Below are positions 1-64,000 of a DNA stretch of 64,000 bases, one piece after another (the stretch's first letter is position 1; each line of letters begins with the position of its first letter). The position numbers and the translations under genes were made by a program. The notes beneath the pieces are model-generated. The model saw only the letters and a list, made by a program, of their open reading frames with translations, made no database searches and had not been told where the DNA came from. The stretch comes from a virus. The stretch covers positions 32,001 through 96,000 of IMG/VR virus record IMGVR_UViG_3300029922_000013; one strand, written 5' to 3'.

Positions 1-133
1 CAAATTGAGATTTCAAAAAAGGATTTTGAGTAAAATCATCTAGAATGTAATCTAAAAGCCATAGGTTGGTTTTTATATCCCCTAATGTTTTTTCTAGAAT
101 TGTTTTAAGAAGTGCGTCTGTTTGAAATATCAT
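1..133 (-). CDS. 5' part of a putative neck/tail-terminator-region protein (runs off window start)
   Basis: ATG at 133, 3 nt after the upstream stop; reads MIFQTDALLKTILEKTLGDIKTNLWLLDYILDDFTQNPFLKSQF with no stop to base 1; not in the ORF track. Confidence 0.7.
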   Translation of the reverse strand, partial: MIFQTDALLKTILEKTLGDIKTNLWLLDYILDDFTQNPFLKSQF

Positions 134-136
134 ATA

Positions 137-1006
137 CTAATCCTTCCACTTAGAAATAATGTCAGGAATAATTCTAGTGTAGAATTCATTTTCTGCCCAC
201 ATCATAGCTTCTTCCATAAATTTGTTAGCTTTGTAACCAGGATGTATAAACTTGTCCTTTGGGGCTACTCCTGTTTCAGGATTCACAATGGGACTTTCCG
301 AAGCAGTTCTAAACGTCATGAATGAGCGTGTTACTTTTACTTTACCTTTTTTATTAAGCTTAGCGTTACCTGCAGAGTCTTTATCTATCGCTTGATAAAT
401 TCTCATTCTTTCTAGTGGATCACTTGACCATTTGTGACTGGATTTACCACCCTTGAAATCAAATTCGTGCAGCAGCCCTTCTTTAGGATTACCGTTTTTA
501 TCTCTTTCAACTCCGGCCCACGGCACCGTTTCTAAGCCATTAGCTTTTCTACGTTTATTCATTGCTTTGAGTTCAAATCTAACGCGATCTGTTAGGCCTT
601 TTTCATAGCCAGTTTGAAGGCTCGGTTTCTTAGAGTGTTCAAAGGGAATTACTAGATAACGACCATTTTTGCCGTGTTTTGTGCTTTTAGAAGAAAACAA
701 CCAAGCATCTGTTTTCATATCAGTATTAGGGGGTATACCTTCTTCAATCCAATAGGCAGATCCAGACAAAGTGACGACGCTAGTGTTGGAATCTAGATGA
801 TCCACTCTAAGATTTTGCTCATTATCTTTTCCACGGAATACTAATTGCAAACTAGGACTTAATTTTTTTTGAGCAAGTTCTATTATATGTTGTTTAGTAG
901 CATTAGCCAAATCTCTAACGCTTTTAGAAAGTTCTTTTTTAACTTTTTCTTGTTCGCTTTTGCAAACTTCAAGAACATCTTTAGGATCAAGTTTGAGCTT
1001 AAGCAT
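137..1006 (-). CDS. Putative neck/tail-completion virion protein
   Basis: 289 aa; YLVIPFEH, FRTASE and FIHPG motifs recall myovirus neck-region proteins; lies in the neck operon. Confidence 0.5.
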   Translation of the reverse strand: MLKLKLDPKDVLEVCKSEQEKVKKELSKSVRDLANATKQHIIELAQKKLSPSLQLVFRGKDNEQNLRVDHLDSNTSVVTLSGSAYWIEEGIPPNTDMKTDAWLFSSKSTKHGKNGRYLVIPFEHSKKPSLQTGYEKGLTDRVRFELKAMNKRRKANGLETVPWAGVERDKNGNPKEGLLHEFDFKGGKSSHKWSSDPLERMRIYQAIDKDSAGNAKLNKKGKVKVTRSFMTFRTASESPIVNPETGVAPKDKFIHPGYKANKFMEEAMMWAENEFYTRIIPDIISKWKD

Positions 1007-1008
1007 AT

Positions 1009-1269
1009 TTAGCCTTTTACAGGCACTCCGCCAGGCCCCATAACGCGACCTTCTTTCATATCAATGAATCTAACCTTACCGTTAGGGTCGGTTATTTTTT
1101 TCTGACCTTTTGCGTTTACCCCACCTTCTGGTATAGGATCTTTAGCAATATGGGGAGTGCTCGCTGTAGTAGGTAGCTTTTTTATTGATCCGGCGCCAGT
1201 AGCTGAATTAGCTACCGGCTTTGAACTGTGGGGATTGAGCAGCACTCTCCGGGGCCGCTTCTTTTTCAT
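1009..1269 (-). CDS. Small basic ORF overlapping the end of the mCpol gene (own start or +1 frameshift extension)
   Basis: C-terminal ~65 aa (KKLPTT...GKVRFIDMKEGRV) fills the gap to the next gene exactly; nearest upstream ATG lies inside the mCpol gene. Confidence 0.5.
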   Translation of the reverse strand: MKKKRPRRVLLNPHSSKPVANSATGAGSIKKLPTTASTPHIAKDPIPEGGVNAKGQKKITDPNGKVRFIDMKEGRVMGPGGVPVKG

Positions 1270-2887
1270 GGGGATGCCCGCAATTAGGGCAAGCTTCATC
1301 ACTAGGCATTTCCTCAGAACCCGGTTGTTCTTCTGGATTTTCGCTTTGGCCTTCAATCTCGTTAACTTCTTGTTCAGTCTCTCCAGAATTATCTAATCCA
1401 GCCAATGAACAAAGTTCTATCATAGCTCTTAACATACTTATACACGCATCGTATAGTTCAGGTGCTTGATCTTTAGCTTTATCCAGGATCGCTTTCTGAG
1501 ACTTAAATCCTTCCAAAGCGTGACCAACCAATTGAGTCACCTTTTCTCGTTGAATATTGTCGGCATGTTGATCCAAACCACCTTGTAAAACTTCTGAAAG
1601 GTCCGGGTCAGATCCATTTGCATCTTCCTCACTTAAACCTAAGTCACCCTGTTTTTGATTATAGTCAGCTGGACGACTTGTACCATCTGGGTCCATATCT
1701 TGCAACATCTCTTGTTGATTATCTAAGTTAGCATCGAGTAAATCTGTTGTAGTTTTAGGCTGTCCGTCATCTATAATATCTTCAAAATCTTTAGAATTGT
1801 CAAGATTTTGATCCAGCAAATCTTCAGCAGAATCCCCATGTTGATCACAAGTGCAACTTGGACAATGCTGAGCTTCACCCATAGATTCTTGCTCGTAGTT
1901 TTCGGCTTCATCTGAAGTAGAATTTTCTATAGGAATGTCAGCCTGTGGTTGTAGTTGTTCAGTATCATTATATTTCAGATCGCTTGGCTTATCGCCTTGA
2001 GGTTGAGCCATACTTTGAGGAGCAGATCCTTCGGCTTGTCCACGATAATCTTTTGGAGCAGGTTTCTTGTCCATAGGTTCTCCATCTTTAGGGTCTGGCA
2101 TTTCTTCGTTCATTTTACGATCTGATTCCTGAACATCAGTTGAGACCGCTTCGAATGTTCTAGGTTGTGCGATGAGGTTTGGTTTTTTAATAGTAGGGGG
2201 AGTAGAGTCATTTGCTTGATAAGAATTGTCTCTCTGCTTTAAATCACTATTTTTGTAACCGGAATCGTAGCCGTGGTTGTTGTCTTGTTTAGGTGGCTCA
2301 GATTCGGTAGGCTCATTTTCATTAGAGTCCGAACCTTCAGGTAAGACTTGGCCCTGAGTATTCGGGCTGTCTGGAGCTTGATTTGCCAATCCTTCTTTTA
2401 CGGATTCAGGTTCGCCAGTGTCTTCTCCGCCACCTACAACGTCTGCGATTTTCTTTCTTTCTTCTTCATGAGGATCAGAAGCGTTCCCTACAGCATCGCT
2501 AATTTCTTGTTCAACAGAATCATCGTATTGTACAATTTGATCTTTCCCACGGGACTTGGCTGCCAACAGAGCCTTACCAGCTTGTGAAATAGTTTGCCCA
2601 TAACCAATGGACAGAGTCGCTTGAACCATATCGGCATAGTTTTGTCGAAGCTGTTCTAATAAATTTACGAAATCAGATGGTGCAACAAAGCTCCCCTCAT
2701 CTCCACCACCGCTTATCCATCGTCCACCATTAGCTTCCACGAATTCTTTAATCTGATTATTTCCAGCCGTAATAAGCTGAGAAACTTGAGATACTTGATC
2801 CAGATCATCAGAAAGAATGGCTCTAGCATGACGTTTGCCAATTCCATCGCCATCGAATGCAAATACTACTTGATTCTGATTATCCAT
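1208..2887 (-). CDS. mCpol (minimal CRISPR polymerase, Cas10-like palm) domain fused to a long acidic low-complexity region
   Basis: N-terminal ~125 aa has FAFDGDGIG, GGRWISGGGDEG and TLSIGYG...ALLAAKSRGKDQI; the rest is D/E/Q/P-rich with two CxxC motifs. Confidence 0.8.
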   Translation of the reverse strand: MDNQNQVVFAFDGDGIGKRHARAILSDDLDQVSQVSQLITAGNNQIKEFVEANGGRWISGGGDEGSFVAPSDFVNLLEQLRQNYADMVQATLSIGYGQTISQAGKALLAAKSRGKDQIVQYDDSVEQEISDAVGNASDPHEEERKKIADVVGGGEDTGEPESVKEGLANQAPDSPNTQGQVLPEGSDSNENEPTESEPPKQDNNHGYDSGYKNSDLKQRDNSYQANDSTPPTIKKPNLIAQPRTFEAVSTDVQESDRKMNEEMPDPKDGEPMDKKPAPKDYRGQAEGSAPQSMAQPQGDKPSDLKYNDTEQLQPQADIPIENSTSDEAENYEQESMGEAQHCPSCTCDQHGDSAEDLLDQNLDNSKDFEDIIDDGQPKTTTDLLDANLDNQQEMLQDMDPDGTSRPADYNQKQGDLGLSEEDANGSDPDLSEVLQGGLDQHADNIQREKVTQLVGHALEGFKSQKAILDKAKDQAPELYDACISMLRAMIELCSLAGLDNSGETEQEVNEIEGQSENPEEQPGSEEMPSDEACPNCGHPHEKEAAPESAAQSPQFKAGS

Positions 2888-3818
2888 TTTTATTACTCCT
2901 CAGAACTTCAAGCAACATTTCAATATTTTCAGAGTTCCATGATTTAGGAAAACTAACTTTAATACCGTCTTCAGTTTTCTTTAGAAAAACTTTCTTACCC
3001 ATATCTTGACCAAAACACATACAAGCACTTACGCCAGAATCATTAAAAATAACGCCATTGCAATCGGGACAATTGATCTGCTCACTTTTTACCATTTCAA
3101 TAGAAAATTCTTTTTTTGCAAGCTTCTTTTTTCTATTTTCTACGAACTCTGCCAACTGGAGAGATTTTTTTGTAGGCTCTAAAACGATTACGGTAGGCTT
3201 TGGAGCCTCTTTAGGTTTTGCCATTTCTTTGTGCTCTTCAGTTATTTTTTTATGTTCAGCAGACAATTGATTCAATTTAGCTAAAAATAATTGTTGAACA
3301 GCGTCTCTTTGCATGAGCTTGCCGTCTATAACTTTGTTGACTAAACTATGCAAATTCATACGTTCATCAATGATACGATTAATTTCTGCTTCTTTAGTAT
3401 GATCAACTTCTGTTTCTTTATCCAGATCTTCTACGTCATAAAGTTCTAGAATTGAAAGCAGCACAAGCCCCAAGCCTGGGATAGAACGGTGCAAGAAATC
3501 TGAAATTTTAACATTGTTTTGAAGTACTTGACCTGAAAAGCTATCGCGCTCATGCTTGGTCGTAGAAACGATGGTATCTTCTTTGCCGGGAATTCTAATT
3601 TCTTTAGTATCCCCAATTTGCATGGGAGACAATTCACGAATCAAAAGACTCAACAAAGCCTTAGGTACAATTTGAAGCCCTTGATATAGATCATTCGTAT
3701 CAGTGACAGTCCGAGTTCCTTGCTTGTAAATTTCGCTTTTAGACAAGTCATTCCCTAAGGATTCTAGAAAATCCTCGCCAAGCGTTTTAATAAGGAAGTA
3801 CTCGGCATTCTTTTTCAT
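2880..3818 (-). CDS. Hypothetical virion protein with C-terminal Zn-finger
   Basis: 312 aa; CPDC...CMC motif; LSKSE and MVKSE motifs; coupled to the mCpol gene. Confidence 0.6.
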   Translation of the reverse strand: MKKNAEYFLIKTLGEDFLESLGNDLSKSEIYKQGTRTVTDTNDLYQGLQIVPKALLSLLIRELSPMQIGDTKEIRIPGKEDTIVSTTKHERDSFSGQVLQNNVKISDFLHRSIPGLGLVLLSILELYDVEDLDKETEVDHTKEAEINRIIDERMNLHSLVNKVIDGKLMQRDAVQQLFLAKLNQLSAEHKKITEEHKEMAKPKEAPKPTVIVLEPTKKSLQLAEFVENRKKKLAKKEFSIEMVKSEQINCPDCNGVIFNDSGVSACMCFGQDMGKKVFLKKTEDGIKVSFPKSWNSENIEMLLEVLRSNKNG

Positions 3819-3821
3819 ATA

Positions 3822-4289
3822 TTAAGGGATCATGCTGCTGGTCATGGCGACAGCAACAGGTTGAATACTTGAGTTATCGTTAATCAAATAAACTAGTAAA
3901 CTAGAAGAACTAGAAATTACCCAATTAGAGTAGCCCCCTGCAAAGTAGGACCAGGAATTTGGCATACAAGGAAGACCCACTCTGCCAGAAGAATCGGTAG
4001 CGCCTGCAGCTAGCGCAGTCACGGTGCCGTCGGTACCAAAGGTGATAGCAGCGACGGTTCCAGAGTTGTTGTAGACAGCCAGGTTGCGTCCAGCATTAGG
4101 AAGAGGATAGGCAGACGAAGGATTGGTGGTATACCCGTTACCTACGCCTGGAACAGGAAGAGGAAGCAAATGACGGCCAACCTCAGCAGTTTTGTTAGCA
4201 CCCGCCGCATTGTTGTAAGTATTATTGGCTATGGCCCCAGTGTCTTGGGTGTCAAATCCTTGAATATTACGTTTTTTAATCTCAGCCAT
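3822..4289 (-). CDS. Hypothetical beta-rich virion protein
   Basis: 155 aa A/G/S/T/N-rich; AAGGA RBS; late motif 39 nt upstream. Confidence 0.6.
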   Translation of the reverse strand: MAEIKKRNIQGFDTQDTGAIANNTYNNAAGANKTAEVGRHLLPLPVPGVGNGYTTNPSSAYPLPNAGRNLAVYNNSGTVAAITFGTDGTVTALAAGATDSSGRVGLPCMPNSWSYFAGGYSNWVISSSSSLLVYLINDNSSIQPVAVAMTSSMIP

Positions 4290-4327
4290 GTTATTGTTTT
4301 CCTTATCTTTTTATCTAATCCTATAGG

Positions 4328-4336
4328 TAAAGATTA
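4328..4336 (-). promoter_or_regulatory. Putative late promoter element TAATCTTTA
   Basis: One of 8 correctly oriented YAATCTTTA copies upstream of gene starts. Confidence 0.6.
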
Positions 4337-4343
4337 CTCGTTA

Positions 4344-5339
4344 TTAGGTATCGTTTTCGACATCCAACATTTCTACGCGGATAACCGGTTGATTTATATT
4401 GACTTTGTCCATTGGTTCAGCCGTTTGCCTGATTTCCATATTCGGTTGGGGTGGTTTGTTGAGTTCATTACCCCGATTTATATTATGGTACAGGAACTCT
4501 CTAGTTACCTGGACAAACTCGGGCATCCGTTCCGATGACCTAACTCCATTTTGGGTAACATCAGTGATACGAACTTCTCTTAAAATTGAAGTTATGTAGT
4601 AAAAAGCCCTATAAAGGTATCTTACACTATACGTTCTTCCCTCACCCGTATCTGGATCAATACCAGGATTATTGCCCCCGTCAATCCAAGCGATATTTCC
4701 GTGATCCGAAATTTTATAGTCAATACCTTGAGTATAATAAACCCCTCTGGAGTCTATCAAAGGAGCGGCCATTTTTTTGATAGGAAACATCGGCACATTT
4801 TCTGAATTAAAAGAAAATTGAAGCAACTCTTTATTAACAACCAAGTCATCTGCTTGGGGATCACCGTGATACAGTCTATCACCAGGAGCTAGGTAAATCC
4901 TGTTGTTCGCAGCTATAGGAGCTGGTTCGCAACAGTCTTCTTCAGATGTGCCACTCTGCTCAGATAAACCACCTGGTATCGAAGGAGCTTGGTCATAAAA
5001 TCTAGGCAAAACAAGGTTTCCCGTGGAAGAGTCATGCAATCCACCTTCAGAAGGTCTTAGTTGATCTTTTTGATTGCTTGTCAATACAGCAGTGAATTTA
5101 CCTGCCAAAGTGTAAATATATCCGTTAGAAGTAATGACATCAACATCACCATTATTTCTGCGATAATCCCCTTTTTCATTCAATCCGATAGGGCTAATAT
5201 TTGCAACGTAATGCAAAAAAGTAGTTCCCAAACTTTGGACGAACATATCCAGTCTATTCAAGTCAAACGATTCTTGAATATAAGGTATAAACGGTGCAAT
5301 TACCGATATCTGTTCGCCGACAGGCTTTTTATTTGCCAC
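4344..5339 (-). CDS. Putative head-closure/neck protein
   Basis: ORF track 4344..5366; GTG at 5339 preferred; GIDYKI...W...GRTYSVRY pattern and position near the adaptor gene. Confidence 0.5.
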   Translation of the reverse strand: MANKKPVGEQISVIAPFIPYIQESFDLNRLDMFVQSLGTTFLHYVANISPIGLNEKGDYRRNNGDVDVITSNGYIYTLAGKFTAVLTSNQKDQLRPSEGGLHDSSTGNLVLPRFYDQAPSIPGGLSEQSGTSEEDCCEPAPIAANNRIYLAPGDRLYHGDPQADDLVVNKELLQFSFNSENVPMFPIKKMAAPLIDSRGVYYTQGIDYKISDHGNIAWIDGGNNPGIDPDTGEGRTYSVRYLYRAFYYITSILREVRITDVTQNGVRSSERMPEFVQVTREFLYHNINRGNELNKPPQPNMEIRQTAEPMDKVNINQPVIRVEMLDVENDT

Positions 5340-5523
5340 ATTTATCTTTCTTACAAAGTTCTGCAAGTTCTTTCAGGCCATCATCCGTATTCTTATGAAA
5401 CAGCGCCAGTCCTTTAATTATATCATCAACGAGCGTCTCTTTAGCTAACTCTTTGTTCTTCTTAAATAATTTAGAGTCAATGACATTGTTTTTTGGTTGA
5501 TCGCCAGAAGATTGGTTACTCAT
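5329..5523 (-). CDS. Hypothetical protein
   Basis: 64 aa, tightly packed in the operon, AGGTGA RBS. Confidence 0.6.
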   Translation of the reverse strand: MSNQSSGDQPKNNVIDSKLFKKNKELAKETLVDDIIKGLALFHKNTDDGLKELAELCKKDKCGK

Positions 5524-5524
5524 G

Positions 5525-6010
5525 TCATTTCACCTTTATTGCTTTAGAATTGCATGACAAAGCTTTTTCGGTAGTAGCTCCAGCCATTGCCCTAACAAAT
5601 TCCTTGGGAAAATTGATTTCCGGAATAAACAAAGAGTCTTCTCTCAAAATGCCGTTAACAGAAGCCAACTTGACATTATGCTTAGTAATCTGAAACTCAA
5701 CGTCTGCACCAGTCTGAATGCTATAGATATCGTGACCTGATTTACGAAGATCATCGGACAAAAAATGAGAGTGCTTGTCTACTAAGGCTTCTGTGTTGAA
5801 ATTTTCTGATTTACAAAGAACGGCCTGGAAGGCAGGAAACATTTTAGAAATAGTGTGTTTTACGATAGCAGGATGTGATCCTCCTGAAACAACTTTTCCA
5901 TTGACAATTCCCATCCAGAATCCACCTTTTGTGCGCACCAATTTCACGGGCTGACCATTTAGCATTCCAGCTTCTTCTACATTGTCGATATCTTCTGGTC
6001 GTAAATTCAT
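5525..6010 (-). CDS. Hypothetical (putative head-internal) protein
   Basis: 161 aa; GAGG RBS; central LCKSE motif. Confidence 0.65.
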   Translation of the reverse strand: MNLRPEDIDNVEEAGMLNGQPVKLVRTKGGFWMGIVNGKVVSGGSHPAIVKHTISKMFPAFQAVLCKSENFNTEALVDKHSHFLSDDLRKSGHDIYSIQTGADVEFQITKHNVKLASVNGILREDSLFIPEINFPKEFVRAMAGATTEKALSCNSKAIKVK

Positions 6011-6011
6011 A

Positions 6012-6965
6012 CTATTTTCCTCTTTTCAATTCAGGATTATCTTCTATATATCGTCTAAGATCGTCCCCATTAAGCAACGTAATTTTTTCACTCTTATTTA
6101 TTTCTTCGGCTTCTTTTTGAGCTTCCTTGCGATACTCCTCAAGAGCATCATGAATTTCTTGTAATACCGTAGGATGGGTGTCTCCAATCAGAGCGGCATG
6201 CTCGACAGCTTCATGCCTATATTCTTCAGCGTCAGTTTTCCATTTCCAGTCGCCAGTTTCTTTCAATTTTTCGTAGCAAGCAGCTGCGCGTGAAGCCCAA
6301 GTCCAAGCAGTGTCTTCTTGAATTTCAGCTAGAGTTTTTTCTGTTATATCTTTGGAGCCTTTTTTCAGATCTAGTTTAGAAGGCTTTTCTATATTAGGGG
6401 AGTAGGTTTCTAGAGTTTTAGGACCTTTTCGCAATTCTGCATTACTAAACTCAATACCTGCATCCTCGGCGGTCTTTGCTCCGGAAGCCTTTATTTTATC
6501 ATGAGTAGCCTTATCCACGCTAACATGAGCATTCCACTCATAATTTTCTTTGTGACCCAAATGATCAAACTTTTCGTGGTGCTCTTTCATTTTATCTGCA
6601 TATGCACCCTGCAAACTAATAGCATATACATCATTGCCATTACGATCTGTTAACATCTTAGGTTCTATCTTAGTTTGCTTTGGATCTGGTGGATTCATCT
6701 CAAGTGCTGAGGCAGTTTTATGGGCGTCTTCAGGCTTATCATTTTTTTTATCAAAAAACTTAATAGTAGCGTGGTAGTCAATACCATTATCTGGTCTCTT
6801 ATCTTTCCCATTTATTTTTACGGGATAGGCAAGTATAAAACCAGTTGAAGCGAGCTTGGCATATGCAGCTGGATCTTCAGCTTTTCTCAATGATTGAGAC
6901 TTGTCCATGTGAGCAATATCAGAGAGAGAATCGGAAAACATTCTTTTCCAAAGTTTATTTTTCAT
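6012..6965 (-). CDS. 2H phosphoesterase (Acb1-like anti-CBASS nuclease) domain plus C-terminal helical HEAVEH domain
   Basis: Two Hx[T/S] motifs about 80 aa apart (DYHATIKFF, WNAHVSV); ORF track 6012..6989, ATG at 6965 preferred. Confidence 0.7.
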   Translation of the reverse strand: MKNKLWKRMFSDSLSDIAHMDKSQSLRKAEDPAAYAKLASTGFILAYPVKINGKDKRPDNGIDYHATIKFFDKKNDKPEDAHKTASALEMNPPDPKQTKIEPKMLTDRNGNDVYAISLQGAYADKMKEHHEKFDHLGHKENYEWNAHVSVDKATHDKIKASGAKTAEDAGIEFSNAELRKGPKTLETYSPNIEKPSKLDLKKGSKDITEKTLAEIQEDTAWTWASRAAACYEKLKETGDWKWKTDAEEYRHEAVEHAALIGDTHPTVLQEIHDALEEYRKEAQKEAEEINKSEKITLLNGDDLRRYIEDNPELKRGK

Positions 6966-7680
6966 TGTGCCAATCCCCACTAGTAACATGTTCCGGCATC
7001 AGGCCAGCTTTTTGATCAGCGAAAACAGTCTGGGAAGGATTTTTTCTGTTATTCTCACCATGAGGTCCAAAGTTCACCCAGTTGTTTTGGCCAGCTGTTT
7101 CGGTGAATAAAGCTCGTTGAGCTGCGGGACTGTACATCTTTTTGTGTGTTAGATAGGCTTGATGTTCGCCAGTAGGACCAAAACCAGTTTTGCCGCCTTT
7201 GTGGTGTCCGTTAATATCGTGAACTATTCTGAATACATCATTTGCTAAAAGTTTTTGGCCACCGTGGTTGAACTCAGTTGGAGCCAGCATAGGATGATCA
7301 TTTGTTTGGTCTTTGCTGCCAAAGCCTTGGTCCGTAGGAAAATACCAAAGATGCTTATTGTTTTCCACATCGTGATGCATTTCTTTAGAATTTTTATAAG
7401 GATTTGCTTGTCCAGGCTTAATTCTTGATATCTTAAGACCTGAACCTAAGATGTCTTTGAACTGTTTCCCCGTTTCATGGGTCAAAGCACCATACGCAGA
7501 TTTTACATCTGGATGAGTTGGATCGTGCTTCATGCCCTCATAAGCATTTGCTATCGCTTTCCCATGCTCAGGATTTATTTTTACTTTTGGAGCTTCCGAC
7601 GATGACGTGGTGGTTGGCTCAGCTTTTTGAACTGAGTTATTTTCGCATAAAACTGCTAAAATACCACGATCCATTCCCAT
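6955..7680 (-). CDS. Uncharacterised phage domain with zincin-like VHDxxGH motif
   Basis: NDVFRIVHDINGH...FGPTGE...H..MYS...TETAGQNNWVNFGP; VQKAE near the N-terminus. Confidence 0.55.
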   Translation of the reverse strand: MGMDRGILAVLCENNSVQKAEPTTTSSSEAPKVKINPEHGKAIANAYEGMKHDPTHPDVKSAYGALTHETGKQFKDILGSGLKISRIKPGQANPYKNSKEMHHDVENNKHLWYFPTDQGFGSKDQTNDHPMLAPTEFNHGGQKLLANDVFRIVHDINGHHKGGKTGFGPTGEHQAYLTHKKMYSPAAQRALFTETAGQNNWVNFGPHGENNRKNPSQTVFADQKAGLMPEHVTSGDWHNEK

Positions 7681-7683
7681 ATG

Positions 7684-8538
7684 TTAATATTCACCAATCA
7701 CATATCTTCTAGCAAAGATACCTTTTATTCTTTGAATTAATTCGTCTCTATTTCTAGTAAGTTCTTCAATACGAAGTGCGAATCTACGAGGACCAAGAGA
7801 GCTGGAACTTTGGGAAATACCGTCTTGGGTTTGAGATTGAGATGTAGCAAAATATAGGACAGCTATTTGGGATAGCAAGTTGATGGCAGCGTTAGTTCCT
7901 ATTAATTGATTCACAATGATTGGCACCTGTCCTTCTCTATTAGATAAACCGGACGAGTAGGTCAGCTGCCAATAGGCGGGCACTTGCCCACAGTTGCCTT
8001 GGGCACCCCAGATAGCCAAAAATGCGATCCCGGCCCCTTGATTTGTAGCCGTGATTTGGGTTCCGCTCGCACTAGTAGCGCCAAAGGCTGCGAGCAAAGG
8101 CACCACATTGACTTGACCTATGCTAAAATTTGCCGTTGTTATCCACATACTCGGAACAGTAAAGATAACCTCGTCATTAGATGCAACGATAGAAAGATCT
8201 TCAACACTTATGATTGGGCCGTGGCGGGGCTTTAGATGTATAAAAGCCTTGTATAATGAGTAATCAAAAACTAACTGTTCTTTGAATTCTTCTCTTGTTA
8301 TAGTCGTATTTAACTGAGCCTCAGTTTCATTCATGGCCATCATGATACGATCTTTTAGCTCATCATCAGTAAATCTATCGCCATTAGGAAATACTAGCGG
8401 GATACCTTTTAGGTATCTGCTCCTAAATAACTCTGGCGTAAGGAATGGTTCAACACGAGCGAGCAACCCACTCGTTTGGGAGGCATGCACCGGGTACATG
8501 CTTGTCTGAAAAGTGCGGGACCTTGAGAAATCAGCCAT
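7684..8538 (-). CDS. Head-tail adaptor/neck protein (SPO1/Twort-like)
   Basis: C-terminal SQSQTQDGISQS...FALRI motif typical of this adaptor family; 284 aa. Confidence 0.65.
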   Translation of the reverse strand: MADFSRSRTFQTSMYPVHASQTSGLLARVEPFLTPELFRSRYLKGIPLVFPNGDRFTDDELKDRIMMAMNETEAQLNTTITREEFKEQLVFDYSLYKAFIHLKPRHGPIISVEDLSIVASNDEVIFTVPSMWITTANFSIGQVNVVPLLAAFGATSASGTQITATNQGAGIAFLAIWGAQGNCGQVPAYWQLTYSSGLSNREGQVPIIVNQLIGTNAAINLLSQIAVLYFATSQSQTQDGISQSSSSLGPRRFALRIEELTRNRDELIQRIKGIFARRYVIGEY

Positions 8539-9502
8539 TTTTTTGCTCCAAAAATTCTAGGCATCTTTTGATGCAGTCTTGTTTGTCTTTTGACCATTCC
8601 TCTTCTTTAATATGAAGAATCTTAATTCCTTTAGATAAGAAGTGCGCGTCTTTAATTTGATGGTAATTTACCAGATCTTCTTTTGGCCAATCTTTGCGAG
8701 AACGACTCAAGCCTTTTACGCTATGCCAGTACTTCCCATCCATTTCTATTCCTAAATTACTTTTGTCAATAAAGATGTCAATGTCAAACCCTTTGATGTG
8801 CGGCTTTCCTTCAATTTTAACATTTACATCCCTTATTTTCCTAGCAGTTGGAATTGTAGATGTAATTGCGTCAAAAAGTTCTTGCTCACACCTAGATACG
8901 CCACCTGAACGCTTCATGTGCCCACACATTTTTGGCAAAATATTTTTTCTTTTACCGGCTCTATAAGCACTCGGACTGCTATTTTTAAATTCACTTCTCG
9001 TGTTATATTTTAAAGCTTCTGCGTAAAGATCGGCATCTGTCCAGTCTGTTCTAATGAGTCTGATCATATGTCCACAAATAAGATCCATCATATTTCTTTT
9101 TAATGCGAGGTCATAGGCTTTACGGCTGTAGTTTTCAAAATCTTTTCTGGTACCGTATTTCAAAGCTTCTTGATGCAATTGTAGATTTGTCCATTCTCTG
9201 CGTTTAAGATCCATGTGATTACAAATAACGTCTAACATCTCTCTTTTTAAAGCAATTTGATAAGCATTAAAACTATTTTTTTGAAACTCTCCTCTGGAAG
9301 TATATTTTTTAGCTTCATTTTTAAGAGCATCGAGAGGCCAAGAATAATGTTTAATTATCATATGGGTGCATATACTATCTAAAATGCCCATATTACGTGC
9401 GGCCTGATAAGCTCCTGAGCTGTGCTCGAAGAATTCGGTCCTGGTGCTATATTTTTTAGCCTCAGTATTTAAATTTTTGAATGACCATTTTTTAGTCTTC
9501 AT
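8531..9502 (-). CDS. Putative homing endonuclease (tandem ~50 aa repeats plus Vsr/DUF559-like nuclease)
   Basis: Four W...EAxKYxxRxxF...AY..A......IC.HM repeats; C-terminal DIDIF...IEMDGKYWH...KD...GIKILHI. Confidence 0.75.
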   Translation of the reverse strand: MKTKKWSFKNLNTEAKKYSTRTEFFEHSSGAYQAARNMGILDSICTHMIIKHYSWPLDALKNEAKKYTSRGEFQKNSFNAYQIALKREMLDVICNHMDLKRREWTNLQLHQEALKYGTRKDFENYSRKAYDLALKRNMMDLICGHMIRLIRTDWTDADLYAEALKYNTRSEFKNSSPSAYRAGKRKNILPKMCGHMKRSGGVSRCEQELFDAITSTIPTARKIRDVNVKIEGKPHIKGFDIDIFIDKSNLGIEMDGKYWHSVKGLSRSRKDWPKEDLVNYHQIKDAHFLSKGIKILHIKEEEWSKDKQDCIKRCLEFLEQKNG

Positions 9503-9508
9503 ATTTTT

Positions 9509-9537
9509 ATAATAATCTACATTGTATTAAAAGTCAA
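9509..9537 (-). promoter_or_regulatory. Sigma70-type promoter, leaderless
   Basis: TTGACT-17-TATTAT, 6 nt before the ATG at 9502. Confidence 0.7.
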
Positions 9538-9546
9538 CCAAATTAC

Positions 9547-9975
9547 TCAAAAGAAAAATGTATTATCAGGCAATCCAGAATCGCTCCCATCATCTGGATA
9601 TTGCACGACTAATGCCTGCTTAACATTAAATGTGGTTACATTGTTTCCTTCAAATAGTTGAAAAACAACGTTCCCCGTCTGTGGCGTTGATGTAAAAGGT
9701 ATTGACACACTGAAAATTGAACCATCGCATGTGGATTGAGCAGCTACGATAGTGAACACAGCGTTACAGTCTATGGAAGGAAAAGTAACGTTCATACCGA
9801 CTGTTACGCCCTCAACGCACCCTCCTGGGATGTACCTGAGCCCGCACTGGTCTAAATCTATCAATTGGTAGTAAAGTGTGCTAGTGTCACTAGCATTAAC
9901 TTGCCATTGATTCGCGTACTTGAAGCTGTTTATGTTTTGATAACCAACAATAGGTCTTGCTGAAAGTCTGGCCAT
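9547..9975 (-). CDS. Hypothetical virion protein (Ig-like beta sandwich?)
   Basis: ORF track 9547..9984; ATG 9975 after AGGGG; first gene after a late motif. Confidence 0.6.
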   Translation of the reverse strand: MARLSARPIVGYQNINSFKYANQWQVNASDTSTLYYQLIDLDQCGLRYIPGGCVEGVTVGMNVTFPSIDCNAVFTIVAAQSTCDGSIFSVSIPFTSTPQTGNVVFQLFEGNNVTTFNVKQALVVQYPDDGSDSGLPDNTFFF

Positions 9976-10032
9976 TTTATACACCCCTAAATAGATCTTG
10001 ACAAAGTCTATTATTAAAGATAAACTTCTAGT

Positions 10033-10041
10033 TAAAGATTG
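10033..10041 (-). promoter_or_regulatory. Putative late promoter element CAATCTTTA
   Basis: Oriented toward the neck operon. Confidence 0.6.
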
Positions 10042-10082
10042 GTCTTAAACTGCTTTTAGGGCCTAAAATAGAGGTTAAATAT

Positions 10083-10472
10083 ATGAAATCTAAGAAGAAA
10101 GTACCTAAAAGTAAGCCAAAGCCAAAATCTAAGGCCAAAACACCTAAAAAGGCAAAGCCTAAGAGCAAGAAGAAGCCCGCTAAGCGAGCAGACCTAGTTT
10201 CCACTCTTATATTGCCTGCTGCTGGGAAAGACGGACAAGTGCTCTGGCTAGATCAAAATGGGGCCATGGAATGGCGTGATCCTCCGGTTAGCATAGATCT
10301 TTCTAGTAAAACCGAAGTAGCCGATGAATTAAAACGACCTTATGAAGTTCCTTTTGATGAAAACGAAGTCCTACTGAAAGATGAGCTAGTTGAACAAACT
10401 AGAGAAGAAATGACAAAATCTAGTTTTTCTTCCCGTGCGTGGAACTTTCTAGCTAAGTTGTTCTGGAGGTAA
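10083..10472 (+). CDS. Hypothetical protein with K/P/A-rich N-terminus
   Basis: 129 aa; GAGG RBS; H1-like basic tail and C-terminal amphipathic helix. Confidence 0.7.
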   Translation: MKSKKKVPKSKPKPKSKAKTPKKAKPKSKKKPAKRADLVSTLILPAAGKDGQVLWLDQNGAMEWRDPPVSIDLSSKTEVADELKRPYEVPFDENEVLLKDELVEQTREEMTKSSFSSRAWNFLAKLFWR

Positions 10473-10478
10473 TAAATT

Positions 10479-11159
10479 ATGAGTAAAATTATAGCATTAT
10501 CAGGCTTTAAAGGTTCAGGAAAAGATATTTGTGCTGATTTTCTTGTCAAAAATCATGGATTTAAGCGTGTGTCCTTTGCAGATGCTCTGAAGGATATGGT
10601 AGCCTCAGAGTTTGGAATAACGCGCAGTTGGCTAGATGACCCAAGCAGGAAAGAATTTCCAATTCATTGGCTCCCCGTGGAATCAAAGGACGAATTCACC
10701 AAAATGATTCACACCTTCATGGTGAGAGAATTTAAGACATTTAAGAATTTTTCACCTGATCCAGGATATGTTAGAGTTGAAAATGGCAAACTTGAATCAT
10801 TTATACACGATCGTTGGGAACAACTTTACCAGACTCCCAGATCTCTAGCTATTCTTAAGGGAAGCGTAAATCGTTCCGTAAAATCAGATTATTGGGTTCG
10901 AAAGGCGATCGAAGACATTAATTCGGTGGATGGAAAATATGTTATTTCTGATCTTAGATATCGGTCAGAAATAGACCAGCTTAAAGAAGCTTTTGGTGAA
11001 GTTCTAACGACTGTTAGAATAGAGAGATTTGATAGTAGCCCATCGTCAGATCCGTCAGAACTGGACTTGAATGATAGTAAGTTTGATCACTATCTTAATA
11101 ACAAAAAAACTAAAGAAGAAGTTTTTGCTCAACTAAAAGAAATACTTGATAAACTATAG
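10479..11159 (+). CDS. Deoxynucleoside monophosphate kinase
   Basis: IALSGFKGSGKD P-loop, SFADALK, VISDLRY..E, PSE motifs. Confidence 0.85.
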   Translation: MSKIIALSGFKGSGKDICADFLVKNHGFKRVSFADALKDMVASEFGITRSWLDDPSRKEFPIHWLPVESKDEFTKMIHTFMVREFKTFKNFSPDPGYVRVENGKLESFIHDRWEQLYQTPRSLAILKGSVNRSVKSDYWVRKAIEDINSVDGKYVISDLRYRSEIDQLKEAFGEVLTTVRIERFDSSPSSDPSELDLNDSKFDHYLNNKKTKEEVFAQLKEILDKL

Positions 11160-11168
11160 CTTAACTAT

Positions 11169-11205
11169 AAAAAAAGACCCATGAACTATAACATTCATGG
11201 GTCTT
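11169..11205 (-). terminator. Rho-independent terminator between convergent genes
   Basis: 12-bp perfect stem AAGACCCATGAA/TTCATGGGTCTT with a U-tract on the minus strand. Confidence 0.85.
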
Positions 11206-11227
11206 AAAACGTCAGTCTTAGATTTTA

Positions 11228-13066
11228 TTAGGTAGTTACAACCACATCGTCGAGTGTAACCGCTGTTTGAGCATATAGAGATCCGTGTACTGTGCTAGTA
11301 GTTTGGCAAGCGATGTTGGTGGCTGCCAATATAACGCCTCTGGCTACGCTGCTTACACCGAATGTGACGCTTCCAGCTACAGCCCAGAATACATTAGATG
11401 CTTGTGCTCCACCAGTAAGAACTATTTGAGCAGACGACGCCATATTTAGAGTGCTCGACAGTTGGAAAATCCAAACATCATTAACTCCGCCGTTCAATGT
11501 AAGATTACCAGTGATGGAAGTTGGAACAGTGAGTTTGTACAAACCAGGAACTAGAGTCAGACCACCCAAGGCCCCAGCACCAGGATTGGTAGCCGTTGGC
11601 ATTGTACGACCTTGAGCGTCTGTATATGCCGCACCCATTGCTGAAATGGCACTAGTCAGATTAGCTGGAGTCGGTGCGCTATAGTCTGCAGCATAGATAT
11701 CGCCAGTCACATTTGGAGCGGTAGAGAATTCTCCGCTTCCATCAAGAGTTAGAGTAAAACCGGTAATTGCCGTATGCGCAATTGGGGATACGCCCATATT
11801 CCCAGTGATTTCAGATCCCGAAGTGTCGCTAATACCAGATTCCGTGAGTATTCTGTATGTAGCTGCAGCTCCAAGATTGACAGCAGCAGGTCCAAGTGCC
11901 GTAATAGTGTAGGCTGCAGATCCAATATTAGAGTTAGAAAGACCGGCATGAGTTGCCAATACTTTTACGGTTTCACTTTGATTTACAGAAATAGGCCCCG
12001 TATAAAGAGTCGATCCCGTGGTAGGAGTACTTCCGTTTGTTGTATAGTAGAACGTTGCTCCAGTCGTAAGAGAGCTAATCGTAATCGATTGGGTTCCAGC
12101 GTAAGTTCCAGCAACTGGTGAAAAAGTTGGAGTTGCAACTTGGGAACCCCCAATAATATAAGCTGCAGACGCCACTGTAGAATTTGCAGAACCGGCTTTT
12201 ACGGCTATTGCATTGATTGGCTCGCTTGCACTTACAGTAATAGGCCCCGTATAAAGAGTACTTCCAGCCGTTGGAGTTGATCCATTAGTCGTATAGTAAA
12301 TGGCTGCTCCAGAAGTAATGGAGGTGATGGTCACTGATTGGGTTGTAGCATAAGTACCGGCCACTGGAGAAAAAACTGGAACAGCAACTGTACTAATAGT
12401 GGGAGTTGGAGAAATGGTAACGGTAGAACCACTTACAGTGGTGCTGGCGGCTGCAAGAGCAGCTAGAGCCGTATTAGTCTTAGTAGCAACTTGAGCAGCA
12501 GTGTCACTGCTGAGGATAGTCACTTCAATGCCAGTAAAACCAATTGGGGCTGGATTTGTATTAGTTCCACCAGAAACATTATACCAAACATCGTACGCAT
12601 TAGTATTTCCAGCAGTGTAAACTACGAAATAAGCACCTGGTCCAAAGTTTGGAAAGGTACTTCCTGCTGTAAACGTTGTTACAGCCATAAGCTGTTGAGC
12701 AGGTCCAACGTAAGAAGGCGCAACGCTAAATCCAACAGGCATAGAAACATTTGATGGAGGAAGTGGAAAAGTGTTAGGCGATGGAGGCAGACTAGACAAG
12801 ATTTGAGCTAACATCGCTGGATTACTAGTAAGATCGAATCCGTCCGTGATAACTTGAAGATCTGCCTGAGACAAAGTGTATTGACCTAAAATAGCGGCTT
12901 GAAAATGAGCGGCTACGGTTGCACTACAAAGAGCAACAACCAGTCTATTATAAGTAAAAGGCGAAAGGACCAAACTATTGGTGATCGCGTTAGCCAGCTC
13001 ATTACCAGCAAATACGCTTGTTAGAGCATCTTGAAGATAGATGATAGTGTTATTAGGTAGGGCCAT
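11228..13066 (-). CDS. DUF3494 ice-binding-like protein with two chitobiase-C (Fn3-like) repeats
   Basis: C-terminal AVNLGAAATYRIL...ITGNMGVSP...AYTDAQGR...TLVPGLY...VWIFQ...GGAQASNVFW...QTAVTLD; two PxFSPxxGTY...YYTTNGSTPT repeats; no signal peptide. Confidence 0.85.
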   Translation of the reverse strand: MALPNNTIIYLQDALTSVFAGNELANAITNSLVLSPFTYNRLVVALCSATVAAHFQAAILGQYTLSQADLQVITDGFDLTSNPAMLAQILSSLPPSPNTFPLPPSNVSMPVGFSVAPSYVGPAQQLMAVTTFTAGSTFPNFGPGAYFVVYTAGNTNAYDVWYNVSGGTNTNPAPIGFTGIEVTILSSDTAAQVATKTNTALAALAAASTTVSGSTVTISPTPTISTVAVPVFSPVAGTYATTQSVTITSITSGAAIYYTTNGSTPTAGSTLYTGPITVSASEPINAIAVKAGSANSTVASAAYIIGGSQVATPTFSPVAGTYAGTQSITISSLTTGATFYYTTNGSTPTTGSTLYTGPISVNQSETVKVLATHAGLSNSNIGSAAYTITALGPAAVNLGAAATYRILTESGISDTSGSEITGNMGVSPIAHTAITGFTLTLDGSGEFSTAPNVTGDIYAADYSAPTPANLTSAISAMGAAYTDAQGRTMPTATNPGAGALGGLTLVPGLYKLTVPTSITGNLTLNGGVNDVWIFQLSSTLNMASSAQIVLTGGAQASNVFWAVAGSVTFGVSSVARGVILAATNIACQTTSTVHGSLYAQTAVTLDDVVVTT

Positions 13067-13116
13067 GAAAAACTCCTTAAGGTTGACTGGTAATTACTCC
13101 AGTAGATATCTTGGTT

Positions 13117-13125
13117 TAAAGATTA
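13117..13125 (-). promoter_or_regulatory. Putative late promoter element TAATCTTTA
   Basis: 51 nt upstream of the DUF3494 gene start. Confidence 0.6.
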
Positions 13126-13127
13126 CT

Positions 13128-13778
13128 TTACAGATCGATAACGATGGGTAAGTTGACTGGTTTGTATTGTTCATTGCAAATCGAAGCATTTACGAATTTA
13201 ACGGTACCGTTGTCAAATACACCATATCCATCGTGGATATGACCAAAACAATGAATTTTGAGTTGCTCTAATTCTTTGATTTTGTTAGTTAATTCTTCAC
13301 ATCCTAAATTCATTATAGGATCGTGTGTTTTAACAGTATCCAAAATACCATAAGGAGGTCCATGAGTTACCAATATATCGGTGTCTATTGGTATTCTGTC
13401 CCAATGTTTTTTGATTTCCTCTCCTCTATATCTATTCCAAGCCCAATTAAAAAAGAAAGGTGTTATAGCAGAACACCAAATTTTTAAACCTTCTATTTCA
13501 ACAAGCCCTTCATCTATAAAGATGATATCTGGACAATATTCTTCAGCTATTTGTTTAGAAAAGCTAAAAGCGCTTTCCACACCTTTTTCATGGTTACCTT
13601 GTACGGATATTTTATGCTTAGCGTTTTGTTTACTAAACCACTTATGGAAGTTTTTAACTTCATGAGGTTGACCTAAAAAACTATAATCTCCACAACTAAT
13701 GAGTATGTCACACTCAGGAATTTTCAACTTATTAAATTTACAATGGACATCACTGATTATGACTATTTTTAATCCCAT
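13128..13778 (-). CDS. Calcineurin-like metallophosphoesterase (MPPED-like)
   Basis: SDVH, CGD, GNHE, THGPP and FGHIH motifs. Confidence 0.9.
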   Translation of the reverse strand: MGLKIVIISDVHCKFNKLKIPECDILISCGDYSFLGQPHEVKNFHKWFSKQNAKHKISVQGNHEKGVESAFSFSKQIAEEYCPDIIFIDEGLVEIEGLKIWCSAITPFFFNWAWNRYRGEEIKKHWDRIPIDTDILVTHGPPYGILDTVKTHDPIMNLGCEELTNKIKELEQLKIHCFGHIHDGYGVFDNGTVKFVNASICNEQYKPVNLPIVIDL

Positions 13779-13784
13779 GTTAGA

Positions 13785-13813
13785 ACTATATCATATGTAT
13801 TCTGATTTGTCAA
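13785..13813 (-). promoter_or_regulatory. Sigma70-type promoter, leaderless
   Basis: TTGACA-17-TATAGT with extended TG, 6 nt before the ATG. Confidence 0.75.
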
Positions 13814-13924
13814 TGTATATAACCTATTGATTTTATAGACTTTCGTGTACGGAGAGTAATAATTAACTGTAAGTACGTAATATTACGCTCGTATTGAGCG
13901 AAACCTTTTTAAAGGAGATTTAAA

Positions 13925-14389
13925 ATGATTACCAGTAATCAAAAACTTCAAGCAATTGCCCGAGATCTCGGGAACAGGCTTGCCCTTCGTTTCCAGAATA
14001 ACTCTGGTCTTAACACTATTCGGTATGCTGCAGATGCTCAAGGAGGCCAACTACTTTTCTTCTCGCATAACGGGAATGAAGCAGAAGGACAACCAGTTGT
14101 TTTGGTCTATTTGCAACAGATTTCCATGGTCAGTAATGACATTTTCGGTAATCCTGAACTTGCCTATACTCCATCGCTTTCTCAGTTCTGTTATGAACTT
14201 AATAGCGCAGGAGCACCAATTCCAGCTCAAGCAGATATCACGACCATTGAATGGGAACTTATTCCATTCGGAATGCGCCAGCAATTGGTACCAATTGCAA
14301 ACGGAACTGCTGTGACTGCAACTAGTGCAGAAGCTGCAACTCCTACGGCAGATCTTGACAACCTTTATTGGCCAACTAAGGGCGTATAA
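13925..14389 (+). CDS. Putative capsid accessory/decoration protein
   Basis: 154 aa; AAGGAG RBS; first gene of the scaffold-MCP operon. Confidence 0.5.
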   Translation: MITSNQKLQAIARDLGNRLALRFQNNSGLNTIRYAADAQGGQLLFFSHNGNEAEGQPVVLVYLQQISMVSNDIFGNPELAYTPSLSQFCYELNSAGAPIPAQADITTIEWELIPFGMRQQLVPIANGTAVTATSAEAATPTADLDNLYWPTKGV

Positions 14390-14416
14390 TTTTTTATTAC
14401 GCAGAGGAGTAAAAAT

Positions 14417-15301
14417 ATGCATACCTATACCGATAAAGATGTTGCAAAACTTATTGCGGACGTAGAAAAAGCATTTACTGCTCAATTGGCTAAAGCTGAA
14501 GACATGTCTCTTGCTAAATCTGAAGATGGTGAAAAAGACCATGAAGATAAAGAAGAGCATAAAGAAAAGCCTGAACACGAAAAACCTTTCAAACATGAAG
14601 CTAAAGACGGTGAGTCTAAGCAACATGATGACGGGGAAGAACATCATGATGGGAACGATGAGTCCCATGATGAAAATGACAAAGAACATGGTGGACAAGA
14701 AGAACACCATGAAGAAGGCCATGATCAGGGCCACGACTATGATGAAGAAGACATGCAGCACATGGAAAAAATGTACCGCTCTATGTCTCCTGGTGAACAG
14801 AAACATCATAGTGATTGTCTCGCAAAGTGTATGGGTAAGACTGAAGCTAAGCCATCAGATATGAGCAAAAATGAAAATGGAAGTCAAAAAAGGGGCAATG
14901 GCGGCGAAATGTCCGCTTGTGAACCTAAAGACAGTCCAGGTGCTAAGTCTGAAGCAAGTAAGGCCCATGGAGATAAAATGGAAAAATCAGAAAACCAAGA
15001 AGTCGAGCTACTTAAATCTGAACTCGCATCTCAAAAAGAAAAGTTTGAAGCAGTTCAAGAATTCTTGACTAAATTGGCTAAAAAAGCTGTCCCTCAAGGT
15101 AAGGCTATTACCTCACTCGATGTTATCGCTAAATCCGAAACACCAAGTGAAGAAAAAACCTTTACTAAGGCTCAGATCACCGAAATTCTTAATACGAAGA
15201 CGGCTGATCCGTCACTTAAGAAGTCTGATAGGGATGCAGTCACATCCTATTATCTCAATGGTCAGTTAAACGTTAACAGTATCAGCCACCTGCTTAAATA
15301 G
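14417..15301 (+). CDS. Putative capsid scaffolding protein
   Basis: Directly upstream of MCP; highly charged, H/E/D-rich; many xxK[SA]E motifs; GAGGAG RBS. Confidence 0.7.
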   Translation: MHTYTDKDVAKLIADVEKAFTAQLAKAEDMSLAKSEDGEKDHEDKEEHKEKPEHEKPFKHEAKDGESKQHDDGEEHHDGNDESHDENDKEHGGQEEHHEEGHDQGHDYDEEDMQHMEKMYRSMSPGEQKHHSDCLAKCMGKTEAKPSDMSKNENGSQKRGNGGEMSACEPKDSPGAKSEASKAHGDKMEKSENQEVELLKSELASQKEKFEAVQEFLTKLAKKAVPQGKAITSLDVIAKSETPSEEKTFTKAQITEILNTKTADPSLKKSDRDAVTSYYLNGQLNVNSISHLLK

Positions 15302-15321
15302 GCTGGCTTAATTAAAGGAGA

Positions 15322-16713
15322 ATGAAAATGATTGAACAACTTCAGTCGTTAATGAAAGCCCTTGAAGCAGGCAGTTATATGGCCTCTCCAGGGAATTTGG
15401 AACAGGGTGCAGCTCTTCAAGTTGAAGATCTATCACCTGTAATGCAAAACGTTACTTTTGATGATAGTCATATTAAGTTGCAGAAAATGCTTCCTTCCAA
15501 GGAAGTCAAATCCCAACTTCATCAATTCAATCGTCAGCTCGATTATGGTATCTTCGGGGGTTCTGCCCAGTTCGAAGGTGGCGTAGGCGAAGAAGACGTG
15601 TCTAACTTCATCCGTGCAGTTGTGCCTATGGCATATTACAGCACGATTCGTAGAGTGACCGTTGCTGCCAACATGATTGGTGCATTTGACGGCGTCAAAG
15701 CTGAAGATCGTTCTTCTGCTGATGCTGCGATGAAACTCGCTGGCGACATCGAGTTTGACTCCTTCCGTGGACAAGCTGACTTCTCGAACGCTGGTGTTTT
15801 CGATGGTAATCCTACCGTTGTTGCTCAGCTTCCTAACATGATTGGTGTTGACCAACAGGTTCGTCAGTCTGATACTCAGAGCAACACTCAAGATTTGATG
15901 TTTGCTGAATTCGGATCTAACCAGACCGTAGTGCTTTCGTCTGGCGGTACCCTTACTCAGTCGATCATCGAAGATTCTTCGGTTCGTTCTGCCATGAACA
16001 TGGGAGCTGCTGATCGTCTTATCCTCGATCCAATCAGCTTGTCGGCTTATAACAAAATCGCTCACGCTAAGGAACGTATCATGCTTGCTGGTTCTGCTCA
16101 AGAAGCTACCGGCGCTCATCTTCGTACCCAGTGGACTTCGTCTGCAGTGGTTTCGCTTGAAGCTTCCCGTTTCTTGTCTGGAAAGACCCAACCAGCTCGT
16201 TCGCGCGTTGGTACTCCTAATCAGCCATCGATCGCCGTTGCTGATGCAGGTGCTGCAGGATCTCTCCTTCAGGCTGGAACCTATACGTACTACGCTACCG
16301 CGTGCTCGCTCTTGGGTGAATCTCTCCCGAGTCCTTCGCAGGTAGCAACTGTGACCGCTGCTGGTGACAAAGTCACTGTCACGATCACGGCTCAATCCGG
16401 CGCTGCTTACTACAATGTCTATCGTTCAGAACTCGGTGGCAACACCGCTAATGCGAAGTTCATTGGTAAGATCAAACAGAGCAGCGGGAACCCAGTGTTC
16501 ACTGACCTTGGCAATAAACAGCCAGGTTCTGTTACTGGTTTCTTGATCCAAGGGAATACCCTCGGATTTGCTCAGTTGGCTCCATACAGCAAACTTAAAT
16601 TGGCAGTTTCGGATCTCTCACTTCCGGAAGCGCATTTTAGGTTTTTGTCCCTTGCAGCCTATCAGCCAAGAAAGAATGTGCTCATAGATAACATCACTGG
16701 TCAACTTAGCTAA
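15322..16713 (+). CDS. Major capsid protein (SPO1/Twort-like)
   Basis: 463 aa; MKALEAG...GAALQVEDL N-terminus, inserted beta domain (YYATA...GESLPS...YNVYR), P+KN C-terminus; strong RBS and terminator. Confidence 0.9.
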   Translation: MKMIEQLQSLMKALEAGSYMASPGNLEQGAALQVEDLSPVMQNVTFDDSHIKLQKMLPSKEVKSQLHQFNRQLDYGIFGGSAQFEGGVGEEDVSNFIRAVVPMAYYSTIRRVTVAANMIGAFDGVKAEDRSSADAAMKLAGDIEFDSFRGQADFSNAGVFDGNPTVVAQLPNMIGVDQQVRQSDTQSNTQDLMFAEFGSNQTVVLSSGGTLTQSIIEDSSVRSAMNMGAADRLILDPISLSAYNKIAHAKERIMLAGSAQEATGAHLRTQWTSSAVVSLEASRFLSGKTQPARSRVGTPNQPSIAVADAGAAGSLLQAGTYTYYATACSLLGESLPSPSQVATVTAAGDKVTVTITAQSGAAYYNVYRSELGGNTANAKFIGKIKQSSGNPVFTDLGNKQPGSVTGFLIQGNTLGFAQLAPYSKLKLAVSDLSLPEAHFRFLSLAAYQPRKNVLIDNITGQLS

Positions 16714-16738
16714 TAAAACTGAATAAAATCAGATATTT

Positions 16739-16771
16739 AAAGCCCCTTATTGAAAAATAAGGGGCTTTTTT
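16739..16771 (+). terminator. Rho-independent terminator after MCP
   Basis: AAAGCCCCTTATT-GAAA-AATAAGGGGCTTT followed by a T-tract. Confidence 0.9.
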
Positions 16772-16780
16772 ATTTCATGG

Positions 16781-16809
16781 TTGACAAATAGCAATCTTCA
16801 CTATATGCT
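16781..16809 (+). promoter_or_regulatory. Sigma70-type promoter, leaderless
   Basis: TTGACA-17-TATGCT, 7 nt before ATG 16817. Confidence 0.7.
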
Positions 16810-16816
16810 ATTAAAC

Positions 16817-18370
16817 ATGAAGACAGCAAATTGTAAAAATTGTAAAAAAGAATTTGAATATAAATGGACAGGCAGAGGAAATTCTTGTTCGAAAGAGTGC
16901 ACAGCTGTCATCGTTGCTAAAAGTAAATTAAAATATTCCGATGAACAAATAGAACTGGTTGTTTTCTTAAAAAAAGAAGGTAGAACTAATAAAGACATCG
17001 TCACTTTAAGTGGAGTTAAACTCAGTAAAGTAAAAGAAATTATTAAGAATAATAATGTTCTGCTTACTCCAGAAGAACGTCAAAAGCATGCTTATGAAGC
17101 GAAAATAGCAAAGGACCCGCTAGCCATGGAACGCATGAGATCTAGTAGGACTGAAGAATCTTTTGAAAGAGCTGCTAAAACTAGAACCAAAACTTTGTCA
17201 GATCCAAAATATTTTAATATTTTTTCTACAAACGCCAAAAATGTATGGATCGACTTTCGCGACAATCCTGCTAAATATAAAAAGCGCGTAAATAAACAAT
17301 CTGTCTCCCAAAGAGAGACCAAGCTTGGGATGTCTTTGGAGAAATACGAAGAACTGTTGCTTATAATTAAGAAAGAAGTAGAAGATAAAAAAGAAACAAT
17401 CACATCTGCATCACAAAAATATGAAATATCCTTTATAACTACGCTCCGACAGTTTCATAAACGTGGCTGGGGTGATCTCGTTTCTAGTTTTGTCTCCAAA
17501 GCCCAACTGGATATCTATAACTATGTAAAAAGTATTACCGATAAAACTATACTTTTGAATGACAGAACCGCTCTTAGAGGAACAGAACTAGATGTTTATG
17601 TTCCAGAATTAAGATTTGGTATAGAGTTCAACGGATTGTATTGGCATTCTTCCGGATCGGATCAATTCAAGAAGATGTCTCACGTCAAAAAAATACAAAA
17701 ATGCCTAGACAATAACGTTAGCCTATTGGCTATTTATGAAGACGAATGGAAAAATGAGGCAAAACAAGAACTGATCAAGAAAATGATCGCTTATCGTCTT
17801 AAAGTGTTAAAACCAAAAACATTGAGTCCTAGAAAACTTGAATTGAGACTGCTTCCCTCTAATTCGCAGTTTAAAGGTTTCTTCGAAAAACATCATATCG
17901 ATGGACACTCAAACGCTTCCTTTGCCTATGGTTTTTTTAAGGGAGAGGAATTGATATTTTGTGCTTCTTTTAGAACGAATTTTAACAAGGAATTAGAAAT
18001 CGCCAGACTTGCGTCTAATTATGATTACTCAGTCCCAGGTGCTCTTGGAAAAATTCTTAAGAAGATAAATCAACCTATCGTAAGCTATTCCAATAATCGT
18101 TTATCTCATGGAAATATTTACGTTCAAAATGGCTTTGTAGAAATAACCAAAAGTCATCAACCCTCCTATTGGTACACAGACCTTAAAACTAGAGTTTGGC
18201 GCTTTAAATGTAAAAGGAACAATGATCCAGTTATTATTGCTCAATTCCCTACTGAACAAACCCAAGCTGAAAATGGAGTATTTAGTCAAAAACTCTTTGG
18301 AGATGACAGACCTTTATTTAGAATTGAAGACTATGGTCACAGAAAATGGCTTTGGAATCCTAGCACTTAG
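16817..18370 (+). CDS. Hef-like homing endonuclease with C-terminal GNAT-like region
   Basis: ELDVYVPELRFGIEFNGLYWHS...IYEDEW nuclease core; FFEKHHIDG...EIARLA...GNIY...GF...PSYWY tail; N-terminal CxxC/CSxxC. Confidence 0.75.
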   Translation: MKTANCKNCKKEFEYKWTGRGNSCSKECTAVIVAKSKLKYSDEQIELVVFLKKEGRTNKDIVTLSGVKLSKVKEIIKNNNVLLTPEERQKHAYEAKIAKDPLAMERMRSSRTEESFERAAKTRTKTLSDPKYFNIFSTNAKNVWIDFRDNPAKYKKRVNKQSVSQRETKLGMSLEKYEELLLIIKKEVEDKKETITSASQKYEISFITTLRQFHKRGWGDLVSSFVSKAQLDIYNYVKSITDKTILLNDRTALRGTELDVYVPELRFGIEFNGLYWHSSGSDQFKKMSHVKKIQKCLDNNVSLLAIYEDEWKNEAKQELIKKMIAYRLKVLKPKTLSPRKLELRLLPSNSQFKGFFEKHHIDGHSNASFAYGFFKGEELIFCASFRTNFNKELEIARLASNYDYSVPGALGKILKKINQPIVSYSNNRLSHGNIYVQNGFVEITKSHQPSYWYTDLKTRVWRFKCKRNNDPVIIAQFPTEQTQAENGVFSQKLFGDDRPLFRIEDYGHRKWLWNPST

Positions 18371-18392
18371 ACACTTATGATATAACCAAGGC

Positions 18393-20258
18393 ATGGATTT
18401 TGCCTTATTAGAAGATAGTAAAAAAGCCGAAATAGCTAAATTAATGCTTGCCCCTTTGAATTCTGCGAAGGAAATTAAGGATTGGGCTAAGTTCTATTTA
18501 GATCTCGAACTACCCACCGAAAATACCGACCCAGATTCCACATCCAACCCTCTAGACGCAGCATGGTATATCTACGAAACCTTCAAAAATAACTGGGGTA
18601 ATGTAAGACCTGGCGCTATTATGATTAGTTGTCGTGAAGGTCTAAAAACTATTATTGTGACTATTTTAGAGCTTCTTTTATTGATTCATTTTCAACTTGA
18701 GGTCGGTCATGCGGCAGCTATCGAGTCTCAGTCGTCTATTGCTTTAAACTATATAGAAGGCTTTCTTCTTAAAATTGGCCCTCTACTGGATGCAGCTGGT
18801 TGGATTCCAATGTCTTCCAATAAGCGTGTTATCCGCTATAAGACCCCTCAGAAAAAAACTGCTTTTATCAAGGTTGTTATTTGTTCTTCCAAAGGGATGA
18901 ATGGATTGCATTCAAATGTACTATTTCTTGATGAATTAGATCTAGCTGATAAGGCAGCTCTCAAAGAAGGTAAGAACATTACCGGATTCTCTAAGGGCGT
19001 TTACGGAATGATGGTTTTGGTCAGTTCTTACAAGTACTCATTCGGTAATGTGGCCGAAGCTTTGGAAAAAGCTGATGACATGAACTATAAAGTTCTTAAG
19101 TGGAATCTACTGGACCTCACCGAAAAATGTCCAGAGGATCGTCATAAGCCCGATGAACCCAGACAAGACATGTATGTGGCTAAAGACTTACCACTTAGAA
19201 ATTTATTGCAAGAAGAGTATTTGATACTGCCGGATATAGAGAAACCCAAATACGAATTCATTAAAGATGCTTATGCAGGTTGTGTGAAATGTCCTTTGTT
19301 GCCTCTTTGTAAGAAAAAACTCGCCGTTAAAGATGCGTCAGCTACTGGTGGTTTTTATAAACCCATCAGTTCGGTCATTCAAAAATTCAGAGAAAATGAC
19401 CCTGATATGGCTGCTTCTCAATTACTGTGCCAAAAACCAGGGAGCGAAGGGCTGGTTTATCCCAGATTTAGTTCGGGCGTAGGAATCGGCAATGTCATTA
19501 CTACCAAACAAGCTTACGAAACTTTGATCGGTCCCACAAATTTCCAGAACGTATCAGAAGCGACTCTTTTATACGAAATGCAAAAAGCTGGGATCGAATT
19601 CTTCTGTGGCGTTGACTGGGGATTTGGACATGATTTCGTCATTCTAGTAGTAGCCAAGATTCCCAATGGCGATTGGTGGCTGATGGAAACGTATGCATCC
19701 CCCGGTTTAGAGTTTGATGACATATTACAAATTTCAAAAACCTACCGCGATAAATACAATCCATCAAAATGGTTTGTTGACCAAAATATGCCAGCTTACA
19801 TTAAGTCCTTCAATAAAAATGGTATGAAGTGTCCTCCTTTTACAAAAGACGTTTTGGGAGGCATCAGTGCTGTTAGGTCTAAAATAGTTAGTTCTGGCGG
19901 CAAAAGATCTTTCAAAATTTTGCAAAATGAAAGTAATAAAAAAACTATATCGGCCATAGCCAAACATCGTTTCCAGTTGGATGGTCAGGGTAATGTGACT
20001 CCGAATCCGGCAGATGAAATGGGTATTGCCGATATTTGCGATAGCTTAAGGTACATAGGCCAGAATATGTGGGCTGTTCGTGGTACTTACAGGGCTATGG
20101 TGGAATATACGGATGATCCAGGCAAGGTAGGAATGCCAAACAAGCCCAATCCTACTGTAAACGAGCAAATGCGCAATGAAATTGCCAAGAGAATCAATGG
20201 GGACTCTGTTGCCATAAGCAGTACCAAAAAGAAGGGTGGATTTACATTTACCTTTTAA
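18393..20258 (+). CDS. terL: Terminase large subunit
   Basis: Variant Walker A SCREGLKT, Walker B LFLDELD, nuclease GVDWGF and D..DSLRY; next to the portal gene. Confidence 0.85.
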   Translation: MDFALLEDSKKAEIAKLMLAPLNSAKEIKDWAKFYLDLELPTENTDPDSTSNPLDAAWYIYETFKNNWGNVRPGAIMISCREGLKTIIVTILELLLLIHFQLEVGHAAAIESQSSIALNYIEGFLLKIGPLLDAAGWIPMSSNKRVIRYKTPQKKTAFIKVVICSSKGMNGLHSNVLFLDELDLADKAALKEGKNITGFSKGVYGMMVLVSSYKYSFGNVAEALEKADDMNYKVLKWNLLDLTEKCPEDRHKPDEPRQDMYVAKDLPLRNLLQEEYLILPDIEKPKYEFIKDAYAGCVKCPLLPLCKKKLAVKDASATGGFYKPISSVIQKFRENDPDMAASQLLCQKPGSEGLVYPRFSSGVGIGNVITTKQAYETLIGPTNFQNVSEATLLYEMQKAGIEFFCGVDWGFGHDFVILVVAKIPNGDWWLMETYASPGLEFDDILQISKTYRDKYNPSKWFVDQNMPAYIKSFNKNGMKCPPFTKDVLGGISAVRSKIVSSGGKRSFKILQNESNKKTISAIAKHRFQLDGQGNVTPNPADEMGIADICDSLRYIGQNMWAVRGTYRAMVEYTDDPGKVGMPNKPNPTVNEQMRNEIAKRINGDSVAISSTKKKGGFTFTF

Positions 20259-20290
20259 TTTCAATAGTTTGTGCAAGCTCTCATAAAAAG

Positions 20291-20299
20291 CAATCTTTA
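20291..20299 (+). promoter_or_regulatory. Putative late promoter element CAATCTTTA
   Basis: 25 nt before ATG 20324. Confidence 0.6.
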
Positions 20300-20323
20300 A
20301 CGTAGTATATCAGGAGCTTAAAA

Positions 20324-21277
20324 ATGCCACTAAAAAGTTTAATATTTTTGCAGGCTTACGGGGTAGGCGGTAATGGTGGAGCTTGTTCTGGGAACCAGCC
20401 TCAAAGACAGAATTTTAAGTGGACGAGAGAAACCACTGATTTTTCTATATCTAGTGCCCTCAGTGAGACCTTCCAAACCGCGCCAGGAGCCACCCAAGCC
20501 CTTTTTAGCGGCACCAGGAGCCTTACACAAGACAATACGACTACCTACTCTTTAGCCCTTGCACCGTTCAGTACCAGTACCTACCAGCTTTCTTATGTTT
20601 CCGGGATGGTTCCTGGTTTTAGAACGCTAAGAACGATTGGCACGAACGCTACTTCACAAGTAACTACATCCATAAATGGTCCAGTATTAACCTACACCTT
20701 CACTGGCGGAACACTCCCGAACCTGAGTTCAGTTCAGGTTGGAGACCAAGTCCTTATTGGTAACCAATTCAATCTTGCCAATCAAGGCATATTCCAGATT
20801 ATTTCAACCACTAGCACGAGTATTTCCGTAGTTAATCCGACAGGGTACGTTCAAGGGCCAATAACCCTAGGATCTGGATACGCTACCCAACTTCGCATCT
20901 TTAGTGCCGGCAACGTTCAAGTGGGCGATACTCTGGTTATTAACTCTGGTTTTAGTCCTGTTTCTCAAAATTCTTACGAAATTACTCAAGTAACCGACTC
21001 GTATGTCCAATTTTCTTATGCAGGCGCCTTGCCAACAGAAACCGTGACGACCGAAGTCACCGCATACACTATGGCTAAAACCATGATCTATATGGAATGT
21101 GACCAAAAATGTGAGATTTTGATCAACGGAGCTGTTACTGGTCCCATAGTTACCCCCATTGTTTCCAATGGCGTTGCTTATCCTGGATTGTTCCTGCTAA
21201 ACTCTGTGATCTGGAGTCTTTCCGTTACTAATAACTCAATCAATCTAGCCAATATCACGCTCCTAAGCACTGAATGA
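20324..21277 (+). CDS. Hypothetical beta-rich virion protein
   Basis: 317 aa T/S/G-rich with repeated VQVGD motif; AGGAG RBS. Confidence 0.6.
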   Translation: MPLKSLIFLQAYGVGGNGGACSGNQPQRQNFKWTRETTDFSISSALSETFQTAPGATQALFSGTRSLTQDNTTTYSLALAPFSTSTYQLSYVSGMVPGFRTLRTIGTNATSQVTTSINGPVLTYTFTGGTLPNLSSVQVGDQVLIGNQFNLANQGIFQIISTTSTSISVVNPTGYVQGPITLGSGYATQLRIFSAGNVQVGDTLVINSGFSPVSQNSYEITQVTDSYVQFSYAGALPTETVTTEVTAYTMAKTMIYMECDQKCEILINGAVTGPIVTPIVSNGVAYPGLFLLNSVIWSLSVTNNSINLANITLLSTE

Positions 21278-21293
21278 TATAAGAGGGGCGTAT

Positions 21294-23141
21294 ATGGAAG
21301 ATAAAGACAAGAAAAAAGTAGCCCTTGCTTTTGGTGACAGTACGGAAGACACGGTTGAAAAATCTGGTCTTTCTGAATTGCAACACGCAATTGATAGCGT
21401 ATCTTTGTCTGCAGACTCTCTAGCAAAAGGAGAATCCCCACTCCATAAGCTCATTCGTCAGACTACCGGAACGGCGAAGAAAAAAGCCCCAAGCTTAGCT
21501 TTTTCAGAACTACCTTCTCCGCAGGCCAATTTTCTTGGTTTATTTAAAGCTCGTACCCGACTCTTACCCCCAGAATTGATTAAAACGGTTCGAGTTACAG
21601 ATCATTTGGTTGCTGCGATTTTAAGAACACGCGGCAACATCATGAAGCTTTATGGTCATTTGAGAAAAGACCGCTTCGACGTAGGCCTTCAGCTTGACAT
21701 CAAAGCTGAGTTCTTGGATCTATTTACTCCTGAGCAATATGAAAAAATTGTAACTAGGATGAAGAGGCTTGAAATCCTACTTTTGAATTGCGGCCACGAT
21801 GAAGGTCTTGAGCAACAAGACAAAATGACTCTTGCTGATTTCATGAGCACCCAGACCATCAACGGCCTAAGTTTCGGATCTCATGGTACAGAAATTATAT
21901 ACGATCGTTCAGGTAAACCAGACAAAGATGGCAACTTCCCTTTTCATCGTTTTAGACCTGTAGACATTGCAACTATTTATCGCGCCGTTCGTCGTGGTGA
22001 ACAAGTAGGTCAGAACCTGCGTGAGTTGGCTCTCAAAGCCTTAGAAGCGATGGAAGGCAATTCTTTCAACATAGATATCAGCAAGCTCAGAGAAGATCAC
22101 TACGCCTGGTTACAGGTCATTGAAGGTCAACCTAGACAAGCGTTCACTCATAATGAAATGCTCGTTTACAATCTATTCCCATCTACGGACGTAGAGCACA
22201 ACGGATACCCTGTATCACCTTTAGACACATGCGTGAATTGTGTTACGACTCACATCTCAATCGAAGCTTTCTGGAAGACCTACTTCTCTAATGGTAAGAG
22301 CGCCAAAGGGATGTTGGTTATTAAGAGTGAAGAAGTTGATCAACAAATGATTGACGCCATTAAAATGCAATTTAATGCTTCGATCAACTCCGTATCTAAT
22401 GCATTCAGAACCCCTATTTTTGGTATATCTACAACCGATGACGTTCAGTGGACTCCAACTCAAGATCGCCTTGAGAATGGTGAATTCTCGTTTACCTACG
22501 ATCAAGTAGCCAGAAACATCTTGTCAGCTTTCGGTGTGTCTCCTGATGAAATTCCAGGGTATGGCCATTTGTCTAAAGGAACTAATTCACAAACGCTTTC
22601 AGAATCAAATAATGAATTCAAGATGACCGCTGCCAGAGATTCCGGCTTAAGGCCTCTGATTCTTGGCTGGCAAACTTACTTCAATCAAAGGCTGCTACCC
22701 ATCATCGACCCAGAGATGGCTCAAATAGTCGAAGTTAAATTGTCTGGTTTGGATGCTCAATCAAAGGAACAAGAGTCTGCCCGTTTACAACAAGACTCCA
22801 CTCTATTCCATACCTATGATAGTTTGCTTGCAGAAGTAGATGAGGATGGACCTGGAAAAGCTTTTGGGGGAGATGTTCCATTTAATGAACGCTATCGTCA
22901 AGTATTAGATTTTTATAGTAGTGTAGGAGAAGTTCGTAGCAAGTTCTTTGGCGATCCTAGCGCCTTAATAGATCCACTTCTTAAGTTTAAAAGAGACCCA
23001 TTTGCCCTACAATGGATACAACTTCTGGTGCAAGTTAACCCAAATGCCATCAAAGCCATGGCAGCCCCTAAAAAACATAACCTTGAGTTTCTGAAAATGG
23101 AAATTGAAGATATGCTTGAAGATGATGGAACTGGAGAATAA
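21294..23141 (+). CDS. Portal protein
   Basis: GYPVSPL...YFSNG...KGML...ILSAFGVSPDEI...GLRPL motifs; between TerL and MuF. Confidence 0.85.
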   Translation: MEDKDKKKVALAFGDSTEDTVEKSGLSELQHAIDSVSLSADSLAKGESPLHKLIRQTTGTAKKKAPSLAFSELPSPQANFLGLFKARTRLLPPELIKTVRVTDHLVAAILRTRGNIMKLYGHLRKDRFDVGLQLDIKAEFLDLFTPEQYEKIVTRMKRLEILLLNCGHDEGLEQQDKMTLADFMSTQTINGLSFGSHGTEIIYDRSGKPDKDGNFPFHRFRPVDIATIYRAVRRGEQVGQNLRELALKALEAMEGNSFNIDISKLREDHYAWLQVIEGQPRQAFTHNEMLVYNLFPSTDVEHNGYPVSPLDTCVNCVTTHISIEAFWKTYFSNGKSAKGMLVIKSEEVDQQMIDAIKMQFNASINSVSNAFRTPIFGISTTDDVQWTPTQDRLENGEFSFTYDQVARNILSAFGVSPDEIPGYGHLSKGTNSQTLSESNNEFKMTAARDSGLRPLILGWQTYFNQRLLPIIDPEMAQIVEVKLSGLDAQSKEQESARLQQDSTLFHTYDSLLAEVDEDGPGKAFGGDVPFNERYRQVLDFYSSVGEVRSKFFGDPSALIDPLLKFKRDPFALQWIQLLVQVNPNAIKAMAAPKKHNLEFLKMEIEDMLEDDGTGE

Positions 23142-23143
23142 GT

Positions 23144-23692
23144 ATGCCGCCAATTGATTATAAGACTAAGTATCAGGAATTAAAAGCTAGATTTATGTCC
23201 AGTGTTGACGTAGCTTGGCGTGATGGTTACGAACAAGGCATGCAAGCTTCTCAAAATGACCAAGCACAGCAACAAGCTCAGCAGGCCCAGGAAGCCACGA
23301 TGGCCGCACAGCAACCCGGACAGCCTGGACAAGAAGGTCAAGAGGGTGAACAACCTCAACCAGGAGCCGAAGACGCTGAACAACAGCCTATTTCTCAGAA
23401 CCCCAATGGCGACGATGAACTTGGACAACATATCGAAAAACTTGAAAATATTCTTGGCAAAAGCGAACTATCTCCCTTTGTAATGCAAGATCTTAAAAAA
23501 GCTATAGACGAGATGCGTACGCTTACTATTCCAGCTAGAGTTAAAGCTAATGTGCCAGAAGCTGGCCTAAAAGCCTTAACACTTCAAGAGAAAATTGTTA
23601 AAGACGTGTTTGCTAAATGGGAAGGTGACCAAACCAAAGCAGCTAGCGATATCAGTTCCATTTTGAATGTAGAAGGTTTGACTAAAAAGTAA
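23144..23692 (+). CDS. Hypothetical Q-rich head-associated protein
   Basis: 182 aa; follows the portal gene; LGKSE motif. Confidence 0.65.
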   Translation: MPPIDYKTKYQELKARFMSSVDVAWRDGYEQGMQASQNDQAQQQAQQAQEATMAAQQPGQPGQEGQEGEQPQPGAEDAEQQPISQNPNGDDELGQHIEKLENILGKSELSPFVMQDLKKAIDEMRTLTIPARVKANVPEAGLKALTLQEKIVKDVFAKWEGDQTKAASDISSILNVEGLTKK

Positions 23693-23697
23693 AGCCC

Positions 23698-24465
23698 ATG
23701 CATGGCATACATTCTTCTACTTCAGAATCTATAAAAAAAGTAGTCGATGATTTGTTCGACAAAACAGCTTTGCGTTTCCTCGGTCATGTTCCCAAACTCC
23801 ACCACAAACGACACACTCTAATCGGTTTTGAAGCGGGAGCCTCTTTGGCTTACCTATTCCTTCAAGCGATGGGGAACAAATATCTTAATAATGTTGAAGA
23901 TGATGTACTGAAGGGTCTGTTGGCTGGAGCTTATGGCTATATAAGTACTTTAAGGGAGAAAACTTCCAACAACATCGTTCAACAAATAGAAGGCATGGCT
24001 AGACAATCCAGATTAACTGGGGAGAAGATTGACCAAGAGACCTTGAATAAAATTATACAAGACCAATTAGACAAAGCTAAAACTGATATGGAAGCCATAG
24101 TTGCAGCAGAAGGAACCAAAACCCGTAACATTGGCACCGTGATGGAAATTTCAAGAAACGCCGCTCTTAATAATGACAGAGACCCTATCGTAGGGTTTGC
24201 TGTAATACGTGATGCGTCTACCTGTCCAGTTTGTGTTAAATTAAATATAATGGAAGACGGTGTGACTCCACGTCTTTTTAAGTTGAGTGAGCTATCCGCT
24301 GGATACTATAAACGTGGGGACAAAGTTCCTAGTCTTATAGGGAATCACCCTCACTGTAGGTGCACACCCTTCTACGTCCCTACCAATTGGGGGTTTGATA
24401 GACAAGGCCACATTACTTTCGTAGGTTCTGGTCATAATGAACTTGAGAATCAGAGAAAAGACTGA
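23698..24465 (+). CDS. MuF-like minor head protein
   Basis: D..TCPVC and HPHCRC motifs; no C-terminal toxin extension. Confidence 0.75.
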   Translation: MHGIHSSTSESIKKVVDDLFDKTALRFLGHVPKLHHKRHTLIGFEAGASLAYLFLQAMGNKYLNNVEDDVLKGLLAGAYGYISTLREKTSNNIVQQIEGMARQSRLTGEKIDQETLNKIIQDQLDKAKTDMEAIVAAEGTKTRNIGTVMEISRNAALNNDRDPIVGFAVIRDASTCPVCVKLNIMEDGVTPRLFKLSELSAGYYKRGDKVPSLIGNHPHCRCTPFYVPTNWGFDRQGHITFVGSGHNELENQRKD

Positions 24466-24810
24466 CTATTCAACTAGATGTACATACACTAGCTTGTTTA
24501 ACTTTTTCATTTCCTCTATCATATTTTTAGTCCCACGACTCTTCCCGTCCCATACTGCTATTAAAGCATCTGCATAAGCGGCCATGGTTTTGTTTCTAAT
24601 TGGACCTGCAGCCTTTCCGTGTGCATCCCAGTCTGCTTTAAATATTGTTAATTTTAGTGATGCTAATTTAGCAAAACTTTCTCCAAGATAATCTACGCCA
24701 GTTGCACCTCCAGATACAACTTCCGTAATATCAAACTTAGATAGCTTTATAGCCCTACCTACAGTCGGCCAGTAAGTAATGTTTCTGCCTCCTGCAATTA
24801 TAACCTTCAT
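24466..24810 (-). CDS. SLOG-family (YspA/DUF2493-like) protein
   Basis: MKVIIAGGR, VVSGGATGVD, AAGPIRN, WDGKSRGT motifs. Confidence 0.85.
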   Translation of the reverse strand: MKVIIAGGRNITYWPTVGRAIKLSKFDITEVVSGGATGVDYLGESFAKLASLKLTIFKADWDAHGKAAGPIRNKTMAAYADALIAVWDGKSRGTKNMIEEMKKLNKLVYVHLVE

Positions 24811-25043
24811 TTGTCTGGCCATCCAGGTAATCTTCTGCATTTTTGACATCGTATATAGGTAGTATCAAGCATATCCAACTGTTCTTCCCATTCCCACGAA
24901 TGTGGGGGACAAGATTTTTCTATAGGAATATCTTTTATAAAATCTTCGTGATCCTTTTTTAATTTCTCATCATAGTGAGCACCTATTTTACCAGAAATAA
25001 GAAGCAACAATATTATAATTAAAAACCATGCAAAATCGTTCAT
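24807..25043 (-). CDS. Small membrane protein with Cys/His motif
   Basis: N-terminal TM helix; CPPHSW...CQKC. Confidence 0.6.
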   Translation of the reverse strand: MNDFAWFLIIILLLLISGKIGAHYDEKLKKDHEDFIKDIPIEKSCPPHSWEWEEQLDMLDTTYIRCQKCRRLPGWPDK

Positions 25044-25053
25044 TCGCTTATCC

Positions 25054-25419
25054 TTATAATTCAGACCAGGACTTCTTGCGTCCGCGCCTACTTTTGGCCT
25101 TACTATAAAAAATATAGTATTCATCCTCATTTATATCTGCACTATCCAGCAATTTAACGGCATAAGCATGGGCTTTTGTTTCAGATCTGATTTTCTTAGA
25201 CCAATTGAACATATTGTCTCCGCTCATATAAAAGAGATGACCTGCTTCATGCGCTAGAGTGAAGTACTTTTCTTTATAGGACATTTTTGAATCTATGTAG
25301 ATAAAAGCTCTAAATTTTTTCGTGTGGTTGCAGAAACCAATAAAATCGTAATCATAAACGGCACAACGAAGTTCGTCAATGGAGGTTGCGAGTTCTTTAT
25401 AGAGTTGTTTGTAACCCAT
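25054..25419 (-). CDS. ImmA/IrrE-like HExxH metallopeptidase
   Basis: FTLAHEAGH...ETKAHAYA; start overlaps the upstream stop (TAATG). Confidence 0.7.
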   Translation of the reverse strand: MGYKQLYKELATSIDELRCAVYDYDFIGFCNHTKKFRAFIYIDSKMSYKEKYFTLAHEAGHLFYMSGDNMFNWSKKIRSETKAHAYAVKLLDSADINEDEYYIFYSKAKSRRGRKKSWSEL

Positions 25420-25736
25420 TACCATGGTGTCCGCATCGAGCAGTAAAACATGTGGTCCCATTCGAAAGAGGAGAACTTCGCTCCACATTCACATTTAAAA
25501 TCAGATCCAAAAAGTTCTTCGAAACTAACCATATCAACATAAAAGTGAGGATCATAACTAGGAATTTGGGATAGTATTAGAACGTAATCGCTAAAGCCTG
25601 CAGGATCTGTAGTATAGAAGGACCATTCCCATTTTTTATTGTTGTAGCTGAGAGCTTTAGGGAAATCCATTAGTTCTTTCCACCAGTTGATCTGTTTTTG
25701 TGGTCCTTCAGATCCAAAATGTATAGTTATTTTCAT
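25419..25736 (-). CDS. Hypothetical protein with C-terminal Zn-binding motif
   Basis: CECG...H..YC. Confidence 0.6.
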   Translation of the reverse strand: MKITIHFGSEGPQKQINWWKELMDFPKALSYNNKKWEWSFYTTDPAGFSDYVLILSQIPSYDPHFYVDMVSFEELFGSDFKCECGAKFSSFEWDHMFYCSMRTPW

Positions 25737-25750
25737 TGTTTTTTCTATAC

Positions 25751-25759
25751 CAATCTTTA
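25751..25759 (+). promoter_or_regulatory. Putative late promoter element CAATCTTTA
   Basis: 42 nt before the endolysin ATG. Confidence 0.6.
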
Positions 25760-25800
25760 TATAGGTTATAGTGATAAAGCAAGAAAGTCAAGAGGTTTAT

Positions 25801-26355
25801 ATGGCAGGATCTATTTGGAGTGATTTGGGTAAATTATTGTTGAGCTTTTTAGTTAACAAAACTAATGAAAGTGCTCCTGTGGAGACTAAAGCTCCAGAAC
25901 CAACTGAAAAGCAAGAAGTCGATTGGACAAATCCTGATTGTAAAGTGTCAAAATATTTTACAGTCAAAGAAATGATCTACTTACCAACCTGGAAACGAAT
26001 GGCCAATGAAACGGATGGACTAAACGATCAAATCAAAGAAAATCTCATTAATTTAGCCATGGACATGGATATAGTTCGCGATTATTTCGACAAACCAATC
26101 AATGTTCATGTTACCTACAGACCGCTAGAGTACAATAAGGCTATTGGTGGAGCTTTACACTCAGCCCACAGCGAAGGTGAAGCCATGGATTTTGATATTG
26201 TGGGTATGACTTGCGATGAAGTCAGAGAAGAGCTGGTAAGTAAGAATTTACTCGACAAATGGGGCATGAGATGCGAAAAAGCTCCAGGAAGCAATTGGGT
26301 TCATTTAGATTACAGACAGCTTGCCGCAGGTGGGAATAGGTATTTTATCCCTTAA
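25801..26355 (+). CDS. Endolysin, peptidase M15 family
   Basis: SKYFT, YR...N...GGA..SAH..GEAMDF, WVHLD motifs; GAGG RBS before ATG 25801. Confidence 0.8.
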   Translation: MAGSIWSDLGKLLLSFLVNKTNESAPVETKAPEPTEKQEVDWTNPDCKVSKYFTVKEMIYLPTWKRMANETDGLNDQIKENLINLAMDMDIVRDYFDKPINVHVTYRPLEYNKAIGGALHSAHSEGEAMDFDIVGMTCDEVREELVSKNLLDKWGMRCEKAPGSNWVHLDYRQLAAGGNRYFIP

Positions 26356-26558
26356 GGTTTGCCACAGATACAGTCGTAATCTTGTTTATCGTATTTAATA
26401 AATAATTTTAGACATGGAGCATCGGAATATAATTTAGGACATCTGCTAGAGCATGTATTGATAACTTCTTTGTCATGATCGTTCCAAGGATAGTTGGTTC
26501 TGTTGATTAAAGATGGATTCGGACAGGCCAACGATAAGAATATCAAAAATTCTGCCAT
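26352..26558 (-). CDS. Small Cys-rich, possibly exported protein
   Basis: 68 aa; hydrophobic N-terminus ending LAC; six Cys. Confidence 0.55.
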   Translation of the reverse strand: MAEFLIFLSLACPNPSLINRTNYPWNDHDKEVINTCSSRCPKLYSDAPCLKLFIKYDKQDYDCICGKP

Positions 26559-26563
26559 AAATA

Positions 26564-27640
26564 CTATTTTTTCTCTTTTTTCTCAACAAAACTATCCATA
26601 TCGCTGCCAACCATCATTTTAGCAAGCTTCTTTTCAGCTTTCATGGATTTGTTTAAACAAAGAACTTGCCCAATAGCCGCGATTTCGCCCTTGGCTAGGT
26701 GTGGCATAGTTTTTGACATATAAGTTTCAAAAGCTTCTCTCTTACCCCAAGCTTTATATTCTTGTTCTGCTCGTTGAAGGAGTGTGGACTTCTTCATCTT
26801 CTTATCTAAAGCTTCTTTTCCCAAGGCAGCTCCACCAACCATATTACCTGGGGCAGTCATTCCTGAGCCTGCAGTCATCGCTTTTTTCATTGATTCGCCT
26901 TTACCGATTTCACCTTGAATAGCTTTAGGAGCTACAGGTCCGAATTTAGGGGAACTAGCCACAGCCATTCTATGGTTCTTTGTTCCTGATTTTCTAGCAG
27001 CTATCGGACGATTTTTGGGGGAACCCACTAGATAAGATGGCTGACCGCCTCTTTGGGCATCCGAAGGGAATTTTTTGCCTGGATTTTGACCTTTAGAAAG
27101 AAGTTCAATAGTAAAAGAAGGCTCAGATTTAAAAATGGAATCTGAGTCAGTTTTTTCAGGATCTGCTGGGATCATTTCGGCGACACAAGTTTTATTTGCC
27201 GGGATATTAGTCAAAGTTATCTTACGAGCCACCGATTTGGTAACTATTAGACCAACCTTATCTATCTTGGAACCCTCGATAGAGAAGCCAACCATCGGTT
27301 GTTCATCTGGATGCTCAGCATCATCCATAAAAAGAGCGGCAACTTCTCTTGAAGAGTCTTTTTTATCATCGAACAAGCGTCCCATTACATACAAAAAGGG
27401 AGTCTTGCATTTTTCCCAATAATATGCGTGCCTGTCATTTTCACAATCTTTATCCGAGAATATTTTTTTATATTCGAGAATTTTACCGCAAATTTGGGAA
27501 GGAAGTTTTGATTCATGCTCGTAATTAAAAGCAGCACCAACCAATGAGGAGCAGTCAATCCCCGCTAGATCAACGATTTCGCCAGCAGTATCAATTGCTT
27601 GACTTGAACCAATTCCATCAATATAAGTGCAGTTAGCCAT
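26564..27640 (-). CDS. Prohead (capsid maturation) protease
   Basis: D..GE...GID, NYEH, GFSIEG, LT..PAN motifs; C-terminal tail rich in K[SAG] sites. Confidence 0.8.
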   Translation of the reverse strand: MANCTYIDGIGSSQAIDTAGEIVDLAGIDCSSLVGAAFNYEHESKLPSQICGKILEYKKIFSDKDCENDRHAYYWEKCKTPFLYVMGRLFDDKKDSSREVAALFMDDAEHPDEQPMVGFSIEGSKIDKVGLIVTKSVARKITLTNIPANKTCVAEMIPADPEKTDSDSIFKSEPSFTIELLSKGQNPGKKFPSDAQRGGQPSYLVGSPKNRPIAARKSGTKNHRMAVASSPKFGPVAPKAIQGEIGKGESMKKAMTAGSGMTAPGNMVGGAALGKEALDKKMKKSTLLQRAEQEYKAWGKREAFETYMSKTMPHLAKGEIAAIGQVLCLNKSMKAEKKLAKMMVGSDMDSFVEKKEKK

Positions 27641-27655
27641 GGATAAACCTCTACA

Positions 27656-27664
27656 TAAAGATTG
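27656..27664 (-). promoter_or_regulatory. Putative late promoter element CAATCTTTA
   Basis: 16 nt before the protease ATG. Confidence 0.6.
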
Positions 27665-27700
27665 ATTTAGAGATCAAATATTGAAAATTATCTAGCAATA

Positions 27701-28720
27701 TTAAATAGTTGCGGTACTTTTTAAAAAATCCAAACATCTTTGAAAACATTTCCCTTTATTTTTTAAAAAGTCTTTTTCTTTAATATGAAGTATTTTGATA
27801 CCTATAGATTTGAAGTAAGAATCCTTAATTTCATGGTATTTTTTAATATCCTTATCTGGCCAATGAGGTTTAGATCTTTTCAATCCACGAAAGGAATGAT
27901 GGTAGGTTCCGTCAAATTCCACTCCTAATTTGAGTTCTGGTATATAAATATCGATGTCTAGACCATAAATGTGAGGTTTATTTAATATATTTATATTTCT
28001 TTTTCTTAGCTTCGTCGAAGTTGGATAGTATTCTTTTATAAAAGAAGCTAATTCTTTTTCTGGACGAGATTCAGACGATCTTATGGGCATGTGGACACAA
28101 ATTTCATCCATTATTCCCATTCTAAATGCAGCTTTGTAAGCACCAAGATCGTTTTTTTCAAAATCACTTCTAAAAATATATTTTTTAGCAACTTCGTTTA
28201 TTTTTTTATAATTCCAACTATTATAACCTTCTGTCATATGTTCGCAGATTTTATTTAAAATACCTCTTTTATCGGCTGCTGAATAAGCTGCCGGATTTGC
28301 ATTTAAAAAATCTTTTTTACTGTTGTATTTGTTAGCTTCTTCTTGCAATTTTTCTAGAGACCATCTAAAATTAGGGTTGTTCTCACCATTGAAATTTTGA
28401 ATTTTCATATGGGAGCAAACTTTTTGTAGGATGCCAAACTTTTTAGCAGCCTTATATGCCCCATAAGCATGTTTTATAAAATTACTTTTTATATGATATT
28501 TCAGTGCTTCTGTCAAAATTTTTTCTTCATTCCATTTAAAACGAGGATTGTTTTCCCCAGCCATACCCACACGTTTTGGCATGTGGGAACAAACTTGTTC
28601 CATTACGTTAAGTCGTTTCGCAGCTTGATAAGCTGCATAATTGCCTCTCATCAATTTACTTCTGGTAGTGTATTTGTTAGCTTCTTCTTGCAATTTTTCT
28701 AGAGACCATTTGCTTTTCAT
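27701..28720 (-). CDS. Putative homing endonuclease, paralogue of 8531..9502
   Basis: Four EAxKY...AY..A...C.HM repeats, two GENNP motifs, DIDIYIPE...VEFDGTYHHS. Confidence 0.75.
   Translation of the reverse strand: MKSKWSLEKLQEEANKYTTRSKLMRGNYAAYQAAKRLNVMEQVCSHMPKRVGMAGENNPRFKWNEEKILTEALKYHIKSNFIKHAYGAYKAAKKFGILQKVCSHMKIQNFNGENNPNFRWSLEKLQEEANKYNSKKDFLNANPAAYSAADKRGILNKICEHMTEGYNSWNYKKINEVAKKYIFRSDFEKNDLGAYKAAFRMGIMDEICVHMPIRSSESRPEKELASFIKEYYPTSTKLRKRNINILNKPHIYGLDIDIYIPELKLGVEFDGTYHHSFRGLKRSKPHWPDKDIKKYHEIKDSYFKSIGIKILHIKEKDFLKNKGKCFQRCLDFLKSTATI
28324..28709. repeat. 41-nt perfect direct repeat (28324-28364 and 28669-28709)
   Basis: tgtatttgttagcttcttcttgcaatttttctagagaccat occurs twice, encoding WSLEKLQEEANKY. 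Confidence 0.9.
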
Positions 28721-28727
28721 GTTATAA

Positions 28728-28756
28728 AGATTAACACTTTACAATTAAAAAGTCAA
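28728..28756 (-). promoter_or_regulatory. Sigma70-type promoter, leaderless; -10 overlaps a TAATCTTTA late motif
   Basis: TTGACT-17-TAATCT, 7 nt before the ATG. Confidence 0.7.
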
Positions 28757-28780
28757 TATATATTTACAACTTATTGATAT

Positions 28781-30547
28781 TTAAGCTCTTTTGTTTGCTT
28801 CATTAACATTCATTTCAGGATATTCGCAATTTCTTAAAAATTCGCTATCTGCTTTGGCTTCTTCTCTCTCATATATAGGATCTCGTTCAAAGCTAATAAT
28901 TCCCCCTATAGCTCCAAACAAGCTTGCAATAGATACTGCATTGACCAAGGAATCTTGGACGCTTCTAGTCGCATCAAATAGACCCAACTCTTCGGCCTTC
29001 CCGAACTGTTCATTTTCGATGTCATAAACTAGCTGAGGATCTTTAAGAAGCTCCTCTATGATTACTCCAATTTCTTCCCTATCATAGCCCGCATTAGACA
29101 GCAGCTTCTCTGGTAGGCAAAGCAAGGAAGAAAATAGAACGGTCATAGCCGGATCGTTTTCTGGTAGTTTTTCTGCAAGCAACATAGCCATGTCCAAACT
29201 CATTCTGCACCCGCCCGGCAAGCACCCATAGACGATGGCGCTCTTTGCCGCCATAACAGCATCTTCTACTCGGTCAGCCTTCTCTTTAAGGCTCCCAGAG
29301 CTATTACTGAAGATAGTGAGCTTGACAATCCCGCTAGTGAGTTTGCCTAGACGTTCTTCTAGCCAAATTTTCTCTGCGATGCTTTCAGAATTGTCTTTCA
29401 TCTTTTTAAGCTCTTCAGCACGAATTTCAATGTTGAATGGATCACTTTCACCTACAACCGTACTGCGGTAGCGATACATTTCGAACGATTCCATCCCAGT
29501 ACCGAGATCTTTTAGAGTAACTGTGCCTAGTTGATCTTTAAACCCAAACACCTTAGCATTGCAAAAGGCCCCAAGATCCAACAAAAACTGTTGCTGGCTA
29601 TTGACATGCTGAGCCATTGGTGTTCTCATGGGGACGATATTAATAGTACCTGGATTGGCAAAATTGTAAGCTAGTGTAGTCATGACGTTATCAGAAAATC
29701 CATGAGCTACTACGACCACATTTTTAAAGTTTTCGTCGCCATCAGCGTACCTTTGACCAATCTGGTCAAAAATAGGTGACAATCCAATGAGATCGGTAAT
29801 CATTCCATCAAATAGGACAAAAATAGGTTTAATTAAGTGGCATCTAAGTGATGCTTGATCATTGATGTACACATTGCTAAATTTGCCAAGATCTTCCATT
29901 CCGGTTGGAATGGGCATCCCATCAATTCGTTCAACTTTATAGCTATCATTGCCCGTAGCCTCACGAATAGTCACATGGCTGGAATCAGAATAGCCGAGTA
30001 GCTCAAAGCATTCGATAACAGCATCGGCAAGCTCTTTATCCCCATTGGCAGAGATAGTAGCTACTTTGCGGATAAGTTCTTTGTTTTCTTCTGTGATCTT
30101 GATTGCTCGGCTTTCAATGTAAGGAATTAGAATTTCTTTAACTACTTTGTGAATTCTACGGATAGCTTTTTGTGGAGAATACTTGGGATTTTGTTCACAA
30201 AAATCAAACATATGCTTGATGATATTGTAAGATAGAATGGTAGCCGTAGTAGTACCATCGCCTACCGTATTAGCGGTTCTAACAGCTGCATCTCTAGCAG
30301 ATTCGATTATCAGATGCTCATAAGAGTCTTCTGAACCCAAATTCTTAAAGATAGTCACCCCATCTTTAGTCAACCTATTTGGGATGTTAGGAAGACTTTC
30401 TTCAATCAATGTCACACGACCACCTGGGCCGAGAGAACTTCCAACTATGTCCGATACTTTCTTCATTGTCCTTAAAACGATCTTTTTAAGCTGTTCTTGG
30501 TCAGATAAATAAGATTTTGGAGCTGTTTTAGCTTTTCTGATAGACAT
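28781..30547 (-). CDS. groEL: Phage GroEL-like chaperonin
   Basis: SLGPGG, TKDGVT, GDGTTTAT, ATISANGD, EKADRVEDA, LPGG motifs. Confidence 0.9.
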   Translation of the reverse strand: MSIRKAKTAPKSYLSDQEQLKKIVLRTMKKVSDIVGSSLGPGGRVTLIEESLPNIPNRLTKDGVTIFKNLGSEDSYEHLIIESARDAAVRTANTVGDGTTTATILSYNIIKHMFDFCEQNPKYSPQKAIRRIHKVVKEILIPYIESRAIKITEENKELIRKVATISANGDKELADAVIECFELLGYSDSSHVTIREATGNDSYKVERIDGMPIPTGMEDLGKFSNVYINDQASLRCHLIKPIFVLFDGMITDLIGLSPIFDQIGQRYADGDENFKNVVVVAHGFSDNVMTTLAYNFANPGTINIVPMRTPMAQHVNSQQQFLLDLGAFCNAKVFGFKDQLGTVTLKDLGTGMESFEMYRYRSTVVGESDPFNIEIRAEELKKMKDNSESIAEKIWLEERLGKLTSGIVKLTIFSNSSGSLKEKADRVEDAVMAAKSAIVYGCLPGGCRMSLDMAMLLAEKLPENDPAMTVLFSSLLCLPEKLLSNAGYDREEIGVIIEELLKDPQLVYDIENEQFGKAEELGLFDATRSVQDSLVNAVSIASLFGAIGGIISFERDPIYEREEAKADSEFLRNCEYPEMNVNEANKRA

Positions 30548-30578
30548 CGGTGGTTGTTCCCTCGGCTTTTAGTGTTTA

Positions 30579-31178
30579 TTAAGCGGTAGCTTCAGCAGGT
30601 GCGGCTTCTGGAGTAGCATCAGCGGACGCCGATTGAGCGTCTTCGGCTGGCGCTGCAGCAGCTTCTGGGGCTTTAGGAGTAATAATATTGTAGGCTTCTA
30701 GAACATTGATAGAAGCTCCTTGATCGCCTACAGGAATGTTGTCACCCGTTTTAGCACCATCAAGTTTATTCCGAACTTCTTCGTGTTGCAAAGAAGAAAG
30801 CAAGAACTGCATACGTGGATTAACAATCTTACCACTTGCATCAGCTTCGTTGATAATCACGAATGATTCCTTCGAAATAGTGTCGGTAGCAGCTAGAAGC
30901 CCGCTTTCTACCATTTGCGTCACCTTGCTAGAAAGTTCTTTTACATTGTTTTCGGTCATGAAACTAGCGATGGCTTCATCAGTAATGGTTTCGCCTTGAT
31001 TGGAGGCTTTAACAACAGCGTCAAGCTTATTATTGAGAAGCTTTAGTGCCTCTTTAAAGTTACCAAGATCGCGGGCCATTGGCTCCATAGGTTGAAGAGC
31101 CTGAATAATCTGGTGTACTACTTTCTCTAGATCTTCAAGTCGTTCGGTTGCATTCTTTTTGTTTTCAGTATCTGACAT
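30579..31178 (-). CDS. Hypothetical coiled-coil protein, possible degenerate FKBP/trigger-factor-like C-domain
   Basis: 199 aa; AAGGAG RBS; KLDGAKTGD motif; upstream of groEL on the same strand. Confidence 0.55.
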   Translation of the reverse strand: MSDTENKKNATERLEDLEKVVHQIIQALQPMEPMARDLGNFKEALKLLNNKLDAVVKASNQGETITDEAIASFMTENNVKELSSKVTQMVESGLLAATDTISKESFVIINEADASGKIVNPRMQFLLSSLQHEEVRNKLDGAKTGDNIPVGDQGASINVLEAYNIITPKAPEAAAAPAEDAQSASADATPEAAPAEATA

Positions 31179-31272
31179 GTTTATTTCTCCTTGTTTTAAG
31201 TATCTACTCTTCTTATATCATAAGTTGCTTTTTGTTTGACTTTTTACAAATATATATATAGTGTCTATAGTT

Positions 31273-32775
31273 ATGAAAGTCAAGATATTATCGCCCACTA
31301 AAGCGTATATAATGCAAGCTTCCAATGAAGAAATGGAATCTCTAGCAGATCAGCTTACTTATATCGATCTGGCTGTTAAGTATGAGCTAAAAAGACTATC
31401 TCAAAACTTATGGTATAGGAATTCTAACCCCATAAAGTGGCAACTTCAGTGTGATTCACTAAAAGTGAAACTTAAACAAACTCTTATTTTTGATGAAAAT
31501 GGTATAAAATATATACGGCCTGGTAGCTTGCCCTATTTGACGGGTCTATCCGTAGACGTAGATAATCAAGTAATATATCCCACCCCCAAAAAGATCCCAT
31601 GGCAAAAACCTCTGCCATTTACTTTATACGACTTTCAAGGGCTTTCTGTTGAAAAATTAATCGATGGAAAACATGACAACGTAGAATTATGCACAGGTGC
31701 AGGAAAATCTGCAATAATTTTAAGTGTTTGCAGAGAAACTGGTTTTAGATGTGCTATAGTTGCGCCTTCTAAGGGGATTTTTAATGAACTAGTGGAAAAA
31801 TTCGAGTATCATCTAGGTAAAGGGAATGTGGGTAAGTTCGGAGATGGAAAGAAAAAGATAGGAAAAAGAATAACCATTTGTATAGGCGATAGTCTGTGCA
31901 ACCTAAAACGAGGCACAGAAGAGTGGGACTTCTTCTCTAAGTTGGACATGATTGTTTGCGATGAGTCACACACTCTTCCAGCAGAAACTCTAGAGCAAGT
32001 CTGTCATGGTGTGTTTTCTGAGGTTCCTTATAGATTATTCCTATCCGGTACCCAGACTCGAAATGATGGTGGCGTCAAATTATTACAAAGTATAGTTGGC
32101 GAAACTGTTCATAGTTTGACCACGCAAGAAGCTGTCGGAGCTGGTTTTATTTGTCCTCATGATTACAGAATTGTATCCATACAGTCTTCTGACCCAAGTT
32201 TTACAGATACCGACCCTCTGGAAACAAAAAGAATACATTTTTTACGCAATCATAATATAGCGGCTTTTATAGCTAAGTTTTCAACTATTATGGCTGAAAA
32301 AGGGAATCAGACCCTTATTTTAGTAGAAGAACTGAATCAGATAGCTATGCTTAAGAAGTTATTGACAATACCTTTCGGATATGCGCACTCTGAAACAAAA
32401 AAAGAACGACTTCTGGAATTAGGACTAGAAAAGGTGAATGTTGCAGAACAAATTGAACGCTTCAATCGTAACGAATTTAAAGTGTTCGCAGGGACTTCTT
32501 GTCTACATGTTGGGGTGAATATATATCCCATGCGGAATACCTTTAATTGGATAGGGGGATCGTCTGAAATTAAGACCAAGCAAGGTCCTGTTGGGCGTTC
32601 CATTCGTTTAGCTTCAGCCAATCCGTACGCTTCTAAATGTGACAAAAAAGACATCTGCACTATATGGGATTTCAATGTTATAAACAACGATACCTTAGAG
32701 CGCCATTTGCGGAAAAGAATCGAATGCTATGCAGATTCTGGACCAGGCTTGATTAAGTTTGTTAAGTTAAAGTAA
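31273..32775 (+). CDS. SF2 DNA helicase (UvsW-like)
   Basis: TGAGKS, DESH, SGT, QGPVGRSIR motifs. Confidence 0.85.
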   Translation: MKVKILSPTKAYIMQASNEEMESLADQLTYIDLAVKYELKRLSQNLWYRNSNPIKWQLQCDSLKVKLKQTLIFDENGIKYIRPGSLPYLTGLSVDVDNQVIYPTPKKIPWQKPLPFTLYDFQGLSVEKLIDGKHDNVELCTGAGKSAIILSVCRETGFRCAIVAPSKGIFNELVEKFEYHLGKGNVGKFGDGKKKIGKRITICIGDSLCNLKRGTEEWDFFSKLDMIVCDESHTLPAETLEQVCHGVFSEVPYRLFLSGTQTRNDGGVKLLQSIVGETVHSLTTQEAVGAGFICPHDYRIVSIQSSDPSFTDTDPLETKRIHFLRNHNIAAFIAKFSTIMAEKGNQTLILVEELNQIAMLKKLLTIPFGYAHSETKKERLLELGLEKVNVAEQIERFNRNEFKVFAGTSCLHVGVNIYPMRNTFNWIGGSSEIKTKQGPVGRSIRLASANPYASKCDKKDICTIWDFNVINNDTLERHLRKRIECYADSGPGLIKFVKLK

Positions 32776-32795
32776 AATTATGATATATAGGGGTT

Positions 32796-33842
32796 ATGAG
32801 CAAAGGCCCCGCAAAGAAAAAACAATTTGAATCCTTCGACAACAGCTTTTATTGGCTTGCTACTTGTATAGCTGGGATACTTGCTGAAAATAAACTAGAC
32901 AACACTACTCAAAAAGAACAAGTTGAAGAACTAGTATTGGCAGAGAAGCTCTTTAAAGAAGAAATACTAAAATACAAGTATTCTTCTCAAGTATATAAAC
33001 GGTTTATTCAAAAAATCAGAGTTGAAGACCATAACATATTATATTCTAAGCCTTATTTTAGAGAATCTTCTACTACCTTTTCCCAAAAAATTACTCCATG
33101 TCTAAAAAAAGAGGATATCGAAGGTCTCAAAAAGTTCGATATCAATTTTCAGCTCATAAAGTTCATTAAAACCAATTGGCGCGGTCCTCTGGGGGCTAAG
33201 GCTGAAAAGCTTTACCAACGAGTCTACAGGGCCAGGGAAGTTCTTATGGAGAACAATCTGCCCCTAGCTATCAATTGCGCTAAACTGTTTTACAGGAAAG
33301 TTCCCAAATCTAGTTTGACTCTATCGGACATGATTTCTTCGGCAGCCATGGGGTTGAGTTCTGCTGTAGATAAATACACTGGTAAATATACCGAAGTATT
33401 CAGGAGCGTCATTCTTGGTAGGGCTACAGGCAATCTAATCAGAGATTATTCAGCAACTGCCCTTCATTTTTATCCATCAGATCGAAGAGTCATGTATAAA
33501 GCGAATTCTATTCGTGGTAGACAAGGTATAACTGATATCTATGAGCTGACCGCTGCCGTTAATGAAAGTTTCCTAAATGACTCAAAAGAGGGTAAAAATG
33601 TTCCTAAAGGCCAAGTTCAGGTATCAGACTTGCAAGCCCTCATGAATGCCGCCTCTATAGTCTCAGTTGAAGCTACTATCTCTGAAGAGGGATTCGGAGC
33701 TTACGACTATACTCCAGACGAGAAGTCTAATGCCGAAGAATCCATGATTCATCTAGAAACTAATGAAAAGATTAGGAAATTGATTCTAGAGCTACCTCCA
33801 ATCCATAGAAAAGTGTTACGTTTAAAAGGCGTAAATTTTTAG
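32796..33842 (+). CDS. Phage sigma70-family factor truncated in region 4
   Basis: REVLMENNLPLAIN...DMISSAAMGLSSAVDKY (region 2); ends at LPPIHRKVLRLKG (region 4.1). Confidence 0.75.
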   Translation: MSKGPAKKKQFESFDNSFYWLATCIAGILAENKLDNTTQKEQVEELVLAEKLFKEEILKYKYSSQVYKRFIQKIRVEDHNILYSKPYFRESSTTFSQKITPCLKKEDIEGLKKFDINFQLIKFIKTNWRGPLGAKAEKLYQRVYRAREVLMENNLPLAINCAKLFYRKVPKSSLTLSDMISSAAMGLSSAVDKYTGKYTEVFRSVILGRATGNLIRDYSATALHFYPSDRRVMYKANSIRGRQGITDIYELTAAVNESFLNDSKEGKNVPKGQVQVSDLQALMNAASIVSVEATISEEGFGAYDYTPDEKSNAEESMIHLETNEKIRKLILELPPIHRKVLRLKGVNF

Positions 33843-33886
33843 TTGACTTTTGGATAGTATCTGGTAGTATATAGGCAGGAGATATT

Positions 33887-34207
33887 ATGCAACAACCCAA
33901 TTCTTTTAATGGCAAATTGATTCTAGAAGCTTATAAGCACACTGATGTTAAGGCCGAAGTCCGCTCTGGATGGGCTATGCCAGGACAGCGTAATGCTTTA
34001 AAAGGACTTAAAGTACTGATTCAGGCCACACTTTCGGACGGAACCGTTGTACCCTATGGTTCAACAGCTTTTCTCAAAGAAGAATCTCTTCACGTTGCTC
34101 CCTGGGCAAAGAATAAGCTCAAGAGTGACACGTTGCCAGGCGAATTTATTATCGTAACCATGAACGAGGTAGAATACATCACTCCTCCTGAAGGTAACGT
34201 TGCTTGA
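33887..34207 (+). CDS. GroES-like co-chaperonin
   Basis: 106 aa; SFNGKLILE, mobile-loop-like EVRSGWAMP, PYGSTAFL and EFIIVTMNEVEYI align by eye with Cpn10. Confidence 0.55.
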   Translation: MQQPNSFNGKLILEAYKHTDVKAEVRSGWAMPGQRNALKGLKVLIQATLSDGTVVPYGSTAFLKEESLHVAPWAKNKLKSDTLPGEFIIVTMNEVEYITPPEGNVA

Positions 34208-34374
34208 GAATAGGAAGACTAGAATTTGGCCTTATCAAGGGTACGCATGACTGGAGCTTTCACAGAGCTATATGTCAATGTGCAATCCTAAGCACAGGAC
34301 CGTTTTACTTCACTTGGCTAGATAAAAATTGCAAGTGCTTAGCATGTAAGAAATACGATTGTGAGTGCAAATGA
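34204..34374 (+). CDS. Small Cys-rich protein
   Basis: TTG start and TGA stop each overlap a neighbour by 4 nt; 56 aa; not in the ORF track. Confidence 0.5.
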   Translation: MRIGRLEFGLIKGTHDWSFHRAICQCAILSTGPFYFTWLDKNCKCLACKKYDCECK

Positions 34375-35363
34375 TTAAGGTGCTATATGTGGGTGATCCA
34401 CATTTCAAATCATCTCAAAAAGATGAGATGGAACAGCTCATGATTTTTGTTCGTGACAGCGCTTTCGAACACAACGTAGACCAGATCGTAATTCTAGGCG
34501 ATTTAAACGATACATTTGGAGTTCTCAGGACAGACAATCAAGTTTTCTGGGAAAAATGGTTGACTGAACTAAGTGCAGGAAGACCAAAACTTTACGTATT
34601 AGTGGGCAATCACGACAAAAAGAATCAAGGTAATGATGATGATGATGAGAATTCATTGTCAGTGTTCAATTTGATAGATAACCACAATCTGGACATTGTT
34701 GAATCACCAATAATAGACGGCCCATTTGCTTTTGTCCCATACATTCACGATAAAAAGCGATTCGTAGAAGAGTGTAATGCACTCAAGGTTTATGGAGCAA
34801 AAACTTTAATTTGTCACAATGAGTTTGATGGTGGCCAGTATGATAACGGATTCTATATTCCAAATGGGGTGAAACCAGAGGAACTTAATTACGATCTAGT
34901 TATTTCGGGTCATATTCACACTCGATCTACTATCGGCAAAGTAAGACACCCAGGGTCACCCAGATGGATGACTGCCTCGGATGCTAACAAAGAAAAAGGG
35001 CTCTGGCTCGTAACTCATGACTCTAATACGGGCGCCATCTTGCACGAAGAGTTTTTGGACACTTCCCATGTTTGCACTCCCATCTATGCCTACGAGTATA
35101 AAGAAGGAGACAACTATCCAGAGATTCCGGAAGGTTCGAAAGCCTCAGTTCAGCTGATCGGCTCCTCGGAGTGGATTAGTAAAGAAAAGGCAAAACTTAA
35201 AGGTAAAGCTTCCATTAGCTGTAAGATTACTGATAAGACAAAACCTAAGAACCGCAAAACCGGAAATAGTTTAGAATACTTTGTAAATCAAGTGTTTGAG
35301 CCTATTAGCGGACTTAAAAAAGAGAAAATGGTTGATCTGATGAGGGAATTGGGAGTACTATGA
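34371..35363 (+). CDS. SbcD/Mre11-like nuclease subunit
   Basis: GDPH, LGD, GNHD, SGHIH, PGSP motifs; SbcC nearby. Confidence 0.85.
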   Translation: MIKVLYVGDPHFKSSQKDEMEQLMIFVRDSAFEHNVDQIVILGDLNDTFGVLRTDNQVFWEKWLTELSAGRPKLYVLVGNHDKKNQGNDDDDENSLSVFNLIDNHNLDIVESPIIDGPFAFVPYIHDKKRFVEECNALKVYGAKTLICHNEFDGGQYDNGFYIPNGVKPEELNYDLVISGHIHTRSTIGKVRHPGSPRWMTASDANKEKGLWLVTHDSNTGAILHEEFLDTSHVCTPIYAYEYKEGDNYPEIPEGSKASVQLIGSSEWISKEKAKLKGKASISCKITDKTKPKNRKTGNSLEYFVNQVFEPISGLKKEKMVDLMRELGVL

Positions 35364-35722
35364 CTGATAACACAACCAATGAAACTTTGAGAGAAATGGC
35401 TCGTCTTACTGCATTGTCAGGACGTATCTCTGATGTTCAATCAAAAAATCTTCAATATTTTCCATTGGTTTTCTTTGAATCTGTTAAACAGGTCAAAATT
35501 GATTACGATCTAGCCCCAACCAAATCTATGGGTGACGAGCCTACCCAAAGCAATTCCATAGTTTCCTATTTCATTGAGCTAGACGAATCTCAAAACTCAG
35601 ATCTGGACAAACGCTTTCTTGCTTTGGAGAAATCTGTTAAAACTCTATTTTGGACAGATCTGGTAGTAGAAATATATTTTAACGATCAAATCAAATATAA
35701 GAGTAAAAAACATGGGCTATGA
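35360..35722 (+). CDS. Hypothetical protein
   Basis: 120 aa, coupled overlaps. Confidence 0.65.
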   Translation: MTDNTTNETLREMARLTALSGRISDVQSKNLQYFPLVFFESVKQVKIDYDLAPTKSMGDEPTQSNSIVSYFIELDESQNSDLDKRFLALEKSVKTLFWTDLVVEIYFNDQIKYKSKKHGL

Positions 35723-36437
35723 CAACAGTCTGACTATATTAGATAACGGTAAAGTCACAGATATCACCCCTAAAGAACTTCAGGTTATTAACAAGTTTAA
35801 AGAAGAAGGTATGCCAGGATTGGCCTCTCTAGATCCCATCGCTATGACAAAATCTTTAGATTTATACATGTCCGGTAAAACTTACCATGAGATAGCAACA
35901 ACTCTCAGGATTAAAAAAGATCTTGTTCTTTATCTAGGACAAAAGTTTAACTGGTATGCTACGAAAGTTGAGCACCTTGAAATTTTAGATGCTTCATTAA
36001 AAGAGCGCATTCTACATGCTAGCTTGGTAAACCAAGATTTTCTTCTACAAATTCAACAGTTTTTTCATAAAAAGATTGGTCGAAAAATGACCAAATTTAT
36101 AGCTAACAACGATGACGAAGCTGCCAATTCTGTGGATAAAAAAGATATCGAAATGTTCTTTAAAGCCGTGGATTTGTTGGATAAAATTTCATCCGAAAGA
36201 GTTCCCACTAATAACAGTAGGCCTACTGTAGGGCTTAATCTAGGAGATGGGGTTACAGTTAAAAAGGTCGGCGAAAATGAAGTTACCATTACTCCTAGGA
36301 ATAGAACGGTAGGAGAAATGCTTAATGAACTAGCCAATCTAAAACGTGAAGAAGAAAATAAAGCTAAAAATACAACTTATGATATAAACACAGTGAAAGA
36401 TGAAACTAAAAACGAAGGGGAAAGTAATGAGTCTTAA
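35712..36437 (+). CDS. HTH protein, possible terminase small subunit
   Basis: LYMSGKTYHEIATTL...W HTH followed by helical region. Confidence 0.45.
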   Translation: MGYDNSLTILDNGKVTDITPKELQVINKFKEEGMPGLASLDPIAMTKSLDLYMSGKTYHEIATTLRIKKDLVLYLGQKFNWYATKVEHLEILDASLKERILHASLVNQDFLLQIQQFFHKKIGRKMTKFIANNDDEAANSVDKKDIEMFFKAVDLLDKISSERVPTNNSRPTVGLNLGDGVTVKKVGENEVTITPRNRTVGEMLNELANLKREEENKAKNTTYDINTVKDETKNEGESNES

Positions 36438-37290
36438 TTTTAAAAGAGCTTTGGTTGGGTTGAGTGTGTTGGTTGCTATTGTTTTGTATCCGCTTGCATC
36501 AGTGGGTAAATCTACTGATAAGGGCGGTCTCGAATTCAATGAAGATAATTTGGTCACTATTCGAGGAGAAGTCAGCGAAGAAAGTGTGGCACAGGCTATT
36601 AATACGCTCAGAAGCCTAGATGCTCAAACTAGTCGTTTCGGTAAGAACAAGCCAATCTATTTGTTTCTGGATACTCCTGGTGGCGATATTCAGGCAGGAC
36701 TTGAGTTGATCGAAGCCGCAGAAGGTCTAAAACGTCCAGTTCACACCGTTACCTTGTTTGCCGCTAGCATGGGTTTCCAAATCGCCCAAAATATGGGTAA
36801 TAGATACATTCTTAAAAATGGCGTCCTCATGAGCCATAGAGCAGCTGGGGGATTCCAAGGATCTTTCGGTGGTAAGAATCCGAGTCAGCTAGATAGCCGT
36901 TACAGTTTTTGGCTCAAGCGCATTGAAGAACTAGATCAGCAAACTGTAAAACGTACCAACGGAAAGCAAACTCTGGAAAGTTATCGTAAACAATATGCTG
37001 ACGAAATGTGGCTTACAGGAACTCAATCAGTTGAACAAGGTTATGCAGACCAAGTTGTTTCTGTTAGATGCAGCGATACACTGAGCGGCAGCGATGGCCA
37101 CGATGTAAATTTTATGGGGTTCAGGGTCCATTATGAAACTAGCAAATGTCCTATCATTACTTCGCTCCAAAATATAGCCATCGGATCTCTTGATGGTAAA
37201 AATATTTTCACTGCTCCAACTCCAGCAGTAGTGGAAGAAGTGAAGCAAAAGTTTATTGATCAATTTACTCATGAAAAGACTTTGCGTTAA
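36427..37290 (+). CDS. ClpP-like serine protease with N-terminal signal/TM segment
   Basis: IYLFLDTPGG, AASMG, LMSH, W......GYAD motifs. Confidence 0.8.
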   Translation: MSLNFKRALVGLSVLVAIVLYPLASVGKSTDKGGLEFNEDNLVTIRGEVSEESVAQAINTLRSLDAQTSRFGKNKPIYLFLDTPGGDIQAGLELIEAAEGLKRPVHTVTLFAASMGFQIAQNMGNRYILKNGVLMSHRAAGGFQGSFGGKNPSQLDSRYSFWLKRIEELDQQTVKRTNGKQTLESYRKQYADEMWLTGTQSVEQGYADQVVSVRCSDTLSGSDGHDVNFMGFRVHYETSKCPIITSLQNIAIGSLDGKNIFTAPTPAVVEEVKQKFIDQFTHEKTLR

Positions 37291-37535
37291 TGCCTCTCAT
37301 CTTTTATCTGTGTGGGTGTGGCAAGTCCAAGTCTAAATTCTTTAGAATAGCTAAAGAAGCACCCACCAGTTTTCAATGTGATTGTGGAGCAGACTTTAAG
37401 AAGCAACTTTCTGCACCTTCGAATGCAAGTAAGATCACGGTTGATAATGGGGTCCAAGGAAGGGCCGTAGAGGTAGATCTAAACATTATCCAGAGTAATT
37501 TAGACAACAGTATGAAAGATTTTAGTGAAGAATAG
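37290..37535 (+). CDS. FmdB-like zinc-ribbon protein
   Basis: MPL..Y.C.CG...C.CG......SAP. Confidence 0.65.
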   Translation: MPLIFYLCGCGKSKSKFFRIAKEAPTSFQCDCGADFKKQLSAPSNASKITVDNGVQGRAVEVDLNIIQSNLDNSMKDFSEE

Positions 37536-37546
37536 GAGTATTTATT

Positions 37547-37780
37547 ATGAAAAAACCATTTAAAGCTGGGGATAAAGTTCAAGCAGTGGATCTGGAAAAA
37601 TACTTGAAACATAAAATTAAGGAACCGGATTTGAATCACGCACAAGTTTATGAAGTATTGGATTGCTTTTATGATCAAGATTTTAAAAGGTTTGTTCTAA
37701 ACTTGGCCGGCAAAATACTTCGTGGATCTGACGGTTCAAAATTAATGGACGATGCTAATTATTATATAAAAGTTCAGTAA
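37547..37780 (+). CDS. Hypothetical protein
   Basis: 77 aa; AGGAG RBS. Confidence 0.65.
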   Translation: MKKPFKAGDKVQAVDLEKYLKHKIKEPDLNHAQVYEVLDCFYDQDFKRFVLNLAGKILRGSDGSKLMDDANYYIKVQ

Positions 37781-37792
37781 ATAGGAGTATAT

Positions 37793-37975
37793 ATGGCAAA
37801 GAAAGCTACGAAGGCCACAGAAGAACAAACGACTAACGAATCCCGTGACAGAGAGATTGATGAAGCGCTTGCTCTAGTAAAACAGCATGAAGAAGTTATT
37901 GAAAATTTTAGGACTAGTTTTAAGAATCTGGAGCATTCCATAGCTCTTCTTAAAGAACGTAATCGTTTGCGATAG
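37793..37975 (+). CDS. Hypothetical coiled-coil protein
   Basis: 60 aa; AGGAG RBS. Confidence 0.65.
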   Translation: MAKKATKATEEQTTNESRDREIDEALALVKQHEEVIENFRTSFKNLEHSIALLKERNRLR

Positions 37976-37978
37976 TTT

Positions 37979-38123
37979 TGTACGGTGACGAACCTAAGAG
38001 TCAGTTAATTAGTCGAGCCAGGGTCCAACCGGGTGTAGACAAAACAAAGCCGTACATTAAACGTAGGTTAAGCCACGGGTGAGGGCAATTAAAGGCGAAC
38101 TGTTAGTCCAGCCGCCTACGTTT
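37979..38123 (+). ncRNA. Two tandem putative multi-stem RNAs
   Basis: Closing stems TGTACGG/CCGTACA (37979-38056) and AAACGTAGG/CCTACGTTT (38059-38123) with internal hairpins; GC-richer than flanks. Confidence 0.4.
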
Positions 38124-38127
38124 TTTC

Positions 38128-38156
38128 TTGACTTACCATAAAAATTAGCTTAAACT
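38128..38156 (+). promoter_or_regulatory. Sigma70-type promoter, leaderless
   Basis: TTGACT-17-TAAACT, 8 nt before ATG 38165. Confidence 0.65.
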
Positions 38157-38164
38157 TCCTGTGA

Positions 38165-40345
38165 ATGCTAAAATTAAAAAAGCTCATAATTTGCAATATC
38201 GGTCGTTTTGTAGAAGAACAAACTATAGATTTCGATAGTTTGGGCAACATTGTTCAAGTTGATGCCGAAAACAGACTCACTGGTGGAAGTAGTGGAAGCG
38301 GAAAGTCCACCATATTCAATGCCTTGGACTGGCTATTAGGTTTTTCTAGTCTATCTTTAGGAGTCCTACAATCTCGTTTAACCAAAGATGCGGCCTTTGC
38401 TGAAGGTCACTTCGAGTGGGATGATAAGAAAGTCATCATAAAACGTGCCAAAAAGCTTTCTATAACTATAGATGGTATTGAAACTACGGGTTCAAGTAAA
38501 TTAACCGAAGAGTTGCTAGACCAAATCCTTGGTGTTCCCAGGGATCTGTTTCGTCCCCTCCTTCATAAAAAACAAGGGGAACATGGATTCTTTCTTCAGT
38601 TTACGCCTTCGCAAATGAACAATTTTCTTACAGATTCCTTGGGTCTATCTACTGTTCGTTCTAAAATTGATATAATTGATGAAAAAACTAAGGATTTAGC
38701 ATCCATTAAGATTGACAAATCGAGTTCTTTGGAAGCTGCTAAAGCTGCCCTAAAAGCCACCCAGGAAGCCCTGCAGTCGCTAGGAGCTGAACCAACTACC
38801 GATGCATCCGAAATCTTGTTGGAAGGCTGGAAGGGTCAATACGATGCCTCCAAAGCGATTTTGGTTGAGGTTCAATCCAGGCACAGACAAGAAAAAGACG
38901 CATTAGAGCAAAAAAAGCCTAAACTAATTTCCTTTACTTTGGACAGAGCCCACCTAAGCGCTTTGGAAGCCGAAAACAAAACTATTAACGACAAGATCAT
39001 TGGGATAATGAATGTCGAGAAAGATAGGCAATCTACCGTTAATAGAGAAATATCAAACTATAAAATTGAAATCAATACCCGTCAAAACGCTCTTAAGTTA
39101 GAAAATAGCAAAGAAAATTCAACCATTAAAAGTGAAATCGCGAAGCTTACCAACCAAGTCCAGTTGGGTAAAGCTTCTAAAGAAGAGGCTATAAAGATCG
39201 CTGGTCGCATTAAAACGCTGAGAAGCGGGGTCTGTCATACTTGCGAACAGTCTTGGGTGACTGATAATGCCAAAAATGAAGAGCAAATACTTCTTCAAGA
39301 AATTTCTAAACATAGAACTAATATTGAGCTTTCTAGTCAAGCTGAAACACAGATTAGTACACTGAAATGTACATTAGATGTTACAAATGAGCGTTATAAT
39401 GCACAACTCGCCCTTTTGGAGCAAGAGTCCAACAATCAGTTGGTAGTTTTGGCAGAAAAAAGTAGATCCCAAACTTCATTAGAAATTCACTCATTGAATA
39501 CCGAGATTAGCCGTATTTCTAAATTGCACGCCGAAGAAAGAGCCAAGGAAGATCTACATACAACCAATCAAAATCTTGAAAATCGCAAAGCCATGGAGAA
39601 TTTCTTTGTAGAGCAAAAAGCTCTTGCCGCTAAACACGAGGCGGAATTAAGCGAAATCAACAAGACAATTAACGAGAATCGTTCTCAATATGAAAGTGTT
39701 AGAGGATCTCTAATAGCTCACAAAGAAGCTTTGATGCGTTATGGAAGTTCTTCGAATGCTTCTAGGACCCAGGAATGGGAACTGAACCAAAAAGTAGATC
39801 AAATGAACCAAGAATTGGTGCAAACGAATGAGAGATTGGAGCTGATGGAAGAGGCCAAAAGGTGTTTAAAATCATATCTTTCTTGCTCTTTTGATGATGC
39901 TTTAGAGAGCATATCTGATTCCGCAACTCGAATCCTGCGCTCAATACCTACCATGGCCAATTCAACGATTAGGCTGGAAGGAACCAGGGAAACCGATAAG
40001 GGGGCTATAAAAGAACAGGTCACAGCAGAGATCGATAATGATGGTGAGATTTCCGTTCCAATCAAGAGTCTTTCTGGAGGAGAACGCTCAGCTGTGGATC
40101 TTGCTGTTGATTTTGCCGTTTGCGAGATGCTTCAGGAACGCAACAATGTTGGAATTGACACAATGATTCTAGATGAGCCCTTTAATGGGTTTGATTCTGT
40201 TGGTATTGAGCATGCCCTGGAAATGCTTAAGACTTTTGCTGTCAACAAGAGAGTTCTCATCGTGGAACATGACAGCGTGGCCAAGGAATTCATTAACGAC
40301 CGCATTACTGTTATTCGTGAAAACGAAACAAGTTTCATAAAATAA
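38165..40345 (+). CDS. SbcC/Rad50-like ATPase
   Basis: GSGKS, coiled coil with CHTC zinc hook, LSGGE, ILDEP, IVEH. Confidence 0.9.
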   Translation: MLKLKKLIICNIGRFVEEQTIDFDSLGNIVQVDAENRLTGGSSGSGKSTIFNALDWLLGFSSLSLGVLQSRLTKDAAFAEGHFEWDDKKVIIKRAKKLSITIDGIETTGSSKLTEELLDQILGVPRDLFRPLLHKKQGEHGFFLQFTPSQMNNFLTDSLGLSTVRSKIDIIDEKTKDLASIKIDKSSSLEAAKAALKATQEALQSLGAEPTTDASEILLEGWKGQYDASKAILVEVQSRHRQEKDALEQKKPKLISFTLDRAHLSALEAENKTINDKIIGIMNVEKDRQSTVNREISNYKIEINTRQNALKLENSKENSTIKSEIAKLTNQVQLGKASKEEAIKIAGRIKTLRSGVCHTCEQSWVTDNAKNEEQILLQEISKHRTNIELSSQAETQISTLKCTLDVTNERYNAQLALLEQESNNQLVVLAEKSRSQTSLEIHSLNTEISRISKLHAEERAKEDLHTTNQNLENRKAMENFFVEQKALAAKHEAELSEINKTINENRSQYESVRGSLIAHKEALMRYGSSSNASRTQEWELNQKVDQMNQELVQTNERLELMEEAKRCLKSYLSCSFDDALESISDSATRILRSIPTMANSTIRLEGTRETDKGAIKEQVTAEIDNDGEISVPIKSLSGGERSAVDLAVDFAVCEMLQERNNVGIDTMILDEPFNGFDSVGIEHALEMLKTFAVNKRVLIVEHDSVAKEFINDRITVIRENETSFIK

Positions 40346-40395
40346 AGGTTGACTTTTTGAAACATGAATAGTACTCTTCTTATAGAGGCTAATAA

Positions 40396-40650
40396 ATGAC
40401 AACTTACTTGATTACCAAAAGTGATTTATTCAAAATTGTAAGTGATGCGAAAGTAAAAATGTCCAATATAAGTCTTCCTCTCTATCTTTCTGATCAAGAA
40501 GTAGAGCAAAGAGAACTGGCCAGTGTGGCCATTTTAGAGTCCGTAGTTATGTTTTTAAATAGTAAGGGTTTTTTAAACCAGCAACTTGGGCTGGATGTGA
40601 CTGATCCGGGATGTATGCACGATAACGAATTGCCTTTAGAACAGGAGTAA
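40396..40650 (+). CDS. Hypothetical protein
   Basis: 84 aa; GAGG RBS. Confidence 0.6.
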   Translation: MTTYLITKSDLFKIVSDAKVKMSNISLPLYLSDQEVEQRELASVAILESVVMFLNSKGFLNQQLGLDVTDPGCMHDNELPLEQE

Positions 40651-40653
40651 AAT

Positions 40654-40956
40654 ATGGGACGACCGAAAAAAGAGCCACTGACTGAAATGCAAAAGATCGC
40701 TAAAAAAATTGGGAGTGATGCTGAGGAAGTTCTAAAAGAGCTAGAAGCTATGGATACTGCAGACTTAAACAAGCGAATTGCACAAGCTAATTCTGCCATA
40801 AGCGACACAAAAGCCGAACTAAACGAAAATCAGGCGTACATCGAAGCTAAAGAAAATGTGAAGCTCCTTTCGAGCGGATTTAGGGAAGTAAAGGCTAGAC
40901 AGAATGCAATTATTGCTGTAGCTGTACAACTCCGCAAGGACCGAGGAGAAGCTTGA
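40654..40956 (+). CDS. Hypothetical helical protein
   Basis: 100 aa; AGGAG RBS; N-terminal GRPKK. Confidence 0.65.
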   Translation: MGRPKKEPLTEMQKIAKKIGSDAEEVLKELEAMDTADLNKRIAQANSAISDTKAELNENQAYIEAKENVKLLSSGFREVKARQNAIIAVAVQLRKDRGEA

Positions 40957-41573
40957 AATCTGAACGGATACTAGCACTTGATATTAGCACCAAAACAGGT
41001 TACTGTGTGGCTATGTCTTCGGATGAAGGTATTCACCTAGAATCCCATGGTCAGATACCAAAAGTAGAGTGTCCGGACGAAAGATATCCAGATTCATATG
41101 TAAGTTGGGCTTATACGTGTTATGAAGCTATTGAAAAGTTGTTTAATGAATACGCACCTGATGTTTTGATAGTTGAAGAGACTACTAGAAGTAAGAACTC
41201 GTTTAGTCAAAAGATCCTGGAATTCTGCCATTTTTTGGTGGCTAAACTTATCAAAGAAACCGGTATTAAGTGCGTGTATTTCCAGACTGGAGACTGGCGT
41301 AAAGAAGTTGGCAGTTACATGAATGAAGAGGAACGTCAGCACAACAAGGAAGTCAAAGGTTACAAGAAGAAGAATAAAACAGCCGTAGCCTATGATATAA
41401 ATGGTAAAAGAGTTGGAATGATTGGTAAAAAACATGTAACTATTAGATTAATCAATCAAGTATTCGGTAAGTTTTTTAAGGAACCGATGCGTAAGAAAAA
41501 CGAAGATGAATGTGACGCCATGGCTTTAGCACTTTGTTACCACAAGAAACGTGAAAGAGGTTTATATGTCTAA
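40953..41573 (+). CDS. RuvC-like Holliday junction resolvase
   Basis: ILALDISTKTGY, LIVEE, DECDAMALA. Confidence 0.75.
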   Translation: MKSERILALDISTKTGYCVAMSSDEGIHLESHGQIPKVECPDERYPDSYVSWAYTCYEAIEKLFNEYAPDVLIVEETTRSKNSFSQKILEFCHFLVAKLIKETGIKCVYFQTGDWRKEVGSYMNEEERQHNKEVKGYKKKNKTAVAYDINGKRVGMIGKKHVTIRLINQVFGKFFKEPMRKKNEDECDAMALALCYHKKRERGLYV

Positions 41574-42495
41574 AAAATTCTGGGATGATGATAGCGGTTT
41601 TTCAGATAATCCTGTTCAATATAAAGATGGCAAGTGGCAAGAAGGTGACACCTATACACCAGTTCCTGACAATACTCTTAGGAATTCAAGACCTCAAGCG
41701 CATCAGCAACCTAAGCCTGTAGCGCCACAAGAAGTGAGTCTAGAAGAACTTATTGAACAAGTTTCTCAAGAAGATGATGAAGAAGACTTTGAATCCGTAC
41801 TTTCCGATGCCCGTCTGCGCCTAGAACAAGGCAAGCTCTACGAGATGGTCATGCAGCACGATCTCTTCAGCGGCCTAGAAGTTGATCCAAGAGCTACAAA
41901 AAGTGTTCAGAAACAAATTCGAAAGTTTGCCCAAGAACGCATGGAAATAATGCTTGGAATGCGTCAAGAAAAGGATGCTCAAAATACGATCGTTTCTTCG
42001 CCTTTCAATGATACAGAAGTTACTGTCCTAAAAATGCTTGCAGAAAAGGCTTCTGGTGGTCTAAGCAAATCTGAAGAAGCTAATAGGCCTCACCCTGTTC
42101 AAACAACTCAAGTGGCCAAGAAAACAACTATAAATACCATAGGGTCTAAGCCCAAAGCTCTGGTAAAGCCTGTTCAAAAGAAGGTTGAGCCTCTTCAGCG
42201 GCCTAAAGTTCAAGCTAAGCCTCTGTTGCCACCTGAAATGGAACCAGACTACGAGCCACTCGACAAGCCTATACATGAAATGACTGCGGCAGAACTTGCA
42301 GAGCGGGATAAACAGGCCTTGGAACGTCAAAAGAATAGAAAGTCAGCTATTCCAGCCGACAGAGCGCCGATGCCAGACTACGCTACAATGGAAATGATCG
42401 CGTCTAGCCAAGTGAATAAAGCTGTCGGGAATCCTCAAAAAGGTAATCTGTCAGCCATGATCATGGCCAATCTCAAGGGTGCCGGCAAGATATGA
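41566..42495 (+). CDS. Hypothetical protein
   Basis: ~309 aa; GAGG RBS before ATG 41566. Confidence 0.7.
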   Translation: MSKKFWDDDSGFSDNPVQYKDGKWQEGDTYTPVPDNTLRNSRPQAHQQPKPVAPQEVSLEELIEQVSQEDDEEDFESVLSDARLRLEQGKLYEMVMQHDLFSGLEVDPRATKSVQKQIRKFAQERMEIMLGMRQEKDAQNTIVSSPFNDTEVTVLKMLAEKASGGLSKSEEANRPHPVQTTQVAKKTTINTIGSKPKALVKPVQKKVEPLQRPKVQAKPLLPPEMEPDYEPLDKPIHEMTAAELAERDKQALERQKNRKSAIPADRAPMPDYATMEMIASSQVNKAVGNPQKGNLSAMIMANLKGAGKI

Positions 42496-42971
42496 AAAAA
42501 AAGATCGAAAGAACTAAGAAGAATACGAAATGTTTCTTTGAATGGTGTCAAAAAAATCGCTCAAAGTCTACCAATAGTGGTAGAAGTATATACTGTAATT
42601 CTCATCGGCAGAGAGCAACTATAAATACTTTTTTAAGTAGCCTGCATAGAGGTATGAAACGAAGAGTGGAAGGGAAAAATTCTCATAATAGAGGAAATTG
42701 GAAAGGCAAACCACTTCTTCCTAGAGATATTTTTATGACTTGGGCCAAAAATCATCCTGACTTTCTAAGTCTTTATAAAAGATATATTATGAATAAATTT
42801 GACAGAAAATTAGCGCCTTCTATTAATAGAATTGATTCCAACAAAGGTTACACTCTAGATAACATTGAGTGGATGACCAGTTCTCAAAATTCAGGATTAG
42901 CTGGCACAGTTAAAAAAATGAACAACAGAGAAAAGAAAGTAATTTATCAAGTATTGGGAGTAAAACAATGA
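42492..42971 (+). CDS. HNH-like endonuclease
   Basis: PSINRIDSNKGYTLDNIEWMTSSQN. Confidence 0.7.
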   Translation: MKKKIERTKKNTKCFFEWCQKNRSKSTNSGRSIYCNSHRQRATINTFLSSLHRGMKRRVEGKNSHNRGNWKGKPLLPRDIFMTWAKNHPDFLSLYKRYIMNKFDRKLAPSINRIDSNKGYTLDNIEWMTSSQNSGLAGTVKKMNNREKKVIYQVLGVKQ

Positions 42972-43720
42972 AAAATAGTAAAAAGTTAGAAAAGATTCTT
43001 TTGATTCCAGATTCGCATTTTCCTTATGAAGATAAAAAAGCTTTTGAGCTTATGTTGAAGGTAGCAAAGAGTTTTAAACCTGACCATTCAATCATTCTAG
43101 GAGATTTCATCGATTGCTACTCGGTTAGTTCTCACTCCAAGCATCCTAACCGTGCCCTTAAGCTTAAAGACGAAGTTGAGGCCACCAGAGAAGCTTTGGA
43201 CAGAGTCAAAGCCATTGGTGCTAAAAACAATGTTTTTGTGTCTGGTAATCACGAAGATCGCCTAGAACGTTATTTGATGGATCGTGCTCCGGAACTGTTT
43301 GACTTCATTTCGACGCCCCACATTTTGGAACTGAAAGAAAAGGGGTTCAAGTATATACCTTACAAACAATCCTACAAGCTAGGCAAGTTGAACGTTACTC
43401 ACGATACTGGGGTAGCCGGCAGGTACGCTCACTATAAGTCGATGGATGCTTTCCAGCATAACATCGTTATTGGGCATACTCATCGTCTGGGCTATGCTGT
43501 AGAAGGCAACGCTCAGGGAGAACGGCATGTTACAGCCATGTTTGGCTGGCTCGGCGATGTAGAACAAATTGACTACATGCACCGGGTCAAGGCCATTAAA
43601 GACTGGAGTTTGGGCTTTGGAATTGGATACTTGGAACCCAAGACTGGAACTGTATATTTGGTTCCAATTCCAATTGTCAACTATACTTGTGTTGTAGAAG
43701 GTAAACTTTACAGTCTTTGA
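42968..43720 (+). CDS. Calcineurin-like metallophosphoesterase
   Basis: PDSH, LGDFID, GNHEDR, GHTHR motifs. Confidence 0.85.
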   Translation: MKNSKKLEKILLIPDSHFPYEDKKAFELMLKVAKSFKPDHSIILGDFIDCYSVSSHSKHPNRALKLKDEVEATREALDRVKAIGAKNNVFVSGNHEDRLERYLMDRAPELFDFISTPHILELKEKGFKYIPYKQSYKLGKLNVTHDTGVAGRYAHYKSMDAFQHNIVIGHTHRLGYAVEGNAQGERHVTAMFGWLGDVEQIDYMHRVKAIKDWSLGFGIGYLEPKTGTVYLVPIPIVNYTCVVEGKLYSL

Positions 43721-43730
43721 AAGTGATTTA

Positions 43731-44114
43731 ATGGGAAAACAAGAAGAACTCATAAAATTGGATAGGGCTATTAAAGATGCTGAAGTCAGGATTAGAACTT
43801 TTGCTACTAATGTAGACACTTTACAAAAAGAAATAGACTTCCTATTGAATATAGAGAGACAACTAGAAGAAAATATAGCCTATCTTAAAAATATCAAAAT
43901 AGTGGCTTTAGCTATGGAATACAAAAAAGCTAAGGAAGACTTAAAGAAAACTAAGACTAGGATATCTCAAGTTAGTGTAGATAGAACCAATAACGAGAAA
44001 GCTGTTAAAGAAATAGAGTTTCTGTTGCAAAAGAATAAAGAGGCATATGATCAACTTACAAAGAATAGCGAAAACAACGTCCTACAGGGAAAGTTTGGGA
44101 AGCCTCGTGATTAA
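43731..44114 (+). CDS. Hypothetical coiled-coil protein
   Basis: 127 aa heptad pattern. Confidence 0.65.
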   Translation: MGKQEELIKLDRAIKDAEVRIRTFATNVDTLQKEIDFLLNIERQLEENIAYLKNIKIVALAMEYKKAKEDLKKTKTRISQVSVDRTNNEKAVKEIEFLLQKNKEAYDQLTKNSENNVLQGKFGKPRD

Positions 44115-44337
44115 GGAAGATTTCAAAAAAAGAATATTAGAAGACCCCGATTTCATTAAATGCTTTAAGTGCAGTAATTCACTCAGCAAGTTCTTGGCTA
44201 GTAGTTCAAAAACGCTTGAGAATTCAACGATTGCTAAACTTCTCATGTTAACTGAAAAAGAAGTTGAAGAAATATATCAAGAAGCTGTTGACAAATTAAA
44301 AGAAGGTGTGGTAGAGTCTGGTTCAGAGGATACGTAA
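44107..44337 (+). CDS. Stand-alone sigma region-4-like HTH protein
   Basis: TIAKLLMLTEKEVEEIYQEAVDKLK fits region 4.2 spacing; GTG at 44107 preferred over 44047. Confidence 0.5.
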   Translation: MIKEDFKKRILEDPDFIKCFKCSNSLSKFLASSSKTLENSTIAKLLMLTEKEVEEIYQEAVDKLKEGVVESGSEDT

Positions 44338-44338
44338 A

Positions 44339-44512
44339 ATGGAAAACGAAATATGTCTACAATGTTCCGGAACTGAATCAGTAATCAAGCCTAAAGAAGC
44401 TCATCAAAACGGATCTAGCTATATCTTTAATCTAACCTTGGATTGCGATTGCGCAGTAGAAAAAATTGCAGAAATGGATATTCATTCTGCTAAGTTTTTG
44501 AGGATGATCTGA
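44339..44512 (+). CDS. Small Cys-containing protein
   Basis: 57 aa filling the gap exactly; CLQC and CDC; not in the ORF track. Confidence 0.5.
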   Translation: MENEICLQCSGTESVIKPKEAHQNGSSYIFNLTLDCDCAVEKIAEMDIHSAKFLRMI

Positions 44513-44513
44513 A

Positions 44514-45149
44514 ATGTCTAATTTCTATCTAGCTTTTGACTCGGAAACTGGTGGTCTAAATCCTAAAAAAGCAGACATGCTGACTCTGTACATGGCTGTC
44601 ATAGATGAAGATTTTAAAGTTCTGGAAGAGTTGGATTTTAAGTTAAAGCCTGATGGGGATCGACTACCTATTGCTGAAGCTGGTGCGCTGAAGGTTAACG
44701 GCATAGATTTACGGAAACATCTGGAAGATCCAGAAATTATTACTTATTCTGAAGCAAAAGAAAAAGTAGTAGTTATGATTAAAAAATATCTTAAAAAGAA
44801 CGGAAGATATAGCAATATCAGACCTTTAGGACAGAACGTTCAATTCGATATAGATTATGTTCAGGAATATGTCCTACCTAAGGACGAATGGGATTCCATG
44901 GTCCATTATGGGAAAGTGGATACTAAGATTTGTGTGGATTTTCTAAAGGATTGTGGTTGGTTCCCCAAGGATATCGGTAATTTAGGATCTATCGTAAGTT
45001 ATCTAAACATACCTATGGGAAAAGCCCACACAGCAAAGGCCGATACATTGGCTTGTGTTGAAGTGTACAAGAAACTGCTAGAACTCATGAAAAGTAAAAA
45101 GGATAACAGTCAATCAGTTGACTTAATCTCCTTGCTGGAGGCTGAATGA
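44514..45149 (+). CDS. DEDDh 3'-5' exonuclease (DnaQ-like)
   Basis: FDSETGG, GQNVQFD, AHTAKAD; upstream of DnaE. Confidence 0.85.
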   Translation: MSNFYLAFDSETGGLNPKKADMLTLYMAVIDEDFKVLEELDFKLKPDGDRLPIAEAGALKVNGIDLRKHLEDPEIITYSEAKEKVVVMIKKYLKKNGRYSNIRPLGQNVQFDIDYVQEYVLPKDEWDSMVHYGKVDTKICVDFLKDCGWFPKDIGNLGSIVSYLNIPMGKAHTAKADTLACVEVYKKLLELMKSKKDNSQSVDLISLLEAE

Positions 45150-45268
45150 GCGATAAGAAGCCCTCAGATATACCTAAGCCTATTTCTGATGGGCAACGTA
45201 AAACTAAGATCAATCGTCGTAAAACTGCTAAAAAGTCTAGGTTGGCCAATAAGAGGAAGGGTAAATGA
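45146..45268 (+). CDS. Small basic peptide
   Basis: 40 aa K/R-rich; ATGA overlaps at both ends. Confidence 0.45.
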   Translation: MSDKKPSDIPKPISDGQRKTKINRRKTAKKSRLANKRKGK

Positions 45269-48200
45269 AAGTCTCTCCACACACTCATGTAGAATCCTTT
45301 TTGACAGCATCTAATCTGGATACCTTCATAGAACGTGCTGTGGCTCTTAAGCGCAGTTATTTCTCATGCACAGACCATGGATATCTATATTCTAGCTTTA
45401 AAGCTTATAAACAAGCCAAAGAAGCCAAACTTAAGCCTATTTTGGGTCTAGAGTTCTATTTTAAGGACCCCATGTGTCCTGCGACCTCTGGAACTAGAGC
45501 TGACCGATGTTCCTATTACTCAGCTACCGTTTATTGCGAAGACCAAGAAGCTTACCAAGCTTTGTGTAAATTGGTATCTAGAACAGACTTTCAAACTATC
45601 GAAGTTAGAGAAGAAAGCCAGAATCTTTTTACCTGGGCCGATCTTGAATTGCTGTCTAAGTACAATACCAACCTAGTCTTAGGCGGTCCTCATTGTATCG
45701 TGGGAAAAGCCTATCTAGCTTCTAGTGCAGAAATAGGTTTAAAAGTTTTCAATGAACTGCGCTCTTTATTCGAGGATCGTTTATACGTTGCCATGATTTG
45801 TGAGCCATGGGACAAAAAATACGCTAGAGTTATAAAAATTAAGTACACTGACGGCACTTCTGACTCTATTATGGGTTCTGATATCGTTAGTACTGACAAA
45901 GCCCGTAAGATCAAAGCCTCAGACCTTATAGAGCGTTCTGGACACTCTGTGATCGTTTCTAAGGTAGTTGGGGGTATGTTTACGAAGGTAGACAAAGATA
46001 TCGACACAGTTAAGCTACACACGGGATATTTGCCTTTGCCCTGCGATGTAACGTTAAAAATCAATAAGTTTTTGAAGCTTTTGGCTGATAGGTATAATGT
46101 ACCAGTTCTAGCTTCTGATTATGCCTATTACGCCCACAAGGAAGACAAAGTAGTCCAGCATGTGGTTTTGGAAGGTAAAGACAAGATTCGTGCCAATCAG
46201 CACATGAGAACCGAAGAAGAAATTTACCACTATCTTTATAATAAACTGAACTTGTCTCAAGAAGAAGCTGCAAAAGTTCTGGCCAATAATGACAAATGGG
46301 CTAGCCTATTTGACAATTTTAAGCTAGAGTATCAATGGCGGTTGGCAGATCCAGGCGGAGACCCGCTCAAGAAAGCTATGGACATCATCAAGCGCAATGG
46401 TCGCATGCGATGGGATGACCCGGTTTACGTGGATAGGCTTCGTACAGAAATTAAAGTCATTGCTAAAAATGGAATTAAAGATCTGACCCCCTATTTTCTA
46501 CCTATTGTGGAGATCTTAGATCATTATACAGAACAAAAGCAGCTTACTAGTGTCGGTCGTGGATCTGCAGGAGGCAGCCTATTTTGCTATTTATTGGGGA
46601 TAACCAATATAGATCCTATTCGTTATAACTTGCCTTTTAGTCGATTTTTCTCCAAGACTCGTATCGAGATGAAAAAACTTCCAGATATTGATACGGATTT
46701 GCCCCAGAAGATCACTTTAATCGGCGAAGATGGAAACTCCGGCTTTCTATATAAAAGATGGGGCAATTGTGCTGGACATATTTCAACTAGACAAACCGTT
46801 AGGTTACGTTCGTCCATCAAAGATGCTGATCGATATTTAAATGGAAAAGTATCTCAGGATATTGAACGGTTGACGGCTGGATTGCCACTGCCACCGCAAC
46901 TAGTTAGCGACAAAAACTTTGTGTTTGGATATGAAAACGAAGAAGAAGGCGGGGAACACATTCCTGGTCTAGTTGACACTAATGAAGATTTGCAGAAATA
47001 TATAAAAGACCGTCCCAAAGATTGGAACATAGTGTCCAAAGCTTTGGGGATAACTCGGGCTTTTGGTAAGCATGCCTGCGCCCAGGTCTTGTCCGACATT
47101 CCCCTAGATCAAATCATCCCTCTTAAAGAAGGGTACATTACACATTATACTCATAAAGAAGCGGAAGCCGCTGGTTTGGTTAAGTACGATTTTTTGACCA
47201 TCTCCCAACTTTTAGATATCCAGGTATGCCTGGAACTAATAAACAAGAAAAACGGAGATGATTTTCAACCCGGTTATTTTACACATAATGGAGTTAAAAC
47301 GTACATTTGGGATCTTCCAGAAGATCTTTTGACCTATAAAAGCATCTGGAGTGGAAACACGGTTTCTCTGTTCCAAATCAATTCCAAAGGAATGTCGGAC
47401 TTGGCTCAAAAGATCAAACCCACCAGATTGGAAGACTTAGCTTCAATTCTAGCACTGGAACGTCCCGGCCCTAAAGACTACATTGATCCAGTTACTGGAT
47501 TGAACATGGTGGAAGAATACGTGTTGCGTCGTAATGGTGAATCGGAGCCAGACATAAAAGAACTGGCTGAGATTCTTCCAGACACCTATGGGACTCTTTG
47601 CTATCAAGAAGATCTTGGGAAAGTTGCGAAACTACTGGCTGGATTTAGCGATGAAGATGCGGAATTGCTTAGAGAGAGCATGGCTAAAAAGAACATGCCT
47701 AAGCTTACAAAAATTAAGCCATCTTTTATAGCCGGAGCAGTTAAGAAGGTTTCTTTAGAAACTGCCGAAAAAATTTGGGAACAAATGGTGACTTTCGGAA
47801 GATATGGATTCTCCATTATCCATAGTTATGAATATGCTATGGTTACCTACGCTTGCATGTTTTTGCGTCATAATTACGAACTTGCCTGGTGGTCTGCCGT
47901 TCTCTCTAACGCTCAAGAAAAAGAAATCACGGGCAAATTTTGGCCGCACGTAAAGAACTTGGTTGCTCCTCCAGACATCAATTTAAGCACCGACACTATG
48001 GTTCCTGACTATGCTAATCATAAAATTAGGGCAAAACTTGGAGTGATTAGAGGCATCGGGGATGCCACTATCGATCCTATAGTAGCTAATCGTCCTTATA
48101 AAGACATACAAGATTTTGTTGATAAGGACGTAGCGGGCAGAACTTTGGCCCATAAACTAGTTCACGTCGGAATTTTAGACTCTTTGTTTAAGCCTAATAT

Positions 48201-48816
48201 GTCTTTAATAGAAAAATTAAAGGCGTACGAAGATGCTGTTGAAGTTAAAAAATTCCAGGATAGTAAAACTAAAGCAGATAAGACGGGGAAGAAAATTAGA
48301 GCTTTACAGCCCAAAGAGGGCACTGTACCAGAAAAGTATATTAACTTAGATCCACTTATCGATGCTGCTTTGAAAAAAGCAACTCTCCCCACAATCCCTA
48401 TAGATTTGCATACTCTGGGGGCTAAACATAGTAAAATTGCAGATAAAAACTCATCTTCACCCAAAGTGTATGATTCGGTTTGGGACAGGTCAATTTTTTT
48501 AGTTGATGGATCAACCATTGAAAAATTGGATCACTTGAAGGGTTATCAAGTTGAAAAAGATGTCTATGTTGCCGTCACATGCTATATAATCGAAGCTAAG
48601 GAATTTTCCTATTCCAAAGGTACTAAAAGAGCGTTGAAGCTAATCGTAGATTGTGGTAATTACATCTGTGAAAAAGTCCAGTGGCCCGACTACAATACTG
48701 GAGAATTAAGCTATGAAATTGGAGTCAAAAAGGGCGCTATTTGTACGATATTTATGCGTAAAAAAGCAGGGAAAGATGGCGAAATGAATGTCACCAGATT
48801 AGTTGTAGAAGTTTAG
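45265..48816 (+). CDS. dnaE: DNA polymerase III alpha subunit
   Basis: PHP (HTH..S, TDHG, PILGLE), GRGSAGGSL, PDIDTD, KHA, KYDFL, RPGP, YQE, FGRYGF..H. Confidence 0.95.
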   Translation: MKVSPHTHVESFLTASNLDTFIERAVALKRSYFSCTDHGYLYSSFKAYKQAKEAKLKPILGLEFYFKDPMCPATSGTRADRCSYYSATVYCEDQEAYQALCKLVSRTDFQTIEVREESQNLFTWADLELLSKYNTNLVLGGPHCIVGKAYLASSAEIGLKVFNELRSLFEDRLYVAMICEPWDKKYARVIKIKYTDGTSDSIMGSDIVSTDKARKIKASDLIERSGHSVIVSKVVGGMFTKVDKDIDTVKLHTGYLPLPCDVTLKINKFLKLLADRYNVPVLASDYAYYAHKEDKVVQHVVLEGKDKIRANQHMRTEEEIYHYLYNKLNLSQEEAAKVLANNDKWASLFDNFKLEYQWRLADPGGDPLKKAMDIIKRNGRMRWDDPVYVDRLRTEIKVIAKNGIKDLTPYFLPIVEILDHYTEQKQLTSVGRGSAGGSLFCYLLGITNIDPIRYNLPFSRFFSKTRIEMKKLPDIDTDLPQKITLIGEDGNSGFLYKRWGNCAGHISTRQTVRLRSSIKDADRYLNGKVSQDIERLTAGLPLPPQLVSDKNFVFGYENEEEGGEHIPGLVDTNEDLQKYIKDRPKDWNIVSKALGITRAFGKHACAQVLSDIPLDQIIPLKEGYITHYTHKEAEAAGLVKYDFLTISQLLDIQVCLELINKKNGDDFQPGYFTHNGVKTYIWDLPEDLLTYKSIWSGNTVSLFQINSKGMSDLAQKIKPTRLEDLASILALERPGPKDYIDPVTGLNMVEEYVLRRNGESEPDIKELAEILPDTYGTLCYQEDLGKVAKLLAGFSDEDAELLRESMAKKNMPKLTKIKPSFIAGAVKKVSLETAEKIWEQMVTFGRYGFSIIHSYEYAMVTYACMFLRHNYELAWWSAVLSNAQEKEITGKFWPHVKNLVAPPDINLSTDTMVPDYANHKIRAKLGVIRGIGDATIDPIVANRPYKDIQDFVDKDVAGRTLAHKLVHVGILDSLFKPNMSLIEKLKAYEDAVEVKKFQDSKTKADKTGKKIRALQPKEGTVPEKYINLDPLIDAALKKATLPTIPIDLHTLGAKHSKIADKNSSSPKVYDSVWDRSIFLVDGSTIEKLDHLKGYQVEKDVYVAVTCYIIEAKEFSYSKGTKRALKLIVDCGNYICEKVQWPDYNTGELSYEIGVKKGAICTIFMRKKAGKDGEMNVTRLVVEV

Positions 48817-48860
48817 GATTTATATTGACAAACTCAAAATAGGTGTGTTAAAGTGTGAAT

Positions 48861-49568
48861 ATGAGATTTGCAATTTTCTTGTTGTTTCTTCTTATAACAC
48901 CAGCTATAGCTAAGGTTTATAAAGACCCCGTTAAAGTTGCTTTGGTTGATACCGGTCTTGATTTGAATGATCCTCGTCTTAAAGATCACTTGTGTCTTAC
49001 CGGACACAAAGATTTTACTGGAGATGGATTGAGAGATACGAATGGTCACGGAACTCACCTTGCCGGGCTAATACAGCAATATGCTGGCGAAGGTAACTAT
49101 TGTCTGTTAATTTATAAGTATTACTCTAGCAATGCGGACGGCTATACTAATTTAACGAACGAAATTAGAAGCTTCCGTGAAGCCATTAAAAATGGCGCTA
49201 CTTTGATAAATCTTTCAGGAGGTGGCCCAAGTTTTAGTAGGCAAGAATACAATGTCATTCACGACAATCAAAAAGTAACCTTCATTGTGGCTGCTGGAAA
49301 TGAAGGGGAAAACATAGAAACTCAAGAAGGTGGCTTTTATCCTGCCTCATTCTTCTTAAAGAATGAGATAATTGTTGGTAATCTAGATAAAGATGGATAC
49401 AGGGCTCCATCATCTAATTGGGCCTACAACCAAATTTCATGGGAAATAGGTCAGAATGTTTTGTCTGATCTTCCCGACGATACAATGGGGCGCATGTCTG
49501 GAACATCTCAAGCCACTGCAATCCATACAGGTAAGATACTAAAAAGGATTCTACATGGAACAAACTAA
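48861..49568 (+). CDS. Subtilisin-like (S8) serine protease with signal peptide
   Basis: VALVDTG, HGTHLAG, AAGN, GTSQAT; hydrophobic N-terminus ending AIA. Confidence 0.85.
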   Translation: MRFAIFLLFLLITPAIAKVYKDPVKVALVDTGLDLNDPRLKDHLCLTGHKDFTGDGLRDTNGHGTHLAGLIQQYAGEGNYCLLIYKYYSSNADGYTNLTNEIRSFREAIKNGATLINLSGGGPSFSRQEYNVIHDNQKVTFIVAAGNEGENIETQEGGFYPASFFLKNEIIVGNLDKDGYRAPSSNWAYNQISWEIGQNVLSDLPDDTMGRMSGTSQATAIHTGKILKRILHGTN

Positions 49569-49800
49569 CCCATTTCAAAATAAGATCACTAAAACTAAAA
49601 AATTAGGCAAGGAAGCTTTTTTACAGGTAAGTATTAATGAAATATCTAAGCGGATTTTTGTTGACTTCTCATCTGTAGATGGTAAGATTAAAGTACAAAA
49701 GACATTTCAGAATAATTTTGAAGGTAAAAAAGAAGCAAAAGAGTTTGAAAAAAAGTTTAAGTCTATTAATGATCTCAAAAAGTATTTTGGCATAAAATGA
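49555..49800 (+). CDS. Hypothetical protein
   Basis: 81 aa, coupled. Confidence 0.6.
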   Translation: MEQTNPFQNKITKTKKLGKEAFLQVSINEISKRIFVDFSSVDGKIKVQKTFQNNFEGKKEAKEFEKKFKSINDLKKYFGIK

Positions 49801-50177
49801 AATATAAAAATATCGTTGTTTATGTAGACGGAGTGGACTATGAGCATGAAATTGGGGAAGCTTCAGATGGCAATAAGATTTTTCCCAGCATAAAAGCCCT
49901 CCAAGAAAACAACCGCTGCTGGGAAGGTTGCGGTGTGGTTAAGTGTGAGCTAGTGTTTAAGGAATGGGTTATCGAGTCCGATTATAGCGAAATGTTTAAA
50001 AATAGTAAACAGTATTCTTTAAAAGATATTCAGGAGAATCCTGAAATAATCAGACTGGAATCAGCCAAAAAAAGACTCACTTATTTAGAAGGATTAGTAG
50101 CTGGGGCAAAAGCAGAAATAAAAGTACGTAAAAAGTTGGTAGATAAAACAAAGGAGAAAAAGAATGTCGTTGAATAA
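49797..50177 (+). CDS. Hypothetical protein
   Basis: 126 aa, coupled. Confidence 0.6.
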   Translation: MKYKNIVVYVDGVDYEHEIGEASDGNKIFPSIKALQENNRCWEGCGVVKCELVFKEWVIESDYSEMFKNSKQYSLKDIQENPEIIRLESAKKRLTYLEGLVAGAKAEIKVRKKLVDKTKEKKNVVE

Positions 50178-50940
50178 AGTTCTAGAAGAAATTAAGAAAG
50201 TTAAGCCTCTCGTAGATGAGGACATTTCTGTAGGACCCAGAGAAACGTATGCTGGCCGTGAAGGAAGGCAGAGAAATGCTAAGGAAAGACTTAAAGGTCT
50301 TAAGGAACAGTATGTAGATGAATTGCGAACATCTGCAGCTTTCATTCTTGTGTCCGGCACACAAAAGGATAAGTTCTCAGATTTGGCCACACTAGAATTC
50401 AAGTGTTTCAGCGCTGACCCAGAAGGGTTCTATAAGGAACTTGCAAATAGGCTTCCAGAAGAACTTTATAAAAACAAAACGCCAGCAGCCACCCTGTTCG
50501 ATATCATGGGGCGCCATCTGGAAGATAAGGCCAGCGAAATGCAAATTGTTGGATATCCACAACTGATTATGAAGCAGCAATACCAACGTGCTCTTAGCGA
50601 CAAGAAAGACTTCGTGGCTTTAGTAAAACAAGCTATTAATGAGCAGGTAGGCTCTGAAATTGCTGGTATTCATGCTGTAAGGTCTATAGTTGATTTTGCA
50701 ATTAGTTCTGATCATGGGTCTAAGATCACCCCCATTGTCATGGTAACAGATGATGAATCGTTAGCACTAGATTTGTATCAAACACTGGGAAGAATTGGCT
50801 CCAGAGCGTTTTTGGTTGTAGCAGGCAAAGAAGCTAAAACCATTAAATCTAAAGAAGGAGTTTTTGTCGTTAAGGAGGTAACGAAAGAAAACGTAGAAAA
50901 TGCATTGACAAATATAAAATCACTATGTAAGAATAAATGA
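50164..50940 (+). CDS. Hypothetical protein
   Basis: 258 aa; AGGAG RBS. Confidence 0.7.
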   Translation: MSLNKVLEEIKKVKPLVDEDISVGPRETYAGREGRQRNAKERLKGLKEQYVDELRTSAAFILVSGTQKDKFSDLATLEFKCFSADPEGFYKELANRLPEELYKNKTPAATLFDIMGRHLEDKASEMQIVGYPQLIMKQQYQRALSDKKDFVALVKQAINEQVGSEIAGIHAVRSIVDFAISSDHGSKITPIVMVTDDESLALDLYQTLGRIGSRAFLVVAGKEAKTIKSKEGVFVVKEVTKENVENALTNIKSLCKNK

Positions 50941-50987
50941 TTGATGAAATTGAAAGAATATCTAAAATAAAAAGGGAAAGAAATAAC

Positions 50988-51962
50988 ATGTCTTTAAAAA
51001 TTGGTAAAGCTCGTTTTGGTGGCGGAACTCAACGTAAATATTTTAAGCTTAAGGAAGGCGATCAAGCCTTCCGAATTCTGCCTCCACTCGGTGATTTGGC
51101 AGATTCTGGGCGCTGGTCTGTTTTTTACAACGTCCATTACGGGTATAAGACCACTGATGGTAAGCAAAAGCCATTTGTGAGTCCGGAAGTTAAGAATCGT
51201 AAGAATGGTATGATTGAAGTTGCAGATGCCGCTAAGGAACGTATTGAGACTCTTAAGGCAGAACTTGAAAAGGCTAAGAAGTCAGGAAATAAAGCTGCCG
51301 TTGACTTGCTAAATGTGCTGGTTGGCCCTACTGGCATGTACAACCTAGACAATAATCACTACCTTAATGTTCTGGATTCCCAAGGTAATATTGGGGTTTT
51401 GAAGCTTCGCCATAAGGCAAAGCTCGCTTTGGAAGCTCAGATTAAGAATCTGCACGCTCAAAGTGTAGATCCACTGAGTGTAGAAGACGGCCGTTTCTTT
51501 GTCTTTAATCGCACTGGAATGGGCCGCGATACTACGTTCGCCGTCAGCATTCTCAAAGAAAAGCTAAATGTGCCGGGTGTCGGTTCAGTAGAACGGGATG
51601 TAGTACATAAGCTTGATAACGATACCCTTAATCGCCTAGAGACGGAAGCAGCTCAGCTGGACAAGCTTTTTAAGCGGTTGACTTCCGAAGAAGTCAAGAG
51701 TGTTGTGGACAGCTCTGAACTGAAAACAGGAACGTCCCCTTATTTGGACAAGATCTTCAATAAAAGTAACGTTTCTGAAGACACTACGGATGACACAGAT
51801 ACCCCTGATGTGACAGAAGAAGTTGCTGCGGCTCCTCCTACGCCGACGCCAACAGCAAGGGTTGCCCTGGTTACACCTAAGGCAGCTCCTGTAAAAACTA
51901 CTGCTCAATCTATTACGGAACAGTCAAATGAAGACTTCATGGCGTCTCTAGAGGCGCTTTAA
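50988..51962 (+). CDS. Single-stranded DNA-binding protein (gp32-like)
   Basis: FKLKEG...FRILPP, GR.F...RTG.G..T, acidic C-terminus ending DFMASLEAL; near RecA. Confidence 0.7.
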   Translation: MSLKIGKARFGGGTQRKYFKLKEGDQAFRILPPLGDLADSGRWSVFYNVHYGYKTTDGKQKPFVSPEVKNRKNGMIEVADAAKERIETLKAELEKAKKSGNKAAVDLLNVLVGPTGMYNLDNNHYLNVLDSQGNIGVLKLRHKAKLALEAQIKNLHAQSVDPLSVEDGRFFVFNRTGMGRDTTFAVSILKEKLNVPGVGSVERDVVHKLDNDTLNRLETEAAQLDKLFKRLTSEEVKSVVDSSELKTGTSPYLDKIFNKSNVSEDTTDDTDTPDVTEEVAAAPPTPTPTARVALVTPKAAPVKTTAQSITEQSNEDFMASLEAL

Positions 51963-52000
51963 AAAAGTTGACTGCGAGCGCAAACGTAGCGATCCGGTCG

Positions 52001-52064
52001 GTGTGTGGGTGCTGAAGGTTGTTCACGGGCTTAATGAGGAATGAAATCCTGCCCACACATTTTT
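52001..52064 (+). ncRNA. Three-way-junction RNA or large-loop terminator
   Basis: 10-bp stem 52001-52010/52051-52060 with two internal hairpins, followed by a U-tract. Confidence 0.45.
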
Positions 52065-52105
52065 CTTGACAAAGCAATATAAGGCATGTCATTATAGGTG
52101 CAAGC

Positions 52106-52642
52106 ATGAATGAAGATAATAGACAAAATCCTAATCAGCACGCTATAACAGTGCCAGCATTTAAAAAATCGCCTCAGCTGCATTTAGATATGACTTTAGT
52201 TAGAGAAGCTGAAACCAGACTAGTAGAAGCTAAAACAGTGAACCCACTAACTTATTCTGATCTTTCTCATACTTTTAATGAAAGCTATCGCATTTTAAAG
52301 ACGCACCTATCTAACGTAGGGTACCAACTGTTACTGGCAGAAAAGGCTCTGGAGGAAGCTAAAGCAGATGTTATCTTGGGCGAGTATATGGAATATCTAA
52401 AAGATAAGCCAAAATCTGCGGGGAGTTCTGAGCTTAGGAATGCTTTTCTTATTAAGAACGCAGAATACAATGCAGCACTAGACAGAATTAATCAACTTAA
52501 AGCTATTCAATCAAATTTTGAAGGTAAGATCAAGGTTCTGGAAAATGTAAATAGATACATGAATCAAAAGATGTATCTAGTTTCGCGTTCAGGTTTAGGT
52601 AATGACAATTTGTATGTAACAAGCGGAAAGAAGGATAAGTAA
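52106..52642 (+). CDS. Coiled-coil protein, possible UvsY-like recombination mediator
   Basis: Helical 178 aa between SSB and RecA. Confidence 0.45.
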   Translation: MNEDNRQNPNQHAITVPAFKKSPQLHLDMTLVREAETRLVEAKTVNPLTYSDLSHTFNESYRILKTHLSNVGYQLLLAEKALEEAKADVILGEYMEYLKDKPKSAGSSELRNAFLIKNAEYNAALDRINQLKAIQSNFEGKIKVLENVNRYMNQKMYLVSRSGLGNDNLYVTSGKKDK

Positions 52643-53734
52643 ATGAGTACCACAGATAAGCCAACCGACGACAAGAAAGACAAAAAGAAGGATAATCCAT
52701 GGCTCAAGCAGCTTAGAGGTTACGATGATGCTGTAGATTACGACTATGATAGTTTTGCACCTGAAAACTGCTTGTACACTCCAAGCCCCTATTTTAATTG
52801 GATTTTTGCAAATAAAGCCAACGGTGTCCCCAAGAACAGTTCCATCTTGTTCTTTTCTGAGCCTAAAGCTGGTAAATCGCTTTCTATCTATGCCATGATC
52901 AAGGAAATGCAGGCTAGAGATCCAGAAGGTATTTCTATCTATTTTAATACCGAAATGCGCGGTCAGCTGCAACACACAGCCATTCCTGGTATTGACCAAA
53001 CTCGTTCATTTATTTATGATACCAACCAGGCCACCGATATCTTTGACCGTGTTGAAGGAGACATCAAGAGCATGGTACAAGACGGAATGCCTCTTCGAAT
53101 GATCGCCATAGACTCCCTAAACGGTATTATGGGTATTAAACGTGGGGATGCCGACTCTGTTGCTAATCATCTAATGGGTGATCAGGCTCTAACCCTTAAG
53201 AACGGATTGGGTAAGTTGATCCCATTCTGCAAGCAGAACAAGATTCTACTCATTGGAACTGCTCAAATGGCAGCTAATCTAGAAGCAGGGTCTTATGGAC
53301 CTAAAGAAAAGATGTCAGCTTCATGGTTCACCAGGCATGCGTTTGAGTACTACATCTCTTTAAAGCGTGCGGGAGCTGCCGAAGATAAGCAAGATATCGA
53401 AGGCAAGACCTTTGAAGAGGAAGACCACAAGGACGCTCGTGGCAACAAACTGCTGAATGGTCACAAAGTCTTTGCCAAGATGGAGCAGTCTTCTATTGGT
53501 CAAGCTGGTCGTGCTGGAGTGTTTACCTTGTCTTATGACAGTGGCATCGTGAATCAGCACGAGGAGATCTTTTGGCTGGCCAAGAATTTGGGAATCCTAA
53601 AAACTGAAAATAATAGAACCTACTTCTATGGCGATCACAAGTTCAACGGTAAAAAAGAAGCCGCTTTTGCTATCCGAGACAACCAGGAATTGGCTAAAGC
53701 TCTTTTAGAAGAAGTTCGCAAGCTAGATAAATAA
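52643..53734 (+). CDS. recA: RecA/UvsX-like recombinase
   Basis: G.P...SEPKAGKS, NTE, IAIDSL, MGDQA, Y.SGI motifs. Confidence 0.85.
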   Translation: MSTTDKPTDDKKDKKKDNPWLKQLRGYDDAVDYDYDSFAPENCLYTPSPYFNWIFANKANGVPKNSSILFFSEPKAGKSLSIYAMIKEMQARDPEGISIYFNTEMRGQLQHTAIPGIDQTRSFIYDTNQATDIFDRVEGDIKSMVQDGMPLRMIAIDSLNGIMGIKRGDADSVANHLMGDQALTLKNGLGKLIPFCKQNKILLIGTAQMAANLEAGSYGPKEKMSASWFTRHAFEYYISLKRAGAAEDKQDIEGKTFEEEDHKDARGNKLLNGHKVFAKMEQSSIGQAGRAGVFTLSYDSGIVNQHEEIFWLAKNLGILKTENNRTYFYGDHKFNGKKEAAFAIRDNQELAKALLEEVRKLDK

Positions 53735-53741
53735 AACACAA

Positions 53742-53814
53742 GGCGGGAAGCTTTTCCTAAATGAAGCCCCTCGTTGAGAGGGAAGAAGTGGGTGTAAGGC
53801 CCACCCCGCCAGCT
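53742..53814 (+). ncRNA. tRNA-like cloverleaf RNA (non-canonical)
   Basis: GGCGGG/CCCGCC acceptor, GCTT/AAGC D-stem, CCCT/AGGG arm, GTGGG-TGTAAGG-CCCAC T-arm; no TTC and no CCA. Confidence 0.55.
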
Positions 53815-53828
53815 AAAAAGAGTGCAAA

Positions 53829-54752
53829 ATGATTAAAGTTGATAGACCTACACCAGATAACAAAAGAATAAATCACAAGGATTCCTTTGAAGAATGCTAC
53901 CTCCGTCATCAGTATATACGTAGAGCTAAACATAACCCCACCATAGACGAAATGAAGCCCTATAATCATATTATAGAGAACTTTGCTAAAAATACCTATT
54001 TTGTGTACAAGAGCCTTTTCATGTTGGTTGGACTAGATTTGGACGATGTTACTAACGCCGCCCAGGTTCACTTGGTTAGCTATTTAGGTTTATTTGCTAT
54101 AGAACGTAAACCAGAAAAGTTGGCAAACTTTAAGCGTACTTTTAGAAGTCATAACTCTATAGTTTGTAAAAAAGAAGACATTCTAAATAAGAATAGAGCA
54201 GACTTCACTTGTTTTTTGAAACAACGCCTAGAGGACATGGTTAGAGTGTGTCGTCAAAAAGCAAGGAATATTAAAGGTTTGCATTCCGAAGAATTCATTG
54301 TTTTTTCAGGCACGAAACAACCCCCTAAAGATATTGAAGATTTGTTGGAGAATCATAGCAAGCACGGGTACAAGTCGTTGGGAACTTCTGCTTTCAAATC
54401 TCTTAAAAAGAAGATGAAAAATAAACAAGAAGGTCCTGTTTATCTAGACGACGGCGTTTGGTACGTTTGTGTGCCGATCAGAAAGAAAACACTGTCTTTT
54501 ACAGATTTTACTTGCAATAATGCAGATCCCTATGATAATCTACACAACATGACTCCCGAAGAAATTTTCGAGCGATCGGAATCAAGAAATTTTTGCAAGG
54601 ATAACTATTCGGAATTTAACTCTATTCCTGACAAGGATAAGATTAAAATTGTTAGATCTTTTGTTGAAGAAAATAAAGAAAATAAGTTTCTTAAAGAAGA
54701 AGTCGATACAGCCAAGAGACTTTTGGAGAATCTAAATGTCACCAACATTTGA
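53829..54752 (+). CDS. Hypothetical protein, possible divergent sigma-region-2-like factor
   Basis: IIENFAK...LDLDDVTNAAQVHL...FTCFLKQRL..MVR. Confidence 0.4.
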   Translation: MIKVDRPTPDNKRINHKDSFEECYLRHQYIRRAKHNPTIDEMKPYNHIIENFAKNTYFVYKSLFMLVGLDLDDVTNAAQVHLVSYLGLFAIERKPEKLANFKRTFRSHNSIVCKKEDILNKNRADFTCFLKQRLEDMVRVCRQKARNIKGLHSEEFIVFSGTKQPPKDIEDLLENHSKHGYKSLGTSAFKSLKKKMKNKQEGPVYLDDGVWYVCVPIRKKTLSFTDFTCNNADPYDNLHNMTPEEIFERSESRNFCKDNYSEFNSIPDKDKIKIVRSFVEENKENKFLKEEVDTAKRLLENLNVTNI

Positions 54753-55266
54753 TGAAATAGTCAGGGCTTGGATACTTTTCTATGACGATCGTTTGCCCAA
54801 GGAAAGAAAAGATCGAATTAAAGCCTTTATAACTTTGTTGATTAATCTAGAGAAACATAGTTATACAAAAGAAGATTTGAATCTTTCAAAAAAAGAAAGA
54901 ATCGTCAGAGCTTGTGTAAATCCTTTCTACAAAAACGCTAAGCTTAAGCCATGGATGGCGCTTAACATGGATCTTTTGGAAAAAGCCATAGATTTACATT
55001 ATCCTGTAATGGAGATTGAAGAAGCCATACTAACTCCTGAACAGGATGCTAAACTCGATAATATGAAACGAAGAGCTGAGGAAACTAAAGCTCTGAGAAC
55101 TGCAGATAATTCTGAGTCCGAATATAATGACGGGACAATTGATTTAGCACAAAGTTTGCCAAATATGGGCGATGAAATAGAGCTTACACAGGAGATGTTA
55201 GACGCTATGGATGGTCCGGACGTAGTCTACGATGAAGATTTCGAAAAGAAATTAGGACTCAAATAG
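54736..55266 (+). CDS. Hypothetical protein
   Basis: 176 aa, acidic C-terminus; before the helicase. Confidence 0.65.
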   Translation: MSPTFDEIVRAWILFYDDRLPKERKDRIKAFITLLINLEKHSYTKEDLNLSKKERIVRACVNPFYKNAKLKPWMALNMDLLEKAIDLHYPVMEIEEAILTPEQDAKLDNMKRRAEETKALRTADNSESEYNDGTIDLAQSLPNMGDEIELTQEMLDAMDGPDVVYDEDFEKKLGLK

Positions 55267-56424
55267 ATGAGTCAAGATGTTAATAAGCCCAAAAGTGAAG
55301 CTCTTCAGAAGTTACAAGAAGTTCTGGAACGAGATAAAGAACTCGATCTAAGAAAAAAAGAACTTCAGGAAAAAAAATTGTTAGTCGAAACCTATAGGTA
55401 TACTAACGAACTTGAAAAAATTACTAAAAATGAAGCCGACGTTAATCGGACAGATAAAGTCAATGTCGGTATAATGTCCGATGAAGAAATCGAAGTCATT
55501 AAAAATAAAAATCGTGCTTATTTAGAAAATGCAAAAAATGGTATGGACTTTCTAAATGCATGCTTTCGTAAACCGGTCCCATGTTGGGCCGGTAATGTTA
55601 TTCTGGTGGGTGGCAGAACCGGAGGTGGCAAATCATCAGCATCTGCCAATTTAATTTACACTACGATTAAACAAGTGAATCTGGTGACAGGTAAAAATCG
55701 GAAGGCTCTTATAATAAGTTGTGAAGAAGACACTCTTCAAGTTTTCAATAGACTTACCTGTCTCGTTCATGGTTGGGATTTTAATAACATTGAAGAATTT
55801 ACAGACGAACAAAAGGAAACACTGATTGAATTTTCTGGTAAATGGCCTAAAATGGGTGTCACTGTTATCGGAAAAGACGACCACGGGAGAACTGATAGTT
55901 TGGAAGGTATTCAGTCAATTTTTCAAAATCTACTGTCCTCTGGAGAACAGTATGACATGATCCTGGTGGATTATATTCAGAAGATTGTAAATAGTAAGAA
56001 ACACATGAACATGCAGCAATTTACAGTCATTAAAGAAGTTATGGGTGTTTTCGATTATTATAAAGATTTGTATCCAGCTGTCATTGTCGTAATGTCTCAG
56101 CTATCTTCTGCTAAGGCAGGAGATCCAGAAAATGAGATGGATTTTCAAGATCGGTTAAGAGGTTGCAAAGACATTATTACACCGTGTACCGTGGCTTTAG
56201 AAATGGTTCCCGACTATCAAAAACTTAGCACTAAGTGGATTATTAGAAAAAATCGTTATAAGGGGCATACCGTAGGTACATTCGTAGAAACAGCCTATGA
56301 TAGGGGTATGTTTAAGCCAATAAATGATCAGTGGCGAAAGGATGTTGCCGATGCCGCAGAAAAAGCTAGTCGTTATAACACCATCGGAAAACTTATTGAA
56401 GAGCCTAAGAAAGAAGAAAAGTGA
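55267..56424 (+). CDS. DnaB-like (SF4) replicative helicase
   Basis: GGRTGGGKS, ISCEE, VDYIQ, MSQL, KNR. Confidence 0.8.
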   Translation: MSQDVNKPKSEALQKLQEVLERDKELDLRKKELQEKKLLVETYRYTNELEKITKNEADVNRTDKVNVGIMSDEEIEVIKNKNRAYLENAKNGMDFLNACFRKPVPCWAGNVILVGGRTGGGKSSASANLIYTTIKQVNLVTGKNRKALIISCEEDTLQVFNRLTCLVHGWDFNNIEEFTDEQKETLIEFSGKWPKMGVTVIGKDDHGRTDSLEGIQSIFQNLLSSGEQYDMILVDYIQKIVNSKKHMNMQQFTVIKEVMGVFDYYKDLYPAVIVVMSQLSSAKAGDPENEMDFQDRLRGCKDIITPCTVALEMVPDYQKLSTKWIIRKNRYKGHTVGTFVETAYDRGMFKPINDQWRKDVADAAEKASRYNTIGKLIEEPKKEEK

Positions 56425-56723
56425 TGGAAATAACTTTTAAAGAAATCGAAATAGTTAAACTTGACTTAAAACCAGGAGATATCTTGTTGGTTAAAGTTAA
56501 AAGCGATGATATAGATGAATCAGTATTAGATCATCTGAAGAAAGGCCTTAAAAGTGCGTTGCCTGGCATAAAGGTGGCTTTATTTGGGATGTCTCTATTA
56601 GATGATATGGATTTTTCCATAGTCAGAGAAGACTCCGTGGAGTGTGGCACTCAAAGTTATTGCACAGATTGTAGTTGTGGTAAGAAAGAGCAAAACGAAG
56701 CAAAGGGAGAAGAAAATGTATAG
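56421..56723 (+). CDS. Hypothetical protein with Cys-rich tail
   Basis: LDLKPGDILLV; YCTDCSCG. Confidence 0.6.
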   Translation: MMEITFKEIEIVKLDLKPGDILLVKVKSDDIDESVLDHLKKGLKSALPGIKVALFGMSLLDDMDFSIVREDSVECGTQSYCTDCSCGKKEQNEAKGEENV

Positions 56724-57129
56724 CAGAGAAACTATCAATGAGCTAAATCAGTTGTCCAAGGATGTGTACGGAGCTTCTAGCAAATGGCGAAAATTGGTCG
56801 AAAGGGGAGAAGTAAGACTTCTTACAGAAGAAGAAGTTCAATACGATTCTGAAGCTAATAATGGGGAGGGTGAAAGAAAAAATATCACGGTACCCGTTAT
56901 TTATCATGGACCTAATGGCGGAAAACTTCGTCAAAGTTATATGCACCGTTATGATGAAAAAACTGTAAAAGAGCATATGCTTAATATTAAAGATCAACGA
57001 GATAAGTTCATGGAAATGATTAAGAAACAGCAAGCAGATGCTCAAGCAGCTGATGTAGCCAAGAAAGTAGAAGAAGCCAACGCGGCTGTAGCAGAGGCTG
57101 TTTCAGCAGTTTCTGGTAGTGCAGTCTGA
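56716..57129 (+). CDS. Hypothetical protein
   Basis: GGGAG RBS before ATG 56716. Confidence 0.65.
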   Translation: MYSRETINELNQLSKDVYGASSKWRKLVERGEVRLLTEEEVQYDSEANNGEGERKNITVPVIYHGPNGGKLRQSYMHRYDEKTVKEHMLNIKDQRDKFMEMIKKQQADAQAADVAKKVEEANAAVAEAVSAVSGSAV

Positions 57130-57174
57130 TATTTAGCTTGACTTATAATTATATTGGGTCTAGGATGGTGACAG

Positions 57175-58026
57175 ATGCAAGATCTAAAAAGCCTCCTAGA
57201 CCTAATGTTTTTACCAGAAGATACGGTGGTTGTTAGTAATAATAAATTCGCTACTCATAGTGTTTCAATAGAAACCGTTTTGTCTGGAGAAGTTACCTTA
57301 GTAAGCTCTAATCAAAAGGTTTCTAATCAAATTGTTAAAACATCTGAACTAATTTTTTTAGCTATCAATCCTATCAAAGGATTTCGTTTAGATTCAAATG
57401 CTTACAGACTCCAGAATTTTCTTTTAGAATGCGATACTGGGTCCATAACTTCTCAAGTAGAGTACCTAAAAAATCTAGGTATACCATATTCTGCAATCAT
57501 ATTTAGCGGTTCCAAGTCAGCCCACATTCTAGTGGCTTTAGACACTCCTCTTGATGAAAAAACCTACAGACTTTTATATGTGTGGATACTACGTATCGGC
57601 ACACTTTTTGATCAAAATTGCAAAAATCCTTCAAGATGTATTCGTATACCGGGCGCTACACGCCCAGAAACTGGAAAACAGCAGACTCTTTTAGAACTTA
57701 AAGAAAAGGTGAAACTAGAAGACTTGATGGTGTGGCTAAATCTATATGAGCATCTAAGACCTAAAGAGCGTGAACGAAAAAGCTTGACAAACGGAGCAGA
57801 CCATGACAAACTAAGTCCATGGGTAAAAACTGCACTAAAATATGGTATAAAATTCGATAAAGGAAGAAATCACACGTGGCATAGTATATTTTGCGACTTC
57901 GCTTTAGCTGGTTATCCTAAAGATCAAGCTATCGACTTTCTAAGTGTCTACTTCGTGGAGGAATTCGATTTTAAAGAAAAAGAATGGCTTAGAATAGCAC
58001 AGAGCGCATACGACAAGCATGGATAA
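57175..58026 (+). CDS. Archaeo-eukaryotic-type primase (RepB'-like)
   Basis: LECD, FSGSKSAH, D...KNPSR..RIPG, C-terminal GRN helical domain; TTGACT-17-TAGGAT promoter upstream. Confidence 0.7.
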   Translation: MQDLKSLLDLMFLPEDTVVVSNNKFATHSVSIETVLSGEVTLVSSNQKVSNQIVKTSELIFLAINPIKGFRLDSNAYRLQNFLLECDTGSITSQVEYLKNLGIPYSAIIFSGSKSAHILVALDTPLDEKTYRLLYVWILRIGTLFDQNCKNPSRCIRIPGATRPETGKQQTLLELKEKVKLEDLMVWLNLYEHLRPKERERKSLTNGADHDKLSPWVKTALKYGIKFDKGRNHTWHSIFCDFALAGYPKDQAIDFLSVYFVEEFDFKEKEWLRIAQSAYDKHG

Positions 58027-58038
58027 AAGGAGGGTATC

Positions 58039-58533
58039 TTGAAAAGAGATGAAGAATTGAAAAGATTAGTCAAGTACGCTCAAGCTATGAACGTACGCGT
58101 ATCTTTTAAGCCCCAGCATAACGTGGATGCCGACGCTGATTGGACAACCGATGGAAAAGAAATAAATATCTATGATTCTTCTAAAAAATCTAAGGTATTT
58201 TTAATTTTGTGTCTAATTCATGAGATTGGTCACCATTGTCAATTTATTCACGGGAACGATAGAAAAGTAGATGCGAAATTAGATGAAGCGTTAGCTTCAG
58301 AAGAAGAGAAAAAATCTTATAGAAAAAGAATTTATGATTGGGAAGTAAAAGGGACTGGTTGGTGGGAATCTATTTACAAAGACGCTGACTTAAAATTTCC
58401 GATCTATAAACTTTATATCGAACGTGATTCCGATCTTTGGATGTACCAAACTTATTATGAAACTGGAAAGTTTCCAACAAAGAAAGACAAAAGAGAGAAA
58501 CGAAAAGAATTAAAAAGGAAATATAGACCATGA
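58039..58533 (+). CDS. HExxH metallopeptidase-like protein
   Basis: LIHEIGH; GGAGG RBS before TTG. Confidence 0.6.
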   Translation: MKRDEELKRLVKYAQAMNVRVSFKPQHNVDADADWTTDGKEINIYDSSKKSKVFLILCLIHEIGHHCQFIHGNDRKVDAKLDEALASEEEKKSYRKRIYDWEVKGTGWWESIYKDADLKFPIYKLYIERDSDLWMYQTYYETGKFPTKKDKREKRKELKRKYRP

Positions 58534-59105
58534 GTCAAGAAAAGAAGTATCTTGAAATTGAAAGTAAGTATTCTGCTGATAACATCAGTAGGCTCGATTT
58601 TAAGTCACTTCTTTCGACATTGAATCCCAAGAACTTTCTCTATGTAGAATCTAAAGACGTGTACTACACCAAGGGTGAGAATGAGTTTCTTAGGCATAGG
58701 AACCGCCCCAATTTTGGGAGCGATGAGCGTTCTGAACTTACCTTTAAAAAGAAACACATAAGCACGAACAACATTGTCAGGACTGAAGTAAATTTGAGAG
58801 TGGACAAAAATAGTGCAGAATTAGTAGAAGCTTTTTGTAAGGGATTGGGATATGAAAAGAACTTCTCGGTGGAGAAATTTTGTGATATTTACTACTTTGA
58901 TGATGGGGACGTAGTGTACTATAGTGTTATAGATGAAGAAGGTAAAACCGCTAGTTTCTTAGAAATTGAATGCGATGAAGACGCTGATCTAACGGAAGAC
59001 CAAGCTAGAGAGGTCATCTCTAAATACGAAAAGCTTCTGGCTCCCATAGGAATTACTCCACAGAAAAGAATGAAGCTGAGTTTATTTGAAAGGTATAGAA
59101 AATGA
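58530..59105 (+). CDS. CYTH-domain (triphosphate tunnel / class IV adenylate cyclase-like) protein
   Basis: EIESK, DVYY, LRHR, LTFK, RTEVN, LGY, FLEIE. Confidence 0.8.
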   Translation: MSQEKKYLEIESKYSADNISRLDFKSLLSTLNPKNFLYVESKDVYYTKGENEFLRHRNRPNFGSDERSELTFKKKHISTNNIVRTEVNLRVDKNSAELVEAFCKGLGYEKNFSVEKFCDIYYFDDGDVVYYSVIDEEGKTASFLEIECDEDADLTEDQAREVISKYEKLLAPIGITPQKRMKLSLFERYRK

Positions 59106-59350
59106 CTCCTGAAGAAATTGTAGGTTTAATAGGAAATATAGCCAATCGTCAAGATATTCGCGAGATTCAAGAACGACAGATTGAAGAAATTTACAGTCTC
59201 GTCAAAGAATTTGAAGATATTGCTAAGGAATGGCGAAAAGGCTATCTTGATCTAGAAATAAAACATAAAGTAAAGGTTGCCAATTTAGAGCAAACTATCG
59301 AAGAACTTGAAAAAGATTTTAAGGATCTTAAAATGGATTGGGATGAATAA
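59102..59350 (+). CDS. Hypothetical coiled-coil protein
   Basis: 82 aa, coupled. Confidence 0.6.
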   Translation: MTPEEIVGLIGNIANRQDIREIQERQIEEIYSLVKEFEDIAKEWRKGYLDLEIKHKVKVANLEQTIEELEKDFKDLKMDWDE

Positions 59351-59604
59351 TGGAAGATGAACAAAATAGTATATATAGAATAGCGGCCAAGGTGAAAAAC
59401 TTGGCTAGAGGTGATGACGCTCATCTCACGCCCGTAGGTGAAGCTATGTGTAACTACTATATTATAGTATTAAAAGATTTTTATGATTTCGCGGAAGATC
59501 TGCCAGGATCGTATAAACAAGAGCTAATAGCCTTGATAGAGCATCACTACGATATGCCTGGTAAGTTGATTAGAGCTGTAAAGCCTAAAAAATCAACTAG
59601 CTAA
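59350..59604 (+). CDS. Hypothetical protein
   Basis: 84 aa, coupled. Confidence 0.6.
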   Translation: MEDEQNSIYRIAAKVKNLARGDDAHLTPVGEAMCNYYIIVLKDFYDFAEDLPGSYKQELIALIEHHYDMPGKLIRAVKPKKSTS

Positions 59605-59644
59605 AGCGTCAAAGACAAATTTAACTAGCATGTATATTTCCATA

Positions 59645-59680
59645 TAAAATACTCCTAGGAGCATCATAACTCCTAGGAAT
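59645..59680 (-). terminator. Hairpin terminator between convergent operons
   Basis: ACTCCTAGGA occurs twice (self-complementary core), forming a stem with a U-rich tail on the minus strand. Confidence 0.6.
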
Positions 59681-59698
59681 GCTAATCCGCGATTCACA

Positions 59699-62600
59699 TT
59701 AGTTACCGATTCTGTAGATGCTTATGGTTGCGGCTACTGGAGCAATAGTAACTGAGCTATTTTGGAAAAGAGAAACTGTATCCCCAGCATTTAGTTTTAA
59801 AATCGTACCGCCTTGAGCGTATCTATTCACTGCTTGCGTAGTTTCGGCTCTAGAACCACCCAAGAGATTGGTAGTCGGTGTAGCTCCACCAGCATTAACT
59901 GAAGCGTATCCCTCATAATTTCCATTCACAGCAAAAGCAGTCGCACTAGAAATCAAAGTACCGTCTGCATGATAAGTGCCACTTTGTGGACAAGTCCAAA
60001 CGCCAGTGCTCGTATTATACGAATTGGTGGTATCCTCGATCTTGTTCGTAAGGATAATTATTCCCGCACTCACGGAAGAACTCGTCGTGTTATACTTCAT
60101 GGCTACTGTATTGGACCCTGAAGAAGAACTTGAAGACGATCCTCCACCAGAAATGAGTTCAAACGTTACATAGTTATTCGTAGATGTATTATCTAGAGTA
60201 ATCGTGTTGCCGGTGCCGTTAGTAACTGTAAGCCACAATAAATCTCCGGCCTGAGCGTAGAAGGTCGTAGACCCATTAGGGAAAGCTCCAACTGCTGACG
60301 TAGTTTGAGCAGAGAATTCCCCAAGTGTAGATGTCGTAGAAACAGACCCAGACTGATTGGCGGTGAGCTTTATTTGCTGAGACACGGTCATAGTCCCAGT
60401 GTTTTGAGTTGTGACAATACCGGTGACCTTCCAATAACCCGTGATCGGAACCGTATATTTACCAGTACTAGTCGAATATCCTGCGTTCGTATCGTAAACA
60501 GAAGCAGAAAATATAACATTGGTTGTTGCAGTTGTGGCAATGGAAGTATTCGAAGTTGTGGCTTTTGCAGCTATAGCCCCACTTCCGGAACCTCCCCCAC
60601 TGCTTCCGCCAGTACCTGCACCGTAGAATTCTTCCACGATGATGATACCTGCAGCTCCAGTACCCCCAACATATCCAGATCCAGCACCACCACTACCGTT
60701 AGTGCCACCTGAACCAATGGCCATCGTATATGTGGGCAATGGATTTGACACAATAGCGACAGTCATACCACCGCCACCACCACCTGCTCCCGCCGCGAAG
60801 CCAGCCACGTTAGCGAGTGCACCGCTACCACCACCGCCGCTATTAGCGGTGGCATTTAAGCCGTGCCCAGTAACTGCACTAGAATTTAGTCCACCGCCAG
60901 CATAAAGTGGTGAACTACCACCTATACCTCCAGATAAAACGGGTACTGAACCTGATGTTATCACTTGTTTAGCGCCGCCAACTTGACCACTGAGATTTAA
61001 ATAACCACCGGTTCCTGCACCGCCAGCTCCGCCATCGTTTGTTCCAGCAGCACTTCCGCCCGTAGCTGATAACGAAACAGTTCCGCCAGAAAACGTACTG
61101 GTACCGCCTCCAGAACCGCCCACCGTTGATGTTGTGCCTGATCCGCCACCGCCACCACCACCGCCGACCACAGTAACCCTCAGGTAAGAAGGCGAAGGAT
61201 TGGATGGGGCCGTATAGGTAGTCCCAGACGTAAGAACTTGAACTGTTGGAGCTTGTGAGGCAGATGCGGCAGCACTAGTTCCAGGACCAACGTAGAAATC
61301 GTCAAGATACAGAGCGAATCCGCCAGCGGGACCAGCTGTTGGATTATAAACTGCTATCTGAAAACTACCCATATTTGCTGGAGTTTGGAATGATCCCGTA
61401 CAATAGCCTACACCAGAAATTTGAGTGAAATTGAATACTCCTACGGGAATGATCCAAGCATTATTTTGGAGATCGTAAATGGCTACCCCAAAAGTATTGC
61501 TAGAAGTTCCGGAAAAATTTGTGCCAGTGGAGGTCACGGCACTGTATGCAAAACTAAACTGCAAAGTTTTGGATTGATCACAAATGTTTATAGCGACAGC
61601 CGGAGAAATGTACATATCCCCAGCATTGGTAGCTCCCGAGGCAGAAAAAGACATGGAATATTGACCAGAAAGCTGGCCAGAACTTACAACTGCAGGGGCG
61701 TGAGTGTTGGCATTCGCACCAGATCCACCATTAGAAGCAGAAAAGGCAGCATTCCCCGTTCCCACAGAAGTGGGTAGATTTGTAGAACTAAGAGAGGAAT
61801 GGGCCAAAGTCCATCCACTGACGTTGTCGTCTTCGAAAGTATTTCCGATAGCCAAATAGTTTCTACCCAAAACTGGTAAGTTCAACAACTGCCAGTTCCC
61901 AGCTTGATAATCGGCTTCAAAACTTACTGAGGAAGAAGTGAACGAAGAAGTTAGAGCGATCCAAACATCTTTGTTATAGGTGACACAATTTCCGATAACG
62001 TACGGGAAACTTGCAGCCCAAGGATTTAATCCCCCGCTACTTCCTGAACCACCAGTCAGCAACCAGGCCCCATTTCCGCTATCAGCAGCAGTATCATACG
62101 TAAAGATGAAGGTACTGCCCACTGGCATTGTTACGTTTGCCCCGGTTCCAGTTAAAATGTTGGTCGGACCAGTAGGAGAATGGTTATTTACGATGGTAGC
62201 AAGATTAGAACTTTGATTTGAAATAGTGATCGTTTGTCCATTGGTACCGGTAGGAATGCCGCTAAAAGTTGTTCCAGATGCAACAGTAGTCAAACGAACA
62301 AAGTTGTAGTTCTGGTCCCCAGAAGTTAGGGTCTGATTGGTTCCGCTATAGGAAGTAGCATCAGTAAAGGCATTGATAATAGTGGAAGCAAGAGCTACCC
62401 AAACGCCATTAGTGGTCGTGTTACTTTCCAGTTTTACTATGATAGATGCGCTAGGTTTTACGGTAAAAAGAGTGGTACCGCCATTATTGTTGATAGTCAA
62501 AATTCCAGTTGAAGTATTGTAGAATTCAAACTTTGCCCCACCTGGATTGCCGGAAGGGGCAGTTGGAAGAGAAAAGGTTGTAGCGTCTGGCAACTGAAAT

Positions 62601-62725
62601 ATTTGGGTTGTTGATCCCGTTAGAATCTCAATCTGCGGAGAAAAGTTAGTAAGGGTTGTGGTACCTGCTGCTGCGGTAATAGTTGTAATTCTCTCGATCA
62701 GACCGCCATATTGAAAAGTTGCCAT
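59699..62725 (-). CDS. Tail fibre / receptor-binding protein with Gly-rich region and two C1q-like domains
   Basis: 1008 aa T/S/G-rich; VVGGGGGGG domain; YSTSTGKYTVPITGY and YNTSTGVWTCPQSGTY. Confidence 0.75.
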   Translation of the reverse strand: MATFQYGGLIERITTITAAAGTTTLTNFSPQIEILTGSTTQIFQLPDATTFSLPTAPSGNPGGAKFEFYNTSTGILTINNNGGTTLFTVKPSASIIVKLESNTTTNGVWVALASTIINAFTDATSYSGTNQTLTSGDQNYNFVRLTTVASGTTFSGIPTGTNGQTITISNQSSNLATIVNNHSPTGPTNILTGTGANVTMPVGSTFIFTYDTAADSGNGAWLLTGGSGSSGGLNPWAASFPYVIGNCVTYNKDVWIALTSSFTSSSVSFEADYQAGNWQLLNLPVLGRNYLAIGNTFEDDNVSGWTLAHSSLSSTNLPTSVGTGNAAFSASNGGSGANANTHAPAVVSSGQLSGQYSMSFSASGATNAGDMYISPAVAINICDQSKTLQFSFAYSAVTSTGTNFSGTSSNTFGVAIYDLQNNAWIIPVGVFNFTQISGVGYCTGSFQTPANMGSFQIAVYNPTAGPAGGFALYLDDFYVGPGTSAAASASQAPTVQVLTSGTTYTAPSNPSPSYLRVTVVGGGGGGGGSGTTSTVGGSGGGTSTFSGGTVSLSATGGSAAGTNDGGAGGAGTGGYLNLSGQVGGAKQVITSGSVPVLSGGIGGSSPLYAGGGLNSSAVTGHGLNATANSGGGGSGALANVAGFAAGAGGGGGGMTVAIVSNPLPTYTMAIGSGGTNGSGGAGSGYVGGTGAAGIIIVEEFYGAGTGGSSGGGSGSGAIAAKATTSNTSIATTATTNVIFSASVYDTNAGYSTSTGKYTVPITGYWKVTGIVTTQNTGTMTVSQQIKLTANQSGSVSTTSTLGEFSAQTTSAVGAFPNGSTTFYAQAGDLLWLTVTNGTGNTITLDNTSTNNYVTFELISGGGSSSSSSSGSNTVAMKYNTTSSSVSAGIIILTNKIEDTTNSYNTSTGVWTCPQSGTYHADGTLISSATAFAVNGNYEGYASVNAGGATPTTNLLGGSRAETTQAVNRYAQGGTILKLNAGDTVSLFQNSSVTIAPVAATISIYRIGN

Positions 62726-62752
62726 TTTATTCTCCTAAACCTTTATATATCA

Positions 62753-62761
62753 TAAAGATTG
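62753..62761 (-). promoter_or_regulatory. Putative late promoter element CAATCTTTA
   Basis: 28 nt before the tail-fibre ATG. Confidence 0.6.
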
Positions 62762-62814
62762 CCGGTTTATCTTTTAACGCTAAATTGCTTACTTTACTAA
62801 ATAAATTCACATAC

Positions 62815-63912
62815 TTATGGTTGATAACTTGCCAACTGCCACGAAAGTTTGTAATTGGAGGTGTCTAGTGGCATATTCCAGTCAACTGTAAAAAAGGAAG
62901 AGCTTTTGTTCCTAATCAAAATAGGTTGAAATTGTGGGTTGCTATCTGTACTATTTGTGAATTCTGCCAAAACCACATAATCTCCTGTGGCTAGAGGGGT
63001 AGGCAGAGAAATGGTAAGCGTTGTCGCTCCACTTCCTATAGGATACTCCCCTATTTGAGATATAGCTGCGCTTACCACATAATCTATCGCGTAATCTCCG
63101 GTATTTGTAGGATAGTTCCAGGTAGCCGTAAAGCTACTAGTAAGATGTCCAGAGGTCTTAGCGGTTATGGTAATAGGCTGGTATTCCACTCCGCTGAAAG
63201 GATCTAAAAGATTCGTGAATTGGGCCAATACTACAAAACTATTACTGATTTGGTCCACCGATAGTGGCACTGTCACGGAAGTAGCACCTAGGCCAACTGG
63301 GAAAGTACCGGCTACCCTAGCTGGGGTAACTGAAGTCCCGCTTGAGCTACCACCACCGACCAATTGTGTTATGTTACTTTGAGTTAGACCTGAGACCGTT
63401 CCAGCATTGTTGAATACGGTTATGTATGCAAATGGAAGAGTATTTGCCGTTGGGAGAGGTAGTTCAGAAGTTTCATTAACTGCAGCTGCGAGAGAGCCAG
63501 CCGAAAAAGAAGGCCCGACAGATATTCCCACGTTAGAGGAAGTATCCAACCACAGTAAAACCTGCTGATATTGGCCACTAGTAACTGACAGGGCTACGCT
63601 AGCACCAGTAGAAGTGGTAACATTTCCAGTAGGTGAAGTTGGTATTGTTGCAGTTGCTGACGATAAAAAAGGTACCGTATTATTAATGTAAGAGATGCTT
63701 CTCTGGATATTTGAATCTGGATTAGAAGGTAGACTCGTGGCTATAAGAACTTCGTGACCCAGGTTTATAAAGGGGACCACATTTAGAGGTGGCTCTAATT
63801 GAAAATTAATAGAAGTAAGAACTTCTTGAAGAGTCAAACCTGCAGTCGCGGCTATTTCTGAGAGAAGACCTCTTAATACTATTTGGCGACTATCGATTGG
63901 TTTAAATGCCAT
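62815..63912 (-). CDS. Tail fibre/baseplate-associated protein with two C-terminal beta repeats
   Basis: Repeat GAT..T...Y/FVVLA.FTN..D...QPI.I..K...FT..WN.P....Y. Confidence 0.65.
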   Translation of the reverse strand: MAFKPIDSRQIVLRGLLSEIAATAGLTLQEVLTSINFQLEPPLNVVPFINLGHEVLIATSLPSNPDSNIQRSISYINNTVPFLSSATATIPTSPTGNVTTSTGASVALSVTSGQYQQVLLWLDTSSNVGISVGPSFSAGSLAAAVNETSELPLPTANTLPFAYITVFNNAGTVSGLTQSNITQLVGGGSSSGTSVTPARVAGTFPVGLGATSVTVPLSVDQISNSFVVLAQFTNLLDPFSGVEYQPITITAKTSGHLTSSFTATWNYPTNTGDYAIDYVVSAAISQIGEYPIGSGATTLTISLPTPLATGDYVVLAEFTNSTDSNPQFQPILIRNKSSSFFTVDWNMPLDTSNYKLSWQLASYQP

Positions 63913-63923
63913 ATATTACCCTA

Positions 63924-64000
63924 TTAATTATTCAGTATTGCTGTCCAAGACAAGACATAATTTGCCGTATCCGTTGGCATATTCCATTTCAAAGTAAATC
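63924..64000 (-). CDS. 3' end of a tail protein carrying the same repeat (partial)
   Basis: Reads FTLKWNMPTDTANYVLSWTAILNN*, matching the repeat in 62815..63912. Confidence 0.7.
   Translation of the reverse strand, partial: FTLKWNMPTDTANYVLSWTAILNN

Follow-up and report, generated by a model that had tools for sequence, protein, structure and literature searches.

Independently inherited mCpol and 2H phosphoesterase enzymes in the virion-gene operon of an uncultured phage related to Myxococcus phage Mx1

The closest described counterpart of the cyclase reported here is OptS of the Panoptes system, a stand-alone mCpol of ~125 aa with a minimal Cas10-like palm (PF18182; structures 9mnr, 9pd0, and 9nwn) that is encoded in bacterial defense islands, in an operon with a membrane effector of the S-2TM-beta, CARF-TM, or SAVED-TM type (PMC12657218, PMC12657230, PMC13577387). 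Acb1-type 2H enzymes trigger Panoptes, and the products of mCpol hold its effector off (PMC12657218, PMC12657230). Viruses use 2H enzymes to destroy immune nucleotides, and evolution has led some of those in phages to leave 2',3'-c-di-AMP intact (bioRxiv 10.1101/2025.08.21.671373), which indicates that selection exists on an mCpol/2H signaling axis. The viral 2H set (Acb1 of T4 and FBB1, 7t26/7t27; PDE-9 of BCSR5, 9q2g; rotavirus VP3; poxvirus cGAMP PDE) shares one fold with two Hx[T/S] motifs; Acb1 itself is a single domain of ~150 aa with a C-terminal lid. Polyvalent phage proteins with 2H and GGDEF domains offer a second comparison. Predicted to be packaged in the virion, with T4 Alt and P1 DarB/DdrB as prototypes, they carry MuF- or portal-fused 2H domains and, rarely, GGDEF domains; the enzyme domains lie among late structural genes of portal-terminase phages, are joined to polymorphic, unrelated partners, and are predicted to be delivered with the DNA and to act on host nucleotide signaling (Iyer et al. 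2017, PMC5512222).

The window (the whole stretch of 64,000 nucleotides analyzed) comes from a 151-kb uncultured phage related to Myxococcus phage Mx1, which was published as a genome announcement. Its mCpol and 2H genes both lie in a late minus-strand operon, flanked by capsid genes on one side and the tail sheath on the other. It is colinear with the stretch of Mx1 running from just past the capsid gene to the tail sheath, and its layout is kept in ~100 IMG/VR loci. Capsid protein, terminase, and portal are encoded at 15–23 kb of the window, and beyond gene 137..1006 the operon extends to the tail sheath, which lies upstream of the window. The following features define the operon:

137..1006, minus strand: conserved gene 3' of the mCpol carrier, 289 aa, homolog of an Mx1 292-aa protein
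1208..2887, minus strand: mCpol-carrier gene, short form, 559 aa (Pfam PF18182, homolog alignment)
2880..5366, minus strand: three conserved structural-module genes (340, 155, and 312 aa) from the variable slot to the mCpol gene, in strict synteny across ~100 loci
4328..4335, minus strand: second copy of AATCTTTA, upstream of gene 3822-4289
5525..6010, minus strand: conserved gene at the downstream boundary of the slot, homolog of an Mx1 103-aa protein
6012..6965, minus strand: putative cargo protein and 2H phosphoesterase, 317 aa counted from M9, in which a leader precedes the 2H domain and a three-helix domain forms the C-terminus
6955..7680, minus strand: second slot protein, 241 aa, with a leader ending in KAE and a phrog_3170 domain
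7684..8538, minus strand: conserved structural gene at the upstream boundary of the slot (phrog_772), homolog of an Mx1 281-aa protein
10033..10040, minus strand: late-promoter-like motif AATCTTTA, upstream of the operon's first gene

A preliminary description of this DNA had placed the two genes 3.1 kb apart on a shared strand, among neck/head genes and downstream of late-promoter motifs. The spacing and strand are correct, and the comparison with Mx1 and the positions of capsid, terminase, and portal bear out the structural-gene context. The motif AATCTTTA stands 20–45 nt upstream of the operon's first gene and of gene 3822-4289, and also precedes other late genes. Its count across the window is not significant by itself (12 found versus 7.2 expected); its intergenic, co-oriented placement is what sets it apart. 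For the 340-aa protein there is a weak match to a PHROG annotated as "virion structural protein"; PHROGs and Pfam gave no structural annotation for the mCpol or the 2H protein. We give roughly even weight to the reading that the two enzymes are separate, independently inherited cargo of an Mx1-like myophage virion module.

The mCpol protein comprises an N-terminal head without a leader, an acidic low-complexity linker of ~300 aa that contains short conserved motifs and a pair of Cys knuckles, and a conserved helical hairpin, the "carrier" domain. Within and beyond the 559-aa frame we distinguish:

2525..2863, minus strand: palm domain of mCpol (residues 9-121), containing D12-G-D14 and G61-G62-D63-E64 (PF18182, alignments)
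1397..1570, minus strand: helical-hairpin carrier domain, ~residues 440-497 (two homolog alignments, AlphaFold2 on a homolog)
1226..1233, minus strand: candidate +1 (or -2) ribosomal shift site CC CCA CAG, 5 codons 5' of the mCpol stop
1009..1207, minus strand: conserved C-terminal "tail peptide" of ~65 aa in the +1 frame (homologous peptides in relatives)

PF18182 matches residues 9-121 at E 1.1e-17 and 64.9 bits (cut-off 26.4 bits), covering profile positions 2-114 of 114, and the genome-wide scan scored the domain at 68.9 bits. The solved mCpol/OptS chains 9nwn (E 1e-6) and 9mnr (E 2e-6) are matched as well. These searches agree with the intact palm motif read earlier from the letters: the domain is complete and its catalytic residues are in place, with D12 and D63 aligned to Asp6 and Asp57 of KpOptS. 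By analogy, the expected chemistry would be the synthesis of a cyclic di- or oligonucleotide from NTPs. Across 40 homologs, D12/D14, G61-G62-D63, and K111/G114 do not vary; overall, D12/D14 and G61-G62-D63 rate as invariant or at least 90% conserved. The head has 45 homologs at 43–77% identity, and an identical protein occurs on 7 independently assembled contigs. A profile search recovered 1493 cluster representatives, most of them 300–990 aa long with an N-terminal copy of the domain. The catalytic Asp and GGD[EQ] residues vary little or not at all across dozens of lineages, at identities as low as ~35%, which points to selection on enzyme activity; judged by these residues, the phage mCpol is apparently catalytically competent.

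Unlike OptS, the phage mCpol is phage-encoded, is fused to a ~430-aa carrier, has virion-module genes rather than a membrane effector as neighbors, is transcribed with them, and bears candidate recoding at its 3' end. We rejected membership of the Panoptes defense system, given the 559-aa fusion and an operon with no membrane effector. Neither near mCpol nor across the genome was an S-2TM-beta or CARF-TM effector found; the whole 151-kb record yielded no Cap15-type receptor, CARF, SAVED, or GGDEF domain and no match to PF18153 or PF18145, in searches run without a positive control for these last two profiles. The preliminary statement that no cognate transmembrane effector is recognizable in the window extends, for Panoptes and CBASS, to the full record.

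The C-terminal part of the protein appears to be made in two forms. The hairpin helices are modeled by AlphaFold2 at pLDDT 82–95 in a homolog (L007), and a fold search with the C-terminal model gave no informative match. In the window, no start codon for the tail peptide, predicted to form a beta-hairpin, follows the mCpol stop. Among the related loci it usually lacks one, and it lies in frame in 9 (as it does in Mx1), in the +1 frame in 9, and in the -1 frame in 20. CC CCA CAG/CAA lies shortly before the stop in all eight +1-frame loci examined, and 19 of the 20 -1 loci carry a heptamer (C CCA AAR, A AAA AAG, or A AAA AAA) in frame within an overlap of 16–91 nt. Conserved, start-less downstream coding is paired with a conserved slippery site, the combination by which programmed frameshifting is predicted from sequence. 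The same combination is found in lambda G/GT, T7 10A/10B, and genes with dnaX-type A AAA AAG / C CCA AAG sites, but the family is a different one, and here three solutions (in frame, -1, and +1/-2) occur within one carrier family. Two isoforms at a fixed ratio are typical of virion and assembly proteins. Alternatively, the tail peptide could be made as part of a separate 86-aa product from the internal ATG at 1269, where a gene caller places an ORF in the window; in one relative (L088) it is a separate ORF with its own ATG.

These features raise the question of whether the protein is mainly structural, i.e., a neck, scaffold-like, or connector-associated assembly component whose palm binds nucleotide or DNA or oligomerizes, with catalysis secondary. 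Its fixed position within the head-to-tail operon and the isoforms set by predicted frameshifting fit such a role. So does the persistence of the carrier core (hairpin plus tail peptide) where mCpol is dead (Mx1, L046, L105/106/110) or absent (L058/61/64/88/90); distant carriers have ParB-like or GNAT domain insertions. The near-invariance of the catalytic residues argues against it, and we regard this explanation as doubtful.

The second enzyme is encoded by an ORF at 6012-6989(-), the likely true start of which is M9 at 6965. A 30-aa leader is followed by the 2H domain, a disordered linker, and a helical bundle of ~90 aa:

6876..6965, minus strand: N-terminal leader, residues 1-30, ending K28-A-E30 and followed by D-P (homolog alignment)
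6390..6845, minus strand: 2H domain, residues 41-192, with HxT at 6765-6773 and HxS at 6519-6527
6078..6350, minus strand: helical bundle at the C-terminus; relatives have SLT or GNAT domains in its place

By its fold and its two motifs (H65-A-T67 and H147-V-S149, with H65, H147, and S149 invariant in 40 homologs), the protein is a true 2H phosphoesterase, and its intact motifs make it look catalytically competent. An AlphaFold2 model (pLDDT 84.7 overall, 89–98 across the domain) matched 2H enzymes in all of the best 28 Foldseek and all listed VIA comparisons of residues ~41-192. The best PDB matches were 1jh6, 4ye2, and 5ldm (VIA Z 9.3, 9.2, and 8.9), and Z reached 8.4–9.3 over ~135–140 residues to CPDase, VP3, LigT, and Usb1. 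The helical C-terminal domain matched unrelated helical bundles. The preliminary label of an "Acb1-like 2H" holds for the 2H part and is too specific in naming Acb1: in Foldseek, Acb1 (7t27, 7t26) ranked 24 and 26 at E 0.03–0.04, whereas LigT-like proteins, Usb1, and PDE-9 reached E 2e-3; it fell below LigT, Usb1, VP3, and CPDase; and a BFVD structure search with the model placed Acb1 entries at ranks 39–48. No solved 2H protein was matched at the sequence level, profile search included. The protein represents a new sequence family in which no special closeness to Acb1 over LigT, VP3, or plant CPDase is apparent, and it differs from the viral 2H set in its leader, its extra C-terminal domain, its multi-part length of 317 aa, and its structural-operon location. 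Its nearest viral structural matches include actinophage proteins annotated as "capsid morphogenesis" and "structural" that carry a 2H domain.

The presence of LigT, Usb1, and CPDase among the top structural matches, together with an RNA ligase encoded in the genome, could suggest a LigT- or Usb1-like enzyme of RNA-end healing or processing, apart from nucleotide signaling. We consider this unlikely. The ligase adjoins the phage's own Pnkp kinase-phosphatase in a T4-type repair cassette 93 kb from the 2H gene; this cassette is self-sufficient, so the 2H enzyme is not needed for RNA repair. The 2H gene instead belongs to the late structural operon, its product begins with a leader, and such phage 2H domains were never found associated with RNA ligases (Iyer et al., PMC5512222).

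The preliminary description had treated mCpol and 2H as one counter-defense module, and their distribution does not support this. Among 53 distinct related loci, gathered as an unbiased set, both genes occur in 27, mCpol alone in 22, and 2H alone in one (Fisher p=0.33). The 2H gene is confined to one sub-clade, and in Mx1 the mCpol is dead and 2H is missing. On these grounds the two genes are not a module; each is inherited independently of the other, and they do not make up a matched pair.

Two explanations that couple the enzymes must be weighed against this pattern. In the first, the 2H enzyme removes the alarm nucleotides of CBASS or type III systems while an mCpol decoy keeps a Panoptes-type guard effector of the host off. 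The intact active sites make both activities plausible, the trigger and restraint described for Panoptes (PMC12657218, PMC12657230) and the 2H enzymes that spare 2',3'-c-di-AMP (bioRxiv 10.1101/2025.08.21.671373) lend the idea a rationale, and just over half of the loci do carry both genes. The association is, however, no greater than shared ancestry would give; mCpol is a near-universal core gene in a family of great breadth (1493 cluster representatives), unlike accessory anti-defense genes; it is dead in Mx1 and absent from some lineages in which the carrier is kept; and a search for an Acb2-type sponge gene found none. A decoy-plus-eraser is possible, but the computed results give it no edge over alternative roles for a nucleotide made by the phage, and we judge it decidedly unlikely. 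In the second, mCpol makes and 2H turns over a signal of the phage's own, for lysis timing, superinfection exclusion, or host take-over. A synthase and a phosphodiesterase do share a single operon, and the head module of Mx1, where mCpol is dead, encodes a separate cyclase of GGDEF-like type, which hints that this lineage needs some cyclase. Nevertheless, searches of the genome turned up no sensor of the CARF, SAVED, or Cap15 type, and half of the mCpol phages lack 2H, leaving this as the least probable of the explanations considered.

We return to independent virion cargo, for which the slot of the 2H gene is informative. In T4, internal proteins and Alt carry an N-terminal capsid-targeting sequence that is cut after Glu by the gp21 prohead protease. 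The slot is variable, and its proteins likewise have a short leader, common to unrelated cargo, with Glu just before the mature domain. K28, E30, and P32 of the 2H protein are at least 90% conserved; leaders of 0–28 aa ending K[AGKS]E|[DN]P recur across 64 homologs; and the leader of gene 6955-7680 is found again on two 2H homologs (P0049 and P0050), so that one leader type serves different slot proteins. In sequence these leaders do not resemble that of T4, and cleavage and packaging are predicted. KAE is not enriched across the genome (17 sites versus ~16 expected), and Mx1 does not retain the KAE that the capsid protein carries.

Virion delivery is made plausible, indirectly, by this cleavable-looking common leader, by SLT fusions, and by the two carrier lengths that frameshifting would yield. 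The mCpol protein would be made late, from the head-to-tail operon, with the long acidic linker tethering the palm to the hairpin; ribosomes shifting at CC CCA CAG would append the beta-hairpin peptide, and the C-terminal part may hold the protein inside the particle or attached to it. On this view the cyclase would be at hand on entry, or else late in infection, and would make a cyclic di- or oligonucleotide from NTPs. The 2H leader, ending KAE|DP, may be a capsid-targeting propeptide cut by the prohead protease, as in T4 internal proteins, after which, in a cell just infected, the enzyme could hydrolyze 2',3'-cyclic, 2'-5', or cyclic-oligonucleotide phosphodiesters. Late expression by itself would also suit enzymes whose action is restricted to the late infected cell.

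As in the polyvalent proteins, enzyme domains here lie among late structural genes and have unrelated, exchangeable partners (SLT, GNAT, and ParB-like). In contrast, the cyclase is mCpol rather than GGDEF, the domains sit on separate mid-sized proteins rather than one giant polypeptide, and the published description includes neither a carrier with a frameshifted tail nor a KAE leader (PMC5512222). The C-terminus of the 2H homologs is polymorphic: Pfam assigns the peptidoglycan-cutting SLT domain to 6 of 40, and an ES.GG motif occurs in about half of the 64. The equivalent slot of Mx1 is occupied by a 1479-aa NUDIX protein and a 619-aa kinase.

The 559-aa ORF at 1208-2887 on the minus strand encodes an mCpol protein. 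It covers the complete Pfam mCpol profile (E 1.1e-17) and aligns with two mCpol/OptS chains of known structure, 9nwn and 9mnr; in the alignment with these chains, the catalytic Asp6 and Asp57 of KpOptS correspond to D12 and D63 of the phage protein, and D12, D14, G17, G61, G62, D63, K111, and G114 are invariant in 40 homologs. The domain identity and intact palm motifs that a preliminary description had read from the sequence are confirmed by these matches. A profile search with the head recovers 1493 cluster representatives, mostly 300-990 aa long and with the domain at the N-terminus. Phage-encoded mCpol is not mentioned in the Panoptes papers or the type II paper, and full-text literature searches were also negative; in the searchable literature, mCpol is known only as the guard synthase of bacterial Panoptes. 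Here, an mCpol with predicted catalytic competence is a near-universal, vertically inherited gene in a very large uncultured family of Mx1-like phages. Its prevalence and its position in a virion operon, on a frameshift-recoded carrier, would imply that phages routinely make Cas10-type nucleotides themselves, and a recombinant domain of 130 residues would be enough to test the identity and addressee of these nucleotides.

The parent IMG/VR record is 150,858 bp long with an estimated completeness of 91%, and the window (its bases 32001-96000) encodes a major capsid protein, large terminase, portal, GroEL-like chaperonin, Pol III alpha, and SbcCD-like proteins. Myxococcus phage Mx1 is the only cultured relative (identity about 41% for the portal and 53% for the capsid protein). 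Searches of the region and both enzymes against 50,697 deposited phage genomes (megablast, tblastn) returned no DNA or protein match, and PHROGs gave no match for either the mCpol or the 2H protein. Both genes belong to a minus-strand operon that runs from 9984 to 137 and on to the tail sheath, in the sequence that precedes the window; the operon is colinear, gene for gene, with the Mx1 segment that separates capsid gene and sheath. Gene order is fixed in 42 loci seeded on mCpol and in an unbiased set of 80 loci seeded on the structural gene at 4344-5366. The motif AATCTTTA, which fits the late-promoter motifs of the preliminary description, precedes the first gene of the operon, the gene at 3822-4289, and other late genes by 20-45 nt, although its raw count in the window is not significant. 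Homing-endonuclease paralogs (phrog_20046/3339, MTES_1575-type nuclease), numbering at least four, interrupt the series of structural genes, and one lies within the operon studied here:

Window 8531-9502, 16781-18370, and 27701-28720: homing-endonuclease genes
Genome 25511-26569: homing-endonuclease gene

In the mCpol protein, a probable cargo head is joined to a conserved carrier. Downstream sequence is long enough in 72 loci, and the head occupies the same place in 67 of them; in the remaining five, the helical hairpin and C-terminal peptide persist behind a Cys-rich or basic N-terminus instead of mCpol. ParB-like or GNAT domains are inserted in distant carrier members. In the AlphaFold2 model of the carrier C-terminus, a disordered stretch separates a confidently predicted helical hairpin from a beta-hairpin; a Foldseek search of the PDB with this model gave no informative fold match (best E 2.9, noise). 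Some heads have decayed: in Mx1, DGDGIG reads SIDHLEG and GGDE reads GAVG, and the heads of four other related loci (L046 and L105/106/110) are likewise degenerate. Mx1 encodes a further cyclase-like protein, directly after its 1239-aa prohead protease, that has no homolog in the window's phage:

Mx1 locus (L002) 17173-17904: GGDEF-like "nucleotide cyclase" of 243 aa (WNM70324.1), with NGGDEF and DMNDFGQIN motifs

With the Mx1 mCpol head dead, this protein may have taken its place functionally as the cyclase of the virion module.

Expression of the carrier's tail peptide appears to involve recoding. Two forms of the peptide gene are relevant:

Window 1009-1207: C-terminal peptide of about 65 aa, in the +1 frame after the mCpol stop, with no start codon
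L088 (related locus) 11736-11936, also in L090: separate 66-aa tail-peptide ORF behind a carrier without mCpol, its ATG overlapping the upstream stop

Across 38 loci, the peptide is in frame in 9, in the +1 frame in 9, and in the -1 frame in 20. Overlaps in the -1 loci measure only 16-91 nt, usually without a start codon, and 19 of these 20 loci carry a C CCA AAG, C CCA AAA, or A AAA AAG heptamer. All eight +1 loci examined, including the window, carry CC CCA CAG (or CAA) immediately ahead of the stop. We read this pattern as putative programmed frameshifting that would yield short and long carrier forms, with two caveats: in the window, translation of an 86-aa product could begin at an internal ATG (1269), and one lineage encodes the peptide in a separate ORF with its own ATG. 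Sequencing error was considered as the cause of the +1 frame and rejected, as seven contigs assembled independently all yield the identical 559-aa product and the arrangement recurs in eight other loci. The separate ORF of the lineage with L088 and L090 is a fourth way to make the peptide, besides the in-frame, -1, and +1 arrangements.

The second enzyme, encoded by the ORF at 6012-6989 on the minus strand, most likely starts at M9 (position 6965). It has no Pfam match, and a profile of 40 homologs found none among all PDB sequences. Its AlphaFold2 model is confident (pLDDT 84.7 overall, 89-98 across the domain), and all matches listed for residues 41-192 are 2H enzymes: Z is 9.3 for plant CPDase 1jh6, 9.2 for rotavirus VP3, and 8.9 for E. 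coli LigT, and Usb1, AKAP18, and phage BCSR5 PDE-9 are further matches. H65, H147, and S149 are invariant in homologs. The protein is a 2H enzyme, as originally described, but "Acb1-like" is too specific a label, given that the structures of Acb1 come no higher than 24th and 26th among the matches (E 0.03-0.04); it is a new sequence family within the 2H superfamily. A role in RNA repair is made less likely by a self-contained cassette of adjacent genes 93 kb away:

Genome 131336-133400 (L128:1456-3574), outside the window: Pnkp (kinase and HAD phosphatase) adjoining an RNA ligase, a T4-type RNA repair cassette

The 2H gene sits in a variable slot between the conserved genes at 7684-8538 and 5525-6010, which in related loci spans 0.66-2.7 kb and holds one to three ORFs. 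Mx1 fills it with a 1479-aa NUDIX protein and a 619-aa kinase, and the window with the 2H protein and one other:

Window 6955-7680, minus strand: 241-aa protein whose leader ends in KAE, followed by a conserved domain (phrog_3170) with a VHDxxGH motif

This 241-aa protein, which matched only unnamed viral clusters in the ESM Atlas, is fused behind the 2H domain in some relatives (a single 408-aa ORF in L006). Leaders of 2H proteins are 0-28 aa long and finish with K[AGKS]E directly before [DN]P, and two 2H homologs (P0049 and P0050) carry a leader nearly identical to that of the window's 241-aa protein. The 2H C-termini are polymorphic, with an SLT lytic transglycosylase in 6 of 40 (Pfam), the ES.GG motif of SLT in about half of 64, GNAT in one homolog, and a helical bundle in the window. 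Among the nearest viral structural matches are actinophage "capsid morphogenesis" and "structural" proteins bearing a 2H domain. Together, the shared leaders, polymorphic C-termini, variable slot, and actinophage matches lend indirect support to a capsid-targeting leader analogous to that of T4, with delivery at entry; the 2H slot protein would then be a testable example of such a system outside T4. KAE as a general prohead-protease site was rejected: its genome-wide count is that expected by chance and the capsid-protein site is not conserved in Mx1, so only the leader-specific observation is retained. Three KAE sites, at positions 178, 262, and 323, occur in a protein encoded two genes downstream of the carrier, which could be a multiply processed virion protein:

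Genome 29839-30978 (L047:11940-13079), minus strand: 379-aa protein

The preliminary description joined the two enzymes into a candidate counter-defence module; its interpretation is supported in part, but not for the pairing. Among 53 distinct loci with both flanks, drawn from the unbiased set, 27 encode both, 22 only mCpol, one only 2H, and three neither (Fisher p=0.33). With falling identity of the seed gene, 2H declines from 5/6 to 15/18, 8/17, and 0/12 while mCpol stays at 6/6, 15/18, 16/17, and 12/12; co-occurrence thus reflects descent in one sub-clade, and the genes are neighbors by descent with no sign of partnership. The closest known kind is the packaged polyvalent protein of Iyer et al. 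2017 (PMC5512222), who predicted that capsid-packaged proteins with 2H domains counter nucleotide signaling and that rare GGDEF domains make phage signals. The reading we favor, at about even odds, is that mCpol and 2H are two independent virion-cargo enzymes. It is improbable, in our estimation, that the particle carries a writer and an eraser of immune nucleotides, the injected 2H enzyme destroying CBASS or type III CRISPR alarms and the mCpol head making a Panoptes-silencing nucleotide; were this so, the phage would get past a guard system by forging its all-clear signal. Doherty et al. 2025 show that substrate range varies sharply among phage 2H enzymes, and that the Panoptes nucleotide is left intact by some of them. 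The earlier remark that no cognate transmembrane effector is recognizable in the window agrees with searches of the whole phage record, which found no Cap15-type receptor or SAVED (both without a positive control); nor did the record yield an Acb2-type sponge (PF13876), GGDEF, or RtcB.

Three further genes of the window were observed:

11228-13066, minus strand: 612-aa protein carrying two chitobiase-C/Fn3-associated repeats plus a full-length ice-binding-like DUF3494 domain (E 6e-65)
28781-30547, minus strand: phage-encoded GroEL/Cpn60-like chaperonin, 588 aa
59699-62725, minus strand: 1008-aa C1q-domain protein

The DUF3494 gene comes with a AATCTTTA motif of its own, and its product is probably exposed on the virion. 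The C1q protein, likely a receptor-binding fiber, also has the motif upstream (62753), and its gene lies in a patch of raised G+C (48% vs about 39%).
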